Source of the DNA: Nannocystis pusilla
GTDB taxonomy: Bacteria > Myxococcota_A > Polyangia > Nannocystales > Nannocystaceae
NCBI RefSeq assembly: GCF_051105105.1
Contig: NZ_CP185339.1
Length of the DNA: 64,000 bases
Direction: 5' to 3' (one strand)
Notes under the pieces: model-generated
What the model was told of the DNA's origin: nothing
What the model saw: the letters and a program-made list of their open reading frames with translations, nothing else
The model's database searches: none
Shown here: piece by piece, positions 1-64,000 of the stretch
Layout: every line of letters begins with the position of its first letter
Position numbering within the stretch: position 1 is the first letter of the stretch
Made by a program: the position numbers and the translations under genes

Positions 1-767
1 GAACCCGCTGAGGTAGCCGGCCTCGAAGCCGCGCAGGTTGTGGAGGTCCCAAGGCTCGAGCTTCTCGATCAGCGGCCGCGGCAACGACTGCGACGCGCAC
101 ACCAGCACGTCGTCGAAGCCGACGTGGACCGTCCCGCTCGCCGGGCGCCAGCGGGTCTTCTGCACCTGCCGCGTCTGCCGGTTGCCCTGCGCGTCGGTGT
201 ACGACTCGGTCACGTAGTAGTGATCGCCGCGCAGCCCCTTGTAGCGCGTCGTCGTCTGCGAGTCGTAGGTCCAGTACGGCAGGTAGACCCCGTCGATCCC
301 GTGGACCTGCGCCAGCCGCTTCAGGTCGTTGGGAGCGAACCACAGCTTGCGCACCCACTGCTGGAACGCCTCGCGCGCCTTCGGCCCGTCGATGCCGAAC
401 GGCAGCAGCGACTCGGGCGGCACGATCTCGCCGAGCTCCTTCACGTCCATCACCACCGGCGCGCCGCAGAAGGCGCAGCGACCGGCCTGTCCCGCCAGCA
501 TCGCCTGCGCGCCGCAGCCCTCGCACTGGACGCTGTGCCCGCCCAGCGTCGACGCCGGCGCACGGGCGACCCGCTGCAACATGGCCTCGAAGTCATGTTC
601 GAGGATCGACCGCTCGCCCTGGATCGCCTGCGTGTGACCGCAGTGGTTGCAGCGCAGCTGGTCCGAGCCGGGCGCGTACTCGAGGGCAGAGCCGCACTGC
701 TCGCAGGGGAACGTCAGCTTGCCCTCACCGAGGGCCACGTTGGTTTCGGGGTCGCGCTCGGCCATCG
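1..767 (-). CDS. Hypothetical protein with four zinc-ribbon-like CxxC pairs (CEQCG, CNHCG, CEGCG, CAFCG). Partial: the 3' end runs off the window.
   Basis: ATG at 765-767 on the minus strand. Reverse-complement translation begins MAERDPETNVALGEGKLTFPCEQCGSALEY with high GC3 throughout. The ORF track omits it because it hits the window edge. Confidence 0.6.
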
Positions 768-948
768 GGCGCGAGTGTACCCGAGCGCCCCGGTCGCTTG
801 CGACGGCCCGGGCCGCCCCGCTCGGCGGTGCGCGATCGTGCCTCCATGATCCGCCTCCGGCAGCCCCTTGCCTCGCGCGCGCGGCTCGTGCCTGCCGCCT
901 CCGCCCGCGCCCGTCGAGACCGTCCAGGAGCTCAAGGGACAGGTCCCG

Positions 949-1300
949 ATGGACAGCCTCGACCGCTTCTTCGTCGCCTTCAACGTCCCGCCCGGCACGC
1001 GCGAGATCGAGATCGCCCGCGACGCTCACCCGGACGACAACACCCTCGACTGGGGCCTCGTCGACCCGCAGGGTGTGTTCCGCGGCTGGGGCGGCGGCCG
1101 CGGCCTCGACGGCGTGCCATCACCGGCCACGACACCCCTCGCACCTCGACTTCTCCGCCGACGCCGGGCGCGTCCCCCCGACCGCCTGTTCGTCCCTGGC
1201 CGCGAGCTCACCACCTACGCCGGCGACATGAACGCCATCGGCGCGACCGCCCGGTCGACCACGAGCTCGGCCAGCCCGCCGAGGGCTCGCAGCTCCAGAA
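949..1300 (+). pseudogene. Possible degraded PHP-domain-like phosphoesterase fragment with scrambled reading frame
   Basis: High-GC3 coding signal hops between three frames within about 60 nt (1113-1175). Frame 0 reads MDSLDRFFVAFNVPPG...GLDGV, then AITGHDTP in frame -1, then HLDFSADAGRVPP in frame -2, then back to frame 0 for DRLFVPGRELTTYAGDMNAIG. The AITGHDT segment resembles the PHP motif. Confidence 0.2.
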
Positions 1301-1307
1301 GCATGGA

Positions 1308-1372
1308 AAGGACATGTCCCTCAAGTCATGTCTTTTCAAACACAACTAGGACCTGTCCTTTCGACCATCCAT
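1308..1372. repeat. Palindromic decamer element array (GGACATGTCC, AGTCATGTCT, GGACCTGTCC)
   Basis: GGACATGTCC at 1310-1319 and GGACCTGTCC at 1349-1358. Lies 3' of the methyltransferase gene and ends with the shared terminal motif CTGTCCtttcgaccaKCC. Confidence 0.7.
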
Positions 1373-1376
1373 CCGC

Positions 1377-2138
1377 TCACACCGCCCGCAGCACGTAGAA
1401 CGAATACCCGTAGTCCTCGGCGTGCGCGCGGAACATCGCCACCTCCGCCTCCGTCTCGCGGATGGCCGCGCGCATCGCCGCATCCGCCGTCGCACGGACC
1501 TCTTCCACCCGGCGCAGGCGCGGCCCGTAGTAGTTGTCCCACCACGCTCGCGCCGGCAGCCGATGCACGCCCAGCACCGCGAACCCCGCCTCACGCGCGC
1601 GCGCGGCGTTCGCCGCCTCGGTCCCCATCGTCGGATAACCGGCGGCCCAGAACTCGCGCGCCGCCGCGGCCGGCGTCTCGGTCCACCAGCTCGCCTCCGA
1701 GATCACCGCGAGCCCGCCCTGGGCCAGCAGCGGTCGCCAGCGCTGCACCGCGCCGGTGAACGTCAGGTGGTACGCCGCCCCCTCCGACCACAGCAAGTCG
1801 ATCGATCCCGCCGGCCAGTCGAGCGCTCCGAAGTCGGCCTCCACCGCGCGCACCAGCGACGCGAGCCCGCGCTCGCGCGCTCGCGCCTCGAGTTGGTCGA
1901 GGAACGCCCGCAACGCATCCACCGCGATCACCGGCACCCCGAACGTCTCCGCCAGCAGCAGCGCCCCGGCCCCCGCCCCGCAGCCGAGGTCGGCGATCCG
2001 CGGCGCCTCCGGCAGCGCCGGCAAGCCCGCCAGGAGCTCCCGGCTGAACTGCAGGTCTCCCGGCCCCATGCGCTCGAGCCCGCGGTGCAGCTCGATGAGC
2101 GCGGCCATCATCTCTTCTCCCGTGGGCTCGTCCGCCAT
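1377..2138 (-). CDS. Class I SAM-dependent methyltransferase
   Basis: The C-terminal 253 aa of ORF 1377..3509 starts MADEPTGEEMMAALIELH and carries the SAM-binding motif DLGCGAGAGALLLAE. Upstream codons have low GC3, so the start is placed at the ATG at 2138. Confidence 0.8.
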   Translation of the reverse strand: MADEPTGEEMMAALIELHRGLERMGPGDLQFSRELLAGLPALPEAPRIADLGCGAGAGALLLAETFGVPVIAVDALRAFLDQLEARARERGLASLVRAVEADFGALDWPAGSIDLLWSEGAAYHLTFTGAVQRWRPLLAQGGLAVISEASWWTETPAAAAREFWAAGYPTMGTEAANAARAREAGFAVLGVHRLPARAWWDNYYGPRLRRVEEVRATADAAMRAAIRETEAEVAMFRAHAEDYGYSFYVLRAV

Positions 2139-2197
2139 GCCGCCACGATACCACCCTTCTCCGCCCTCGATCGCCCGCCCGATCACGTGACTCTTCC

Positions 2198-2258
2198 ACC
2201 ATGTCCCTTCAGACATGCGCATGCTCCCGCCTCGCGGTGTATGCTCGCGCGCATGTCC
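2198..2258. repeat. Palindromic element cluster in the divergent promoter region (ATGTCC, AGACATGCGC, GCATGTCC)
   Basis: CATGYCC-type half sites lie between the methyltransferase start (2138) and the hydratase start (2253). Confidence 0.5.
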
Positions 2259-3038
2259 ACGGACCGCCGGATCTCGACCCAGACACACGGCCACGTGCGG
2301 ATGATCGGCCTCGACCGCGCCGCCAAGCGCAACGCCTTCGACCTCGCCATGCTGCGGCAGCTGGCCGAGGCCTTCACTGAATTCGAGGACGACCCGCAGC
2401 TGCGCTGCGCCGTCGTGTTCGCCCACGGCGACCACTTCACCGCCGGCCTCGACCTCGCCGAGGTCGGCCCCGCCGTCGCGCGCGGCGAGCCGTTGTTCCC
2501 CGCCGGCGCCGTCGACCCGCTCGGCCTCTACGGCCGCGTCCGCAGCAAGCCGGTCGTGCTGGCGGTCCAGGGCTACTGTCTGACCCTCGGCATCGAGTTG
2601 ATGCTGGCCGCCGACATCCGGATCGCCGCCAACGACGCGCGCTTCGGCCAGATCGAGATCCGGCGCGGGATCTTCCCGTTCGGCGGCGCCACCTTGCGGC
2701 TGCCGCAGGTCGCCGGGTGGGGCAACGCGATGCGCTGGCTCCTCACCGGCGACATGTTCGACGCGGCCGAGGCGCTGCGGATCGGCCTCGCGCAGGAAGT
2801 CGTCGAGCCCGGGCGGCAGGTCGAGCGGGCCGCCGAGATCGCGGCCACGATCGCCGCCCAGGCCCCGCTCGGCGTGCGGGCGACCCTCGCCACCGCCCGG
2901 ACCACCGTCGAGCGCGGCCCCGAAGCCGCCCTCGCTGGCATGATGGCCGAGGTCCGCGCGATCATGGGCTCGGACGACGCGCGCGAGGGCATGCAGTCGT
3001 TCGTCGAGCGCCGGGCGGCGAAGTTCACCGGCGCCTGA
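2253..3038 (+). CDS. Enoyl-CoA hydratase/isomerase (crotonase) family protein
   Basis: Translation MSTDRRISTQTHGHVRMIGLDRAAKRNAF, then FAHGDHFTAGLDL, then ELMLAADIRIAANDARFG. The crotonase fold pattern is recognisable. Confidence 0.85.
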   Translation: MSTDRRISTQTHGHVRMIGLDRAAKRNAFDLAMLRQLAEAFTEFEDDPQLRCAVVFAHGDHFTAGLDLAEVGPAVARGEPLFPAGAVDPLGLYGRVRSKPVVLAVQGYCLTLGIELMLAADIRIAANDARFGQIEIRRGIFPFGGATLRLPQVAGWGNAMRWLLTGDMFDAAEALRIGLAQEVVEPGRQVERAAEIAATIAAQAPLGVRATLATARTTVERGPEAALAGMMAEVRAIMGSDDAREGMQSFVERRAAKFTGA

Positions 3039-3167
3039 CCTTTGGGCCAGGCCCCGCGGCGAGCCCGCGCTGGCCGCTCGCCCGCCGCGCCGGTTCGTGG
3101 CGACCCGCGAGGACAGGGTTATACTCGCGCGGCACGGCGCGGCGACCGCGCCACGAAGGAGACAGCG

Positions 3168-3455
3168 ATGAAGATCGACCTGGAGAAGTTCCTCGCGGCC
3201 ACCATGCTGCTCGCCACCGCCGCCACCCCGGCCTGCGGCAGCAAGGACGCCAAGAAAGTCGAGACCAAGGCCGACACCAAGACCGCGGCCCCGCCGCCCG
3301 CTCAACCGCAGCCGACCCCGGCGCCGGTCGCCGCTCCGCCCGCTGCGCCCGAGGCCGCCCCGCCGGCGACCCCGCCCCCGTCGGCAGCCACCGACAAGCC
3401 GTCCGGCGCCGCCAAGCCCGACCCGGGCCCCGAGGAAGAGAAGCCCTCCTGGTGA
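3168..3455 (+). CDS. Small Pro/Ala-rich lipoprotein
   Basis: AAGGAG ribosome-binding site 6 nt upstream. Translation MKIDLEKFLAATMLLATAATPACGSKD suggests a signal peptide with a lipobox-like Cys; the tail is low-complexity PA-rich. Confidence 0.6.
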   Translation: MKIDLEKFLAATMLLATAATPACGSKDAKKVETKADTKTAAPPPAQPQPTPAPVAAPPAAPEAAPPATPPPSAATDKPSGAAKPDPGPEEEKPSW

Positions 3456-3459
3456 CCTT

Positions 3460-3580
3460 CCGGGCATGTCCTCCGCGACATGCCCCATCGGACCTGCCCT
3501 CTTTGCCATGCCCCGAGAGCCACCCGCGCTCTCGGGGCATTTCGTCTAACTGTCCCGCAGGCCATGTCCCGCGGGACAGC
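3460..3580. repeat. Palindromic decamer element array with about seven half-sites (GGGCATGTCC, GACATGCCCC, GGACCTGCCC, GCCATGCCCC, GGCCATGTCC, GGGACAGC)
   Basis: Fills the convergent intergenic gap between the lipoprotein stop (3455) and the epimerase stop (3584). Confidence 0.75.
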
Positions 3581-3583
3581 CGC

Positions 3584-4609
3584 TCAGATCCGCGTCTCGC
3601 TGCTCGCCAGGCGCTTCTTGCCGAGCATCCCCGCGGCGTCGAACCACTCGTAGATGTCGCGCACGCTGTCCGCGAACGGCCGGACCGTGTAGCCGAGCGC
3701 GCGCGCGGCCTTGCCGTGGTCGAAGCGCGCGCGGGTGGCCAGCACCGACAGCGACTCGTGGGTGTAGAGCGGCTCCTGCCGCATCACCGCGCCGGCGACC
3801 CCGAACAGCGGCACCCCGATGCGCGCGAACCAGATCGGCGCCACCAGCCGCGGCGGCTTGACGCCGGTGATGGCCTCGGCGATGGCTCCGATGTCGCGCA
3901 CGTGGACCGTGTGCCCCGTCAGCAGGTAGTTCTCGCCGCTCTCGCCGCGGGCCTGCGCGGCCAGCATCCCGGCCACCACGTCGCGCACGTCGACGAAGTC
4001 GAACGCCCCGTCGATCAGGCTCGGCAGCGACCGCCGGTACAGCTGCAGGAACATCCGGCCCATGCGCGACGGCCCGAAGTCGTACGGCCCGATCACGCCC
4101 GAGGGATGCACGATCACTGCGTCGAGGCCGCGACCCATCACCTCGCGGAGCGCCCGCTCGCCGGCCGCCTTCGAGCGGTCGTACGCGAAGTGGCTCGGCT
4201 CGTCGGGCACCCGCGGCCAGCGCTCGTCGACCTCCACGCCGCTCGTGCCCTCGCGGTAGAGGTCGAACGCGTGGACCGAGCTGCAGTGGATCAGCCGGCG
4301 CACGCCCGCCGCCAGTGCCGCCTCGGCGATCGAGCGCACGCCGTCGACGTTGACCGCGCGCACCAGCCCCCGCGGGTCGCCCGAGATCGAGATCTGGGCC
4401 GCGAGGTGATACACGACGTCGACGCCCGCGGTCGCGCGGCGCGCCGCGTCCGGATCGCGCACGTCGCCGGTGACGCGTTCGACGTCGAGTCCCGCGAGCG
4501 CGCGCTGGGAATTGCGGACGAGCACGCGGACGCGCTCGCCGCGAGACAGCAACGTACGGACTAAATTCGCGCCGATGTGACCCGCGGCGCCGGTGACGAG
4601 GACGGTCAT
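3584..4609 (-). CDS. NAD-dependent epimerase/dehydratase (extended SDR)
   Basis: Translation MTVLVTGAAGHIGANLVR gives a GxxGxxG Rossmann motif, and YxxxK is present as YDRSK. This is the 341 aa C-terminal part of ORF 3584..4795. Confidence 0.85.
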   Translation of the reverse strand: MTVLVTGAAGHIGANLVRTLLSRGERVRVLVRNSQRALAGLDVERVTGDVRDPDAARRATAGVDVVYHLAAQISISGDPRGLVRAVNVDGVRSIAEAALAAGVRRLIHCSSVHAFDLYREGTSGVEVDERWPRVPDEPSHFAYDRSKAAGERALREVMGRGLDAVIVHPSGVIGPYDFGPSRMGRMFLQLYRRSLPSLIDGAFDFVDVRDVVAGMLAAQARGESGENYLLTGHTVHVRDIGAIAEAITGVKPPRLVAPIWFARIGVPLFGVAGAVMRQEPLYTHESLSVLATRARFDHGKAARALGYTVRPFADSVRDIYEWFDAAGMLGKKRLASSETRI

Positions 4610-4697
4610 GCGATCGGCGGGATGATACAGGCGCGCGGCATTGCGCCTCAAGCCCGACACGACAGCGCAGCACCGTCGGGTTAGCCTGGACCCGCAG

Positions 4698-7600
4698 ATG
4701 TCGCGCGCCGGCGGTGATCCCACCCCGCGGTCCTCCGGGCCGGACCCCGATCCCACGCTTGTCGGCGACCTTCCTCCGCGACCGGATTTCGCCACCGACG
4801 AGACTCTGGCCGGAGATCTGTCGCCCCGCGCGCGGCCTGCCGCGAGCCCCCCGAGCCCGCCCCCGGACCTCGACCGCTCGTCGCTGTCGCAGCGCGAGCG
4901 CGCGCTTCAGCTCACCCGTTACGTCCTCATGCGTCGCCTCGGCGCCGGCGGCATGGGTGTCGTCTACCTCGCCTACGACCCCAGCCTCGATCGCAAGGTC
5001 GCGATCAAGCTGCTGCGCGTGGCCCCCGGCGACGGCCCCGCCCAGGCCGCGCACGCCCGCCTGCTGCGCGAGGCCCAGGCGCTGGCCCGGCTGTCGCACG
5101 GCAACGTCGTCGCGGTCCACGACGTCGGCAGCTACGACGCCGACGCCCTGACCACCATGAGGATCGGCCCGCACCGCACGGAGCCTGTCCCGAAGGACAG
5201 GATGCCGCAGGCCGCCGGCGTGTTCCTGGTGATGGAGTACGTCCCCGGCATCACCCTCGCCCAGTGGCTCGACGACCGCGTCCGCGGCGTCCGCGAGGTC
5301 CTCGACGTGTTCCTCGCCGCCGGCCGCGGCCTCGTCGCCGCCCACGCCGTCGGCATCATCCACCGCGACTTCAAGCCCGGCAACGTCCTGGTCGGAGAGA
5401 CAGGTCGGATCTGCGTGTTCGACTTCGGCCTGGCGCGGCCCGCCGGCGAGGTCGAGCCGACGAGCCCCGCCGGCTCGCCCGACCCTCACGCCCCGATCGA
5501 CCCGCTGTCCTCGTCGCTGGTGTCCGGCCCGCTCACCCGCGTGGGCACCCTCGTCGGCACGCCGGCCTACATGGCCCCGGAGCAGCGGGGCGGCGCGGCG
5601 ATCGACGAGCGCGCCGATCAGTTCAGCTTCTGCGTCGCGCTCTACGAGGGCCTGTACGGCAACCGCCCGTTCAGCGGCGACAATCTGTTCGCGCTCGAGG
5701 CGGCCAAGGCCCGGGGCCGCGTCGATCCGCCGCGGCGCCCCACCAAGGTCCCGCCGGCGATCCACCGCGCCATCCTCCGCGGCCTCTCGGCTGAACCCGG
5801 GGACAGGTGGCCGTCGATGCAGGCGCTGCTCGACGCGCTCGAGCGGCCGCTGCGGCGCGATCGCCGGCGCTGGGCCCTCGTCGGCGGCGGCGCGTCGCTC
5901 GTCGCCGGCGCCCTCGCCTTCGCCCTCGCCGGCGAAGCGCCCGCGCTGTGCACCGGGGCCGCCGAGGCGCTCGCGCCGACGTGGAACCCCGAGCGCCGCG
6001 CCGCCCTCGACGCCGCCTTCGCGGCCACCGGCCTGCCCTACGCCCCCGACGCGGCCGCGCGCGCCGGCGCCCGCGTCGACGCCTGGGCCGAGGCGTGGAT
6101 CGCCGGCCACACCGACGCGTGCGCGGCGGCCAACATCCGCGGCGAGCAATCACATGACCTTTTGGACAGGCGCATGCACTGCCTCGAGGATCGCCGCCAC
6201 GAGCTCGACGCCTTGCTCGGCGTGCTCGCCGGGGCCGACGCCGACGCCGTCGCGCACGCCCACGACGCCGTCGAGGCCTTGCCGTCCCCGGCCCGCTGCG
6301 CCGACCTCGACGCCCTCCGCGCCGCCGTCGCCCCGCCCGCGCCGGCGCTCGCCGAAGCGGTGCAGGGCCTGCGCGACCAGCTCTCGCTCGCCAGCGCCGA
6401 GGCGGCGGCCGGCCACCCCGGCGCCGGTCTCAACCTGCTCGCGGCCGCCGAGCAGCGCTCGCGCGACCTCGGCTATCGCCCGCTGCGCGCCGAGGTGCTG
6501 GCGCAGCTCGCCGAGCAGCTGTTCGTCGCCAGCAAGTACGACGACGGCGTCCGCGTCTACGGCGACGCCTACTGGGAGGCGCTCGCCGCCGGCCACGACC
6601 GCCTGGCCTTCGAGACAGCCAGCGGCTTCGCCGGCCGCCTGGCGCAGACCCTCGGCCACCCCGACGACGCCCAGCCGTGGCTGCGCCACGCCGAGGCCCT
6701 GTACGAGCGCCTCGGTCGCCCGCCCCGCCTCGGCGGCGACCTCGAGTTCCGCCGCGGCCAGATCGCCGAGGCCCGCCGCGAGTACGTCACCGCCATCGAC
6801 CACTACCGCCGCTCGCTCGCCGACCTGCCCGAGCGCTCGATCTCCTCCGTCACCACCCGCCAGAACCTCGCCAACGTCCACCTCAGCCTCGGTCAGCTCG
6901 ACCCGGCGCAGATCATCTTCGAGGACCTCCTGGCCCTGCGCCGCGACATCTACGGCGAGGGTCACCCGAGCAACGCCTTCTCGCTGGGCGACCTCGGCAA
7001 CGTCGCCACCCTGCGCGGCGACTTCGACACCGCCGAGCAGCACCAGCGCGCCGCCCTGACAATCCTCCGCGCCGCCCTGCCGCCGCGCCACGAGCGGCTC
7101 GCCTACCCGCTGTCGGCGTTGGCCGACATCGCCGCCCAGCGCGGCGACTTCGGCGCGGCCCTCGACGCCTACGAGGAGGCGCGGGCGATCTGGGAGCACA
7201 ACTTCGGCCCGCTGAGCACCCGCGTGGCCGCCATGCTCGAGCGGCTCGCCTCGGTCCAGCTGGTGCGCGGCGAGCTCGGGCTGGCCGAGCAGCACGCCAC
7301 CCGCGCGCTCGCCATCTGGAGCGCCGCGCAGAGCCCCGACCCTCAGGGCATCGTGCTGGCCCACCTCGCCCTCGCGCAGATCGAGCTCGCCCGCGACAAC
7401 TACGCCGCCGCCCGCGACCACACCGACCAGGCCCTGCCCCTGTCCGCCTCGGTGCTCGGCGAGGACAACCTCTATACCGCCGTCAGCCGGGCGATCCGGG
7501 GGGTCGCGCTCGCGGGCCTCGGCGACCTGTCGGGGGCCGAGCGCGAGGCCGACGCCGCCGTCGCGGCGATCGAGCGCAACTACGGCGGCGACTCGCTGTG

Positions 7601-7886
7601 GATGTCCGAAGTCCTGACCCCCCGCGCCAAGGTGCGGCAGTCGCAAGGTCGCCTCGACGACGCCCGCCGCGATCTCGAGCGCAGCATTTCCTTGCTCGAT
7701 CCGCGCAACGCCCCCATCCAGCGCGCCCAGGCCGAATTTCTGCTCGCACAGGTGCTCTGGGGCTCTCGCGGAGATCGCGCACAGGCACGCACCCTCGCTG
7801 TCTCGGCGCAGACCCTGTTCCGAAAAGCAGGGGCGAAGCGCTACCAGGCCGAGGTCGACGCCTGGCTCGAGCGTCACCCGGCCTGA
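4698..7886 (+). CDS. Ser/Thr protein kinase with C-terminal TPR repeats
   Basis: Kinase motifs are present: GAGGMGVVY, the AIK lysine, HRDFKPGNVL, DFGLA and GTPAYMAPE. The C-terminal half is a TPR-like helical repeat region. About 22 extra residues sit between subdomains IV and V and coincide with a palindromic element copy. Confidence 0.9.
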   Translation: MSRAGGDPTPRSSGPDPDPTLVGDLPPRPDFATDETLAGDLSPRARPAASPPSPPPDLDRSSLSQRERALQLTRYVLMRRLGAGGMGVVYLAYDPSLDRKVAIKLLRVAPGDGPAQAAHARLLREAQALARLSHGNVVAVHDVGSYDADALTTMRIGPHRTEPVPKDRMPQAAGVFLVMEYVPGITLAQWLDDRVRGVREVLDVFLAAGRGLVAAHAVGIIHRDFKPGNVLVGETGRICVFDFGLARPAGEVEPTSPAGSPDPHAPIDPLSSSLVSGPLTRVGTLVGTPAYMAPEQRGGAAIDERADQFSFCVALYEGLYGNRPFSGDNLFALEAAKARGRVDPPRRPTKVPPAIHRAILRGLSAEPGDRWPSMQALLDALERPLRRDRRRWALVGGGASLVAGALAFALAGEAPALCTGAAEALAPTWNPERRAALDAAFAATGLPYAPDAAARAGARVDAWAEAWIAGHTDACAAANIRGEQSHDLLDRRMHCLEDRRHELDALLGVLAGADADAVAHAHDAVEALPSPARCADLDALRAAVAPPAPALAEAVQGLRDQLSLASAEAAAGHPGAGLNLLAAAEQRSRDLGYRPLRAEVLAQLAEQLFVASKYDDGVRVYGDAYWEALAAGHDRLAFETASGFAGRLAQTLGHPDDAQPWLRHAEALYERLGRPPRLGGDLEFRRGQIAEARREYVTAIDHYRRSLADLPERSISSVTTRQNLANVHLSLGQLDPAQIIFEDLLALRRDIYGEGHPSNAFSLGDLGNVATLRGDFDTAEQHQRAALTILRAALPPRHERLAYPLSALADIAAQRGDFGAALDAYEEARAIWEHNFGPLSTRVAAMLERLASVQLVRGELGLAEQHATRALAIWSAAQSPDPQGIVLAHLALAQIELARDNYAAARDHTDQALPLSASVLGEDNLYTAVSRAIRGVALAGLGDLSGAEREADAAVAAIERNYGGDSLWMSEVLTPRAKVRQSQGRLDDARRDLERSISLLDPRNAPIQRAQAEFLLAQVLWGSRGDRAQARTLAVSAQTLFRKAGAKRYQAEVDAWLERHPA

Positions 7887-7888
7887 TG

Positions 7889-7935
7889 TTCGCATGTCCT
7901 TTCCGCCATGTCGCAACCGACATCCGGCTAAAAGC
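7889..7935. repeat. Palindromic element (CGCATGTCC, GCCATGTCG, GACATCCGG)
   Basis: Lies immediately 3' of the kinase stop. Confidence 0.6.
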
Positions 7936-8121
7936 CCTAGGGGATCGAGCAGGGCACCGGAACCGTGATCGCGGCGACGCCTCGCCCCAGGAGGGTCGCG
8001 CCGCGGACCTACCTTGTGCGCCGGATCGCGGGCCGTCCGCTCGCCGGTCTTGCGACCACGTCACAGAAATTTCGTCGGTCGGCGCTGGCGCATCGGCCAG
8101 CGTCGTGGGAAAGATCAGCGC

Positions 8122-10206
8122 ATGTTGTCCTGCTCTGGCCTGGTCTCGCGCGCGTGCCTCACGGTCACGTGGCTCGCCCTCGCCGGCTGTTACAGCGGCT
8201 TCTCGGGCGCCATCCCTGACGAGCAGACGCCGCCGACGCGCCCGCCCGTCAGCCAGGGCCCGCTGGGCGGCCCCCAGCTGTCGCCGCTCGACCTCGACGC
8301 GCTCTCGCCCGACCCGGCGCCCGGCGGCGTCGCCTTCGACCTCCACGTCACCGGCGCCGGCTTCACGCGCTCCAGCGTCGTCGTCGTCGCCGGCCAGGAG
8401 TTGCCGACCACCTTCGTCTCGGGCGGCGAGCTGCACGCTCACAGCGGCCCGCGCAAGCGCGGCGACTACGAGGTGCTGGTCCGCCGCGACGACGAGGAGT
8501 CGCGTCCGCTGACCCTCGCCGTCGAACGCTCGGCCCCGCGGATCCTCGTCCCCGCCGAGGTCGGGGTCGACGAGGACACCGAGGTCGGCCTCGTCGTCGA
8601 CGTCGTCGACGTCGCCGATCCTGCGGCCCTGCGCGTCCACGTGCTCGGCCTGCCGCCGGGCGCCACCTGGGACGAGCCGACCCGCACCTTCCGCTTCACC
8701 CCCGACTTCACCCAGGGCGGCGATCGCTGGACCGTCACCGTGCTCGCCCACGACCACGAGTCGCGCGTCGAGGCCACCTTCAACGTCGTCGTCCGCGACA
8801 CCATCCAGCCGCCGTGGCCCGAGGTCGTCGACACCGAGTTCCTCGACGGCAGCGGCTATGTCCGTTACCACCTGTCCCAAAAGACAGATGATTACCTCGA
8901 CAGCCCGGGCTACGCCGGCCGCGAGTTCGTCGCCAAGGTGATGGTCCCGCTCGAGGTCCCGCCCGAGGGCGTGCCGGTGCGGATCGGCCTGCACGGCTTC
9001 GCCACCGCCAACCCCGGCGGCACCGGCTCGGCCAACGAGATCCGGATCTCCCCGCACGACCCCGACAACACCTACTGGTGGGGCTACGCCTCGTCGCTGC
9101 CCGACGTCGAGCCCGCGGCCGGCGGCGCCGCGCCAGACTACACCGCGCGCCGCGTGCTCCACCTCGTCGAGTACGTCCTGCGCCACCACCCCGAGGCCGA
9201 CCCGCAGCGCGTCTACGTCTACGGCAGCTCGATGGGCGGCGCCGGGGCGATGCTGCTCGGCCTCCTGCGCGGGCGTCACTTCGCTTACATCGACGCGCGC
9301 CTCGGCCAGGCGATCGCGCGCAACCACCGGCCGTCGCGGATCACCCAGCTGTCCGGCTGGTGGGGCGCGCCGGAGCTCGACCTCGACGGCGGCGGCGGTC
9401 TGTCGGCCTGGGATCACATGGACCTCACGCGCGCCCTCGCCGAGTCGAGCGAGGCCCGCGACCAGTTCCTGTTCCTCAAGCACGGCAAGGACGACCCGAC
9501 CATCCACTTCGGCGCCACCGTCCTGCCGAGCCCGCGCACCGGCGAGAGCTTCTATCAGGCGCTGCAGAGCCGGGGCGTCGGCCACTTCGCCATCTGGGAC
9601 GAGGGCGGCCACGGCGTCGCCGATCCTGTCCTCGGGGACAGCTGGTGGGCCGGCTCGTGGGCGCCGATCAGCGGCGACGAGGCCACGCTGCGCCGCGACC
9701 GGGCGTTCCCTGCCTTCTCGTACTCCTCGCTCGACGACGACCCCGGCGTCGGCGTCGGCAACGGCAAGCAGGACTGGAGCGCCAACGCGGGCTTCGCCGG
9801 CGAGGTCGCCGTCGCCGGCGACACCGGCTGGGACGGCGCCATCGCCGGCGCGCTCGGCCGGTTCCTCCGCTGGGACGGCGCCTCGGTGGTCGACACCGTC
9901 GATCGCCTGCAATTCGCCCTGCGCGTCCACGCCGGCGACGGGGCCGACCCGCCGGCCCCCGGCTACCCGAGCGAGGGCGACCGGGTGATGGCCGAGCTGC
10001 CCGCGTTCGTCGACGTGACCCCGCGCCGCGCCCAGGCGTTCCGCTGCCGCCCCGGCGAGCGCGTCGCCTGGTCGTTCGGCCAGGACCACGGCGAGGTGGT
10101 CGCCGGCCCCGACGGCAGCGTCACGATCCCCGCCCTGCCGCTGACCGACACCTGGACCACTCTGGTCCTGCGCCGCACGCTCACGGTGATCGCCGCCTCG
10201 CACTGA
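8122..10206 (+). CDS. Lipoprotein: alpha/beta-hydrolase (esterase or S9-peptidase-like) with an N-terminal Ig/TIG-like domain
   Basis: Translation MLSCSGLVSRACLTVTWLALAGCYSG has a LAGC lipobox. The GxSxG nucleophile elbow appears as YGSSMGGAG. Confidence 0.75.
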   Translation: MLSCSGLVSRACLTVTWLALAGCYSGFSGAIPDEQTPPTRPPVSQGPLGGPQLSPLDLDALSPDPAPGGVAFDLHVTGAGFTRSSVVVVAGQELPTTFVSGGELHAHSGPRKRGDYEVLVRRDDEESRPLTLAVERSAPRILVPAEVGVDEDTEVGLVVDVVDVADPAALRVHVLGLPPGATWDEPTRTFRFTPDFTQGGDRWTVTVLAHDHESRVEATFNVVVRDTIQPPWPEVVDTEFLDGSGYVRYHLSQKTDDYLDSPGYAGREFVAKVMVPLEVPPEGVPVRIGLHGFATANPGGTGSANEIRISPHDPDNTYWWGYASSLPDVEPAAGGAAPDYTARRVLHLVEYVLRHHPEADPQRVYVYGSSMGGAGAMLLGLLRGRHFAYIDARLGQAIARNHRPSRITQLSGWWGAPELDLDGGGGLSAWDHMDLTRALAESSEARDQFLFLKHGKDDPTIHFGATVLPSPRTGESFYQALQSRGVGHFAIWDEGGHGVADPVLGDSWWAGSWAPISGDEATLRRDRAFPAFSYSSLDDDPGVGVGNGKQDWSANAGFAGEVAVAGDTGWDGAIAGALGRFLRWDGASVVDTVDRLQFALRVHAGDGADPPAPGYPSEGDRVMAELPAFVDVTPRRAQAFRCRPGERVAWSFGQDHGEVVAGPDGSVTIPALPLTDTWTTLVLRRTLTVIAASH

Positions 10207-10283
10207 CCTGGCCATGAGCGCGACGCCGCCGCGTTTGCGCGCTCCGGCGGCCGCCCTCGACGAAGGCCGCTCGCTGCGGTTAG

Positions 10284-11279
10284 ATGCCTCCCGTGCGCGA
10301 CCCGCGGGTGCTCACGGCTGGCCTGGCGGCCGCGCTCGCCTGCGGGGAGCCGGCGCCCGCGGCTGCGCCCGAGGAGGATGCGCCCGCACCGACCTCGCGC
10401 CCGCTCGTCCCCCGCGACCTCGACCGCACGCGTGGGTCCTCGCCGGCGTCTCGACCGACCGTCCATCGCGAGCCGATCGACGCCCGCGACCTCGACCTCC
10501 TGGCGCGCTGGCCCTCGCTCGCGCACTACCCCCGCGTCCCGCAGTCGCTCGCCGCGGGCCTGCGCGCCCGCGACCCCGCCGCGATCTTCCGCGGGATCGA
10601 GCTCGCCTTCGAGCCCGATCGCTGGACCGAGATCGACGCCTGGGAGCGCCTCGCCCATATCCGCCTCGGCGAGCCCGCGGGCTTCTGCCGCACCGACGCC
10701 GGCCGCCCCGTGCAGCTGTCCCCCGGGACATACGACCTCGGCTGCCTCGGCGGCTTCCTCGAGGGCGTCCGTCTGCTGTGGCTGCCGCGGCTCGAGCTCG
10801 CCGACCTCGTCCCCTGCGACCCGCCCGGCGGCTTCGAGTCGTGCCAGGACGGCGCCCACGCCGGGCGGGCCGCCCTCCTGCAGACAGCGGCCCGCCTGCC
10901 CGCGGACACCCTCCCGCACGGCCTCGAGCTGCTCGACCTGCGCCTCGCCGAGCTGGACCCCGAAGCCCTGCTCGCCGCCCTCGTCCCCGACGCGCTCCAC
11001 CTCTGCAGCGTCTCGCACCGGGCCAGCGCCCGCGGCGGCGAGCGCATGTACCATCACATGATGATCGTCGACCCCGCCCGCGATCGCCTCGGCCGCGTGC
11101 GCGTGTTCGACACCACCGGCGCCGCCGGCGTCGCCTGGCGGTCGATGCGACCCGAGCGCTTCCACGGCTACGCGCGCCGCCTCCTGGCCCGCCACGACGC
11201 CTTCCGCTACGACCCCGCGTCCGCCTGGCTCACCTGCCTCCCCGTGCGTCCGCCCGCGAGCGAAATCACAGGTCCATGA
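10284..11279 (+). CDS. Hypothetical lipoprotein
   Basis: Translation MPPVRDPRVLTAGLAAALACGEP gives a signal peptide with an ALAC lipobox. GC3 is high throughout. Confidence 0.55.
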   Translation: MPPVRDPRVLTAGLAAALACGEPAPAAAPEEDAPAPTSRPLVPRDLDRTRGSSPASRPTVHREPIDARDLDLLARWPSLAHYPRVPQSLAAGLRARDPAAIFRGIELAFEPDRWTEIDAWERLAHIRLGEPAGFCRTDAGRPVQLSPGTYDLGCLGGFLEGVRLLWLPRLELADLVPCDPPGGFESCQDGAHAGRAALLQTAARLPADTLPHGLELLDLRLAELDPEALLAALVPDALHLCSVSHRASARGGERMYHHMMIVDPARDRLGRVRVFDTTGAAGVAWRSMRPERFHGYARRLLARHDAFRYDPASAWLTCLPVRPPASEITGP

Positions 11280-11290
11280 GGACAGGTCCC
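11266..11290. repeat. Palindromic element (ACAGGTCC, GGACAGGTCCC) overlapping the sanA-like start
   Basis: Sequence cacaggtccatgaggacaggtcccATG. Confidence 0.55.
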
Positions 11291-11875
11291 ATGCGCCAGG
11301 TGCGAAAGTACATCCTCCGCCTCCTCGCCCTCCTGTGCGTCTGGGGCCTGGTCCACCTGGTCGTCATCGCCGTCGACGGGTGCACCGACGAGGACCGCCC
11401 CGCCAACGTCGCGGTCGTCCTCGGCAACCACGTCAGCCCCGCCGGCGAGCCCTCGCGCCGCCTCCAGCTGCGCCTCGACCGCGCCGCCGACCTGTACGCC
11501 GCCGGCCTCGCCCCGCGCCTCATCGTCAGCGGCGGCCAGGATCCCGGCAGCCCGCACGAGGCCGACGTCATGCGCGACTACCTGGTCGCGCGCGGCGTCC
11601 CGACCGAGCGGATCGCCGTCGACCGCGGCGGCGTCAACACCCACGCCACCGCCCGCTTCGTCGCCGCCGACCTGCGCGCCCGCGGCGAGCGCTCCGTCAT
11701 CGCCGTCAGCCAGTACTACCACGTCACCCGCGCCAAGCTGGCGCTGCGCCGCTTCGGCGTCGAGGCCACCGGCGCGCACGCTGACCTCGAGCTCGAGCCG
11801 CGCGAGCCGTGGTCGCTGCTGCGCGAGGTCGTCGGCTTCTACGCCTACCTGTTCAAGGACTACCGCCTCGACTGA
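11291..11875 (+). CDS. SanA/YdcF (DUF218) family membrane protein
   Basis: Translation MRQVRKYILRLLALLCVWGLVHL, then VVLGNHVSPAGEPSRRLQLRLDRAADLYAAGLAPRLIVSGG. Confidence 0.75.
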   Translation: MRQVRKYILRLLALLCVWGLVHLVVIAVDGCTDEDRPANVAVVLGNHVSPAGEPSRRLQLRLDRAADLYAAGLAPRLIVSGGQDPGSPHEADVMRDYLVARGVPTERIAVDRGGVNTHATARFVAADLRARGERSVIAVSQYYHVTRAKLALRRFGVEATGAHADLELEPREPWSLLREVVGFYAYLFKDYRLD

Positions 11876-11885
11876 TCGAGGCGCT

Positions 11886-11936
11886 CCCATGCCCGAGAGG
11901 ACATGTCCGTATGAACATGCCCTCCCGGACAGCCCG
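11886..11936. repeat. Palindromic decamer array (GGACATGTCC, GAACATGCCC, GGACAGCCC)
   Basis: Sits in the convergent gap between the sanA-like stop and the cyclase stop. Period is 14 nt. Confidence 0.75.
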
Positions 11937-11944
11937 CCGGTGAC

Positions 11945-13033
11945 TCAGAACTCGTCGAGGCCCTGGCCGAGCTCGACCCCGAGCGCCTCCTGGGCGGCGG
12001 TCGGGCACGGCGACGCGAAGCGCGACTCGTAGCGGGCCGCGAACTCGGCGTTGGCGACCATCGCCTGGTCGTCGGCCTGCAGCTCGGGGAGCAGCCCGCG
12101 GACCGCGAACACCTCGATCTCGCCGACGCTGCGGGTCACCGTCGTCTGCAGGAACTCGAGCGAGAAGAACGGCTCGATCAGCTGCCGGACCGCCCCCGAC
12201 ACGCACACCGAGTCGGGCTGGCCGACGCGCTCGACGTGGCTGGCGACGCTGACCGTGTCGCCCCACAGGTCGTAGACCGGCTTCTTCGAGCCGAGCACGC
12301 CGGAGATGCAGGGGCCCGAGTGGAGGCCGATGCGGAAGCTCCAGTCCCACTCGTCGACGATCGGCGTCAGCCCCGACGCCACCACCTGGGCGCAGCGCAG
12401 CGCCGCGAACGTCGCGTCGACGGCGTGCGACAGGCGGCGGTGAGGGATGCCCGAGACCGCCACGTACGTGTCGCCGGCGGTGCGCAGCTTCTCGACCCCG
12501 AACGCCGACGTGATCTGGTCGAAGGCCGAGAAGAAGAAGTCGAGCTGCTTGAGGCAGGTGACCGGGTCGACGCGGGCGGCCAGGCGCGAGAACTGGACCG
12601 CGTCGATGAACATCACCGTCGACTCGCGGTAGGCCTTGGGCTGGAGCCGCTCGCCGAGCGGCGCCGCCGACTCGCGCGGCAGCACCGCCAGCGCCAGGCT
12701 CTTGTCGAGCAGGGTCGCGGTCGCCAGCTGCGACGCCAGCGCCCGCGGCGAGCGGATGGCGACGCCCACCGCCAGCACCCCGTCGGAGGGCTCCAAGGAC
12801 AGGTCCCATGCGACAGGTCCTTCGGGCCAGGGATTCTCGGGCACCGCCTTGCCGCTGCTCTCGGCCAGGCTGCGCAGGAACGCCGGCGACGCGGCGCCGA
12901 ACAGCGCGCCGAGGCTGGGCGCGCCGGGGCGAGCCGCCAGCCACCGGGCCGCCGCCGGCGACGCCGGGGTCACCTTGCCGTCGGCATCGACGCGCAGCGC
13001 GATCGACTCCACCAGCTCGAGGATGGCCACCAT
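11945..13033 (-). CDS. Class III adenylate/guanylate cyclase (CHD domain) with an N-terminal sensor-like domain
   Basis: CHD motifs are present: STVMFIDAVQFSRL, RTAGDTYVAVSG and GLHSGPCISGVLGSKKPVYDLWGDTVSVASHVE. The start codon directly abuts the stop of the DUF1987-like gene upstream. Confidence 0.85.
   Translation of the reverse strand: MVAILELVESIALRVDADGKVTPASPAAARWLAARPGAPSLGALFGAASPAFLRSLAESSGKAVPENPWPEGPVAWDLSLEPSDGVLAVGVAIRSPRALASQLATATLLDKSLALAVLPRESAAPLGERLQPKAYRESTVMFIDAVQFSRLAARVDPVTCLKQLDFFFSAFDQITSAFGVEKLRTAGDTYVAVSGIPHRRLSHAVDATFAALRCAQVVASGLTPIVDEWDWSFRIGLHSGPCISGVLGSKKPVYDLWGDTVSVASHVERVGQPDSVCVSGAVRQLIEPFFSLEFLQTTVTRSVGEIEVFAVRGLLPELQADDQAMVANAEFAARYESRFASPCPTAAQEALGVELGQGLDEF
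12794..12835. repeat. Palindromic element copy (GGACAGGTCC twice) embedded in-frame in the cyclase CDS
   Basis: Encodes WPEGPVAWDLSLE using low-GC3 codons: gaa gga cct gtc gca tgg gac ctg tcc ttg. Confidence 0.55.
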
Positions 13034-13034
13034 G

Positions 13035-13442
13035 TCAGAACTCTCGCACGTCCTCGAAGGTCGTCCGGGCGGCGATGGTCTCCTCGTCGAGGTTGAGCAG
13101 GATCGGCAGCGTCTCCTGCTGCCAATCGTCCTCCTGCAGGCGGCGGACCAGCACCGGCCCGGGCAGCAGCAGGTAGACCAGCTCGACGATGTCCATGATC
13201 ACATAGAAGCCGTTGGAGTTGCAGAACTCGAGCTCGGTGAAGTCGAGCACGCTGCGCTGGATCTCGCGCTTCGGCAAGATCTCGCGCAGGTCCTGCAGCA
13301 GGGCCGACAGATAGCGATAGGGGTTGTCGATCCGGACCACGCCCGAGAACGTGAGGGAGAAGTTCCCCTCGTCCTCGCGGGCGACGCAGTGGAACACACT
13401 GACGCCGCCGTCCATGATCTCGCCGTAGGTGAGGACGTTCAT
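13035..13442 (-). CDS. DUF1987 (SiaC-like) partner-switch protein
   Basis: 135 aa, starting MNVLTYGEIMDGGVSVFHCV. The segment LEFCNSNGFYVIMDIVELV parallels the LNTSSIKAMMDILDLL region of SiaC as recalled from the literature. Its ATG overlaps the upstream stop as ATGA. Confidence 0.65.
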   Translation of the reverse strand: MNVLTYGEIMDGGVSVFHCVAREDEGNFSLTFSGVVRIDNPYRYLSALLQDLREILPKREIQRSVLDFTELEFCNSNGFYVIMDIVELVYLLLPGPVLVRRLQEDDWQQETLPILLNLDEETIAARTTFEDVREF

Positions 13443-13954
13443 TGCGCACCTCGCAAAGGAAACACCGCCTGCATCGTCAAGTTCTCGCCCGAGTATGTCG
13501 CGGTCAAGCGGAAGCGGTTCTCGGACACCAGGCGGATGAGGCCGAGCCCGCCGCGCAGCCGCTGCATGCGGCGGGCGCGGAGCGTGTCGGCGAACAGGCG
13601 CTTGGGGTCGGTCGCCGTCGTCAGCCGTTCGACGCGGTCCTTGACGTCCTGGTACTGCTCGAAGGTCGCCTTGTTGGTGACCTGGACCTGCAGCGCGTCG
13701 CCGTCGATGCGCAGGTCGACGCGCATCTGGCTGCCCGGATCGCTGACGTTGTCGATCACGTTCTGGACCAGCTCGGTGATGACCACGTTGGCCTTCTTGC
13801 ACAGCGCCTGCGGGTAGAACACCGTCAGCATCGCCAGCAGCGACTCGCCGACGGTCGTCGCCAGGTTACCGCGCGCGTCGCCCATCGGCGCGACCGTCAG
13901 CGTCAGGCCGACGCTGGTCGTGATCGGTTCATCGTCGAACTCGTGCTCGCTCAC
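13439..13954 (-). CDS. HATPase_c Ser/Thr kinase or anti-sigma-factor-like protein (SiaB/RsbW-like)
   Basis: Translation ELVQNVIDN...GGLGLIRL. The GTG start overlaps the PP2C stop as GTGA. Confidence 0.75.
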   Translation of the reverse strand: MSEHEFDDEPITTSVGLTLTVAPMGDARGNLATTVGESLLAMLTVFYPQALCKKANVVITELVQNVIDNVSDPGSQMRVDLRIDGDALQVQVTNKATFEQYQDVKDRVERLTTATDPKRLFADTLRARRMQRLRGGLGLIRLVSENRFRLTATYSGENLTMQAVFPLRGAQ

Positions 13955-14877
13955 GCCGCCCGCCTCCGCAGCACGATGAGGGTGATGTCGTCGGCGTCGA
14001 CGCGACGGAACTGCCCGTAGTCGTCGAGGCACCGCTGAAGGATCTGATTGGCCGGCAGCTCCGCGTTGGTGCGCACGAGCTCGTGCAGCCGGCGAGTGCT
14101 GTAGTCGGCGCCCGCGCTGTCCTGCGCCTCGACCATGCCGTCGGTGTACAGCGCCAGCACGTCACCTGTCTCGAAGGGCAGCTCGTACTCGCTGTAAGCG
14201 CGGCGGCGCAGGCCGATGAACGGGTCGCCCTTGTTGAACGTGTGGACCTCGCCGCCGCGGACCAGCACCCCGTAGCCGCCGCCGCACACGTAGCGGAACG
14301 TGCGCTCGCCGAACGCGACGAAGTTGACGGTGGCGTAGCGGCGGACCTCGCGGAGGAACCCGACGGTCGCGTTGTTGAGGTACTCGACGATGTCGCGCGG
14401 GCGCGACACCTGCTCCATCGTCTGGACCAGCTGGGCCTTGAGGTAGGCCATGATCAGCGCCGCCGACACCCCGTGGCCGGAGATGTCGAACACGCCGATC
14501 GCGTGGCTGCCGTCGCGCAGGCGGTAGAAGTCGTAGTAGTCGCCGCCGACCTCGGTCATCTGCTTGTGGTAGACCGAGAACTCGAAGCGCGCGAGCATCT
14601 CCGGGTGGTCCTTCGGCAGCAGCGCGTGCTGGACCTGCTGGGCGATCTCGAGGTCCTGGCGGATGGTCTGGTAGGCGCGGGCCAGCTCGCGCTCCTGCTC
14701 GTCGAGCCGCTCGTACGCGGTGCGCAGGTTGTCGTTGGTCGCCTGCCAGTAGGCCGTGTCGCGCTCGACCCGCTTGAGCAGGCCCTTGTACATCCAGAAC
14801 AGCTTGCGCATGTCCTCGCGCGACAGCTCGGACAGGCGGTCGGGGTCTCGCCCCTCGAGGATCTCGTCGAGCGTCAT
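13951..14877 (-). CDS. PP2C-type Ser/Thr phosphatase (SiaA/RsbU-like) with an N-terminal coiled coil
   Basis: PP2C (SpoIIE family) motifs GGDYYDF, FDISGHGVSAAL and LYTDGMVEAQD. The start lies 1 nt after the upstream stop. Confidence 0.85.
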   Translation of the reverse strand: MTLDEILEGRDPDRLSELSREDMRKLFWMYKGLLKRVERDTAYWQATNDNLRTAYERLDEQERELARAYQTIRQDLEIAQQVQHALLPKDHPEMLARFEFSVYHKQMTEVGGDYYDFYRLRDGSHAIGVFDISGHGVSAALIMAYLKAQLVQTMEQVSRPRDIVEYLNNATVGFLREVRRYATVNFVAFGERTFRYVCGGGYGVLVRGGEVHTFNKGDPFIGLRRRAYSEYELPFETGDVLALYTDGMVEAQDSAGADYSTRRLHELVRTNAELPANQILQRCLDDYGQFRRVDADDITLIVLRRRAA

Positions 14878-14878
14878 C

Positions 14879-15421
14879 TCAGTGGAACTCCACCACGAGC
14901 CGGTTGGGGTCGCCGTCGTTGGTCACGTCGACGTAGTAGAGGTCGCCGGGCGCCATCACCCCGCCGATCAGCACGCCGCGCTCGATCGTCTTGTCGAACG
15001 GCGTGGACGAGCGGATCACGGCGTGGCCGCGCTCCGAGTCGAACTCGGCCAGGTCGAACGAGCCGACCACCTCGCGCGGGCCGCGGATGACGCTGGCGAT
15101 GCCGTGGCTGCCGGTCTGAAAGTGCAGGAAGTCGGCGCCACGGTGGATGAGCGCCTTGCCGGGCCCGCCGTGGTACCACAGCCGCATCATCTCGATGCCG
15201 AGCTTGAGCCGGATCGGCTCGACGTTGGCGTACGACTCGCCGACCATCCGCTCGATCTCCATCCACTTCGACAGCGGGAACCACCGCCCCATGTCGATGT
15301 CGGCCAGCAGCGCTGTGGCTCGGCGACCGGCCACGATGTTGAGGTTGACGCACGCCTGGGCGAAGCCGCCCATCAGCGCCCCGTGGACCACCGGCTCGCT
15401 CGGCTCGCTCGGCTCGCTCAT
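14879..15421 (-). CDS. Hypothetical 180 aa protein, possibly a ligand-binding sensor
   Basis: Translation MSEPSEPSEPVVHGALMGGFAQAC. GC3 is high, and the start overlaps the GRAS-like stop as ATGA. Confidence 0.65.
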   Translation of the reverse strand: MSEPSEPSEPVVHGALMGGFAQACVNLNIVAGRRATALLADIDMGRWFPLSKWMEIERMVGESYANVEPIRLKLGIEMMRLWYHGGPGKALIHRGADFLHFQTGSHGIASVIRGPREVVGSFDLAEFDSERGHAVIRSSTPFDKTIERGVLIGGVMAPGDLYYVDVTNDGDPNRLVVEFH

Positions 15422-16512
15422 CCCGCCTCCCCCGCGAACGCGAACACCGCGATGATCGGCACCCCGCGGTAGGACAGCCGCACGAGCCCGGAGCTGACCG
15501 AGGAGCGGCAGTACTCGGGCAGGTCGACGTCGAGGTCGATCGCCGGGTACGGCACGAAGCCCGACTTCTTCAGCCGGAGCAGCCACGACTCGAGCGTCTC
15601 GTGGCGCTCGGTGCGGAAGGCGTCGCTGGTGCCGAGGATGTCGCGGACCTCGCGGCCGAAGAAGCCCTCCTTGATGGCGAACTTCTCGTCGGGGGACGCG
15701 TCGCTGCGGTCGACCAGGTCGAACACCGTCGCGAAGTGCTGCCAACAGTGGTGCATGCGCCGGGTCAGGTGCTCGGTGTCGTGGTCCGAGCTCGGCTCGA
15801 CCAGCGTGAACACCCGCGGCCTCAGGGCCCGCAGCCGCCGCAGCAGGCGGGTGCGCGCGTCGCTGTCGGGGCCCGTGGTGTGGTGCAGCGTGTAGGCCGC
15901 GTTGATCGACAAGCTCCCCTCGGCGAGCGCCTCGAAGTGCGCGTAGTCGGCATCCTCGCAGACCTCGATCAGCTTGACCAGCGGATAGATCTCGATGTCG
16001 AACGGCAGCTCGGCGCGGACCTCGTCGATCGCGGCCACGCCCTCGTTCAGGGCGGTGCGGTTGGGCTCGAGCGCGATCACGCGGAGGCGCTCGATCTTGC
16101 CGGGGTCGCGCGCGAGCGCCCGCAGCAGCGCGACGATCTGCAGGCCCTTGCCGATCCCGATCTCGAGCAGCGCCGGCGTGCTCGACTGCCGCATCGCGTG
16201 CACGAGGTACTGGTTGGCCAGCGCGTAGCCCTGCGGCACCGCCGGGATCGCCCGCTGCAGCAGCGTGAACAGGTCGATCTGCGGCCGCTTCTCGGCTTGC
16301 AGGTACAAGTTCCGCCCCGACAGCAGGTTGCGGTCGATCCGTCGCAACAGCGACTCGGCGACGATGTGGGACAACAGCGCGTCGCTCGGGACATCGACGT
16401 CGAGGGCGTCGAGGAGCTGGCTCGCTATCACCGTCTTGGCGACCTGCTCGCGATGCCGGCGAATGTCCTGGCACGCGGCCAAAATCAGCTTGTAGCGGTC
16501 CTCGTAGAGCAT
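15418..16512 (-). CDS. Bacterial GRAS-like domain protein (Rossmann-fold, methyltransferase-related)
   Basis: A VHIID-like block reads ALLEIGIGKGLQIVALLRALARDPGKIERLRVIALEP, and a SAW-like C-terminus reads RTERHETLESWLLRLKKSGFVPYP. The start is placed at MLYEDRYK because upstream codons have low GC3. Confidence 0.6.
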   Translation of the reverse strand: MLYEDRYKLILAACQDIRRHREQVAKTVIASQLLDALDVDVPSDALLSHIVAESLLRRIDRNLLSGRNLYLQAEKRPQIDLFTLLQRAIPAVPQGYALANQYLVHAMRQSSTPALLEIGIGKGLQIVALLRALARDPGKIERLRVIALEPNRTALNEGVAAIDEVRAELPFDIEIYPLVKLIEVCEDADYAHFEALAEGSLSINAAYTLHHTTGPDSDARTRLLRRLRALRPRVFTLVEPSSDHDTEHLTRRMHHCWQHFATVFDLVDRSDASPDEKFAIKEGFFGREVRDILGTSDAFRTERHETLESWLLRLKKSGFVPYPAIDLDVDLPEYCRSSVSSGLVRLSYRGVPIIAVFAFAGEAG

Positions 16513-16805
16513 GCGCCGCAGACTGAAGGTCACACAGGGGATCCGCCTTGGCAAGCTGATGCGCACCCGATCGTGGCCGAGAAGATTATCTCGGCCCTCG
16601 CGCGGAAACGCGCCGCGTAGCCTGGCGCAGGCCCCGTCGGCCTCTGTCTCAAAGACCACCCAGCGGCGCTACCGGACCGCGGGCCACTGCGCAGGTCGCG
16701 TGCGGCAGAGGACCGTGACGCACACGACGGACTGCATCTTGAGACATGGTCCGAAAACCATGACGCGGCGCGGCGAATCCGGCAGAAAGTGGCCGAAAGC
16801 AGGCC

Positions 16806-17333
16806 TCACGCGGCGGCGGCGCCGCCAGCCATCTGCACCTCTGCAGCGGCGCTCGCCAGCGATCGCAGCTCGAGCCCGACCTCGAAGCTCAGCGCGGTCG
16901 CACCGACGCGGCCGCGCTGGCTCTCGCGGTGGACTTCGACGGCGAGCGTCACGTGCGTCGCATTCGGTACTCTGCCGCTGCGGAAGCGCACCGTCGCGAT
17001 CGCAGTCAGCGGCTCCCCCACCAGCACCTCACCGAAGCGCCGCACGCGGCTGATGCTGCGCAGCGTCAGCGCAACGTCGCGGAACGGCTCGCTGTGGGCC
17101 AGGGCCGACAGCGCCCGACCGAACGCGACCGGCAGCGGACAAACTCGACCCCACGGCTCGGGCGCGCCGCCGCCGGACACGCTCCCGGTCGACAGCATCT
17201 CCTCTCCGCAACCCACTACCTGTCCCAAGAAGCTGGACTCCACATGCGCAGTCAGATCGGCCGGCTTCACCGTGAAGGTGGAAGTCGTCAAGACCGTTCC
17301 GACGCTGAGAGATCCGAGATCGTGTGCGAGCAT
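16806..17333 (-). CDS. Hypothetical protein with atypical codon usage
   Basis: 175 aa ORF in a locally lower-GC stretch. GC3 is lower than in neighbouring genes, so coding status is uncertain. Confidence 0.3.
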   Translation of the reverse strand: MLAHDLGSLSVGTVLTTSTFTVKPADLTAHVESSFLGQVVGCGEEMLSTGSVSGGGAPEPWGRVCPLPVAFGRALSALAHSEPFRDVALTLRSISRVRRFGEVLVGEPLTAIATVRFRSGRVPNATHVTLAVEVHRESQRGRVGATALSFEVGLELRSLASAAAEVQMAGGAAAA

Positions 17334-17612
17334 GACGCGGCCTCCTTGGAATTAGCGTGCCGCCCACTGCCGCGATTTGCACGCCAGATCACGTCCAGCG
17401 ACGATGTGTGCGTCTTCCTCCGCCGTGGATCGCGAGCATCGCCGCAGATCCGGCGAATTTCTCGGCGTCGGCGCCGATCGTGCGCATGACCGCCTGCTTG
17501 CATCGGACGGCGAAATGATCTTCACACGCCTCCTGTGCTGCGAATTCGACGCGATCTCCAGCGCGATCTCTTGCGCGTGCAACAACGACGGCGGTTCACA
17601 CGACCTCTCCGT

Positions 17613-18251
17613 GTGCTCCTCGACTTCATCGCGCCGCCGGTGTGCATCGCCTGTCGTCACCTCCTCCGGGCCCCGCCGGTCGGGGGCGTGCCGCCCCTGT
17701 GCAGTCGCTGCGCCCCCGAGCTCGCGCTGCTCGACCCGGCCGCGCGGCGCGTCGGCGCCGTCGAGGCCTGCTTCCTTTATGACGGCCCGCTCGCCGCCGC
17801 CGTCCGGCGGCTCAAGTTCGTCGGCGAGCTCGAGCTCGCCGGGCCGCTGGGCCGGCTCCTCGCCCACGCGCCGGTGTGGCGCGAGGGCTGGGATCTCGTC
17901 GCGCCGGTGCCTCTGCACTGGCGCCGCGCCCTCGCCCGCGGCTTCGACCAGGCCGCCTTGCTGGCTCGCTGGGCCGCCCGCGAGCACCCGACCGGCGCCC
18001 GCCTCGAGCCGCGCCTCCTGCAGCGCACGCGCGCCACGGCGCCGCAGAGCGAGCTCGACGGTCCGGCGCGCCGCGACAACCTCGCGGGCGCGGTCGTCGT
18101 GCGAGCCGGGCGGTCGCTCGTCGGCCGGCGGGTCCTCGTGGTCGACGACGTGACCACCACCGGCGCCACCCTGACCGCCTGCATCGCCGCCATACGGGCC
18201 GCAGGGGCCGCCCGCGCCGCCGGGCTTGCCCTCCTGCGGTCCGCTTTGTAG
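17613..18251 (+). CDS. ComF family protein (double zinc ribbon plus phosphoribosyltransferase domain)
   Basis: Zinc-ribbon pattern PPVCIACRHLL...LCSRCAPEL, and a PRTase motif RRVLVVDDVTTTGATL. The GTG start is placed where GC3 rises. Confidence 0.75.
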   Translation: MLLDFIAPPVCIACRHLLRAPPVGGVPPLCSRCAPELALLDPAARRVGAVEACFLYDGPLAAAVRRLKFVGELELAGPLGRLLAHAPVWREGWDLVAPVPLHWRRALARGFDQAALLARWAAREHPTGARLEPRLLQRTRATAPQSELDGPARRDNLAGAVVVRAGRSLVGRRVLVVDDVTTTGATLTACIAAIRAAGAARAAGLALLRSAL

Positions 18252-18266
18252 CTTTCCACCCCCGCC

Positions 18267-18743
18267 GTGAAGAAGACCGACAAGACCGCGACGAAGGACG
18301 GCCACATCTTCGTCCAGAACCGCCGAGCCACCTTCGAGTACGAGGTCCTCGAGCGCTACGAGGCCGGCCTCGCGCTCATGGGCAGCGAGGTCAAGTCGAT
18401 CCGCGACGGCCGCGCCAGCCTGGGCGAGTCGTACTGCCAGTTCCAGGGCGACCAGCTCTTCCTCTATCAATCGCACATCGGCGAGTACACGCAGGCGCAC
18501 GACCGCAACCACCTGCCGCTGCGCCCGCGCAAGCTGCTGCTGCACCGCAAGGAGCTCGACCACCTGACCGAGGCGGTCGACCAGGCCGGGCTCACGCTGA
18601 TCCCCCTGGCGCTGCTGGCCCGCAACGGCCGGATCAAGCTCGAGATGGCGCTGTGCCGCGGCAAGAAGACCTACGACAAGCGGGCCTCGATCAAGGAGCG
18701 CGAGCAGAAGCGTGAGATCGAGCGGGCCATCCGGGAGCGGTGA
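18267..18743 (+). CDS. smpB: SsrA-binding protein SmpB
   Basis: Translation IFVQNRRATFEYEVLERYEAGLALMGSEVKSIRDGRASLGESY matches the SmpB signature. The start is GTG. Confidence 0.9.
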   Translation: MKKTDKTATKDGHIFVQNRRATFEYEVLERYEAGLALMGSEVKSIRDGRASLGESYCQFQGDQLFLYQSHIGEYTQAHDRNHLPLRPRKLLLHRKELDHLTEAVDQAGLTLIPLALLARNGRIKLEMALCRGKKTYDKRASIKEREQKREIERAIRER

Positions 18744-18744
18744 C

Positions 18745-19488
18745 GTGAGCGGCCGGCGCTCGGACGGACCTGTCCCATCGGACACCCTCGCGGCCCTCGA
18801 CCGCGCCCGCGATCAGCCCGGCCCGCACCTCTGGTTGGTCCCCAGCCCGCCCGCCGCCGGCGACGCCGACGAGGCCCTGCGCGAGCTCGACGACCTGCTC
18901 GTCCGCGGCGAGCTCGACGAGCCCGCCGTCGCTCGCCTGGTGGCCCTGGCGCCGCGCGCCCCGGGCCGCCTACGGGCCGTCGTCGCCGCCCTCGCGGCCG
19001 CCGGCAGCCCCGCCGCGGTGGCCGGCCTGCTCACCCTGCCGCAGGTCCCCGGCGCGCTCGCGGCGGCGGCCCGCGCCCTCGCCCGCGGCCTCACCCGCGC
19101 CCTGCCCGGCTCCGCCGCCGCCCCGGTGTTCTTCGCCCTCGACTTCCGCGGCTCGCGGGCGCGGCCGTTCCCCGACCTGCTGCGGCGCGCCCAGCTCGTC
19201 GCCGCCGATCCGAGCGGCGCCCTGCGCCTCAACGTCCTCCGCGTCGACGGCAAGCCCGCCTATCGCCTGTCCTTTTGGCCAGACACGATCCCGCCGCGCC
19301 CGCGCGCCGAGCTCGCCCGCGCCTGCGCCGCCGACCTCGCGCTGCTCCACGGCCGCCTCGCGCGCCTCCGCGGCGCCCGCCTGTGGCTGAACGGCTTCTG
19401 CTTCCCTGACGACGGCCCGGTGTCGGTCGCCGCCCAGGGCCACCTGCTGGCCGCGTGGCTGACATGGTCCGAGGGACATGCGCCGTGA
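18745..19488 (+). CDS. Hypothetical protein, coupled upstream of the AAA ATPase gene
   Basis: GC3 is high. A GTG start overlaps the smpB stop; the first codons contain a GGACCTGTCC element, so the exact start is uncertain. Confidence 0.5.
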   Translation: MSGRRSDGPVPSDTLAALDRARDQPGPHLWLVPSPPAAGDADEALRELDDLLVRGELDEPAVARLVALAPRAPGRLRAVVAALAAAGSPAAVAGLLTLPQVPGALAAAARALARGLTRALPGSAAAPVFFALDFRGSRARPFPDLLRRAQLVAADPSGALRLNVLRVDGKPAYRLSFWPDTIPPRPRAELARACAADLALLHGRLARLRGARLWLNGFCFPDDGPVSVAAQGHLLAAWLTWSEGHAP

Positions 19489-19510
19489 GACATGACCTGA
19501 AGGACACCCC
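19461..19510. repeat. Palindromic decamer array (GACATGGTCC, GGGACATGCGC, AGACATGACC, GGACACCCC)
   Basis: Spans the junction between the hypothetical gene and the AAA ATPase gene. Period is 14 nt. Confidence 0.65.
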
Positions 19511-20981
19511 GTTCGCGCGCGCGCGCGTCCGCCTGGGCGAGGCGCTACAAGCCGGCGCGCGCGGCCTGGGGCTGCGCGCGGTCGACGAGGCGCGGGCGCT
19601 GCGGCTGTGCGAAGACACAGGCGAGCGCCTCGACTGGCCGGTCCACACCTGGAGCGCCGCCGGCGGGCGCGACGGCCTCGGCGCGCCCGAGCCGCTGCTC
19701 GACCTCCTGCGCGGCCTCCTGCGCGACCCCGATCCCGGCCTGTGGGTGCTGCTCAATCCGCCCCCGCTGGAGCCCGTCGCCTTGCGGGCCCTCCGCGAGC
19801 TCGCGCAGCGCAGCGTCGGTCCGGCGGTCGTCGTCGTCGGCGACCTCGCGCCTGCGCTCGTCGCCATCCCCGAGCTCGAGCTGCTGGAGCTCGAGCTGCC
19901 CGACGCCGACGAGCTCACCGGCCTCGCGGCCGACCTCGTCGACGAGCTGCGGATCGCCGGCCGTCCCGGCCCGGCCGCCGCGCTCGACCGCCGCGCGTCG
20001 CAGCTCGCCCACGCCGCCCTCGGCCTGTCGGAGCACCAGGCCCGTCGACTGCTGCGCCGGGCCGCCCACGCCCCCGCCGACGACGCCGCGCTCGCCGAGC
20101 TGGGCGCCGGCAAGGCCGAGCTGCTGCGCCGGGGCGGCCTGCTCGAGCGCGTCGAACCTGTCCCTTCAGACATGCTCGGCGGCCTCGCCCAGCTCAAGCA
20201 GTGGCTGGCCCGCCGCGCCCTCGCCCTCCGGCCCGAGGCCCGCGCCGCGGCGATCCCCGACCCGCGCGGCGTCCTGCTCGTCGGCGTGCAGGGCTGCGGC
20301 AAGAGCCTGGCCGCCCGCGTCTGCGCCCACGCGCTCGGCCTCGGCCTCCTGCGGCTGGAGCCGGGCCGGCTCTACGGCGGCACGCTCGGCGAGAGCGAGG
20401 CCAACCTGCGCCGCGTCACCGCCACGGTCGAGCGCATCGCTCCGGTCGCGCTGTGGATCGACGAGCTCGACAAGGGCCTGGCCGGCAGCGAAGGTCCGGC
20501 AAGCGACGGCGGCACCGCGGCGCGCGTGCTCGGCGGCCTGCTGACGTGGCTGCAGGAGCGCCGTCGTCCGGTGTTCGTGGTCGCCACCGCCAATCAGGTC
20601 ACGCGCTTGCCGCCCGAGCTGACACGTCGGGGCCGTCTCGACGAGATCTTCTTCGTCGATTTGCCCGATGCGGACGAACGCGCTGCCATCGCGGAGATCC
20701 ATCTCGAGCATGCGCCGCGCTCACACATGGGCGCCGCCCCGGTCCTCGCTGATCCGTTGCCCGACCTCGTCGACCTCGTACGCGCGGCCGACGGACTCTC
20801 GGGCGCCGAGATCGAGGGCGCGATCGTGGAAGCTCGCCTCGACGCGTTCGCCGAGTCGCGACCGCTCGCGCGCCGCGACCTCGCTCGCGCGCTCACCGCG
20901 ACCATCCCGCTCAGTCGCAGTCGTGCCGGCGAAATCACGGCCCTGCGTGCGTGGGCGAGCGCTGCGGCCCGCAGGGCTTGA
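19485..20981 (+). CDS. AAA+ family ATPase
   Basis: Walker A appears as GVQGCGKS, Walker B as ALWIDELD, and an arginine finger as RRGRLDEIFFV. The GTG start overlaps the upstream stop as GTGA. Confidence 0.8.
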   Translation: MRHDLKDTPFARARVRLGEALQAGARGLGLRAVDEARALRLCEDTGERLDWPVHTWSAAGGRDGLGAPEPLLDLLRGLLRDPDPGLWVLLNPPPLEPVALRALRELAQRSVGPAVVVVGDLAPALVAIPELELLELELPDADELTGLAADLVDELRIAGRPGPAAALDRRASQLAHAALGLSEHQARRLLRRAAHAPADDAALAELGAGKAELLRRGGLLERVEPVPSDMLGGLAQLKQWLARRALALRPEARAAAIPDPRGVLLVGVQGCGKSLAARVCAHALGLGLLRLEPGRLYGGTLGESEANLRRVTATVERIAPVALWIDELDKGLAGSEGPASDGGTAARVLGGLLTWLQERRRPVFVVATANQVTRLPPELTRRGRLDEIFFVDLPDADERAAIAEIHLEHAPRSHMGAAPVLADPLPDLVDLVRAADGLSGAEIEGAIVEARLDAFAESRPLARRDLARALTATIPLSRSRAGEITALRAWASAAARRA

Positions 20982-21260
20982 AGAACCTGTCTTTAAGTTT
21001 CAATGCGGTGCGTGACTCGCGGTCGCGCAATGTCTGCACAACCGCGCCAATCGCCCGAGGATGGCCGGCGAACGGTGGTTCGCACGGTGTGCTGTTGAAC
21101 ACAATTCAAGTGAGCACGATGTCGCGAGCGGACGTGACTCGCACCGCCAAACCTGCTGCGAGCCTTGTGGGAATTTTCGTGCTCACGTCCCACCCATCCT
21201 GCGAACTCCAGGTGCGTGACACTGCGATCACGGCTATGGGATATTGTACGAGCGCTCATT

Positions 21261-21992
21261 ATGACCGTGCAGCCGCCGATCACTCCCCTGTCTCAAGGAA
21301 CAGGACCCGCGGACCAGCCCTCGTCGCCGGCGCGGGTCCTCCTCGTCGACGATCACCCGATCTTCCGCCTCGGCCTGTCGCAGCTCCTCGGAGCCGAGGC
21401 CGACCTCGAGATCGTCGGTGAGGCCGAGGACGCCGAGGCCGCCCTGACGATCCTGCGCGAGAAGCCCGTCGACCTCGCGGTCGTCGACCTCTCGCTCAAG
21501 ACCGGCAGCGGCATCGATCTGATCAAGCAGATCCGCGCCGCCTGGCCCGAGCTCAAGCTGCTGGTGCTGTCGATGCACGACGAGCAGCTGTTCGGCGAGC
21601 GGGTGCTGCGGGCCGGCGCGCACGGCTACCTGATGAAGCACGTGCCCGCCGAGCGGATCGTCGGCGCCATCCGCAAGTCGCTGAAGGGCGAACTGGCGGT
21701 GAGCGAGCAACTGGCCGAGACGATGCTGAACGCCATGGTCTCGCGCCCGCGGGCCGGCACCGGCATCGAGAACCTCAGCGACCGCGAGCTCGAGGTGTTC
21801 GAGCTGCTGGGGCGCGGGCACGACACCCGCAACATCGCCGAGTCGCTCAAGATCTCGATCAAGACCGTCGAGACCCACCAGTCCAACCTCAAGCTCAAGC
21901 TCGGGGCCCACAGCGCGCACCAGCTGCGCCGCCTCGCCGTCCTGTGGGCGACCGAGGGCCTGGCCGGCCAGCCCGCCGCCGGCCGCACCTGA
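21261..21992 (+). CDS. NarL/FixJ-family response regulator (REC plus LuxR-type HTH)
   Basis: Receiver-domain pattern VLLVDDHPIFRLGL...DLAVVDLSL. The HTH reads LSDRELEVFELLGRGHDTRNIAESLKISIKTVETHQSNLKLKLG. Confidence 0.85.
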   Translation: MTVQPPITPLSQGTGPADQPSSPARVLLVDDHPIFRLGLSQLLGAEADLEIVGEAEDAEAALTILREKPVDLAVVDLSLKTGSGIDLIKQIRAAWPELKLLVLSMHDEQLFGERVLRAGAHGYLMKHVPAERIVGAIRKSLKGELAVSEQLAETMLNAMVSRPRAGTGIENLSDRELEVFELLGRGHDTRNIAESLKISIKTVETHQSNLKLKLGAHSAHQLRRLAVLWATEGLAGQPAAGRT

Positions 21993-22089
21993 GCCGTCCT
22001 GCTCGCCCTGAGCGCGCTCCTGCACGGCCCCCGGCGCGCTCATCCGGCGAGAATTTGCCAGGCCGGCCCGCTCGGGTCAGCCTCTGGCC

Positions 22090-22272
22090 GTGTCCCGCGC
22101 GCGCAACCTCGCCCAGCAGCAGCTCGAGCTGCCCGCGCTGGACGAGCCTGCCAACGTCGCCGACCTGCCCGAGCCGACCCCCGCGGCCGCCTGCGCCCGC
22201 TGCGGCTGGCTGGTGCGCCAGGCAGAAGAGACATGTCCTTTGTGCCATGCCCCGAGGGACAGCAAGCCATGA
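22090..22272 (+). CDS. Small zinc-ribbon protein (CxxC-x11-CxxC); C-terminus encoded by a palindromic element
   Basis: Translation CARCGWLVRQAEETCPLCHAP. The last roughly 15 codons have low GC3 and coincide with AGACATGTCC...GCCATGCCCC. Its stop overlaps the next start as ATGA. Confidence 0.3.
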   Translation: MSRARNLAQQQLELPALDEPANVADLPEPTPAAACARCGWLVRQAEETCPLCHAPRDSKP

Positions 22273-22673
22273 GCCGCTACGTCCGCCTCGACCTCGGCGC
22301 CCGCGAGCTCGCGCGGGCTGATCTGGAGGCCGCGCTGAGCGAGCTGGAGCTTCGCGCCGAGGTCGCGGAGATCCCCGGCGGCCTCATGCTCGAGGGCAAC
22401 TTCGAGTGCGCCGGCGAGCCGGTCGACCTGCGCCTGCCCGCGGGCACGCTGACGGCCGTCGCCGACTTCGGTCTGCGCGCGGCCGGCAGCACCTTCGTCC
22501 TGGTGTGCGGCGAGCACGATCGCGCCGTCCTGGCCGAGCGCCTGGTCGCCCCGCTCACCCGGGCGCTGGCGACCGCCCGCGTGCGCGCCGCGGCGAGCGC
22601 CGCCGGCCTGGCCGTCGACACCACCCAGGCCGCCGACGGTACCCTGCGGCTGCGGGTCCGCCCCCCGGCGTAA
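22269..22673 (+). CDS. Hypothetical protein
   Basis: 135 aa with high GC3, starting MSRYVRLDLGARELARADLEAALSELELRAEV. Confidence 0.55.
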   Translation: MSRYVRLDLGARELARADLEAALSELELRAEVAEIPGGLMLEGNFECAGEPVDLRLPAGTLTAVADFGLRAAGSTFVLVCGEHDRAVLAERLVAPLTRALATARVRAAASAAGLAVDTTQAADGTLRLRVRPPA

Positions 22674-22717
22674 CACTCGCCCGGGGCCCCGCGTTGTCCG
22701 AGCCGGAAGGTCGAACG

Positions 22718-23441
22718 ATGTCCGCCTCTCGCCCGCTGCACCCCGCCGTCTCCGCCGCCATGAGCCGGCGCGATTTCCTCGCCCGCGCCGCCAGCGGCAC
22801 CGTCGTCGCCGCCATGGGCGGCGGCATGTTGTGGGTCCTGAACGACCGCCTCACGCGCGAGGCCAAGGCCATGACCCTCGCCGACGGCCGTCCGCGCCTC
22901 CCGCCCGGCCAGCGCGTGCTCGAGGCGCTGCGGCCCATGGGGGGCGTGCCCGGCTCGCCGAGCCCCGCCAACGTCAAGATCAAGGTCTACGGCGAGGTCG
23001 AGAAGCCGTTCGAGCTCGACTGGAACGGCCTGCTCGCCGAGCCGCAGACCGAGCTCGAGGCCAACGTCCACTGCGTCACCGGCTGGTCGCTGCTCGGCGC
23101 GGCGTGGAAGGGCGTGCGGGTCAGTCACCTGGCCGAAAAGGCAGGCCTCAAGAAGACCGCGCGCCACGTCGTGTTCGAGGGCGCCCACGGCTACACCGCC
23201 AACGTCTTGCTCGCCGAGGCGCTCGCGCCCGAACGTCCTGGTCGCCCACCGCCACGCCGGGAGGCCGCTCGCGCGCCCGCACGGCAGCCCGGTGCGCGCC
23301 GTGGTGCCCGGCCTCTACTTCTGGAAGAGCACCAAGTGGCTGACGGGCATCAAGTTCGTCGCCCGCGACGAGCCCGGCTACTGGGAGACCCGCGGCTACA
23401 ACGACCACGCCGACCCGTGGAAGGAAGAGCGCTATGCCTGA
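22718..23441 (+). CDS. Sulfite-oxidase-family molybdopterin oxidoreductase (MsrP/YedY-like) with a TAT signal. Frame disrupted by +1 at 23231 (GAACGTC).
   Basis: TAT signal [20 protein letters not shown]. The GGAAGG ribosome-binding site is present. The frame reads ...[16 protein letters not shown], then shifts +1 to [37 protein letters not shown]...[19 protein letters not shown]. Confidence 0.7.
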
Positions 23442-24015
23442 GCCCGAGCGCCGGCGCCCGGTCCGCTGGCGGCCGTGGCTGCGCGCCCTCCACCGCGACA
23501 TCGGCTACGTCGCCGTCGGCCTCACCTTCGTCTACGCGCTGTCGGGCCTCGCGGTCAATCACATCGCCGACTGGGACCCGAACTTCGACAACTACGAGGC
23601 GCGCCACCAGGTCGCCGTGCCGCTGCCCGAGGACGACCACGCCGCCGCCGACAAGGTGCTCGCCGCGCTCGCCGTCACCGGTCCGCCGACCGAGGTCTAC
23701 CGCAGCGACGCGCGCGAGCTGTCGATCCTCCTCGACGGCAGCACCCTCCACGTCGACCTCGACAGCGGCGTCGTCCTGGAGGACGGCCAGCGCCCGCGCC
23801 TCTTGCTGCGGGTCGCCAACTGGCTGCACCTGAACCGCGGCAAGAAGGCCTGGACCTACATCGCCGACGGCTACGCCGTGTTCCTGCTGTTCCTCGCCGC
23901 CTCGGGCCTGTTCATGCTGCCCGGCCGCAAGGGCCTGGTCGGCCGCGGCGGGGTGTTCGTGCTGCTCGGGATCGCCGTCCCGGTGCTGTACGTGACCCTG
24001 TCCGGCGGGCCATGA
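23434..24015 (+). CDS. PepSY-associated TM-helix membrane protein
   Basis: Translation [34 protein letters not shown] second TM near the C-terminus reads [15 protein letters not shown]. It overlaps the upstream gene by 8 nt. Confidence 0.7.
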
Positions 24016-24090
24016 CCTAAAAGACATGCCCGTTCGGGCATGTTCAAAAGGGCATGCCCTCACGGACATGCCCTTTCGTCCATTCCCCGC
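24010..24090. repeat. Palindromic decamer array, five units at 14 nt period (AGACATGCCC, GGGCATGTTC, GGGCATGCCC, GGACATGCCC, GTCCATTCCC)
   Basis: Best-ordered copy of the family in the window, in the convergent gap between the PepSY-like stop and the dienelactone-hydrolase stop. Confidence 0.8.
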
Positions 24091-24097
24091 CTCGGCC

Positions 24098-24880
24098 TCA
24101 CTGCAGCCGCTCGCGCAGGAACGACAGCGTGCGCTGCAGCGCCTGCTCGGTCGGGTGGCCGGTCTCGCGCACGAGGTCGACCGTCAGCACGCTGTGGGCC
24201 GACGGCTTGATCCCGTGGGCGTTGCCCGGGCCGGAGTCGATCTCGATCGCCTCGAAGCCCTCCTTGAGCTCGCGCTTCAGCGTCTCGAACCGCTCGCGCG
24301 GGACCTTGCCGTCGTGGGTGAAGCACAGGCCGAGCACCTTGAGGCCCTCGTCCTTGACCCGCCGCTTGACCGTGGCGAGCTCGTCCGGCGCGATCGCCAG
24401 CTGACCGCGCCGGGCCTTGCCGACCGGCAGCGGCAGCGCCGGCTGCGACATCACCGGCGCCATCAGCGACGGCTCGACCGCCATCGACAGCGCGAAGTTC
24501 CCCGTCAGGCACATGCCGATCGCGCCGACGCCCTTGCCGCCGAGCTCCTTGTGCAGCGCGCGGGCCAGGCCGCGCAGCCAATTCGTGATCGGGCTCGACT
24601 CCTGGCCGGCGAGCAGCTTGAACTCCTTGCTCACGCACAGCTTGAGCATCGTGCTGGCGAGGTAGCCGCCGGACACCGGCTTCATCGGCTCGCCGAACAG
24701 GTCGGGCAGGACCACGGTGAAGCCCGCGTCCGCCACCAGGTTGGCGAACGTGACCACCGCCTCGTGGATGCCGGGGACCTCGGTGATGATGATGACCCCC
24801 GGGCCGCGCCCGCGCCGATAGACCGTCTTGGTGACGCCCTCGTGGGTGAACTCCGATGCGCTGTAGCCCTGGATCGACAT
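24098..24880 (-). CDS. Dienelactone hydrolase family protein
   Basis: DLH-fold motifs IGMCLTGNFAL and HDGKVP. Confidence 0.85.
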   Translation of the reverse strand: MSIQGYSASEFTHEGVTKTVYRRGRGPGVIIITEVPGIHEAVVTFANLVADAGFTVVLPDLFGEPMKPVSGGYLASTMLKLCVSKEFKLLAGQESSPITNWLRGLARALHKELGGKGVGAIGMCLTGNFALSMAVEPSLMAPVMSQPALPLPVGKARRGQLAIAPDELATVKRRVKDEGLKVLGLCFTHDGKVPRERFETLKRELKEGFEAIEIDSGPGNAHGIKPSAHSVLTVDLVRETGHPTEQALQRTLSFLRERLQ

Positions 24881-24956
24881 CGGCGCGAGTGTATCAGCCT
24901 TCGGGCCGGCGTGAGCTTGTCAAATCGCGCAGAGGCGTGCGAGGCTCGGCGCCGCC

Positions 24957-25319
24957 GTGTCCTACGAGCTCTTCCTGGTCCTCCACATCTTCGGCATCGT
25001 CCTCCTCTTTATGGGCCTCGGCGGCCTCGCGTTCCATGGCATCGCCGGCGGCACTCGCGAGACCAACCCCGCGCGCGGGCTGGTCGCTGCCACGCACGGC
25101 GTGGGAACGTTGCTCATCGTCGCGGCCGGCTTCGGCATGCTCGGGGTGAAGTACGGCGGCGCCATGCCGGGCTGGGTTCACCCCAAGTTGCTCGCGTGGA
25201 TCTGCCTCGCGGCGGCCCCGGCGTTGGTGGCCCGCAAGCCCGGCGCCGGTCGCGTGCTGTGGTTCGTCGCACCGCTGCTCGGCCTCCTCGCCGCGTACTT
25301 CGGCCTCGACCACAAGTAG
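24957..25319 (+). CDS. Small integral membrane protein (about 4 TM)
   Basis: GTG start. Hydrophobic segments include LFLVLHIFGIVLLFMGLGGLAF and GVGTLLIVAAGFGML. Confidence 0.6.
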   Translation: MSYELFLVLHIFGIVLLFMGLGGLAFHGIAGGTRETNPARGLVAATHGVGTLLIVAAGFGMLGVKYGGAMPGWVHPKLLAWICLAAAPALVARKPGAGRVLWFVAPLLGLLAAYFGLDHK

Positions 25320-25325
25320 CGCGCG

Positions 25326-26888
25326 CTAGAACCAGCGCGCTGCGTAGGCCCGAAGCACCTCGATGCGAGCCAGCGGCGCTCGCACTGCGATGTGGCCGTC
25401 GGGCCTGAGCAGCACGAGCTCAGGCCCGCGCACTCTCCACCCGCGGACCACCGCGCCCGAAGGATCGCCGAGAGTCTCGGCGTCTCCTGTACCCAGGACC
25501 AGGTCGCGAACTACCAGCGATCGGCCCCACTTCTCCGCCAGCTCCCGACCCGCGATCGCCAGCGCCTGCGAGCGTGACGATCCGTGCATGAGCAACAGGG
25601 TCATCTTCGCCTCGCTCGCCACCAGCGCGTGCAGTGACACCGTCGCATCGCCCGCGCGCAGCATCGCCGCCGGCGCTCGATCACCGGCCTTCGGCGAGCG
25701 CCGCGACCAGCCGCGAGCGTCGATCACCGCCGGCGACTCGCGATACGACACGCCCGTCTGCGACATGCGCCGCGCCATCCGCTGCTGCAGCGCGCGTGAT
25801 CGCAGCGCCGTGCCGACGATCAGCTTGCGCAGCATCATCGTCCGTCGGCTCGTCGCGCCGCGGAACAGGCGGTCCGTCATCTCGAGCGTCCGCCTCGCCA
25901 CCGGCAATCGCTCCGCGTCGTACGTCGCCAGCAGCTCCGGGCGAGCGGCGCCGCGGGCCACCATCGCCAGCTTCCACGCCAGGTTGAAGGCGTCCTGGAT
26001 CCCCGTGTTCATCCCCTGCCCGCCGGCAGGGCTGTGGATATGCGCCGCGTCGCCGGCGAGGAACACCGAGCCCACCGCCATCCTCGGCACCATGCGGTGG
26101 TGCAGGCGGAACCGCAGGATCCACTCCGGGTCGTACAGCACCGCTCCGGGCACCAGCTCGTCGGCCAGCTTCTGGAACATCTCGAGCGTCGGCTCGGGCC
26201 CGTGACCGTCGCCGCCCATGGCGATGATGCGATAGCGACCGCGCGGCAACGGGGCGAACACCACCAGCCCCGCGGGCCGCAAAAACCCGCAGCCGAGCCC
26301 TGGCGGGCGGTCCCAGCGGATCTTCAGATCTGCCTGATCGAACATGTCCTCATAGGCAGAACCTTCGAACGGCAGCCCCAGGCCGTGGCGCACCGCGCTG
26401 TGGGAACCGTCGCAGCCGATCAGCCAGCGCGCCGTGACCGACTCGGTGCGGCCGTCGTCGCCGCCGATCGTCGCCACCACCTGCGAGCCCTCGTCGCGGA
26501 ACGACAGCAGCCGCAGCCCGCGATCGACCGCCCCGCCGAGGTGCCCCAGGTGCTCGGCCAGGATCCGCTCCGTCGCGCTCTGATCGAGGAACACCGGCCG
26601 CGGCACGTCGGGCCCGAACCGCGCGACGTCCAGCGTCCCCAGCAGTTGCGTCTCGAAGTACACCTGCACCGCCATCAGCGCCTCGGCCTCGGCCTCGACC
26701 GCCGCGCGCAGCCCCATCGCCTCGAACACCTCGCGCGTGCGCGCGTGGACGACCAGCGCCTTCGAGTGCTCGGTCGTGCGCGGCGCGGGATCGACCACCC
26801 GCACGGTCAGCCCGAACCGCCGCAGCTCGCACGCCATCGTCAGGCCCGTGGGCCCCGCTCCTGCCACCAGCACATCGATCGCCGCCAT
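25326..26888 (-). CDS. FAD-dependent aromatic-ring monooxygenase (PheA/TfdB class)
   Basis: FAD-binding GxGxxG as VLVAGAGPTGLTMA. Further motifs DGSHSAVR and GDAAHIHSPAGGQGMNTGIQDAFNLAWKLA. Confidence 0.85.
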   Translation of the reverse strand: MAAIDVLVAGAGPTGLTMACELRRFGLTVRVVDPAPRTTEHSKALVVHARTREVFEAMGLRAAVEAEAEALMAVQVYFETQLLGTLDVARFGPDVPRPVFLDQSATERILAEHLGHLGGAVDRGLRLLSFRDEGSQVVATIGGDDGRTESVTARWLIGCDGSHSAVRHGLGLPFEGSAYEDMFDQADLKIRWDRPPGLGCGFLRPAGLVVFAPLPRGRYRIIAMGGDGHGPEPTLEMFQKLADELVPGAVLYDPEWILRFRLHHRMVPRMAVGSVFLAGDAAHIHSPAGGQGMNTGIQDAFNLAWKLAMVARGAARPELLATYDAERLPVARRTLEMTDRLFRGATSRRTMMLRKLIVGTALRSRALQQRMARRMSQTGVSYRESPAVIDARGWSRRSPKAGDRAPAAMLRAGDATVSLHALVASEAKMTLLLMHGSSRSQALAIAGRELAEKWGRSLVVRDLVLGTGDAETLGDPSGAVVRGWRVRGPELVLLRPDGHIAVRAPLARIEVLRAYAARWF

Positions 26889-26900
26889 CGCTCCGCTCCT

Positions 26901-26963
26901 GCAAGTGAGTGCTCACTCACCGTGCCACGGCCCCATGGCGGTTGCAAGTGAGTGCTCACTCAG
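26901..26963. promoter_or_regulatory. Duplicated 20 bp operator-like inverted repeat GCAAGTGAGTGCTCACTCA(C/G), two copies 43 bp apart
   Basis: Copy 1 at 26901-26920 and copy 2 at 26944-26963. Each holds the inverted repeat TGAGTG-CT-CACTCA. Both lie in the divergent gap between the monooxygenase start and the tetR start. Confidence 0.6.
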
Positions 26964-26980
26964 GCCAAGCTCTCCGGGTC

Positions 26981-27604
26981 ATGGCCACGCGCGAAGACGA
27001 TCCAGGGCCGGTGCGCGGCGTCGAGCGCATCGTCCGCGCCGCGATCGAAGTCATCGCGGAGCGCGGCTTTCGGGGCGCCGCGACCAGCGAGATCGCCAGA
27101 CGGGCGGGCGTCGCCGAGGGCACGATCTTCCGCCACTTCAAGACCAAGCAGCTGCTGCTCGACCACATCCTCGAGCCGTTCGTCGAGCGGGTGCTCGCTC
27201 CGATCGCCTTCCGCGACCTGCACCGGCTGATCGACACCGACTACCCGGACTTCGCCGATTTCCTGCGGGAGTTCGCGCGCAACCGCCTCGCGGTCGCGCG
27301 CGAGCACGTGCCGGCGCTGCGGATCTTCTTACAAGAAGTCCCGCTCAGCCCGGAGCTGCGGACGATGGTGTTCCGCCACATCGGCCGCCACGTCGTCCCC
27401 GAGCTGCTGGCCGTCATCCGCAAGTACCAGGCGCGCGGACAGATCCGCAGCGACCCACCGGAGACCGTCCTGCGACTCCTCATGAGCGCGCTCGGCGGCT
27501 ACATCATCACGCGCCTGGCCATCCTGCCTGACTACCCGTGGGACGACGACCGCGAGATCGAGCTCACCATCGGCGCGATGACCCGCGGCCTGCGCCCCGA
27601 CTGA
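26981..27604 (+). CDS. TetR/AcrR family transcriptional regulator
   Basis: N-terminal HTH: RIVRAAIEVIAERGFRGAATSEIARRAGVAEGTIFRHFKTKQLLL. Confidence 0.85.
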   Translation: MATREDDPGPVRGVERIVRAAIEVIAERGFRGAATSEIARRAGVAEGTIFRHFKTKQLLLDHILEPFVERVLAPIAFRDLHRLIDTDYPDFADFLREFARNRLAVAREHVPALRIFLQEVPLSPELRTMVFRHIGRHVVPELLAVIRKYQARGQIRSDPPETVLRLLMSALGGYIITRLAILPDYPWDDDREIELTIGAMTRGLRPD

Positions 27605-27712
27605 CCTGTCCCTTCGACCAGCCTCGCGCGCGTCCGGAGCGACGCTTCCCGCGGCATGTCTCTGAGGTCATGTCCTCGAAGTCCTGTCCTTTCAACCAGC
27701 CCCGCGCGCGTC
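27603..27712. repeat. Palindromic element array (ACCTGTCC, GGCATGTCT, GGTCATGTCC, AGTCCTGTCC) with duplicated terminal motif YTTCRACCAGCC
   Basis: Begins at the tetR stop. Two copies of the end-motif CTGTCCyttcRACCAGCC flank it. Confidence 0.7.
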
Positions 27713-27874
27713 CTCCGATACGTCCGTCTCACGCCTGAGCCTGCCTGTCGCCGTCCTGCCCTCTCGCCAACCTCACGCGCGCATCCCCGCAACGTCCCGT
27801 TCACCCTGCGCCTGCACCCTCATAGGGCTGGCCCCGCCCCTGCGTCCGCGCGCCCCGGTGCTACTCTGACGCAC

Positions 27875-29582
27875 GTGTTCGGCTCGCTCCCGCCGCCGCC
27901 GCGGCGCTACTTGCCCGCGCGCGTGCGCCTCGATCGGCTCGCCGATCTGGAGGCCTGCTACGGCGAGCTCGGCGCGCGACCGCTGCCGGCCGACGATCCC
28001 TGGACCCTCGAGCAGTGGCTGCGCGACTGGTCCGAGCTCGAGAGCCACCTCGCCGAGGCCCAGGCGCGGCGACAAATCGCCACCAGCTGCAGCGCCGACG
28101 ACCCCGAGGCCGCGCGCGCCTGGCTCGTCCACGTCGACGTCCTCGGCCCGGCCTGCAAACCGCTGCGCCACGGTCTCGCGCGGCGGCTCGTCGAGCACCC
28201 GGCGGCGGCTCGCCTCTCGCCGGGCCACGCCTGCGCCCTCGCGGTGCTGCGCAACCAGGCCGACCTCCACCGCCCCGCCCTCGTCCCGCTCGAGGCCGCC
28301 GAGCAGCACCTGTGCGCCGCCTACGGCCAGCTGCGGGCTGGCATGCGCTTCCACTGGGACGGCGTCGACACCCCGCTGGCCCACGTCGAGCGCAGCGAGG
28401 ACGACCCTGACCGTTCGCGGCGCGAGGCCGCCTGGCGCACCGTCGCGGCCGAGTTCCGCGCGGTCAAGCCCGAGCTCGATCACCTGTTCGACCGCCTCCT
28501 CGACAACCGCCGGGCCCAGGCTGCCGCCGCCGAGCTGCCCGACTACCGCGCCTATCGCTTCCGCCGCCTCGACCGCCTCGCCTACGGCCCCGCGGACTGC
28601 CTCGCGCTGCACGAGGCCATCGCCGCCGAGTTCGTCCCGCTCGCCGGCCTGGTCCTCCGTCGCCGCGCCGCCGCGCTCGGCCTCGAACGTCCTGCGCCCG
28701 TGGGACCTCGGGGCCTTGCCCGGTGGCCCGCTCGTCCCGTTCACCCGCGAGGAAGAACTGATCGCCGGCTGCGCGCGCGCCTTCGAGGCCGTCGATCCCG
28801 AGTTCGCCCGCCAGTTCTCGCGCCTCGCCGAACATGGCCTTTTGGACCTGATGTCGCGGCCAGGCAAGGCCGCCGGCGCCTTTCAGGTCCACCTCCACGC
28901 CAGCGGCCTCCCGTTCGTGTTCGCCGGCGGCGTCGGCCGCCACGAGGACCTGCTCACCGTCTTGCACGAGGGCGGCCACGCCTTCCACGCCCTCGCCTGC
29001 GCCGCCGACCCGCTGATCTGGAACCGCCACCCGCCGATCGAGTTCTGCGAGGTCGCCGGCATGGGCATGGAGCTGCTCGCCGCCGCCCACCTGCGCGCCT
29101 TTTACGACGCCGACACCTGCGCCCGCGCAGCCCGCCACCAGCTCGAGCAGCTCGTCCTCTTCCTCCCCCACGCCGCGGCCATCGACGCCTTCCAGCACTG
29201 GGTCTACACCCGCCCCGACGAGGCCCGCGAGCGTGCGGCCCGCGACGCCGCCTGGCTCGCGCAGCACCGGCGGCTGTGCCAGGGCGTCGACTGGAGCGGC
29301 CTCGAGGCCGACCGCGCCGCCCTGTGGCAGCGCCGCCTCCACGTGTTCGAGCTGCCCTTCTACTACATCGAGTACGCGATCGCCGGCCTCGGCGCCGTCC
29401 AGCTCCACCGCCGCGCCCTCGCCGAGCCCGCCGCCGCCGTCGCCGACCTCCGCCGCGCCCTCGCCCTCGGCGCCCGCGCCCGCCTGCCCGACCTGTTCGC
29501 CGCCGCCGGCCTGCACTTCGGGACCGATCGCAGCGCCGTGCGCCGGGCCGCCGCCGCCTGCCGCGAGCTCCTCGACCTGTAA
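27875..29582 (+). CDS. pepF: Oligoendopeptidase F (peptidase M3B). Frame disrupted by +1 at 28685 (GAACGTC).
   Basis: Zinc-binding motif HEGGHAFH. The upstream frame ends ...AAEFVPLAGLVLRRRAAALGLE and the protein continues in the +1 frame as NVLRPWDLGALPGGPLVPFTREEEL. Confidence 0.8.
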
Positions 29583-29725
29583 CGTCACCTGTCCTTCCGG
29601 ACATTTTGCGGCGGCGCTGCGATGTCAGATGTCCCGAAGGACATCTCGCTACCGCCGAAGCCCTGCCGAAGCCTGCCGCGAGCGTGCAGCGCCGTCACAC
29701 GACATGTCCTTCGAGCCAGCTCGCG
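29583..29725. repeat. Long palindromic element cluster (CACCTGTCC, GGACATTTT, AGATGTCC, GGACATCTC, GACATGTCC)
   Basis: Lies in the convergent gap between the pepF stop and the lipoprotein stop. Confidence 0.65.
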
Positions 29726-29759
29726 GCAGCCGGCCGCCGCGAGCGCCTAGACCTTTGTC

Positions 29760-30995
29760 TCACTCGTACGCCGTCACGTACATGTGATAGGCCTCGAAGT
29801 CGACCGCACCGGACGCGAAGATCGTCCCCGCGTCGTCGATCGCCACGTCGACCTCCCACGAGTCGCTATCGCAGCGGTGCACCGCCACCTGCGATCCGGA
29901 CGGGTCGAGCCGGGCCACCATCCCGCGGAACGGCGGCTCGTTGCTGTACTCGCCGCCGACCGCGATCTCGCCGCTCGCGTTGACGGCGAGGTCGCCGAAG
30001 CCCCACATGTTCTCGACGAACGTGTCCCACAGCGGCGCCCCGTCGGCCGCGAACTTCCCGATCTTCACCGCCGATGACCCGATCTCGGCCCCGACCACCA
30101 CCGCGCCCGCCCCGTCGATCGCCGCCGTGCTGAGCACCGAGAGCTCCCACGGGCGCGTCCACAGCTCCTCGCCGGACGGGTCGAGCAGCCGCACGCCCAC
30201 GTTCCACACCAGCGCCACCATCGCGCCCGACGTCCCGATCGCCGCCACCTCGAGTTGATCCGCCACCTCGAGGTCCCACAGCAGCGTCCCGTCGGCCGCG
30301 TGCTTGACCATCCGGGTCCCGTCGCCGACGGCAGCGCGGTCGCTGTACACCGTCGTCCCGTCGGCCGCGATGGCGACGTCATAGCCCCACCAGTAGCCCT
30401 GATCGCTCGGTCCCAGGTCGCTCTCCCACAGCATCGTCCCCGCCGGGTCGAACTTGCGCAGCCACTTCCGCGGCGACACGCCGCCCTCGTCGCGGAACAT
30501 CGCGTAGCCGTTGCCCGCCGCGTCGATGTCCCAGTGGATCGCCCCCGACGGGATCGGCGTCGTCGCCACCAGCGTCCCTGCCGCATCGAACTCGCGCGTC
30601 AGACCGTCGCTGAACACCCGCGCCCGCCCGTCGGCCGCGAGCGACACCTTGCCCGCGCCGCTCTTCTCCGGGTCGACGAACAGCCACGCACCGCCCTCGC
30701 ACGCGAAGTCTTCCGGCGTCGACCCCGAGTCGGTGTCGTGCATGCCCGTCGTCGTCTCGGTCGTCGCGTCGCCCGGTCCGTCAGTCGTATCGTCCGGTCC
30801 GCCGGTCGTCTCCGCCGCGCTCGTCGTCCCTTCGCTGTCGCTCCCGCCGCCGCCGGTCGTCCCCTCGCTGTCGCTCCCGCCCGTGGTCGTCCCTGTGCTG
30901 ACGGTCCCGCCCGTGACCCCCGGGTCCTTCGGATCGCAACCTGTCACCACAGCCATGAACCCAAGGACATGTCCAATATACCATGTTCTAATCAT
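29760..30995 (-). CDS. Lipoprotein with a Gly/Thr-rich linker and a beta-propeller-like (PQQ-like) repeat domain
   Basis: Translation [20 protein letters not shown] has a VTGC lipobox. The body has repeated WD/YWWGYD-type blades. A GAGGAG ribosome-binding site and the first seven codons lie inside the palindromic element GGACATGTCC..TACCATGTTC. Confidence 0.7.
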
Positions 30996-31526
30996 ATTTT
31001 TCTCCTCGCTCGCGGCCGCCGAGGCCGTCCGCAATTCGTCGTTCGTCGCCCCACGACGGCGCCCCGCCGCGCGGCACCGGCCCGGCGCCGCCCTCCGCCC
31101 ACGAGCGGCGCCCGCGCCTCGCCCCGAACACCTTCAGCCCGGTCCGACCTGAACCTGCCTCTTCGGTCAGCCTCGGCCTCGCGGCCCCCGCCGTCGTCGT
31201 CGCGCGCGCCTGCCTCCCCGGCAGCGAACTCCCGGCGACCATCTCCGCGCGGAGACTCGTCACCGTGAATCGCAGCCCGGAGCGACGCCGCATCTGTCGC
31301 TTCCGCAAGCAATTCCCGCACCTCACGATCCTCCCGAAAATCCCTAATCCTCTTGAAGACCGTCCGCGGGCGCGTAAGTCCCATCACGACCGCCGCGTCC
31401 GACCCGGCCGGCGCCGCGCCCGTCACGAGTCCGGAGGGTCATGTCTCCGAGGACAGCTCATGGGCGCCGCCGGCCCCGGTCCCCACCTCTTGCGCCGCTC
31501 GCCCGCGCTCGCGCATCCTTCGCCCC

Positions 31527-33341
31527 ATGTCGTCGTCCCGCGCCTCCTGGCTCCTCCTCGCCTCTTTGCTCGCCTGCCGGCCCGAGCAGTCCACGCAGGC
31601 CCCGACGAGCCAGCCCGCCGCCGACGACGCCTCGCGCTCCGCCTCGCAGGACCCGCCGCCGGTCGAACCGGAGCGCTTGCGCGGGCACCTCGCCTTCCTC
31701 GCCGACGACGCCCAGGAGGGCCGCCCGCCCGGCACCGCCGCCGACCAGCGGGTCGAGGAGCACATCGAGCAGGCCTTCCGCCAGCTCGGCCTCCAGCCTG
31801 GCTTTGGGGACAGCTTCCGTCAGGGCTTCGAGTTCACCGACGGCGTCGCCCTCCGCTCCGGCGAGCAGAGCGTCCTCCAGCTCGGCGGCAAGCCGATCGT
31901 GCACACCCTCGTCCCCTTCGCCGCCGCCTCGTCCGCCCCCGTCAACGCCAAGATCGTCTACGTCGGCCACGGCATCCCCGGCGACACCCCCGACAGCGGC
32001 GACTACGCCAAGCTTCTCGACAAGGTGAAGGGCGCCATCGTCGTCGCCCGCAGCGGCGCCCCGGCCGACCCTCACCTCGATCCGGCCAAGACCCGCGTGC
32101 AGTCGAAGGTCATCGCCGCCCGCGATCGCGGCGCCGTCGGCTTCATCCTGTGGGAGCCCGACGCCACCGTCCCGTACCCCAACCACGGCGAGGCCAACGA
32201 CCTCCAGCTGCCCGCGCTCGCCGTGTCCGCCGCCGGCACCCCCGACCTCCTCAAGGCCTTCGGCAAGAAGGGCCCCGTCACCGCCGACAACCCGCACGGC
32301 GGCCTGAGGCCCGGCGCCGTCGCCAAGGGCTCGCTGCACAGCCCCGTCCAGCGCGTCACCGCCACCACCGCCAACGTCGCCGGCCTGCTCAAAGGGACAG
32401 GTTCGAAGCGCATCGTCCTCGGCGCGCACATGGACCACCTCGGCCGCGGCAGCAGCTCCTCGCTCGCGCCCGGCGTCGACGCCATCCACAACGGCGCCGA
32501 CGACAACGCCTCCGGCGTCGCGGCCCTGCTCGGCGTCGCCGCGGCGCTCGCCCGCCTCCCGCCCGAGGCGCGCCCCTTCGACCTCCAGTTCGTCGCCTTC
32601 GCCGCCGAGGAGATGGGCCTTCTGGGCAGCAAGCGGGTCGTCGAGTCGCTCTCGCCCGAGGCGCGCAAGGACATCGTCGCCATGCTCAACTTCGACATGG
32701 TCGGGCGGGTGCGCGACAACACCGTCGTCGTCGTCGGCACCGGCACCAGCAGCGCCTGGCCGGGCCTGCTCGATCGGGCCAAGGTCGACCCGCGGGGCGC
32801 CGCGCGGACGCTCGTGATCAAGCCGAGCGAGGACGGCTTCGGCGCCTCCGACCAGGCCAGCTACTACGCCGCCGACATCCCGGTCCTCCACTTCTTCAGC
32901 GGCGCCCACGACGACTACCACCGGCCGACCGACGACTTCGACAAGATCAACCTCGACGGCGCCGTTGCGATCGCCGACCTCAGCGTCCGCCTGGTCGCCT
33001 TGATGCTGCGCGAGCAGCCCGTCCTCGACTTCAAGAAGATCGCGGCCGCGGCCCCGCGCGGCGGCGGCTTCCGCGTCTCGCTCGGAACCGTCCCCGACTA
33101 CGCCGCCAGCGTCGACGGCATGAAGCTGACGGGCGTCCGCCCGCAGAGCCCCGCCGAGGCCGCCGGGCTCAAGGCCGGCGACATCATCGTCAAGATCGGC
33201 AAGCGCGAGATCCACAACATCGACGACTACATGGCCTGCTTCGGCGAGCTGCAGCCGGGCGTCGCCGTCCCGGTGGTCGTCGATCGCGAGGGGGCGAAGG
33301 TCGAGCTGACCATCACGCCGGCGGCTCCCACGCGTCGCTAG
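31527..33341 (+). CDS. M28 family aminopeptidase with a PA domain and a C-terminal PDZ domain
   Basis: Signal peptide [18 protein letters not shown]28 metal ligands appear as [19 protein letters not shown] and [12 protein letters not shown] domain forms the C-terminus. Confidence 0.85.
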
Positions 33342-33520
33342 CCGCCGGGTCCGATTCGGCGTCGGTCGTCCGTCCGGAACCGGCGCGATCGTCGCACCTT
33401 TGGCGGAGATTCGCGGTGGAGCGCGAGATCAGCGTCCATCGGCCGCTCCGGCGCCGTTGCTCCGATGCCTCCGCGGCTGGTATATGCAGCGCGGACCTCC
33501 TAGGGGGAAAGATCTCGCAC

Positions 33521-34485
33521 ATGTCACGTCGCAACAAGATCACGATCGTGGGAGCCGGCAACGTCGGGGCGACGGCCGCGCACTGGGCCGCCCAGAAGCA
33601 CCTCGGCGACATCGTCCTCGTCGACATCGCCCAGGGCGTACCGCAGGGCAAGGCGCTCGACCTCGCCGAGGCCGCGCCGGTCATGGGCTTCGACCTCAAG
33701 ATCGTCGGCAGCAACGGCTACGACGAGACGGCCGACAGCGATGTCGTCGTGATCACCGCCGGCGTGCCGCGCAAGAAGGACCCGGTCACCGGCAAGTTCA
33801 CCAGCCGCGACGAGCTCGTCGAGATCAACCGCAAGATCGTCGGCGGCGTCACCCGCGAGGTCGCCAGCCGCTCGCCGAACGCGGTGCTGATCTGCGTCAG
33901 TAACCCGCTCGACGCCATGTGCCACGTCATGTACGCCGAGTCGGGCTTCCCCAAGGAGCGCGTGATCGGCATGGCCGGCGTGCTCGACACGGCGCGCTAC
34001 AAGTACTTCATCTCCGAGGCGCTGAACGTCAGCGTCGACGACATCCACGGCATGGTCCTCGGCGGCCACGGCGACACCATGGTCCCGCTGCCGAGCCACA
34101 CCTCGGTGGCCGGCATCCCGCTGACCGAGCTGCTGCCGCAGGACAAGATCGACGCCATCATCCAGCGCACCCGCGGCGGCGGCGGCGAGATTGTCGGCAT
34201 GCTCGGCTACTCCGGCTACTACGCGCCGGCGGCGGCCTCGGTGGCGATGGTCGAGTCGATCGTCCGCGACCGCAAGCGCGTGCTCCCGTGCGCCGCGCTG
34301 CTGTCGGGCGAGTACGGCTACAGCGACCTCTTCATCGGCGTCCCGTGCGTGCTCGGCAAGGGCGGCGTCGAGAAGGTCATCGAGATGAAGCTCGGCGACA
34401 AGGAGAAGGGCATGCTCAAGGTCTCGGCCAACGCCGTGCGCGAGCTGGTGGCCCTCCTGCCCTACGGGAAAGGCCAGGCGACCTG

Positions 34486-34486
<1 letters not shown>
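33521..34486 (+). CDS. mdh: Malate dehydrogenase (LDH-like MDH)
   Basis: Translation [22 protein letters not shown], then [30 protein letters not shown], then catalytic MVLGGHGD. Confidence 0.9.
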
Positions 34487-35681
<1,195 letters not shown>

Positions 35682-35685
<4 letters not shown>

Positions 35686-36578
35686 GCGTCCTCGTCGACA
35701 AGAACACCCGCCTCATCGTCCAGGGCATCACCGGCAAGGTCGGCCTCTTCCACGCCGAGCAGTCGCTCGCCTACGGCACCCAGGTCGTCGGCGGCGTCAC
35801 GCCCGGCAAGGGCGGCGAGACCGTGCTCAACGGCCGCGTCCCGGTGTTCCACACCGTGCGCGACGCCGTCGAGAAGACCGGCGCCAACGCCAGCGTCATC
35901 TTCGTGCCGCCGCCGTTCGCCGCCGACGCGATCATGGAGGCCGCGGACGCCGGCGTGCCGCTGATCGTCTGCATCACCGAGGGCATCCCGGTGGCCGACA
36001 TGGTCAAGGCCAAGCGGTTCCTGCAGGACAAGCCCGGCTCGCGCCTGCTCGGCCCCAACTGCCCCGGCATCATCACGCCGAAGCAGTGCCGGATCGGCAT
36101 CATGCCCGGCTACATCCACACCCCGGGCCGCGTCGGCGTCGTCTCGCGCTCCGGCACCCTCACCTACGAGGCCGTGCATCAGCTGACCACGCTCGGCCTC
36201 GGCCAGAGCACCGCCATCGGCATCGGCGGTGATCCGGTCAACGGCACCAACTTCGTCGACTGCCTCAAGTTGTTCCAGGACGACCCGGAGACCGAGGGCA
36301 TCATCATGATCGGCGAGATCGGGGGCTCGGCCGAAGAGGACGGCGCGGCCTTCATTCGCGAGCACGTCACCAAGCCCGTGGTCGGCTTCATCGCCGGCGT
36401 CACCGCCCCGCCGGGCAAGCGCATGGGCCACGCGGGCGCCATCATCTCGGGCGGCAAGGGCACCGCCGACGCCAAGCTGGCCGCGCTGCGCGAGGCCGGC
36501 GTGACGATCGCCGACACGCCCTCCGACCTCGGCTCGACCATGGCCCGCGTGCTCGGGGCCAAGAAGACCAGCGCGTAA
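35682..36578 (+). CDS. sucD: Succinyl-CoA synthetase alpha subunit
   Basis: Translation [19 protein letters not shown], then [14 protein letters not shown]. Overlaps the sucC stop as ATGA. Confidence 0.9.
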
Positions 36579-36732
36579 GCATCGACACCGTGCGCGCGCG
36601 GGCCCGCGATGTCCTGGCGACATCCGGGCCTTTCGTGTTTGTTCGGCGCGGAGTTGCGCTCGATCGACGTTCGCGTCGACGCGCGCGGCAAACACGCTTG
36701 CAAACGCGCAGTGGCCGGCCTAACGTTCGGAT

Positions 36733-37830
36733 ATGCGCAGATTGGGATGGATGCTGGCGCTCGCGGCCTGCACACCGACGCCGAACATGACGAGCACTGG
36801 GTCGCCGACCTCGACGACCGGCTCGACCACCGAGGACGAGGACACCGGCATCCAGACCGTCACCGGCCATCCGACCACCGTCGACACCGACGGCACCGCG
36901 ACCACCAATCCCACCGACACCGGCGTCACCTCGCAAGGTCCCACCAGCGAGCCGACCACCTCCACCACCGAGCCCGTCGGCGAGTGCGGCAACGGCGTCG
37001 AGGAGGGCGACGAGCTGTGCGACGACGGCAACGCCGACGACCTCGACGGCTGCACCTCGAAGTGCCGGCCGCCCGAGTGCGGCGACGGCATCATGCACGA
37101 GGGCGAGGACTGCGACGACGGCAACCAGGACAGCACCGACGACTGCACCGCCGAGTGTCTGTTCCCGGTGTGCGGCGACGGCTGGGCCCAGCCCGGCGAA
37201 GAGTGCGACGACGGCAACACCAAGGACGACGACGCCTGCCTCGAGGGTTGTGTCGCCGCCGCCTGCGGCGACGGCCTGATCTGGGGCGGCGTCGAGGCCT
37301 GCGACGACGGCTTCAACGACAACAGCTACAACGGCTGCGCGCCCGGCTGCGGCAAGCTCGGCCCGCACTGCGGCGACGGCATCGTCGACAAGGTCGACAT
37401 CAACCAGCCCAAGGGCTTCGAGTACTGCGACGACAAGGATCCGTACGCCGGCGTCGGCTGCACCGAGGACTGCATCTACGACTTCTCGTCGGTCCCGCAG
37501 CTGTACTGCGCCGGCACCTGCTCGTGGGGCGGCGCGTCGGGCTGCGATCAGGCCGACGCCGACGTGTTCTGCAAGCTGCGCACCGGCGACCCCGCCGCCA
37601 AGGCCACCGCCTTCACGCTCGGCATGCCGCTCGAGGCCGGCGGCTTCCCGTGTTCGAACATCGGCGTCCCCATCGAGCTCGGCGGCGAGGACCCGCGCAT
37701 CTCGCTCGGCCCGCTGCCCGACTTCAACATCGCCAAGACCGTTTATTATCAGGTCGCGCAGATCAAGACCTCGCACGGCGGCAACGCCAGCTCGACCATC
37801 ATCGGCGCCACGCTGAAGTGCTCGCCCTAG
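36733..37830 (+). CDS. Lipoprotein with Myxococcus cysteine-rich (CGDG...CDDGN) repeats
   Basis: Translation MRRLGWMLALAAC has a LAAC lipobox. At least five repeats of the form CGDG(x)nEECDDGN follow. Confidence 0.75.
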   Translation: MRRLGWMLALAACTPTPNMTSTGSPTSTTGSTTEDEDTGIQTVTGHPTTVDTDGTATTNPTDTGVTSQGPTSEPTTSTTEPVGECGNGVEEGDELCDDGNADDLDGCTSKCRPPECGDGIMHEGEDCDDGNQDSTDDCTAECLFPVCGDGWAQPGEECDDGNTKDDDACLEGCVAAACGDGLIWGGVEACDDGFNDNSYNGCAPGCGKLGPHCGDGIVDKVDINQPKGFEYCDDKDPYAGVGCTEDCIYDFSSVPQLYCAGTCSWGGASGCDQADADVFCKLRTGDPAAKATAFTLGMPLEAGGFPCSNIGVPIELGGEDPRISLGPLPDFNIAKTVYYQVAQIKTSHGGNASSTIIGATLKCSP

Positions 37831-38134
37831 CGGCGCCCACCGGCTGCTTCGCGTCGTCCTCGCGCCGGCGCCCGGGCGCGCGAGGGCATGCGAGCGCCGC
37901 TCGAAATGCCGCGGCCTGGGCAGTGGTAAAGCCCCGGCGCGCGGTCCGGACCCCAGCGTCCTGAGCCGCGCAGAACCTCGCTCGCCGCGGCTTCTCGCGT
38001 GCGACTTGCTTCAGGACCCGCGCCGCCTGAGACTTCTTCGAGCCGGATGGGACCGTTCCGCCTCGAGACTTCTCACCAGCCGCAACGTCCGGGACCGCCT
38101 CGAACGTCTCGAGCTACCGTTCAATCAATACGGG

Positions 38135-38968
38135 ATGGATCCGTTCGGGATCTCCAAGAAGCACCTCGGCGTCTTCTATTCGATGCTCGAGGTCTTCTAC
38201 AAAAATTACTTCCGGGTGAAGTGTTTCGGCATCGACAACGTGCCGGAGCGCGGCAGCGCGATGCTCGTCGGCAACCACTCCGGCGGTCTACCGGTCGACG
38301 GCGGCATGGTGCTCGCCTCGCTGTTCTTCGCCCGCGACCTCCCGCGCCACGCCACCGGCATGGTCGAGAAGTTCGCCGGCAACTGGCCCTTCGTCTCGGA
38401 GTGGTTCTCGCGCGTCGGTCAGCTCCCCGGCCTGCCCGAGCACGCCTTGCGGCTGCTGCAGGACGGCCGCCTGCTGATGATCTTCCCCGAGGGCGCGCGC
38501 GGCACCGGCAAGCTCTTCAAGGATCGCTACCGCCTCGTCCAGTTCGGCACCGGCTTCATGCGGATCGCCCTGCAGACCGGCGCGCCGATCGTCCCCTTCG
38601 CCTTCATCGGCGGCGAGGAGGCCCTCCCCACCATCTACCACGCCAAGACGCTGGCCAAGATCGTCGGCGCGCCCTACTGGCCGGTCCCTCCGTACCTCGT
38701 CCCGTTCCCGCTGCCGCTCGGCTGCGAGATCCACTACGGCAAGCCGATGCACTTCCCCGGCACCGGCCGCGAGCCCGACGAGGTCATCGAGGGCTACGTC
38801 GAGCAGGTCAAGAGCGTCGTCGAGCTGCTGGTCCTCCGCGGCTGCGCGCTCCACCGCCAGCGCGCCGACGGAACTTTCGCACAGGAACCCGAGGACAGCT
38901 CGTCCGGCTCGTCCTCCCCCGCGCCCTCCTCGACCTCCGGCTCGACCGACTCCGACTCCGAACCATGA
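38135..38968 (+). CDS. Lysophospholipid (1-acyl-glycerol-3-phosphate-type) acyltransferase
   Basis: Acyltransferase motifs NHSGGLPVDG and FPEGARG. The start is placed at MDPFG because upstream codons have low GC3. Confidence 0.7.
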   Translation: MDPFGISKKHLGVFYSMLEVFYKNYFRVKCFGIDNVPERGSAMLVGNHSGGLPVDGGMVLASLFFARDLPRHATGMVEKFAGNWPFVSEWFSRVGQLPGLPEHALRLLQDGRLLMIFPEGARGTGKLFKDRYRLVQFGTGFMRIALQTGAPIVPFAFIGGEEALPTIYHAKTLAKIVGAPYWPVPPYLVPFPLPLGCEIHYGKPMHFPGTGREPDEVIEGYVEQVKSVVELLVLRGCALHRQRADGTFAQEPEDSSSGSSSPAPSSTSGSTDSDSEP

Positions 38969-39876
38969 AGATCCTGATCACCGGCATCAACGGCGCCCAC
39001 GCGCGCATGGTCGCCCTGCGCCTGCGCGCCCGCGGCGACGAGATCCTCGGCATCGACCGCCGCCCCTGGCCCGACGCGCCCGAGGGCGTGCACGTGTTCC
39101 AGACCGACGTGCGCAAGCGGCCGGCCGCCGACGTGTTCCGCCAGCACCGGCCCAACGTCGTCATCCACATGGCGACGATCACCCACTTCACCGCCAGCGC
39201 CGAGGAGCGGCTGCGCATCAACCTCCACGGCACGCGCCTCGTGTTCGAGTACTGCCACGAGTTCGGCGTCAAGCAGGCCGTGTTCGTCGGCCGCCACACG
39301 ATCTACGGCGCCGCCCCCGACGCGCCGCTGTACCGCACCGAGGAGGAGCCGCCGCTGGCCGTCTCGACCTTCCCCGAGCTGGCCGACCTCGTCGCCGCCG
39401 ACCTGTTCGCCGCCGCCGCGCTGTGGCGCTGGCCCGGGCTCAAGACCGCCGTCCTGCGCATGGTCTACATGCTCGGCCCGACCCACCGCGGCACCCTCGC
39501 CAGCTTCCTCGCCGGCCCGCGCGTGCCGATGATCCTCGGCTTCGACCCGCTCTACCACTTCATGCACGACGAGGACGGCGTCGAGGCGATCGTGCGCGCC
39601 GTCGATCACCAGCTGAGCGGGATCTACAACGTCGCCGGTCCGCCGCCCGTCCCGCTGTCGACGCTGGCCCGCGGCACCGGTCGCCAGCCGATCCCGATCC
39701 CCGAGCCGCTCTTCAAGTACAGCGCCGGCCGCTTCGGCCTGCCCTACCTGCCGCCCGGCGCCGTCGCCCACATCAAGCACCCGATCGTCGTCGACGCCAC
39801 CGCCTTCCGCCGCGCCACCAACTTCGAGCACAAGCACGACGCCCACGCCGTCATGGTCAGCTTCCGCGAGTCCTGA
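38965..39876 (+). CDS. NAD-dependent epimerase/dehydratase family protein
   Basis: Translation MKILITGINGAHARMVALRL. Overlaps the acyltransferase stop as ATGA. Confidence 0.8.
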   Translation: MKILITGINGAHARMVALRLRARGDEILGIDRRPWPDAPEGVHVFQTDVRKRPAADVFRQHRPNVVIHMATITHFTASAEERLRINLHGTRLVFEYCHEFGVKQAVFVGRHTIYGAAPDAPLYRTEEEPPLAVSTFPELADLVAADLFAAAALWRWPGLKTAVLRMVYMLGPTHRGTLASFLAGPRVPMILGFDPLYHFMHDEDGVEAIVRAVDHQLSGIYNVAGPPPVPLSTLARGTGRQPIPIPEPLFKYSAGRFGLPYLPPGAVAHIKHPIVVDATAFRRATNFEHKHDAHAVMVSFRES

Positions 39877-39925
39877 AGGACATGTCGCGGAGGCCATGTC
39901 GTGACAGACATGTCCCTCAGGACCC
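39877..39925. repeat. Palindromic decamer array (GGACATGTCG, GGCCATGTCG, AGACATGTCC, GGACCC)
   Basis: Starts immediately after the epimerase stop. Period is 14 nt. Confidence 0.75.
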
Positions 39926-40652
39926 GCGGTACGTCCCCGGCCGGTAGCGCAGCAGCGCCACCTCGAACGCCTCGAAGTGCTCGGCCAGCAGCTCGACCCG
40001 GCGCACCAACGCCGCCAGCTCGACCGGCGCGAGCCGCGGACCCCGTCCCGCCGCGCGCTTGGCCGGCAGCGCGGGGCTGTCCCCGGGGCTGTCCGCCGGG
40101 CCGGCGTCGAGCGCCTCGCCGAGCAGCACCGCCTCGAACGTCGTGGGTCGAGATCCCGACGTGGGCGACAAGCTCGCGCTCCTCGGGCCCGAGCTCGCGG
40201 ACGCTGCGGATCCAGCTCCACACCCAGGCGTCGATCGCCGCGTCGGCCGGGTCGGCGGCCTCGACCGCGAGCCGCAGCGCGCGTGTCTCTCGGGCCAGCT
40301 CGGCCACGCGGGGCGGCAGGTGCTCGAGGGCCAGCGCCGCGTCCGCGCCCGCCAGCGCTTGCCGCTCCATCAACGGCAGCGGGCGAGCGAGCACCCCCGA
40401 GAACGACGCGAACGCGATCGTCCCCAGCGTGCTCGCGAAAAACACCAGCTCGAGCGGGTCAAACACCCCACGGATGAGCGCGGTGACGATGACGGCGATC
40501 GTCGACACGGCCGCCCAGATCGCCAGGATCTTGGCTCGCCGGCGGCGCTCGAGGCGACGCGTCTCGATCGCCGCGGCGAGCCGCTGGTGACGAGCCGTGC
40601 GCGTCTGCGCACGAATGGTTATCGCCGCCCCGTCGCCTCGATCACCTGGCAC
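39917..40652 (-). CDS. Hypothetical membrane protein (2 TM plus C-terminal domain). Frame disrupted by +1 at 40136-40142 (coding-strand GACGTTC).
   Basis: The N-terminal frame ends ...GISTHDV and the C-terminus continues in the +1 frame as ...FEAVLLGEALDAGPADSPGD. Removing one base at plus-strand GAACGTC rejoins them as ISTHDVEAVLLGE. The start is uncertain. Confidence 0.5.
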
Positions 40653-40823
40653 CGACCGCAGCGTAGATCACACTCGCGTCGGCGGCAGTGCCTTGGGTGC
40701 CTTCACCCCCGGGAGTTTCTCCGAGCAACCCCGAACTTCCGTGCTTGCCGCAAGACACGTTAGAATCACCGCGCGCGCCCCGGTCTACGGAGCGTGCCCC
40801 TTCCCTCGCTCGCAGGAGTCTCC

Positions 40824-41576
40824 ATGACCCAGGCCACCACCTCGGACCGTCCCCTGCCTGTCACTACTGGTCGTCGCCGACGTCGCTTCGGCCTCGCCAC
40901 CGCGGCGCTCGGCGCCGCCCTCCTCGGCAGCACGGTCGCCCCGTCGAACGCTGAAGCGGCCGTCCCTCGAGTGCTGCGACCAGGCACCCGCCCGATGCAG
41001 TTCCTGTTCGGCATCGGCCCCTCGTGGGGCATCGGCGGCTCGTCGTACTACTACGACGCCGGCTACTACGGCCCCGGCTGCGGAGCACCCGGCTTCCCGT
41101 GTCGCTACGGCGGCTTCGGCTACTGGGGCTCGTTCAAGCTGACCCAGGAGTTCAGCGGCCACTTCAGCGGCAACGCCTCCGGCCCGGCGCTGGGCATCCT
41201 CCTCAACGAGGAGTTCGGCTACCGCCGCTTCGGCTTCGTCGTCGCGCCCAAGTTCACCTACGACATCCAGGTCAAGCGCGACCTCGGCCTCTACATCTCG
41301 CCGAACGTCTCGCTGGGCTACCACCTGCTGTCGGACCGCTGGAACTACTACAACGGCGCCTACTACCACTACACGAACCACGCCGCGAACTTGCAGTTCG
41401 GCGTCGGTCTCAAGCTCATGCTCGACGACCGCTGGATCGTGTGGCTGCAGTTCCCGCAGTTCGACATGAGCTTCGGCCCGCGCTACGGCTACGGCTGCGG
41501 CGCCGTCCCCGGCGCCTGCCCGGCCTTCTTCATCGCCCGCCTGAACCTCCTGCTCGGCGGCGGCGTGTCGTTCTGA
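40824..41576 (+). CDS. Secreted Gly/Tyr-rich protein, possibly an outer-membrane beta-barrel
   Basis: AGGAG ribosome-binding site. Signal MTQATTSDRPLPVTTGRRRRRFGLATAALGAALLG. The C-terminus ends in Phe. Confidence 0.6.
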   Translation: MTQATTSDRPLPVTTGRRRRRFGLATAALGAALLGSTVAPSNAEAAVPRVLRPGTRPMQFLFGIGPSWGIGGSSYYYDAGYYGPGCGAPGFPCRYGGFGYWGSFKLTQEFSGHFSGNASGPALGILLNEEFGYRRFGFVVAPKFTYDIQVKRDLGLYISPNVSLGYHLLSDRWNYYNGAYYHYTNHAANLQFGVGLKLMLDDRWIVWLQFPQFDMSFGPRYGYGCGAVPGACPAFFIARLNLLLGGGVSF

Positions 41577-41587
41577 GCGAGCCGCGC

Positions 41588-42470
41588 GTGCCCGGCGGCG
41601 CGTCCCCTCTCGCTCGTCCGGTCGCCGTCGTCGGCGCCGGCTTCCTCGGCGCCCCCGTGGCCGCCGCGCTCGCGGCGACCGGGGGCGTCGGTGATCCACC
41701 TGTCCTTGCGACCACGCGCTCTGGGACATGGCCTGGCGGACATGTCCCGGAGGGCATCGAGCTCCGCCCGCTCGAACGTCGCCGCGCTCGCCCCGGCCGA
41801 CATCGCCGCGGTCCTCGCCGGCGCGCGCGCGCTGGTCGTCTGCTACGCCCCCGGCAAGCAGCAGGACCGCCGCGAGCTCTACGTCGAGGGTACCCGACGG
41901 CTGCTCGCCGCCGCGGTCACTCTCCCGCTCACCCGCCTCGTCTACACCTCATCCACCTCGGCCCTGCCCGACCGCGACGGCTGGCTCGACGACGACTGCC
42001 GCGAGTGGCCCGACGAGCCGCGGGGCCGCGTGCAGCGCGAGGCCGAGGAGCTGGTGCGCGACACCTGCACGCGCCGCGCGGTGCCGTGGACGATCCTCCG
42101 CCTCGGCGGCCTCTACGGTCCGGGTCGCGAGCTGTTCCGCCTCTACCGCGGCGCCGACGACGACGCAGTCCTTGCGGGCGACGGCATGCAGCCGACCAAC
42201 CTCATCCACTGCGAGGACGCCGTGCAGGCCGTCCTCGCCGCCTTGACCCTCGCGCCGGACGAGCACGGCGTCGTCAACGTCGTCGACGACGACCACACCC
42301 CGCGGCGCGAGATCTTCGCTCGCCTCGCCGCCCTCGCCGGGCGACCGCCCCCGCAGTGGGAGCGGCCCGCGGGTCCGGCCGCGATCGGCAAGCGGGTCGG
42401 CAACGCGCGCCTGAAGACGCTCCTGCGCGTGGCCCTCCGGCATCCCTCTCACACCCCGGCGAGCCCCTGA
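41588..42470 (+). CDS. NAD(P)-binding epimerase/SDR-fold protein. Frame disrupted by +1 at 41774 (GAACGTC), beside a palindromic element.
   Basis: The Rossmann N-terminus RPVAVVGAGFLGAPVAAALAATGG reads in one frame up to ...PEGIELRPLE. The remainder (NVAALAPADIAAVLAGARALVVCYAPG...) reads in the +1 frame. Confidence 0.65.
41697..41760. repeat. Palindromic element (CACCTGTCC, GGGACATGGCC, GGACATGTCC) inside the SDR coding region
   Basis: Codons across it have low GC3: tct ggg aca tgg cct ggc gga cat gtc. Confidence 0.65.
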
Positions 42471-42512
42471 TCTTGCGTGCCTCGGGCGGGTGGTTAAACC
42501 CCTGAGCACGCC

Positions 42513-43409
42513 ATGAACGTCGCCGCCGCCGTCACCCACCTCCTTCCCCTCCCGGCCGGTGGCGGCGTCGCCGCCCCTCTTGATGTGGTGGAGCTCCAGT
42601 CCGAGCTCAACGTCCTCGCCGACGAGGCCCTGCGCGCGCGCCGCCAGGGCCTTTCTTTGTTGGCCGCCGTCCGCGACCCGCGTTTCCCGGCCCTCCAGAG
42701 CTTCCACCAGGGCCTGCGCGACGCCCTCTTCCTCGAGATACCGGAGGAGCTGGAGCCGTGGGCGCGGCTCGCCGCCAACGGAGCCGGCAATCCGCCGCTG
42801 CAGCACATGCTCGTCGACTTCGCCCGCGGCGGCGACGACGACCGGCGCAGCGCCCTCCAGGCCGCCCTGGCCGAGCTGCTGGTGTTCGAGGCCATCCGTC
42901 TGCGCCTGTTCGTCACCGCCTTCCGCGGCGAAGAGTTCGAGGTCGTCGGCGGCGAGGAGTCCGACGTCGACGCCATCGCCTACACCGAGGTAGCGACGCT
43001 CCTCCACCGCCCCGAGCTGGCCGACCCCGATGTCCGCCCGCTCACCGTCCTGCTCGCGTCCGCCTCCGTCTCGCTGGCCCGCGACGCCCAGTCGCGCGCC
43101 GAGGAGCTGCGTGACACCGGCGAGGACACCCGGGAGGAGCTGCGCATGCGCGCCCGCCTCCGCGCCGCCCTCCGCGAGCTCCGTCTGCCCGAGGCCGTCC
43201 TGCTGGAGAACGCCCTGGCCGCGCTGCTCGGCGAGGAGCGGCGCGAACTCACCGAACTGCAGGCCGAGCGCCCCGTCGCCCTCGACGGCATGACTCGCCA
43301 GGCCATGGATCAGCGGGTCTCTCGCGGCCGGCGAGCGCTCGCCCACCCCCGCTCGACCTGGCCCCGCCGCCGCCGCCCGGCCCTGTTCGATCTGCTCCAG
43401 CGCGCCTGA
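42513..43409 (+). CDS. Hypothetical protein
   Basis: 298 aa with high GC3. Confidence 0.55.
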   Translation: MNVAAAVTHLLPLPAGGGVAAPLDVVELQSELNVLADEALRARRQGLSLLAAVRDPRFPALQSFHQGLRDALFLEIPEELEPWARLAANGAGNPPLQHMLVDFARGGDDDRRSALQAALAELLVFEAIRLRLFVTAFRGEEFEVVGGEESDVDAIAYTEVATLLHRPELADPDVRPLTVLLASASVSLARDAQSRAEELRDTGEDTREELRMRARLRAALRELRLPEAVLLENALAALLGEERRELTELQAERPVALDGMTRQAMDQRVSRGRRALAHPRSTWPRRRRPALFDLLQRA

Positions 43410-43793
43410 AGACTCGCCGAACGAAAGCGCGACGGCTGGTCGACGCAGCTTCGAAGCCGTGCGGCCTGCCCCGCGACCACAGCCGAGCGTCGAGCGACCA
43501 CATGTGCCTCGTTCCACGGCACCGGTTCCGACCGCCCAGCGTGGCTCGACCAGCTCCGACTCGCGTCCGGCTGGTGGCGCTCACCGGTCGGCGCGCCGCA
43601 GAACATCGCCTGTCCCGGGGATCGCCATCGAACGGGCGCGAACCGAGGGACCGTCGCTGACATCGTACGCTGCCCTTTGGGCCCCTGGAGCCGCGGCTTT
43701 GGAGGCGCGCCGCGCGTGCGAGGTCGACGTCACGGATCTCGCCTCGCGAACGGGTTCACGGCGGGCGCGACCCTGGTATGCTCCGCGCCCGCC

Positions 43794-44330
43794 ATGGCCG
43801 CCCCACCCGAACCCACACGCGGACCGCGGATCGCCCTCGCAGCGGTGATCGCCGGTCTCAGCCTCGGCCTCGACCTTTGGAGCAAGGCGTGGGTCTGGAA
43901 CAACCTGCGAGACCAGGCCGCCTGGAAGGTCAGCGACAAGCTGCTGCACTTCGACTTCGCCTGCAATCCCGGCTCTGCCTTCGGGTTCCTCAACGACGTC
44001 GACTGGGCGCGCTACTTCTTCATCGTCATCACCCTGGCCGCGGTCGGCTACCTCGTCCACCTCGCGCGGACCTTGCCGACCACCAGCCGGGCCGCCTTCA
44101 TCGCCATCGGCCTGATCGCCGGCGGCGCCCTCGGCAACCTGCACGACCGCCTGGTCCGGGTCTACGCCGGCGACTACTGCGTGGTCGACTTCATCGTCGT
44201 CTACCTGTGGGGCGGCAAGACCTGGCCGGCCTTCAACATCGCCGACGCCGTCCTGGTCGCGGGCGTGTTGTTGTTCCTGCTCGTGCTGCCGCGCACCGAG
44301 GCCGCCGCCGACGACCGGACCTCCGCCTGA
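43794..44330 (+). CDS. lspA: Lipoprotein signal peptidase (signal peptidase II), copy 1
   Basis: LspA motifs NPGSAFG and FNIADAVLVAG. Confidence 0.85.
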   Translation: MAAPPEPTRGPRIALAAVIAGLSLGLDLWSKAWVWNNLRDQAAWKVSDKLLHFDFACNPGSAFGFLNDVDWARYFFIVITLAAVGYLVHLARTLPTTSRAAFIAIGLIAGGALGNLHDRLVRVYAGDYCVVDFIVVYLWGGKTWPAFNIADAVLVAGVLLFLLVLPRTEAAADDRTSA

Positions 44331-44830
44331 GCCTCGTGCTGCCCGGGGCAACCATCTGCCTGAGCCACTGGCCCCGGCGCCTCGAGCCCGAGGCTGCGGC
44401 CGACAATCGGACCTCCGCCTGAGCCGCGAGCTGCCCCGCCGCGAGGCAGCCGGCATCGGCGAAGCGCGAGCTCCCGCGCCGCGAGGCAGCCGACCTCGGA
44501 GTTCCGCCCGAACCCTCGAGCTGCCCAGCCAATGCACCGAGGCGGCGCCCGACGAGCGGACCTCCGCCTGAGCCGCGAGCTGCCCCGCCCCGAGGCAGCC
44601 GGCATGGGCGAAGCGCGAGCTCCCGCGCCGGGAGGCAGCCGACCTCGGAGTTTCGCCCGAACCCTCGAGCTGCCCAGCCAATGCATCGAGGCGGCGCCCG
44701 ACAATCGGACCTCCGCCTGGGGACCTCCGCCCGAACTCTGGAGCTGCCCCGCCCAGGACCCCGGGAGGCGGCCGACGATCGGACTCCGCCTGAGCCTTGA
44801 GCTCCCGCTCCGAACCCCGCCGCTACCCGC
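44292..44830. repeat. Tandem direct repeat of about 150 bp (about 3.5 copies) seeded from the 3' end of lspA copy 1
   Basis: Units start near 44292, 44386, 44536, 44686 and 44770. Each re-creates ...GAGGC(G/C)GCGCCCGACRAKCGGACCTCCGCCTGAGCC, encoding DxRTSA*. Confidence 0.75.
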
Positions 44831-45022
44831 TGAACCTGCCTCGTGCCTACCAAGGCGACGGGCCGGCCGAACTCGCCGGAAGCGCCTAGCGGCGACCGCG
44901 CAGCCGAGCCCACAACCCTGCCCGGCTGCCTTTCCGACCGCCTCTGCGCCCCGCGGCCCAGCGGCGGCTGCGCTTGCTCGCCCTGATGCCTCGGGTACAC
45001 TGGCCCGGTTTTTCGGCCCTAC

Positions 45023-45607
45023 ATGAGCGACACGCCAGCATCGAACCGGCTCCGGCCAATCCTCATCACCGCCTCTGCAGCCGCGGTGTTTCTGATCCTC
45101 GACCTCGTGACCAAGAGCTGGGCCTGGGACAACCTCCGGCCGCCGAACCGGCAGATTGCCGCGATCGGCAACTGGTTCCACTGGTCCTACAGCTTTAACA
45201 CGGGCTCCGCCTTCGGCTTCCTGCGCGGCCAGGACTTCTCGCGCCCCCTGTTCATCGTCGTCACCCTCGTGACGGTGGTCTACATGGCCGCCCTCGTCCG
45301 CAAGCTGCCGACCGACCGCCTGTACGGCTTCTTCGCCATCGGCTGCATCATCGGCGGCGCCCTCGGCAACATGCACGACCGCCTGTTGCGCCAGGACACC
45401 GACCCCCACGGCAACCTCACCCACGGCGTGGTCGACTTCATCCGCGTGTGCTCCCCGTGGAACCCTCGCGGTCTGTGCTGGCCGAACTTCAACGTCGCCG
45501 ACATCGCCCTCGTCGTCGGCGTCCTGCTGCTCATCCCGTACTTGATGTTCCACGCGCAACCACCGGAAACAAAAGAGAATACAGCCGAGGCAAAACCCGC
45601 TTCCTGA
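45023..45607 (+). CDS. lspA: Lipoprotein signal peptidase (signal peptidase II), copy 2 (paralog)
   Basis: LspA motifs FNTGSAFGF and FNVADIALVVG. Confidence 0.85.
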   Translation: MSDTPASNRLRPILITASAAAVFLILDLVTKSWAWDNLRPPNRQIAAIGNWFHWSYSFNTGSAFGFLRGQDFSRPLFIVVTLVTVVYMAALVRKLPTDRLYGFFAIGCIIGGALGNMHDRLLRQDTDPHGNLTHGVVDFIRVCSPWNPRGLCWPNFNVADIALVVGVLLLIPYLMFHAQPPETKENTAEAKPAS

Positions 45608-45982
45608 GCCGCGATCGCGCCCGGACAACGCCGACCTGAGCGAGAGCGAAGCGCGAAACCTGGCAGCCGCCACCTAAAGCCGACACCCCAAGCTCCGCGC
45701 GCAAGTCCCCCTGGTCGAGCCGCGCCCGATTGCCGCCCAGGAAACCCCCTGGACCGTCCTCGGCCCGCCTGCTGCCAAGAAGCCTCCTGTACGCCCTCGG
45801 CCCGCCTCCCCGGCAAGCGGGGGCCCGTTCACCCGCGGGCCTGCCAGCTTCTCAGGGCACCGGACGGCGAATCGAGGAGTTCCCTGCGCGGCAGGGCCCC
45901 CAGTCGCCCTCCGTCTTTTCGCCTGCCGGCCAGGCCACTCACCGAGTGCCGCCGCTGCGAGTCGAGCTCGGAAGCCGACCGC

Positions 45983-47248
45983 TCAGACCCGCTCGAACGC
46001 GCGCACCTTGTCCCAGGACTCGCGGCGTTCGGCCTCCGGGTCGGAGTCGATCACGATGCCCCCACCGCTCTGCAGCCACAGCCCGGCCGCGTCGGCCACC
46101 CCGGTGCGGATCGGGATGCTGCAGCGCAGCCCGTCGGGCAGCAGCGCCACGATCGCCCCGCAGTAGATCCCGCGAGCGCGCTGCTCCAGTCGCTCGATGT
46201 GCTCCACCGTTCGCCGCTTGGGGGCTCCCGTCACGCTGCCGCCGGGGAACACCGCCGCCATCACCTCCGCCAGCGTCCATCCCTGGCGCAGCGTGCAGCG
46301 GACCTCCGACACCAGGTGATGCACCGTCGGCAGCGTCACCAGTTCGGGCCGGGCCGGCGCGCGGACCGAACCCGGGCGCGCGAGCCGGCCGAGATCGTTA
46401 CGCACAAGATCAACGATCATCACATGTTCAGCGAGATCTTTGATGCTCTGCTGCAACTCTTCTTGGGCTGCCCGGTCGCGCCCAGGATCGGCCCCTCGCG
46501 GGCGCGTGCCCTTGATCGGCCACGAGCGCGCCAGGTCGCCGCCGTCCTCTCCCGCCCCCAGCTCGATCGCCAGCAGCGTCTCCGGCGAATTGGAGATCGC
46601 CCAGCGCCCGCACGGCCGCCCGGGCTCGATCGCCAGCAGACCTCCCATGCTCGCCGGCGTCGCCGCCTGCACTGCCGCGTACACGGCCGCCGCCCTGGCC
46701 GCCACCGGCCGACTCTCCCATTCCGGCAGCCACCTGGCCACGAACGGCTGCGTCAGGTTGATCTGGTACGTCTCCCCGGCCGCGATGAACTCCTGCGCCC
46801 GGCGCACGCGCCCCCGGTAGTCCTCGGCGGCCACCAGCGCCTCGACCGGACCGAGCGGCCAGTCCTGTCCCCAAGGCCAGGTGGCAGTCGCCAGCCGCGC
46901 CAGCAGCTCCGCCCCCGCGCGAGCGTCCCCGTGGATCCGTTCGCGCGCCCCGAGCTCGAGCGCCGCCCGGTAACGGCGGAGCACCAGCCCCGGCAAGCTC
47001 GCCGCCTTCGGCGGGCGGCCGAGCAGCGCCGCCGTGCCGACCTCGTAGGTCAGCCAGCCGAACCACGGCAGCGCCGGTTCCGCTCGCCAGAGCGCCTCGA
47101 TCGTCGGCAACGCCGTCAGATCGTCGGCCACCACCTCGAGGTCGGGCTCGAGCGCCACGAACCCACGGCCGGCCCCGCCGTCGAGCCACGCCAGCGCTCC
47201 GCCCGGCTCCGACGCGGCCAGCGCCGCGATCTGGCGCGCCCGGGTCAC
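45983..47248 (-). CDS. Chorismate-binding enzyme, aminodeoxychorismate/anthranilate synthase component I-like
   Basis: Chorismate-binding motifs LVRNDLGRLARPGSV, VFPGGSVTGAPK and IYCGAIV. The GTG start overlaps the pgsA stop. Confidence 0.8.
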   Translation of the reverse strand: MTRARQIAALAASEPGGALAWLDGGAGRGFVALEPDLEVVADDLTALPTIEALWRAEPALPWFGWLTYEVGTAALLGRPPKAASLPGLVLRRYRAALELGARERIHGDARAGAELLARLATATWPWGQDWPLGPVEALVAAEDYRGRVRRAQEFIAAGETYQINLTQPFVARWLPEWESRPVAARAAAVYAAVQAATPASMGGLLAIEPGRPCGRWAISNSPETLLAIELGAGEDGGDLARSWPIKGTRPRGADPGRDRAAQEELQQSIKDLAEHVMIVDLVRNDLGRLARPGSVRAPARPELVTLPTVHHLVSEVRCTLRQGWTLAEVMAAVFPGGSVTGAPKRRTVEHIERLEQRARGIYCGAIVALLPDGLRCSIPIRTGVADAAGLWLQSGGGIVIDSDPEAERRESWDKVRAFERV

Positions 47249-47844
47249 TCGGCGTTCTTCTGCGCCAGCGCCTCGCGGAAGCCGAACGTGTAGTCGACCG
47301 CGCTCTTGATCGACACGAACACCGACAGGCCGAGCAGCACCAAGCCGACGCGATGGAAGTCGAGCGCCTCCTCGATGCCCGGCAGGCGGTAGCGGTAGTG
47401 CATCAGCAGGAACGAGATGCCCGTCAGCTGGAACGCCGTCTTCGCCTTACCGCCGGCGCTGGCGGCGATGATGATGTTCTCCGAGCTGGCGAGCGAGCGC
47501 AGGCCGTTGATGTAGAACTCGCGGGTCAGCAGCAGCACCACCAGCCAGGCGGGCGCGCGGTCATCCATCACCAGGTAGATGAGCACCGCCGCCACCATGA
47601 TCTTGTCGGCGAGCGGGTCGACGAACTTGCCGAACACCGTCACCAGGCCGGAGCGGCGGGCCAGCCAGCCGTCGATCAGGTCGAGCAGCGACGCCACCGT
47701 GAACAGCAGCGACGCGAGCACGCAGCGCCACGGATCGGTCTTGTCGATCAGCATGAGCACCGGCGGGATGAGGAACACCCGACCGATGGTGATCATGTTG
47801 GGGAGATTCAGGATCTCCCGGCGGAAGCCTTCGTACCTCTTCAC
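47245..47844 (-). CDS. pgsA: CDP-diacylglycerol--glycerol-3-phosphate 3-phosphatidyltransferase
   Basis: CDP-alcohol phosphatidyltransferase motif DGWLAR...G...D...AD. The N-terminus reads NLPNMITIGRVF. The start is uncertain (GTG at 47844 or ATG at 47796). Confidence 0.75.
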   Translation of the reverse strand: MKRYEGFRREILNLPNMITIGRVFLIPPVLMLIDKTDPWRCVLASLLFTVASLLDLIDGWLARRSGLVTVFGKFVDPLADKIMVAAVLIYLVMDDRAPAWLVVLLLTREFYINGLRSLASSENIIIAASAGGKAKTAFQLTGISFLLMHYRYRLPGIEEALDFHRVGLVLLGLSVFVSIKSAVDYTFGFREALAQKNAE

Positions 47845-47922
47845 AGAAAGCCGCGGGAGCCTACCCCGAAGCCAGGGCCACGTCCAAGACAAGACGCGAG
47901 GCCCCGCGAGATCGGCGGCGGC

Positions 47923-48685
47923 TCACGGCCCGGCGATCGCCCGCGCGGGGCTCGCCCCGCCGGCCCCGTCCTGAAGCAGCCGCTCGTACGCATAGAACCG
48001 GCGCAGGACCGCCTTCACGTACGCCCGCACCCCCGGGTGTGGCGGTACCCCGCCGTACTTCTGCACCGCGCCGGCGCCCGAGAAGTAACCGGCCGCCACC
48101 AGCACCATGTCGCCGCCGAACCGGTTGGCCAGGAGGCGCAGGAACTTGGCCCCGCCGTAGATGCTTCTGGCGTGGGTCGAACGGCTGCTGGACCCCGAGG
48201 AAGCGCGCAGTCGACGGCATCAGCTGCATCAGCCCCATCGCCCCGGTGCTGCTGACCGCCCCGGGATAGTAGTTGCTCTCGGTGTGAATCACCGCGCGCA
48301 CCAGCGACTCGGGCAGCTGATACAGCCGCGCCGCCCCGCGGATGTGCGTCTCCCAGCGACGCGAGCGTTCGTCGGCCAGCGCCTCGGCGACCTCGACCTG
48401 CGGATCGCGGCGCGGCGCCGATGGTTCCGCCTCGGCCGCCGCTGTCTTCGGCGCCCCGCCTTCGCCGCCGCTGCCTGGCATCTCTTCGACCTCGCGTCGT
48501 CCCGCGCCGACAGCGCGCACGGGCGTCACGTGGACCACCCCCTGCGCGTCCGTGTAGCGGCGGTAGGTCGGTTCGGCCGCACCCGCGGTGCCCGGAAGCG
48601 CGATCAGGATCGCCGCCAGCACCGCCGCGCAGCTGTCCCGCGTCTGCCAGGTCCGCCGCTGCGGCATGGGCCGATCCGCTCCCAC
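47923..48685 (-). CDS. Lytic transglycosylase (SLT domain) with signal peptide. Frame disrupted by +1 near 48160 (not at GACGTC).
   Basis: The catalytic region ESNYYPGAVSSTGAMGLMQLMPSTARFLGV...FDPRQ reads in one frame. The rest of the SLT domain (IYGGAKFLRLLANRFGGDMVLVAAGYFSGAGAVQKYGG) reads in the +1 frame. Confidence 0.7.
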
Positions 48686-48756
48686 GGGCCCAGCCTATCG
48701 CCGCCGCGGACCCTTGTCGACCGGCCCCGCCGCTCTGCTACTTTCGCCCCACCACC

Positions 48757-50370
48757 ATGACCGCCAGCACGCCGATCCACCACGCGCGCTACCTCGTGCT
48801 CGGCAGCGGGCTCGCGGGCCTCTACTTCGCCCTCGAGGTCGCGGATCGCGGACCGGTGGTGATCCTCACCAAGCACCGCGCCGAGTCGAGCAACACCCGC
48901 TGGGCCCAGGGCGGGATCTCGGCCGTGTTCGCGGGCGACGACTCGCTCGAGGAGCACATCGAGGACACGCTGACCGTCGGCGCCGGCCTGTGCAACCGCG
49001 ACATGGTCACCTACGCCGTCCAGCGCGGGCCCACCCTCGTGCGGCGCCTGGCCGAGCGCTACGGCGTCCGCTTCGATCGCGTCGGCGGCGACGAGCACGC
49101 CCCCTTCGAGCTCGGGCGAGAGGGCGGGCACTCGCGCCGGCGGGTCGTGCATCACCGCGACACCACCGGCTACGAGATCGAGCGCGCCCTGCTGGCGGCC
49201 GCGCACGCCCACCCCAACATCACCATCCACGAGCACCACACCGTCATCGACCTCCTGAGCTGGACCAAGGTCGACGGCAGCCGCGGCTGCTTCGGCGTGT
49301 ACGCGCTCAACAACGCCGCCGACCGCGTCGAGGCGTTCGTCGCCCCGATCACCGTCCTCGCCACCGGCGGAGCCGGCCGCGTCTACCGCTATACGACCAA
49401 CCCGGCGGTCGCCACTGCCGACGGCGTCGCGGTCGCCTACCGGATCGGCGCCTCGGTCGGCAACCTCGAGTTCATGCAGTTCCACCCGACCTGCCTGCAC
49501 CACCCCGACGCCAACACCTTCCTGATCTCGGAGGCGCTGCGCGGCGAGGGCGGCATCCTGCGGCGGGCCGACGGCAGCGATCTCATGGCCGAGCGGCACC
49601 CGATGGGCTCGCTCGCCCCGCGCGACGTTGTCGCCCGCGAGATCGACGCCGAGCTCAAGCGGTCGGGCGAGCGCTGCGTGTTCCTCGACATGACGCACCT
49701 CGATCCCGACTACGTGGTCAGCCGCTTCCCGGCGATCCACGCCCGCTGCATGTCGGTCGGCATCGACATGCGCAAGGACCCGATCCCGGTGGTCCCCGCG
49801 GCCCATTACATGTGCGGCGGCGTCGTCGTCGATCGCCACGGCCGCACCGACATCCCCGGCCTGATGGCGATTGGGGAGGTCGCGATGAGCGGCCTCCACG
49901 GCGCCTGCCGCCTGGCCTCCAACAGTTTGCTCGAGGCGGTCGTCCTCGCCGACGGCGCCGCCCAGGCCTGCGACGACTTCGGCCGCGGCCCGCCCGATCA
50001 GGTCAGCCCGTGGAACGAGGGCGCCGCGCGCGATTCGGACGAGGCGGTCATGGTCTCGGCCAACTGGGAGGAGGTGCGCGCCGCCATGTGGAACTTCGTC
50101 GGCATCGTCCGCTCGGACAAGCGCCTCGAGCGCGGGCGGCGGCGGCTCGACCTCATCCGCGAGGAGATCCTCGAGTACTACTGGAAATTCCGCGTCACCC
50201 GCGACGTGCTCGAGCTGCGCAACATCTCTCTGGTCGGCAGCCTCATCATCGACTGCGCCCGCCAGCGCAAAGAGTCGCGCGGCCTCCACTACACGATCGA
50301 CTACCCGACCACGCGCGACGAGTACGCGCACGACATCATCCTCGACAAGCGCAGCGGGCCCAAAGCCTGA
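48757..50370 (+). CDS. nadB: L-aspartate oxidase
   Basis: Translation MTASTPIHHARYLVLGSGLAGL. Flavoprotein motifs RWAQGGI and HYMCGG are present, and the C-terminus is RESRGLHYTIDYP. Confidence 0.9.
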   Translation: MTASTPIHHARYLVLGSGLAGLYFALEVADRGPVVILTKHRAESSNTRWAQGGISAVFAGDDSLEEHIEDTLTVGAGLCNRDMVTYAVQRGPTLVRRLAERYGVRFDRVGGDEHAPFELGREGGHSRRRVVHHRDTTGYEIERALLAAAHAHPNITIHEHHTVIDLLSWTKVDGSRGCFGVYALNNAADRVEAFVAPITVLATGGAGRVYRYTTNPAVATADGVAVAYRIGASVGNLEFMQFHPTCLHHPDANTFLISEALRGEGGILRRADGSDLMAERHPMGSLAPRDVVAREIDAELKRSGERCVFLDMTHLDPDYVVSRFPAIHARCMSVGIDMRKDPIPVVPAAHYMCGGVVVDRHGRTDIPGLMAIGEVAMSGLHGACRLASNSLLEAVVLADGAAQACDDFGRGPPDQVSPWNEGAARDSDEAVMVSANWEEVRAAMWNFVGIVRSDKRLERGRRRLDLIREEILEYYWKFRVTRDVLELRNISLVGSLIIDCARQRKESRGLHYTIDYPTTRDEYAHDIILDKRSGPKA

Positions 50371-50385
50371 GCCCACCTGGCCTTT

Positions 50386-51084
50386 GTGACAGGAATCAAC
50401 CGAGCCGTGCCCACGCTCCGCGCACCCGGCCTTCGGCGGCCCGTACGGCGCCGCTCGTCCTTGCTGCTCGCAGGTCTGTTGCTGATCGCCTGTCGCGGCG
50501 GAGGCGGCGCGCGCAGCCCCGAAGCGTTGCGCGAGGCCTATGCCCGCGCTCTGGCCGCCGACGACCCGGCAGCTGCGTACGCGCTGCTAAGCCCGGAGCT
50601 GCGCGCGGCGACCTCGAAAGAGGCGTTCACGGCGCGCTGGAAAGCGCAGGCGGCCGAGCGCTCGGCAGCCAAGGCCGCGCTCGACACGCTGCCTCCGGCG
50701 CTCAGGACGCCGGTGCGCGGCGGCGAGACCATCCACGACGGCGCCGTGCTCGCATGGGCGCAAATCGGCGGCGAGTACCAGGTCGTGACCGGCCTGCCGG
50801 GCTTGCCGGACCTCTCGACCCCGGCTAGCGCGATTCGGGCCTTTCTGGCCGCCGTTCGGCGGGCCGATCTCGGCGCGCTCTCCGCGCTGCTCGCAGACGA
50901 TCTCTCTTCGCGCCTCCGCGACGACTGGAACCGCCGGGCGGACCTTCTGGAGCAACTCCTGAAGCAACCTGGGGCAATTGAGTTCACGCCGGGGATGGAA
51001 CGCGCGATCCTGCGCTACGAGCCCGGGCGCGCCCTGACGCTCGAGCAGACTCCTCAGGGATGGCGGATCGTGGCCCTGCAGTGA
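50386..51084 (+). CDS. Hypothetical lipoprotein
   Basis: LLLAGLLLIAC lipobox. GC3 is moderate. Confidence 0.5.
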   Translation: MTGINRAVPTLRAPGLRRPVRRRSSLLLAGLLLIACRGGGGARSPEALREAYARALAADDPAAAYALLSPELRAATSKEAFTARWKAQAAERSAAKAALDTLPPALRTPVRGGETIHDGAVLAWAQIGGEYQVVTGLPGLPDLSTPASAIRAFLAAVRRADLGALSALLADDLSSRLRDDWNRRADLLEQLLKQPGAIEFTPGMERAILRYEPGRALTLEQTPQGWRIVALQ

Positions 51085-51546
51085 GATATGCCAGGTTCAC
51101 ACCGTTCTTTTCACTGGACGCGCCTTACCCGGCTGCTATCTACTTTGCCCGACAGGCGGGCAAACCCGCTCGTCCGGGGTGGCTACAATCGTAGCCACCT
51201 CCAGTAGCCACCTGACTGCTGGCCTCGCGATGGCCGGCAAGTGGCCGACCGGTGTCCGGGCGGCCGTCCGATTACCGACCCCTTGGCTTGTCGCTGCTTC
51301 TTCGCCCTTTCCGCCGCGCCATCCACCGGCGGCGCCGTCACCCGCAGGATTGCCCCGATCGGCCCCCTGGGCCTTTTTTCCGCTTAAGGAGCACCCTGCG
51401 CCGACGCGCCGAGCCCGACTGCACCGGGCCCAACTGTCCCGAACTACCCTGAAGGTGGGGGAAATCGTCCCCACGACGCCCGTCGACGAGTCGGCGGCAC
51501 AAGAGGTGCAGAGGGGCGCGCGCAAACGCCTGGAGACGAACTGCCG

Positions 51547-52038
51547 ATGCAACCCCGATTCAACGTTGGTGAGAAGGCCGTTTACCCGACTCACGGTGTC
51601 GCCGAGGTCATGGCCCTCGAGACGAAAATCATCGAGTCGCGCCCCTTCCAGTTCTATCACCTGCGCGTCCTCGGCTCCGGCCTGAAGATTATCGTGCCGG
51701 TGGCCAAGGCCGAAGAGAACGGCATGCGGTCCCTCGCCGACGGCGAGATGATCGACGAGCTCTACGATCTGCTGCGCGACCACGAGGTCCCGTGCGATCG
51801 CCAGACCTGGAACCGGCGCTACCGCGGCTTCATGGAGAAGATCCGCACCGGTTCGCTGTTCGAGGTCGGCGAGGTGTACCGCGATCTGAGCCTCCTCAAG
51901 CACACCAAGAACCTCTCGCACGGCGAGCGGCAGATGCTGCAGACCGCCCGGAACCTGGTCATTCGTGAGCTCTCGACCGTCCGCAACGAGCCCGAGTCCG
52001 CGATCGCCGCCGAGCTGGACTCGATGCTGCAGGCTTGA
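51547..52038 (+). CDS. cdnL: CarD/CdnL family RNA-polymerase-binding transcription factor
   Basis: 163 aa. Translation FNVGEKAVYPTHGVAEVMALETKIIESRPFQFYHLRVLGSGLKIIVP. Confidence 0.85.
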   Translation: MQPRFNVGEKAVYPTHGVAEVMALETKIIESRPFQFYHLRVLGSGLKIIVPVAKAEENGMRSLADGEMIDELYDLLRDHEVPCDRQTWNRRYRGFMEKIRTGSLFEVGEVYRDLSLLKHTKNLSHGERQMLQTARNLVIRELSTVRNEPESAIAAELDSMLQA

Positions 52039-52051
52039 GTAAGGTCCGCGC

Positions 52052-52579
52052 GTGGCCACCGACATCAATGAGTCCGTCGAGATCCAGATCTCGACCTTGC
52101 CCTGGGAGCAGATCGCGGTCGACGCCTTCGTCTGTCCGACCAACTCCGAGGGCGTGATGAGTCACTTCCCGGCCAACAAGATCCGCGACCTTGCCGGTCG
52201 CGAGGTCGAGGCGATGGTGAAGGAGCACACCCCGCTGGCGATCGGCGCCGCGTTCGTGACGCCGGCGGGCAAGATGAAGGCGAAGTACCTCATCCATGTG
52301 CCCAACACCGATCGCCCCGGCGGTCGCGTCCAGGTCGAGGATGTCCTGCGCGCCACCGCGGCGGTGTTGGTGGCCTGCAAGGTCAAGGGCTTCACGAGCG
52401 TCGCCGTCCCGCTGATGGGTGCGTTCGAGCTCGGGATCCCGGCCGAGGAGGCCGCTCGCGCGATTCACAGCGAGCTCAAGGTCTACCGCGGCGACCGCCC
52501 GCTCCGCGCCTTCCTCATGGCCAAGGACGCCGACGACGTCGAGGTGTTCGAGCTGGCCATGGAAGGGAACATCCCGTAG
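52052..52579 (+). CDS. Macro domain (ADP-ribose binding/processing) protein
   Basis: Translation AFVCPTNSEGVMSHF...KYLIHVPNTDRPGG...VAVPLMGAFELGIP. Confidence 0.8.
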   Translation: MATDINESVEIQISTLPWEQIAVDAFVCPTNSEGVMSHFPANKIRDLAGREVEAMVKEHTPLAIGAAFVTPAGKMKAKYLIHVPNTDRPGGRVQVEDVLRATAAVLVACKVKGFTSVAVPLMGAFELGIPAEEAARAIHSELKVYRGDRPLRAFLMAKDADDVEVFELAMEGNIP

Positions 52580-52927
52580 ATGGGCCCCCTGCTCGACTAC
52601 CTGCCGCTCGTCGCAGCCGTCGGGCTGATCGGGGTCCTCGCCGGCCTGGTCCGTGCGCGCGCGAGGCAACAGGCCGCGCCCGACGCCGGCGAGAGTCTGG
52701 TGCAGCTGCGCCCGCGTCAGCCTGTCGACACCGGCGGCCTCCTCGCGCTCGCCGGCCTCGGCTTCGCGCTCGCGCTGGCCCTGGTCCTGTTCGCGCCGAC
52801 CGCCGCGGTCTGTCTGTCCAGCACGACATGTCCGGAAGGACCTGCCCTTTGGGTCAGCGCCGCCGGCCTCGGTCTGCTGGGCCTGGCGACCGCGATCGCC
52901 TGGCCTTCGCTGACGCGCGCGCCATGA
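52580..52927 (+). CDS. Small membrane protein with a palindromic element embedded in-frame
   Basis: The ATG directly follows the macro-domain stop. Two TM segments. Codons 52824-52858 (acg aca tgt ccg gaa gga cct gcc ctt) have low GC3 and equal GACATGTCCggaaGGACCTGCCC. Confidence 0.5.
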   Translation: MGPLLDYLPLVAAVGLIGVLAGLVRARARQQAAPDAGESLVQLRPRQPVDTGGLLALAGLGFALALALVLFAPTAAVCLSSTTCPEGPALWVSAAGLGLLGLATAIAWPSLTRAP

Positions 52928-53650
52928 TCCGCCCGCGCGCCGCCGCCTCGCCTGCGCCCGCGTCGGCGAGCGGCGCCGTCTCGCTGCGCGTCTCGGCGAA
53001 TGATTCTGCCCCAAGCGTCGGCGACGTAGCGCTGCCGGACGAAGTCTCGCGCGAGCTCCAGTCGCAGCTTCGCGGCATCGAGGTTCGTGCGAGCTCCTCG
53101 CTCGGGCTCGCGTCGCGGGACTTCGCGCTGCGATCGTCCACTTCGTTCTCGCGTCGCGTCGAAGAAACGCCGGCCATCTCCTCGCCCTACGCCGCTTCGA
53201 CGCCCCCGCTTCGTAGCGACGTTCGAGGCAAGCGCGAGCGTACGGTCGGAGGTCAGGTCACTGCAACCGTCCGCTTCGCTCATGCACGCAGTCGACGCGA
53301 CGCTGGTGCTCTCCTCGCGCGAGGCCGCGTCGCCGCCGCTTTTTCATCGCGGCTCCGAAGCAAGCGCGAGCACTCGCTTTGCGCTCGCGTCGCCGCGACC
53401 GTCCGCTTCGGTCATGCATGCGGTCGACGAGACGCGGACGAGTTCCTCGTCCGAGACCGCGTCGCCGCCCGCACTTCCTCGCGACCTCGACGTAAGCGCG
53501 AGCGCCCGGCCCGAGGTCGCGTCGCCGCATCTCCTTCCTCGCGGCTTCGATGTGAGCGCGAGCTCTTCGTCCGAGGCCGTGTCGCGGGGCGGCGCGCTGC
53601 GACTGTCCCCGCTCCGTCTCGGTCGCGTCGCGCACGCGAGCTCGTTCCCC
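52928..53650. repeat. Degenerate tandem repeats of about 66 nt (GCTTCG..CATGCA..GTCGACG..AGCGCGAGC..GCGTCGCCGC)
   Basis: At least five copies. In translation they give a 22-aa Ser/Ala/Pro-rich period. One copy contains a GACGTTC variant at 53218. Confidence 0.6.
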
Positions 53651-53652
53651 CG

Positions 53653-54878
53653 TCGCAGCATCCTCGGCACCGCGACGTCGCCCGTCGCGCCTTGTGTCCT
53701 CTTCTTCGCCCTCGCGCTCGGCTGCGGCGCGCCGCCCACGGGTGTGCGCGCCGAACCGGGAACGCTGGTGTTCACCCCGGCGGCGGAGCGGCTCGAGCTG
53801 CGGCTCGTGAATCACGGCGCGGCGCCCGTCCCGTTGACGCGGATCCGCTTCGACACCCGTACCCCCGACTGGGGCGCCTTCTCGATCGAGAACCGCGAGT
53901 ACCCGCGGGAGATCGCTGCCGGCGGAGCCGTGAGCCTGCGCCTCCGCGTCGACCGCGACCACTTCGATCGCACCGGCGCCTCCCGCTCCGGCAGCGCGCG
54001 CCTCCTCTTTGCGGCGGGAGAGGCGCCCCAGATCGTCGAGCTCCGCTATGAGCCGCCCGATCTCGGGGGCGATCTGCGGCGCACGGCGATCCGCACCGCC
54101 CTGGCGCTCGCGCTCGTCGCGCTGGCGTGGATCTCGACGCGGCGTACCCGGCTGAACTGGACCGCGTGGCTGCCGGTGGTGGCCGTCCTGGCGCTGTTCC
54201 CGTTCGGTCCGGGCCTGTGCTTCGACAGCGTCGGCAGCAGCCTCTCCGCCGCGGACGTTCGAGCAGTGCTCCGCGGGTCGGGGAGGTACTTCGCTGTCGC
54301 TGATCGCCGTGGGCGAAGGCTGGCTCGTCTATCTCGTCGCTCTCGTGCTCGCCGGTCTCGGTCGCCTCGTCGACCGGGCTGCGCTGGCCCGCCGCCTCGC
54401 GTCGCGCGACCTCGCCCTCGCCGCCGCATTCGCCGGTCCATTGCTGGCCTTTGGCACCCTCGATCCACGGCGACTCGTGGGGGAGCAAGCAGCGAGGCTC
54501 GTCGGCGGTGCTGCGATCCCCCCCGCCTGGGGAATCTTCGTGCAACCGATCGCCGCGGCCGTCGCCCTCGCGGTCGCGGCCGCCCCGCCGGCAGGACGAC
54601 TCGAGCGGCTCGCCTTTGCGGCGGCGTTCGTCGCCTGTTTCCTCGGCGGCGGTTTGCCCGCGGCGGCGCTCGCCGGCAGCGGCCACGGCCTCGTGCTGTT
54701 CATCGGCGCAGTCGTGGCGGCGGCGAAGATCGCTGCGGTCGTGTGGTTCGTGCAGCGGCTGCACGCGTCGGCCACCGGCTCGCGTGCGCGCGCTGCTCTC
54801 TTCTTTCTCGAGCGGGCCGCGATGCCCCTGGCGATCGCGAATTTGCTGGTGACGTTGGCCTACGGCCTGCTGCGGTGA
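53653..54878 (+). CDS. Lipoprotein/membrane protein (N-terminal Ig-like domain plus C-terminal polytopic TM). Frame disrupted by +1 at 54254 (GACGTTC). Start unresolved.
   Basis: LFFALALGC lipobox with no canonical start codon nearby. The frame reads through ...SLSAADV and continues in the +1 frame as SLSLIAVGEGWLVYLVALVLAGLG. Confidence 0.45.
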
Positions 54879-55263
54879 CTCGAGATGCGAGCAGGGCCGG
54901 GGGGCCAGGTCCCGAGAGACTGGTGCGGCGCTGCGCACTCAGCGCGCAGCGTGTCCGGTGTCTCCAACGTAGCTTTTTTCCGAAGCTGGTGTTAGCGTGG
55001 CCGGCGAAAAGCCTTGACCGCAGGCTTGCCCGGCGAGCGCGGATGCTAGTTCGGACGCCAAACCTCGTAATCCGAGTGAGACGGGACACACGCGACGCCG
55101 TTACGGCCCCACGGACCTGGGCTGAGATGGCGTCGCCGCAGGCTCGCGTGAAGAACCTGTCCCAAAGATATGAGCAGGCGCGGTATTGTACCCAGACCAA
55201 CATCGGCGGGAGCTGCCCCTCCGATCGCGGTCGCGGCCCACGTGGGCCACGGGGAGGCGAATA

Positions 55264-56193
55264 ATGGCAACCACGATCGCCCAGATCGGTGGATTTGAAC
55301 TTTGGGACATCCTGCAACTTGCGCAGACATCGCGCATGTCGATCAAGCTGTCCGTCGAGTCGCCGCATGGCGTCGGCGCGATGTTTTTCCAGGGCGGCAA
55401 CCTCGTCCACGCCGAGACCGGCGCGGCCCAGGGTGACGACGCCGTCAACACGATCCTCGACTGGCGCGAGGGCAGCGTCTCGTCTTCGCAGTTGCCCGAG
55501 AACTGCCCGCAGACGGTGCGCCACACCTCGATCGTCGCGTTGTTGATGGACCGGGCGCGTCAGCGCGACGAGGCTTCGCGCAACGAGCCGCCGCCGCGCA
55601 GCGAACCGCCGCGCAGCGAGCCGCCGCCGCGAAGCGAGCCGGCGCCACGCGCCGCGACGCCGCCCTCCCCTCCGCCGGTGCCGGTGATCGAGAAGCCGCA
55701 GCGAGCTGCGCCGGTCACCGTCCCACCACTTCCGCCGCTGCCCGTCACCCCACCGACTCCGGCCTACGCGGCCGCCCCCAACGTTGCAGCGCGCGACAAG
55801 GAGCTGTCAGACATGGACCTCAAGGTCGTGAAGGCCATCCTCGAGGAGCTCGACGACCACCTCATGGGCGGCCTCATCAGCGTCGACATCATCAGCAAGG
55901 CCTCGGGCATGTCGCTCGCGGGTATCAACTCGGCGCCCAAGGCGTGCGCCATGTTCAACCGCCTGTCCGAGCAGCTGCACAACGCGCTGACCCGCTCGGA
56001 AGACGCCCTCGCCAAGGGCATCAACAAGTTCATCATCGAGGGCGACAACGGCCTCCTGATCTTCGTGATCGAGCTCGACGAGCGCCACCGCTGGGCGATC
56101 CTCGTCGACGGCGTCAAGGCGCAGCTCGGGTGGGTGTTCGTCATCATCCCCGAGCTCCAGCCGCGCCTCATCGCCGCGCTGAAGGGTCGCTGA
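55264..56193 (+). CDS. DUF4388-like N-terminal domain, Pro-rich linker and roadblock/LC7-like C-terminal domain
   Basis: GGGGAGG ribosome-binding site. Translation MATTIAQIGGFELWDILQLAQTSRMSIKL. The linker has PPRSEPPRSEPPPRSEP repeats. Confidence 0.6.
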   Translation: MATTIAQIGGFELWDILQLAQTSRMSIKLSVESPHGVGAMFFQGGNLVHAETGAAQGDDAVNTILDWREGSVSSSQLPENCPQTVRHTSIVALLMDRARQRDEASRNEPPPRSEPPRSEPPPRSEPAPRAATPPSPPPVPVIEKPQRAAPVTVPPLPPLPVTPPTPAYAAAPNVAARDKELSDMDLKVVKAILEELDDHLMGGLISVDIISKASGMSLAGINSAPKACAMFNRLSEQLHNALTRSEDALAKGINKFIIEGDNGLLIFVIELDERHRWAILVDGVKAQLGWVFVIIPELQPRLIAALKGR

Positions 56194-56197
56194 GCCG

Positions 56198-56270
56198 ACT
56201 GTCCTGAGGGACATGTCCTTATGGGCATGTCCCTCGGCACCTGCTCCCGAGCACCTGCCCGAACAAACCT
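56198..56270. repeat. Palindromic decamer array (GGGACATGTCC, GGGCATGTCC, GCACCTGCTCC, GCACCTGCCC, ACCTGGCC)
   Basis: Starts 5 nt after the upstream stop. Confidence 0.75.
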
Positions 56271-56288
56271 GGCCGATCGGACAGCGCC

Positions 56289-56894
56289 GTGGTCTACATC
56301 AGCAAGGTCTACACGAAGTTCGGCGACCGCGGCGACACGATGCTCGCCAGCGGCGACACCGTCGGCAAGGACGCCCCGCGGGTCGCCGCTTACGGCGAGG
56401 TCGACGAGCTCAACGCGGTGCTCGGCGTGCTGCGCGTCGAGCTCTCCCGCGTCGACGAGCCCGGCGAGCGGCGCGAGTTCCTGGCCGCGCTCGACGCCTC
56501 GCTCGCGCGGATCCAGCAAGAGCTGTTCGACCTCGGCGCCGAGCTGGCGACGCCCGGCGCGACCGAAGGCAAGGCGCCGCTCAAGGTCGAGGAGGCCGAC
56601 GTCACGCGGCTCGAGCACGAGCTCGACGCGTGGAACGCCGACCTGCCGCCGCTGCGCAGCTTCATCCTGCCGGGCGGCGGGCCGCTCGGCGCCTGGGCCC
56701 ACCTCGCGCGCACCGTGTGCCGCCGCGCCGAGCGCAGCGTCGTCGCGCTCGCTCGCGTCGAGCCGGTCCGCGGCGAGGCCGTCCGCTACATCAATCGCCT
56801 GAGCGACTGGTTCTTCGTCGTCGCCCGCGCCGCGGCCCACGCCTTCGCCGTCCCCGAGGTGCTGTGGGATACCCACCGGAAGCCCGCCCCGTGA
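56289..56894 (+). CDS. PduO-type ATP:cob(I)alamin adenosyltransferase
   Basis: GTG start. Translation MVYISKVYTKFGDRGDTML...RVAAYGEVDELNAVLG. Confidence 0.8.
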   Translation: MVYISKVYTKFGDRGDTMLASGDTVGKDAPRVAAYGEVDELNAVLGVLRVELSRVDEPGERREFLAALDASLARIQQELFDLGAELATPGATEGKAPLKVEEADVTRLEHELDAWNADLPPLRSFILPGGGPLGAWAHLARTVCRRAERSVVALARVEPVRGEAVRYINRLSDWFFVVARAAAHAFAVPEVLWDTHRKPAP

Positions 56895-57118
56895 CCCCGC
56901 CCCTCCTGAAGTTCCGCTACGAGTACCCGCCCGGCGAGGCGCACTTCCTCGAGGCGCCGACGGCCGAGGCCGCGGTGCTGTTCCTGCGCCGCACGTACCC
57001 GCACAACCCCGTCGACGTGCTGCCGACGCTGCGCGAGATCTCGCGCTGGCCCGCCTTCTGGAAGACCGTCGACGCGCAGGGGCTCGTCGTCCCCGACAAC
57101 GCCAAGCCGCGCTCCTGA
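56891..57118 (+). CDS. Small hypothetical protein
   Basis: 75 aa with high GC3. The GTG start overlaps the upstream stop as GTGA. Confidence 0.45.
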   Translation: MTPPLLKFRYEYPPGEAHFLEAPTAEAAVLFLRRTYPHNPVDVLPTLREISRWPAFWKTVDAQGLVVPDNAKPRS

Positions 57119-57181
57119 GCGGTTTTTGCGGCGCCGGGGCTCGCTTGACAGGGCCCGAGGCCCCGCCCACCCTCCGGGGCG

Positions 57182-57985
57182 ATGGCCGACGACGATCCGA
57201 TCACCGAGGGAACTCTCGATCGCCACCTCCATCGGCCGCTCGCAGCGTGGGTCCTCGAGCGAGTGCGACCGGCGCCGAGCGTCGAGCTGCTCACCCTCGC
57301 CGGACTGGTGGTCGGACTCACCGGCGCCGTCGCCGTGCTGCTGGCCGCGCCGAGCGGCGTCGACTGGATCTTCCCCGCCTGGCTGCTGTTCGCCTTCACC
57401 ATCGCCAGCCGGTGTCGCCGCCTCGTCGCCGGCGCCGCGGAGGCCGAGGCCGGCACGCTCGAGTTCGCGATCGGCGCCGCCTTCTGGGTCGCGCTGACGC
57501 TGCGAGCCGCGCCCGCCAACGCGTGGGCCTGCACCCTCGCGTCGGTGGCGCTGGTCAGCGCGCTGATCCAGGTCGGGCTCCACGCCGAGCTGCGTCGGCG
57601 ATTCCGCGACCTGACCGGCGGAGGCGGCGACGCAGCGCCACCCTCGCCGCGGCCCTCGGTGGCGGCGCTGTCCCGCGGGCTCGGCCCCGCTGTGTTCCAC
57701 GACATCGCCGCCGCGCTTCTCGGGCCGGAGCACACCGGCCCCCGTCCCACCGCCGGCGCGGCCCGCTCGCTGCTGGCCCCTCCCCTGCGCATGGCGGCGC
57801 CGCTGAGCCACGACACCCACCTCGCGCTGCTCTACGTCGCCACCGCCGCCGCCGCGCTCCGGCTCGACCTGTCCTTCTGGACAGCCGCGCTCGCGGTCGC
57901 GCTCGGGCTCAACGTGTGGGCGCTCCTGGTCGTGTCGGCCTGGCGCCGCGCCGAGGCGCTGGTCCGCCGACTTCCGCCCGCCTGA
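57182..57985 (+). CDS. Hypothetical polytopic membrane protein
   Basis: 267 aa with multiple hydrophobic segments. Confidence 0.55.
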   Translation: MADDDPITEGTLDRHLHRPLAAWVLERVRPAPSVELLTLAGLVVGLTGAVAVLLAAPSGVDWIFPAWLLFAFTIASRCRRLVAGAAEAEAGTLEFAIGAAFWVALTLRAAPANAWACTLASVALVSALIQVGLHAELRRRFRDLTGGGGDAAPPSPRPSVAALSRGLGPAVFHDIAAALLGPEHTGPRPTAGAARSLLAPPLRMAAPLSHDTHLALLYVATAAAALRLDLSFWTAALAVALGLNVWALLVVSAWRRAEALVRRLPPA

Positions 57986-58008
57986 GGCGAAAGCGTGGTG
58001 TGACGGAG

Positions 58009-58160
58009 CCACGCACCTGGCCCGAAGGCCAGGCACCGGATCGCCGCTGCGCTGCCCCTCCGGAGTCCGCACCTGCCCCTCAGGCCAGGTTTGACGGCGG
58101 AGCGCGGCCCAAAGGCCGCCCGAAGGCTGCGCACCTGGCCTCTGGCCTGGTGCGTCGGTT
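58009..58160. repeat. Cluster of three hairpins sharing the stem GCACCTGGCC/GGCCAGGYGC (ACCTGYCC variant of the palindromic family)
   Basis: Copies are cacGCACCTGGCCcgaaGGCCAGGCACcgg, tccGCACCTGCCCctcaGGCCAGGTttg and gcGCACCTGGCCtctGGCCTGGTGCg. Confidence 0.6.
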
Positions 58161-58407
58161 CGCCGCAGCGCTGGTCCGCCGGCTACAACCCGACCCGAGT
58201 CCGCATATGACCCGAAGGACAGGCGTCTCGCCGCGGCGTTGTCCGCCCGAGGTCCGCACTCGAAGTGCAGCGCTTCGCTCACCCAGCGCTGCGCACGACT
58301 CTGCTCGAGCCGCGCGGCTGGACGGCTCGCCCGCGCGAGGTCCAGGTACGACGAGCGCGCCCGAGCTGCGGCGAGCGCAGCGCGGGCGCGACGTGTCGGG
58401 CCGATTG

Positions 58408-58440
58408 GTCATGTCCCCGGGACCTGTCCGCGGGGACACA
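58408..58440. repeat. Palindromic element (GGTCATGTCC, GGGACCTGTCC, GGGGACACAC) 3' of the ACP gene
   Basis: Period is 13-14 nt. Confidence 0.6.
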
Positions 58441-58452
58441 CGCCGACGGCGC

Positions 58453-58719
58453 TCAGGACGCGGCGGCCTGCTTCTCTTGCACCGTCTTGTGCAGCAGGTC
58501 GACGAGCTCGTTGATGTTCGTCAGCTTGTTGAGCTCGGCGCGGGGGATCTTCACCTTGAGCTCGCGCATGCTGCAGGAGACGACCTCGACGATGTCGAGG
58601 CTGTTGGCGCCGAGGTCCTTCATCGACTTGGCGGGGTCGACCTGGGCCGCATCGATCCCTTCGACGGTGTCCACGAGGTGGCGCTTGACGACGGCCAAGA
58701 CATCATCGCGGGTGCTCAT
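58453..58719 (-). CDS. Acyl carrier protein
   Basis: 88 aa with the phosphopantetheine attachment motif DLGANSLDIVEVV. Confidence 0.85.
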   Translation of the reverse strand: MSTRDDVLAVVKRHLVDTVEGIDAAQVDPAKSMKDLGANSLDIVEVVSCSMRELKVKIPRAELNKLTNINELVDLLHKTVQEKQAAAS

Positions 58720-58782
58720 TCTCGGTTCTCCTTGGTGGGCGCGGTGCAGGTTGCCCGCAGCGAATCTCGCAGGAAGCGAAGG

Positions 58783-59598
58783 TCAAAAACTCAGCCCGAG
58801 GCGCTCGCGCGCCGAAAACAGGCGAACGACGTTGTCGGCGAAACCGAGGCCCCTGTCCAGTAGCAGAATCTGCCCCTTGACCCCGTCCATGAGACCGCTG
58901 CAGAGGGCCAGCGCCGCGGCCGCGACCTCGTCGGGGTCGATGAACCAGCCTTCCGAGTAGTACTTCTTGCAGAACGGCACGAAGTCGGGCCCGAAGGTGG
59001 CCTCCAGCGATGCAGTCTCGACCGGGTTCGCGCGCAGGATGTTGATGCGAACATCCTCACTGAGCAGATCTGCCGTGAGGTAGCGACAGAAGGTCTCCAT
59101 CACGGTCTTGCTCGCGGCCACGAAGTCGTAGCCCGGGAGGAAGTACTCAGGCCCGCGCGACGACATTCCCACCGCGTAGCGGGGCCAGCGACCGAAGGTC
59201 TCGCGGATGGCCTGCAGGTAGCCGACGAACGGCCACGCGCTGTAGCCGAGGCTGCGGAGGAAGCTCTTCTTGTCGAGGTCCTCGTGCGACTTGCTGACGT
59301 GGGCGAACGACACGTTGCTGATCAGCGCGAACACGGCGTCGTGGTCGCGCTTGACCGCCTCCATCAGCGCCTCGGTGTCCTCGTCTTGCGACGCGTCGGC
59401 CTCGACGATCGTCGGCGCCGGCGCGCCCGCGGCGTCGAAGCGGGCCCGCAGCTCGTCTTCGTCGGCCGAGCCCCAGCGGTGCGTCAGGTACACGTGCGCG
59501 CCGTACTTGCCGAACAGCAGGCCGGTCGCCAGGCCGATGCCCGCCGTCCCGCCGGTGACGATGACGGCCTTGCCCTTGAGGTCGTTGCGGAGGATCAC
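58783..59598 (-). CDS. SDR family oxidoreductase, paralog B (atypical FabG/FabL-like)
   Basis: GGAAGGAG ribosome-binding site plus GTG start. Translation VIVTGGTAGIGLATG; catalytic YDFVAASK. Confidence 0.8.
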   Translation of the reverse strand: MILRNDLKGKAVIVTGGTAGIGLATGLLFGKYGAHVYLTHRWGSADEDELRARFDAAGAPAPTIVEADASQDEDTEALMEAVKRDHDAVFALISNVSFAHVSKSHEDLDKKSFLRSLGYSAWPFVGYLQAIRETFGRWPRYAVGMSSRGPEYFLPGYDFVAASKTVMETFCRYLTADLLSEDVRINILRANPVETASLEATFGPDFVPFCKKYYSEGWFIDPDEVAAAALALCSGLMDGVKGQILLLDRGLGFADNVVRLFSARERLGLSF

Positions 59599-60410
59599 GC
59601 CGGAGCTCCTTCCTTGTCGCTGCCGCCGACGAGCCGCGGCCCGAGCGTGGCGACGTTGTCGACGAACGCCGCGCCGCGGTCGAGCGTCAGCACCTGCCCG
59701 CCCATGGCGTCGAACAGCCCGCTGCACAGCGCGAGGGTCGTGTCGGCGACCTCGTCGACGGTGCACGCGAACTCGGGGAACTTGCCCGCCAGCTCGCGCT
59801 GCTGGGCGGCGAACATCTGCTCGTAGCTCTCGGTCATCACCTGGCGGGTGCGCAGGGCGTTGACGATGCAGCCGTGCTCGTAGAGGTGCGTGCTCATGTA
59901 GCGCACGAACGTCTCGAGCACCGCCTTGGCCACGGCCACGTAGTCGTAGCCGGGGTAGTGCGTGTCGGGCCCGTCGGACGACATCGCCAGCGCGTAGCGG
60001 GGGTAGCGACCGAACGCGGCGTGCAGCGCCTGCAGGTAGCCGACGAACGGCCAGCTCGAGTACTCGAGGCTCTTGTACAGCGCGCGCCGGGTGTGCTTCT
60101 CCGGCCCTTCGCCGCGCTGGACCACGCAGACGTTGCTGATGAACGCCCACACGCCGTCGCACTCCTCCTTGAGCCGCGCGGTCAGCTTGTCGGTGTCCTC
60201 CTCGCGCGACGCGTCGGCCTCGAGCACCAGCGGCGCCGGGGCCCCGACGGCGGTAAAGCGGGCCTTGAGCTCGTCCTCGTCGGCCGAGCCCCAGCGGTGC
60301 GTCAGCACCGTGCGCGCGCCCTGGCGCCCGAACGCGAGCCCGCACGCGAGGCCGATGCCGCGCGTCCCGCCCGTGATCAAGACGACCCTGTCCTTGAAGT
60401 CATTGAGCAA
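59595..60410 (-). CDS. SDR family oxidoreductase, paralog A
   Basis: Translation VVLITGGTRGIGLACG; catalytic YDYVAVAK. About 55-60% identical to paralog B by eye. Confidence 0.8.
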   Translation of the reverse strand: MLNDFKDRVVLITGGTRGIGLACGLAFGRQGARTVLTHRWGSADEDELKARFTAVGAPAPLVLEADASREEDTDKLTARLKEECDGVWAFISNVCVVQRGEGPEKHTRRALYKSLEYSSWPFVGYLQALHAAFGRYPRYALAMSSDGPDTHYPGYDYVAVAKAVLETFVRYMSTHLYEHGCIVNALRTRQVMTESYEQMFAAQQRELAGKFPEFACTVDEVADTTLALCSGLFDAMGGQVLTLDRGAAFVDNVATLGPRLVGGSDKEGAPA

Positions 60411-60413
60411 GCG

Positions 60414-61190
60414 TCATCCTCCCTGGCCTGGCCCGTAGTTCGTGCGGATCCGCGCCACCGTCTCCGGGTCGGCGAAGCATACCTCGTGCATCATCGACTC
60501 GACCGTACGCGCCTCCTCGAAGGCGCGGCGGCGCGGCAACGCCAGCGCACGTTTCAGCAACAGCAGCGCAGCCCGCGGCTTGTCGGCGATCCGCGCCGCC
60601 ATGTCGAGCGCCCGCGGCAGCACCTCGGCGCGCGGCACGACCGCGTTGACCTGGCCGCGCCCGGCCAGCTGCTCGCCGCGGAAGTACTGCGAGCCGTACA
60701 GCATCTCGGCCCCGACGTACTCGCCGAACGCGAACTGCACGAGGCGCGTGGCGCCCATCCCCGGCGTGAAGCCGAGGTCCATGAAGTTGGCGCCGTAGCG
60801 GCTCTCGCGGGCCATCACGACCATGTCGCAGGCGAGGCCGAACACCAGGCCGCCGCCGACCGCGGGCCCCGCCATCGCGGCGATCGTCGGCACCGGCACC
60901 TCGAGCAGCGCGCGCGTCAGCAGCAGGTCGTACGGCGCGATCGTGCCGTCGGCGAGGCCGAGCAGGACGTCGCGGTCGCCGCCGGCGGAGAACACCTCGG
61001 GCAGGCCGGCGATCACGACCACGCGCACGTCGGCGCGCTGGCCGAGGTCCCCCAGCGCGCGCGTCAACACGGCGACGAACGCCCGGCCGAACGCGTTCTT
61101 GCCCGCCGCGTCGCGCATGGTCAGCACGGCCACGCCGTCGCGCTCGAGCGTCACCTCGACGAGGCTGTCTGTTTGGACATGCGCGTTCAT
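60414..61190 (-). CDS. Enoyl-CoA hydratase/isomerase, PksI/ECH2-like
   Basis: Crotonase fold. Translation MNAHVQTDSLVEVTLERDGVAVLTMRD...FSAGGD. Confidence 0.8.
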   Translation of the reverse strand: MNAHVQTDSLVEVTLERDGVAVLTMRDAAGKNAFGRAFVAVLTRALGDLGQRADVRVVVIAGLPEVFSAGGDRDVLLGLADGTIAPYDLLLTRALLEVPVPTIAAMAGPAVGGGLVFGLACDMVVMARESRYGANFMDLGFTPGMGATRLVQFAFGEYVGAEMLYGSQYFRGEQLAGRGQVNAVVPRAEVLPRALDMAARIADKPRAALLLLKRALALPRRRAFEEARTVESMMHEVCFADPETVARIRTNYGPGQGG

Positions 61191-61942
61191 TCCTGTCCTT
61201 TCAGCCTGGCGAACCACGGCGGCGCCTGCCCCTCGGCCAGCAGGGCCGCCAGCGCCGCCCGCAGCTCGGGGTCCTCGAGGTCGGCCGCGGTCTGGGCCAC
61301 CCCGCCCTGCCCGGCCGGCCCGGTGATCCTCTTGAGCGTCGCCACCGCCTGCGGGCGCGCGCGCAGCAGCGAGCGCATGAGCCCGCGCAGCGCCTTGTCC
61401 GGGTCGTCCGCGACCACATCGACGAGGCCCCACGGCTCGGCCTGGGCCGCGGTCACCAGCTCGCCGGTCAGCGCCAGCCGCCGGGTCCGCCGCGCGCCGA
61501 TCCGGGCCTCGAGCGCCGGGAAGATCACCGCCGGCACCAGCCCGTAGCGCAGCTCCGGCAGCGCGAACGTGGCCGCCGGCGCCGCCACCACCAGGTCGCA
61601 CGCGGCCGCCAGGCCGACCCCGCCGCCGCTGGCCGCGCCGGTGACCACCGCGATCGTCGCCAGCTTCGCGCTCGCCAGCAGCTCGAGGCAGCCGGCGAAG
61701 CGCTGCATCGCCTCGCGCATCTGCGCCGACGGGGTCCGCAGCGCCGCCGCGAGGTCCATGCCGGCGCAGAACTCGGGGCCCTCGCTGGCGATCACCAGCG
61801 CGCGCGCCGGTCCGGCGACCGCCTGCTCGACCGCGTCGGCCAGCGCGGCGATCCCGTCGGTGTCCAATGCGACATGTCCTCCGGGACCTGCCCCGAGGAA
61901 CAGCCGATGGATCAGCTCGCCCTCTTCGCAGCGGACGCGCAT
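61187..61942 (-). CDS. Enoyl-CoA hydratase/isomerase, PksH/ECH1-like
   Basis: Crotonase fold. Translation ALVIASEGPEFCAGMDL. The N-terminus contains a palindromic element copy (GACATGTCC..GGACCTGCCCC). The start is uncertain. Confidence 0.75.
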   Translation of the reverse strand: MRVRCEEGELIHRLFLGAGPGGHVALDTDGIAALADAVEQAVAGPARALVIASEGPEFCAGMDLAAALRTPSAQMREAMQRFAGCLELLASAKLATIAVVTGAASGGGVGLAAACDLVVAAPAATFALPELRYGLVPAVIFPALEARIGARRTRRLALTGELVTAAQAEPWGLVDVVADDPDKALRGLMRSLLRARPQAVATLKRITGPAGQGGVAQTAADLEDPELRAALAALLAEGQAPPWFARLKGQE

Positions 61943-62050
61943 CGGCTCACCGCTCCCGCGCAGGGGGACGAGGGGACGAGCGATCCGGCCGCGCGCCGAG
62001 GGGCGGCGCGGCAAGCGTGGCGAGGGGCGTGCGCGGCATGATTCTGGCCC

Positions 62051-63292
62051 TCAGGACAGGCGGTACTCCCGCTGGAAGCCGCGCACCGCGTCGAGCACGA
62101 GGCGGCCCTTGCCGGCGTAGGCGCGCTCGTAGAGCCCGCGCAGGCCCGACTGGTCGACCTCGTAGTCGCTCTGGTCGATGAAGGCGGCGCGCTGGCGCTC
62201 GAGCGCCTCGTACTCCTCGATGGTCAGCGGCATGCGGCGATCGAGGCCGGCGCCGACGCGCTGGCCCGCGACCTGCTCGCGCGCGCGCTCGCCGACGGTC
62301 GCGCGGTAGAACTCGGCGCACGAGCCCGAGCCGTAGGAGAAGATCGAGACCTTGTCGCCCGCGCGCAGCTCGGGGTCGGCGTCGATGAGGCCGAGCATGG
62401 CGATGAAGGTCGCCGAGGTGTAGGTGCCGCCGAAGCGCGAGTTGTAGCGCAGCGCCTGCTTCGACTTGCGCTCGAAGTGAGCCCTGGCCTCGCGCAGCGA
62501 CATCTCGTGCGGGCCGCGGCGGAGCAGCGCCCGGTGGGCCCGGAAGGTCATGCCGCCGAACGGCACGTGGTAGATGTGGCGCGCGAACTCGGCGTCGTAG
62601 TCGACCATGCCCGAGCGGGCGACGAAGTGGTCGTAGGCGCCCTCGAGCGCGTCGAGGTAGCCGTACAGGCTGGTGTCGGCGTGGCCGACCTCCTTCGTCG
62701 AGGTCGGGCGGTAGGTGTCGAAGATCTCCTGCGTCCAGTAGCCGCAGGTGTCGAGGTCGATCTCGAGGACGTTGGGCTGGGCGCTGACCAGCATCGCCGT
62801 GGCCGCCGCGCCGAGCACGTACTCCCACGGCTGGCCGAGGTGCACGCGGCTCTGATCGGTGCAGACCACCAGCGCCTTCTTGCCCGGCGCCGCGCCCGAC
62901 GCGACCCAGTGGGCCGCCATCATCAGGCCGCCGGTGCCGCCGTAGCAGGCGTGCTTGGTCTCGAAGTTGCGGCAGTTGGCGGTCAGCCCGCAGTAGCGCT
63001 GCACGTAGGTCGAGATCGGCTTGCCGAAGTCGACCGACGACTCGGTGCCGACGATCACGAGCTCGATGTCCTTGCGGTCCTCGGGCCGGACGATCTGCAG
63101 CGCGGCGTTGACCGCCATCGTCACCGGGTCTTCCCACGTCGGGTTGAGCGAGCGCTCGCTGACCCACAGCTCCTCGAGCGGGTGGCGCGGATCGTGATCG
63201 CGCGCCTCCGCGAGCAGCTTCATGTCGAGCGAGAGCGTGCACGGGTACGCCGTGATCCGCTCGATGCCCACGCGCGGCCGGTGGTGCGCCAT
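62051..63292 (-). CDS. HMG-CoA synthase-like beta-branching enzyme (PksG/CurD-type)
   Basis: Translation VGIERITAYPCTLSLDMKLLAEARDHDP...ACYGGTGGLMMAAHWV...SYGSGSCAEF. Confidence 0.85.
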   Translation of the reverse strand: MAHHRPRVGIERITAYPCTLSLDMKLLAEARDHDPRHPLEELWVSERSLNPTWEDPVTMAVNAALQIVRPEDRKDIELVIVGTESSVDFGKPISTYVQRYCGLTANCRNFETKHACYGGTGGLMMAAHWVASGAAPGKKALVVCTDQSRVHLGQPWEYVLGAAATAMLVSAQPNVLEIDLDTCGYWTQEIFDTYRPTSTKEVGHADTSLYGYLDALEGAYDHFVARSGMVDYDAEFARHIYHVPFGGMTFRAHRALLRRGPHEMSLREARAHFERKSKQALRYNSRFGGTYTSATFIAMLGLIDADPELRAGDKVSIFSYGSGSCAEFYRATVGERAREQVAGQRVGAGLDRRMPLTIEEYEALERQRAAFIDQSDYEVDQSGLRGLYERAYAGKGRLVLDAVRGFQREYRLS

Positions 63293-63307
63293 CGCCGTCC
63301 TCTCCTC

Positions 63308-64000
63308 TCAGTACGTCCAGTCGAGGCCGCCGGTGACCGGCACGACCTGACCGTTGATGAAGCTGCCGCCCGTGGCCAGGAACAGGACCGTCGCCGCCAG
63401 CTCGGCCAGCGTGCCCATGCGCCCCTTCGGCATCGGGCAGTACTGCTGCCAGTAGTCCTTGGCCGCCTGCGGCATGGTCTCGCGCGTCATGTCGGTGTCG
63501 AAGAAGCCCGGCACGACGACGTTGGCGGTGATGCCCTTGCGCCCGTACTCCTTGGCGAGCGCCTGGGTGAAGCCGTGCAGGCCGGCCTTGCTGGCGGCGT
63601 AGTTGGCCTGGCCGGCCGCGCCGTTGTGCTGGATCGACGAGATGTTGACGATCCGCCCGAACCGCGCCGCCAGCATGGCCGGCAGGAACGCGCGCACGAC
63701 GTAGAACGGCCCGTGCAGGTTGGTGGCGAGCACGTCGTGCCACTCCTCGTCGGACATCGAGACCACGAGGTTGGCGCGGTTGATGCCGGCGCAGTTGACG
63801 ATCACCTCGACGCTGTCGAAGTCGTTCAGCACCTCGTCGGCGACCTCGCCGACGCGGTCGGAGCGGCTCACGTCGAGCGCGTAGCCCTTGACCTTCGCGC
63901 CCGGGCGGATCGCCGCCGCCTCGGCCTCGATCTTGCGCGCAGCGTCGTCGTTGCTGCGGTACGCGAACGCGACGTCGTGGCCGGCGCGCACCGCCTCGAG
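63308..64000 (-). CDS. 3-oxoacyl-ACP reductase (FabG-like SDR). Partial: the N-terminus runs off the window.
   Basis: Translation NCAGINRANL...NISSIQHNGAAGQANYAASKAGLHGFTQALAKE...VVPGFFDTDMT. Confidence 0.85.
   Translation of the reverse strand, partial: LEAVRAGHDVAFAYRSNDDAARKIEAEAAAIRPGAKVKGYALDVSRSDRVGEVADEVLNDFDSVEVIVNCAGINRANLVVSMSDEEWHDVLATNLHGPFYVVRAFLPAMLAARFGRIVNISSIQHNGAAGQANYAASKAGLHGFTQALAKEYGRKGITANVVVPGFFDTDMTRETMPQAAKDYWQQYCPMPKGRMGTLAELAATVLFLATGGSFINGQVVPVTGGLDWTY

Follow-up and report, generated by a model that had tools for sequence, protein, structure and literature searches.

Beta-methyl branches are introduced into polyketides by cassettes such as those of bacillaene and curacin, in which the decarboxylase KSs of the CurC/PksF type carry Ser at the position of the catalytic Cys. 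Parallel chemistry is known in myxobacteria, where the MvaS/LiuC/AibAB/AibC route supplies isovaleryl-CoA derived from HMG-CoA. The Caulobacter-type ceramide pathway consists of Spt, a dedicated ACP (AcpR), an acyl-ACP synthetase (AasR), bCerS, and CerR (PMC11324152, PMC11087976, PMC11334938). Bacterial Spt enzymes can use acyl-ACP, and Spt genes often lie in clusters with those for ceramide synthase and ceramide reductase (PMC11324152, PMC11334938). Here, we analyzed a 64,000-nucleotide stretch of the Nannocystis pusilla genome (the window), at one end of which lies part of an operon that shares features with each of these systems; no published description of such an operon was found in the literature. 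On balance, we favor the reading that its genes specify a self-contained type II acyl-ACP synthase of discrete enzymes, in which beta-methyl branching is one step and release occurs by condensation with an amino acid, and we propose a branched sphingoid- or ceramide-like lipid as its product.

A conserved operon cut by the edge of the window

A reading of the window from its sequence alone (the sequence-only reading) had recognized seven minus-strand ORFs as an orphan beta-branching cassette. Profile searches recovered all seven at their coordinates, each with a strong family match (Table 1), and the 4-nt overlaps of the ECH pair (ATGA, ECH2 start on ECH1 stop) and of the SDR pair (GTGA, GTG start of SDR-B on SDR-A stop) were confirmed. 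Every start is preceded by a purine-rich, RBS-like run. Elsewhere in the 64-kb window, there is no KS, AT, or PKS module. The orphan appearance, however, proved to be an artefact of the boundary, since the window ends at 64000 inside the FabG-like gene. In six Nannocystis genomes that are collinear with the window (87-97% nucleotide identity), FabG is preceded on the same strand, just past this point, by genes for a KS, a FabZ-like DH, a FabD-like AT, and an alpha-oxoamine synthase (AONS). Neither a trans-AT nor a modular PKS, which would have made the cassette part of an ordinary polyketide cluster, is present in their upstream sequence.

Our preferred explanation is an operon of 11 genes, of which the seven form the 3′ two-thirds, in the order AONS, AT, FabZ-like DH, FabF-like KS, FabG-like KR, HMGS, ECH1, ECH2, ENR-A, ENR-B, and ACP, the first four being assigned to this contig from its congeners. 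Locus L001, which is 97% identical to the window at the nucleotide level and collinear with it (window position 64000 corresponds to 9291), served as the reference for the upstream genes; its full-length FabG ortholog has 250 amino acids (9231-9983). The same order was found in about 35 loci of Nannocystaceae, other Myxococcota, Planctomycetota, and other MAGs (31 genome loci plus L032-L037), so that the operon is conserved in several bacterial phyla, and there is no modular PKS in any of the flanks of these loci. At its 3′ end, the operon runs into a convergent intergenic spacer, in which the search for a canonical terminator was negative and which contains short GC-rich hairpin repeats. The plus-strand genes beyond it (57182-57985, 56213-56894, and 55186-56193) are unrelated and conserved within Nannocystis only.

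Table 1. Operon features lying within the window
Feature	Coordinates	Strand	Evidence
FabG-like 3-oxoacyl-ACP reductase (KR)	63308..64000	-	adh_short_C2 E=7e-48; ~20 N-terminal aa beyond window edge
HMG-ACP synthase (HMGS), polyketide beta-branching type	62051..63292	-	TIGR01835 E=4.5e-76
Crotonase-fold enzyme, ECH1 position	61187..61942	-	ECH_1 E=3e-31
ECH2 decarboxylase, PksI/CurF-ECH2 type	60414..61190	-	NF005496 274.6 bits, above cutoff 215
SDR paralog A (SDR-A), putative FabL/FabI-like enoyl-ACP reductase	59595..60410	-	adh_short_C2 E=1e-24
SDR paralog B (SDR-B), putative FabL/FabI-like enoyl-ACP reductase	58783..59598	-	adh_short_C2 E=9e-32
Stand-alone acyl carrier protein (ACP)	58453..58719	-	PP-binding E=2e-9
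Convergent intergenic spacer ending operon	57986..58452	.	flanking genes on opposite strands

Predicted beta-branching and elongation enzymes

The proposed HMGS/ECH1/ECH2/ACP logic of beta-branching is supported. Among solved structures, CurD (274 bits) and PksG (237 bits) come closest to the HMGS and align with it end to end, including the C-terminal ~45 amino acids, whereas the alignments of MvaS-type matches (182-225 bits) end near residue 366-376. The protein thus groups with CurD/PksG rather than with MvaS, and its Glu/Cys/His catalytic residues are conserved. In the PDB, ECH2 matches PksI (155 bits) and CurF (142 bits), and the next match falls to 86 bits. ECH1 is not specifically PksH/CurE-like: its best NCBIfam match, PRK07112 (120 bits), is under the cutoff of 250, and generic enoyl-CoA hydratases are its best PDB matches (97 bits), PksH reaching only 64.5 bits. 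Its role is presumed to be dehydration of the HMG-type adduct because it lies between HMGS and ECH2 and is kept there in the loci whose sequence reaches that far. The single ACP of the operon has PRK07117 as its best NCBIfam match (60.8 bits, under the cutoff of 79), a model that we take to be AcpK-like from the neighboring PRK numbers. The ACP sequence contains no Trp, and its core, LGANSLDIVEVVSCSMRELKVKVPR, is nearly invariant across phyla.

The elongation enzymes have intact motifs. The KS, whose best NCBIfam match is PRK07103 and whose nearest solved structures are FabF, retains the Cys-His-His triad in all 28 full-length orthologs. The AT keeps the Ser/His/Arg motif, with GLSLG in place of GHSLG, and the DH keeps the LPHR region. 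The KR scores 216.7 bits against TIGR01830 (under the cutoff of 297.75) and has the classical YxxxK motif (YAASK). A PPTase gene adjoins the AT gene in L027.

The two SDRs are indeed tandem paralogs (51% identity), and their orthologs split into two ancient groups. The YxxxK motif ascribed to both, on the other hand, belongs to the FabG-like protein only among the three SDR-type genes. SDR-A combines TGGTRGIG with Y-x6-K (YDYVAVAK) and lacks YxxxK; SDR-B carries Y-x6-K as YDFVAASK, in which Y157 and K164 are invariant in 35 aligned sequences; and both have Val at the classical Tyr position. Y-x6-K, the motif of enoyl-ACP reductases, occurs in both SDRs at every locus with full-length sequence. 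The pair is therefore better read as FabI/FabL-type enoyl reductases than as generic YxxxK SDRs, an assignment that comes from the motif; in overall sequence and fold, classical SDRs are equally similar. The top NCBIfam matches of SDR-A include FabL (NF005975), at 70.5 bits and under its cutoff. The AlphaFold2 model of SDR-B (pLDDT 90.6) shows a Rossmann SDR fold, for which FabI and an aminoacetone/aminopropanol dehydrogenase share the top place in Foldseek. Plesiocystis and Pseudenhygromyxa carry the two reductases as a single head-to-tail fusion protein (the N-terminal half of the Plesiocystis protein is the SDR-A ortholog), which argues that they act together.

Proposed release by AONS and proposed pathway

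The AONS of L001 is an Aminotran_1_2 protein that scores 302 bits against Kbl and 299 bits against Spt, and it reaches none of the equivalog cutoffs in NCBIfam (bioF, Kbl, three Spt models, ALAS, and CqsA). Since there is no thioesterase and no PKS/NRPS in the window or flanks, it is the sole release enzyme left. Next to the core, there is a candidate ketone reductase in one of two forms: Nannocystis, L017, L031, Plesiocystis, and Pseudenhygromyxa have an extended SDR, and L021, L023, L025, L027, and L032 have a classical SDR. The Nannocystis extended-SDR gene adjoins those for UDP-glucose pyrophosphorylase and PGI and, hence, could encode a sugar-nucleotide enzyme. In Plesiocystis and Pseudenhygromyxa, the AONS gene is flanked by genes for the extended SDR and a GNAT-like acyltransferase. 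A GNAT-like gene also adjoins the core in four MAG loci, three of which have an extra ACP and a fatty-acyl-AMP ligase as well, and none is present in the Nannocystis locus or window.

Gene content, gene order, motifs, conservation, and the reductase fusion were observed directly, and from these we infer every chemical step of a pathway, along with an iterating KS, how many branches there are and where, how long the chain is, and which amino acid is used. AT would load malonyl onto the single ACP, and the Cys-His-His KS would prime and elongate the chain, the beta-keto group being processed in ordinary rounds by KR, DH, and enoyl reductase. In at least one round, the beta-keto group would instead be the site at which HMGS adds acetyl, after which ECH1 would dehydrate the adduct, ECH2 would decarboxylate it, and an enoyl reductase would saturate the resulting 3-methyl-2-enoyl-ACP to leave a methyl branch; branching in the first round would give an iso-branched chain end. 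As the operon has no thioesterase, we propose that the PLP-dependent AONS condenses the chain with an amino acid in a decarboxylative Claisen reaction and so releases it, yielding a methyl-branched 2-amino-3-keto lipid (a 3-keto-sphingoid-type base). The neighboring extended SDR may then reduce the ketone and, in the related genera, the GNAT-like enzyme may N-acylate the amine to a ceramide-like lipid. The product is, thus, probably a methyl-branched chain joined to an amino acid, i.e., a sphingolipid-like lipid.

Other readings of the operon

The AONS could instead convert a short branched acyl-ACP (isovaleryl or a few carbons) into a small alpha-amino ketone, either a signal of the CqsA/LqsA kind or a pyrazine or alkaloid precursor, to be modified by neighboring enzymes. 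The AONS family does include the autoinducer synthase CqsA, L023 and L025 have a FAD_binding_4/ALO oxidase and a small partner ORF after AONS, oxidase and SnoaL-like domains share one ORF ahead of AONS in L031, and the extra SDRs and the dehydrogenase among the Foldseek matches of SDR-B would fit as well. CqsA, however, is the weakest AONS-family match (199 bits in NCBIfam, 103 bits in the PDB), and KR and DH are kept in nearly every locus, implying at least one full reductive elongation round. The GNAT, ACP, and fatty-acyl-AMP ligase genes beside some cores point to N-acylation with a fatty acid and, therefore, to a lipid. We consider the small-molecule reading unlikely, if the most serious of the alternatives.

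Slightly less likely still is that the operon mainly serves as an ACP-bound analogue of the Aib bypass and provides isovaleryl- or iso-acyl-ACP for bulk fatty acids or for other pathways, AONS being one of several consumers or functionally separate. The chemistry would suffice, as HMGS action, dehydration, decarboxylation, and enoyl reduction on acetoacetyl-ACP give isovaleryl-ACP; Myxococcus xanthus MvaS is fairly close to the HMGS (225 bits); and no AONS adjoins the core in L013/L034, L017, L024 (which has an alpha/beta-hydrolase in its place), and L027. Against this, AONS is the first operon gene in most loci and across phyla, the core has no linked glycerolipid acyltransferase, and a product that simply entered housekeeping fatty acid synthesis would have no need of a private ACP, AT, KS, KR, DH, and reductases.

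The sequence-only reading had offered two options, tailoring of an acyl-ACP made elsewhere and a small stand-alone branched-lipid pathway, of which the second is supported, and the complete enzyme set of the operon makes the first unnecessary. In that first option, HMGS, ECH1, ECH2, and ACP would act in trans on a beta-ketoacyl-ACP of the housekeeping synthase or a remote PKS, and the KS would only generate acetyl-ACP, as PksF does. The best NCBIfam matches of KS, ACP, ECH1, and ECH2 (PRK07103, PRK07117, PRK07112, and PRK07110) do bear neighboring numbers, presumably those of PksF, AcpK, PksH, and PksI of Bacillus pksX. The invariant KS Cys, in contrast to the Ser of cassette decarboxylases, the operon's own KR, DH, and reductases, and the absence of a PKS from the window and the flanks of the about 35 loci render such a role improbable.

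A cofactor pathway, in which a BioF-like AONS would act on an HMGS-derived dicarboxylate thioester in a pimelate/biotin-like or aminolevulinate-like route, is very improbable. bioF (TIGR00858, 331 bits) is the top NCBIfam match of the AONS, and several sources call its homologs "8-amino-7-oxononanoate synthase," but the score is under the cutoff of 426 and only a little above those of the Spt and Kbl models, bioA, bioD, and bioB are absent from all flanks, and the free carboxylate would be lost to a bona fide ECH2 decarboxylase. Finally, we give practically no credence to the HMGS being a mevalonate-pathway MvaS with chance neighbors: HMG-CoA synthase models match it (TIGR01835, 256 bits), but under the cutoff of 360, CurD and PksG outscore MvaS and align through the C-terminal extension, none of the proteins scanned was recognized as an HMG-CoA reductase or a mevalonate kinase, and the gene is operon-coupled to ECH1, ECH2, and ACP.

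Comparison with known systems

With the bacillaene (PksC/AcpK/PksF/PksG/PksH/PksI) and curacin (CurB-CurF) cassettes, the operon shares its one-strand layout along with the CurD/PksG-type HMGS, a crotonase in the ECH1 position, the PksI/CurF-type ECH2, a small stand-alone ACP, a FabD-like AT, and a FabF-family KS. An enoyl reductase acts after ECH2 in curacin as well. It differs in lacking a modular PKS (trans-AT or cis-AT) and acceptor ACP domains, such that its single ACP must be donor and acceptor, in having a Cys-His-His KS instead of the Cys-to-Ser decarboxylase form and SDR-type (Y-x6-K) instead of MDR-type reductases, and in adding KR, DH, and AONS.

Type II fatty acid synthesis (FabD, AcpP, FabF, FabG, FabZ, and FabI/FabL) likewise uses one discrete protein per activity, with the same intact AT, KS, KR, DH, and reductase motifs. 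Every operon component, however, scores under the housekeeping equivalog cutoff, there is no FabH, the AT has GLSLG, the two reductase paralogs are obligatorily paired, HMGS, ECH1, and ECH2 are inserted, and AONS replaces the acyltransferases. The myxobacterial isovaleryl-CoA pathway (MvaS, LiuC, AibA/AibB, and AibC) follows the same chemical sequence from acetoacetyl to isovaleryl, but its thioesters are CoA-bound rather than ACP-bound, and its decarboxylase is the glutaconate-CoA-transferase-like AibA/B rather than a crotonase-type ECH2. In the operon, the reductases are SDR-type, and the whole set is embedded in an elongating synthase with AONS.

The Caulobacter-type ceramide pathway resembles the operon in linking an AONS-family enzyme to a dedicated ACP and in the adjacent candidate reductase of the NDUFA9/epimerase family, compared here by family only; a candidate GNAT-like N-acyltransferase is adjacent in Plesiocystis, Pseudenhygromyxa, and the four MAG loci and absent in Nannocystis. 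The operon AONS, in contrast, is under all three NCBIfam Spt equivalog cutoffs, and a signal peptide is not obvious in the linked reductase, while CerR reportedly resides in the periplasm (PMC11324152, PMC11087976, PMC11334938). In the operon, a private synthase with beta-branching apparently builds the acyl-ACP de novo, in place of the ligation of a pre-made fatty acid.

The cassette is the distal part of a widely conserved 11-gene operon

A third-position GC filter combined with an ORF listing showed that, in the window (72% G+C), the minus-strand genes form a series without interruption from 64000 to 58453. The sequence-only reading had named seven genes here, each of which was borne out by both Pfam and NCBIfam, and the 4-nt overlaps that it had claimed were also found, as ATGA at ECH1/ECH2 and GTGA at SDR-A/SDR-B. 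Purine-rich runs resembling ribosome-binding sites precede all of the starts in the cassette.

Genes of the cassette at the end of the window
Feature	Position	Strand	Remark
FabG-like reductase (KR)	63308-64000	-	N-terminus cut by the window edge
HMG synthase (HMGS)	62051-63292	-	
Crotonase, ECH1 position	61187-61942	-	
Crotonase, ECH2	60414-61190	-	
SDR-A	59595-60410	-	51% identity to SDR-B
SDR-B	58783-59598	-	51% identity to SDR-A
ACP	58453-58719	-	

Downstream of the ACP gene come a 467-nt spacer and then genes in convergent orientation that are not related to the cassette (a DUF4388 protein, hypotheticals, and a macro-domain protein). A scan for terminators and promoters in this spacer returned nothing, and a canonical terminator was not found there. 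The spacer (57986-58452) contains several copies of short GC-rich hairpin units, such as CGCACCTGGCCCGAAGGCCAGG at 58012, 58068, and 58202, along with a 32-nt unit at 58041, 58160, and 58228; the hairpin units are REP-like elements or T-less terminators. Other genes in the window, not linked to the operon, encode a Ser/Thr protein kinase fused to TPR repeats (4626-7886), a flavoprotein of the succinate dehydrogenase/fumarate reductase type (48421-50370), and a macro-domain protein (52052-52579).

Gene content past position 64000 was taken from congeneric Nannocystis genomes. Genomes of six Nannocystis species align collinearly with the window (87 to 97% nucleotide identity), and position 64000 corresponds to 9291 of the Nannocystis locus L001 (L numbers denote related loci in other genomes). 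On the same strand, ahead of the FabG gene, L001 encodes a ketosynthase (KS), a FabZ-like dehydratase (DH), a FabD-like acyltransferase (AT), and an alpha-oxoamine synthase (AONS), with short gaps or 4-nt overlaps between the genes; an extended SDR gene (NAD-dependent epimerase/3-beta-HSD family) lies divergently upstream. Thus, the cassette, which had been described as orphan, is not so: judged by the collinear genomes, it is the distal portion of an 11-gene operon cut by the window edge.

The gene order AONS, AT, DH, KS, KR, HMGS, ECH1, ECH2, SDR, SDR, ACP recurs widely. It was found in Nannocystis spp., in Nannocystaceae and Polyangia MAGs and other Myxococcota, including, with minor rearrangements, a Kofleriaceae MAG, and in the cultured marine myxobacteria Plesiocystis pacifica SIR-1 and Pseudenhygromyxa sp. 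The same order is present in two Planctomycetota MAGs, one "Pseudomonadota" MAG, one Eisenbacteria MAG, and further metagenome contigs. HMGS relatives are encoded at 31 loci in a scan of one genome per species. All-versus-all clustering of ORFs across loci was run with the core masked, as conserved shadow ORFs in this high-GC DNA otherwise enter the clusters.

Several loci show peculiarities of their own. In Nannocystis pusilla Na p29 (L002), the KS, ECH2, SDR-B, ACP, and epimerase-family genes look frameshifted in that assembly only (e.g., at 8188-8291, 12624-12633, 14110, 14744-14747, and 4307), and these sites are probably long-read indel errors, not pseudogenes. The core of L024, a MAG locus, is split at 7747-9816, where an alpha/beta-hydrolase (UPF0227), queC, and a radical-SAM gene that may be queE-like separate HMGS from the SDR/ACP part; AONS and DH are not visible in L024, and the hydrolase might stand in for AONS as the release enzyme. 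The metagenome contig L034, laid out as the Nannocystaceae MAG locus L013, carries genes for a sterol reductase (ERG4/ERG24), a ferredoxin, and a cytochrome P450 at 17172-20834, a few kilobases from the cluster, and its surroundings may be a sterol-pathway neighborhood.

The operon encodes an apparently complete beta-branching set

HMGS scored 274 bits against CurD and 237 bits against PksG in alignments running end to end, including the C-terminal ~45 residues, versus 182 to 225 bits against MvaS-type enzymes, where alignments end near residue 366 to 376. As relatives of HMGS, solved MvaS enzymes score under both CurD and PksG, and the placement with primary-metabolism MvaS that the sequence-only reading had held out as the result speaking against its proposal was not obtained. 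The score against TIGR01835 was 256 bits, below the cutoff of 360, and the catalytic residues are kept (Glu in GTES, Cys in HACYGGT, His in YHVPFGG).

ECH2 exceeded the cutoff of NF005496 (274.6 bits versus 215), and the best matches in the PDB were PksI (155 bits) and CurF (142 bits), followed by an entry at 86 bits; by sequence, it is a clear relative of PksI and of CurF-ECH2. ECH1 has a crotonase fold and matched best to PRK07112 among NCBIfam models (120 bits, under the cutoff of 250). Its match to PksH is weak (64.5 bits), with some 17 generic hydratases scoring higher, and its location between HMGS and ECH2 is conserved across loci. ECH1 is a generic crotonase, for which we infer a dehydratase role from the conserved position. 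The operon would hold a complete set for beta-branching, consisting of an HMGS of PksG/CurD type, a predicted ECH2 decarboxylase, and a crotonase at the ECH1 position.

The twin SDRs are putative enoyl-ACP reductases that probably act as a pair

The YxxxK motif ascribed to the twin SDRs proved to be wrong: both have Y-x6-K instead (YDYVAVAK and YDFVAASK), and pairwise alignment places Val at the classical Tyr position. At every locus with full-length sequence, both paralogs carry TGGTxGIG together with Y-x6-K, with no YxxxK in that region. Enoyl-ACP reductases of the FabL/FabI type typically show this combination. Against the FabL model NF005975, the SDRs reached 70 to 72 bits (cutoff, 328), glucose dehydrogenase models scoring alike, and both a PDB sequence search and Foldseek left FabI tied with classical SDRs such as 6ci9. 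Because the fold comparison ends in this tie, the assignment rests on the motif, and we consider it fairly probable that the two are enoyl-ACP reductases.

SDR-B gave an AlphaFold model with a pLDDT of 90.6. The top Foldseek entry for this model in the PDB, at 27% identity, was 6ci9, a mycobacterial microcompartment aminoacetone/aminopropanol dehydrogenase, in a tie with the FabI of T. thermophilus. Reduction of an alpha-amino ketone by an SDR would be a fitting step after AONS as well, and therefore the enoyl-reductase assignment is not secure.

In a neighbor-joining tree, the second-position copies stand apart from the first-position copies, which indicates that the pair goes back to an old duplication retained everywhere. 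Furthermore, the two SDRs are naturally fused in P. pacifica SIR-1 (L036, 18109-19821) and Pseudenhygromyxa sp. (L037, 18110-19840), yielding proteins of 570 to 576 amino acids with a linker of ~30 residues, in which the N-terminal half is orthologous to SDR-A (64 to 67% identity) and the C-terminal half to SDR-B (70 to 71%). This fusion argues that the paralogs work together. With SDR-B as the query, a large protein collection contained at least 1179 relatives at E ≤ 1e-20, all of them unnamed or generically named.

KS, AT, and ACP resemble a free-standing type II system

The KS of L001 (436 amino acids) has PRK07103 as its best NCBIfam match and FabF enzymes as its nearest solved structures, with the Cys-His-His triad intact. 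All 28 full-length orthologs retain Cys in the motif GGACAS (GAACAS in the Kofleriaceae locus L031) and both His residues. In canonical cassettes, the KS (CurC/PksF-type) is a decarboxylase whose active-site Cys is replaced by Ser. Since the operon KS keeps the catalytic Cys, we read it as a condensing enzyme.

The AT gene (6348-7358 in L001, ~2 to 3 kb past the window end) encodes a FabD-like protein in which the Gln, Ser, Arg, and His of FabD are present. Its nucleophile motif is GLSLG rather than the near-universal GHSLG, and this is invariant across phyla (L001 and orthologs in 26 loci). The operon has a single ACP, which contains no Trp and hardly varies between phyla. In the Myxococcota MAG locus L027, a 131-residue ACPS-type phosphopantetheinyl transferase (5788-6180) is encoded immediately ahead of the AT gene, consistent with a dedicated carrier-protein system.

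AONS is the candidate release enzyme

AONS of L001 is a fold-type I PLP enzyme of 424 amino acids. Its conserved motifs THLCSIDG, DEAHS, TFSKAF, and RFRV correspond to the catalytic His, Asp-x-x-His, the PLP Lys, and the C-terminal Arg, and, on these motifs, the enzyme has the full catalytic residue set of alpha-oxoamine synthases (BioF/Kbl/ALAS/Spt/CqsA). Full-length alignment placed it equally close to ThAOS (246 bits) and S. multivorum SPT (245 bits). It stays under the equivalog cutoffs of BioF (331 bits; cutoff, 426), Kbl (302; 460), three Spt models (NF047600, 299; 640; NF047599, 290; 500; NF047603, 232; 670), ALAS, and CqsA. As the operon has no thioesterase, AONS is its only enzyme that could off-load an acyl-ACP.

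The genes beside the core vary. A candidate ketone reductase belongs to the extended SDRs in Nannocystis, L017, L031, Plesiocystis, and Pseudenhygromyxa; L021, the Planctomycetota loci L023 and L025, L027, and L032 have a classical SDR in its place. In Nannocystis, the extended SDR could serve sugar metabolism, since genes for UDP-glucose pyrophosphorylase and PGI are its neighbors. A GNAT-like gene, with orthologs 50 to 57% identical across lineages, adjoins AONS together with an epimerase-family gene in Plesiocystis, Pseudenhygromyxa, and L017 and adjoins it in L009, L010, and L014, where a second ACP and a fatty-acyl-AMP ligase accompany it; the Nannocystis locus has no GNAT gene. In L036 (Plesiocystis), the GNAT-like protein is encoded at 8221-9447 and the extended SDR at 7086-8228. 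These variable accessory genes point the same way, toward a sphingolipid-type product; a short-chain signaling or alkaloid-type amino-ketone made by the same AONS is an unlikely alternative product. In L013/L034, L017, L024, and L027, the core has no AONS next to it. That the operon generally supplies iso-acyl-ACP, with AONS not its dedicated release enzyme, seems to us quite unlikely.

After AONS, L023 (15933-17737) and L025 (16440-18234) encode a FAD_binding_4/ALO-type oxidase (DprE1/sugar-lactone-oxidase family) and a small partner ORF, and in L031 (12949-15798) an apparent ORF of 950 residues, located ahead of AONS, contains epimerase-family, oxidase, and SnoaL-like domains. Such genes suggest that the product undergoes oxidation or epimerization in particular lineages.

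Proposed pathway and alternatives

We infer all chemical steps from family membership and gene order. AT would load malonyl onto the ACP, and KS would prime the chain and then elongate it, with KR, DH, and a reductase acting in ordinary rounds. One or more rounds would differ in that the beta-keto group is turned by HMGS, ECH1, and ECH2 into a 3-methyl-2-enoyl group, which a reductase would saturate; branching on acetoacetyl-ACP would give an isovaleryl (iso) chain end. AONS would then condense the completed acyl-ACP and an amino acid into a 2-amino-3-keto lipid, to be reduced and, in some genera, N-acylated.

Alternatively, the HMGS set may be used repeatedly, branching rounds alternating with fully reducing ones, so that each pair of rounds adds one C5 "isoprane" unit and an isoprenoid-like polymethyl-branched chain is built from acetate alone and released by AONS. 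This would account for the obligatory reductase pair, one enzyme for 3-methyl-2-enoyl-ACP and the other for ordinary 2-enoyl-ACP. We regard it as a long shot. If true, the product would be a phytanyl-like sphingoid base, a new lipid class common to Myxococcota and Planctomycetota, and, as a corollary, the free-standing system with its Cys-containing PksF-like KS would resemble the ancestral state of PKS beta-branching cassettes.

A cassette that tailors in trans is very unlikely. All components of the operon are discrete single-domain proteins, with no multidomain PKS megasynthase genes. The 64-kb window has neither PKS nor NRPS genes, PKS modules are missing from the window, from the upstream 10 kb of L001, and from the flanks of ~35 loci, and a modular PKS is absent nearby in all of the ~35 loci examined. 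A trans-AT PKS cluster was rejected because no PKS is present in the window or any flank examined. A biotin-like route is highly improbable, since there are no bio genes in any flank and ECH2 would take off the carboxylate. A primary MvaS was rejected, CurD and PksG being closer and TIGR01835 under its cutoff, and its probability is close to nil.

Comparison with known systems

All parts of the branched amino-lipid pathway proposed here come from known families, and its modules each follow a known logic; their combination has not been described as far as the full-text literature searched could show. The searched literature, on HMGS or beta-branching together with oxoamine synthase, BioF, Spt, sphingolipid, Nannocystis, and myxobacteria, contained no description of the gene set, namely, a free-standing type II synthase that combines a full set for beta-branching with a cassette-like KS retaining Cys, an obligatory pair of reductases, and release by AONS, and that is conserved across phyla. 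Known bacterial routes to methyl branches in lipids use branched-chain amino-acid primers or SAM-dependent methylation. If our reading is correct, the operon would represent a third route, and also the first case in which HMGS beta-branching of the polyketide kind takes place on a free-standing type II synthase whose final step is a sphingolipid-type condensation. Nannocystaceae and uncultured members of Myxococcota and Planctomycetota would then be expected to contain a branched amino-lipid or ceramide not described so far, which bears on surveys of bacterial sphingolipid producers and on lipid biomarkers. The compact enzyme set is open to testing in cultured hosts (Nannocystis spp. and P. 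pacifica) and could address how HMGS rounds are selected, what calls for a pair of enoyl reductases, and the evolution of beta-branching cassettes.

In PKS beta-branching cassettes, the decarboxylating KS has Ser and the enzymes act on Trp-flagged acceptor ACPs of a modular PKS, whereas the operon KS keeps Cys, its ACP lacks Trp, and no PKS is nearby. Myxobacteria have a route in which isovaleryl-CoA is derived from HMG-CoA, and the proposed branching would be its ACP-bound counterpart. In the bacterial ceramide pathway, Spt can use acyl-ACP and the genes are often clustered (PMC11324152, PMC11334938, PMC11087976); likened by domain class only, its three enzyme types, an AONS, an N-acyltransferase (bCerS in Caulobacter), and an NDUFA9-like reductase (CerR), have counterparts here in AONS and the variable accessory genes.
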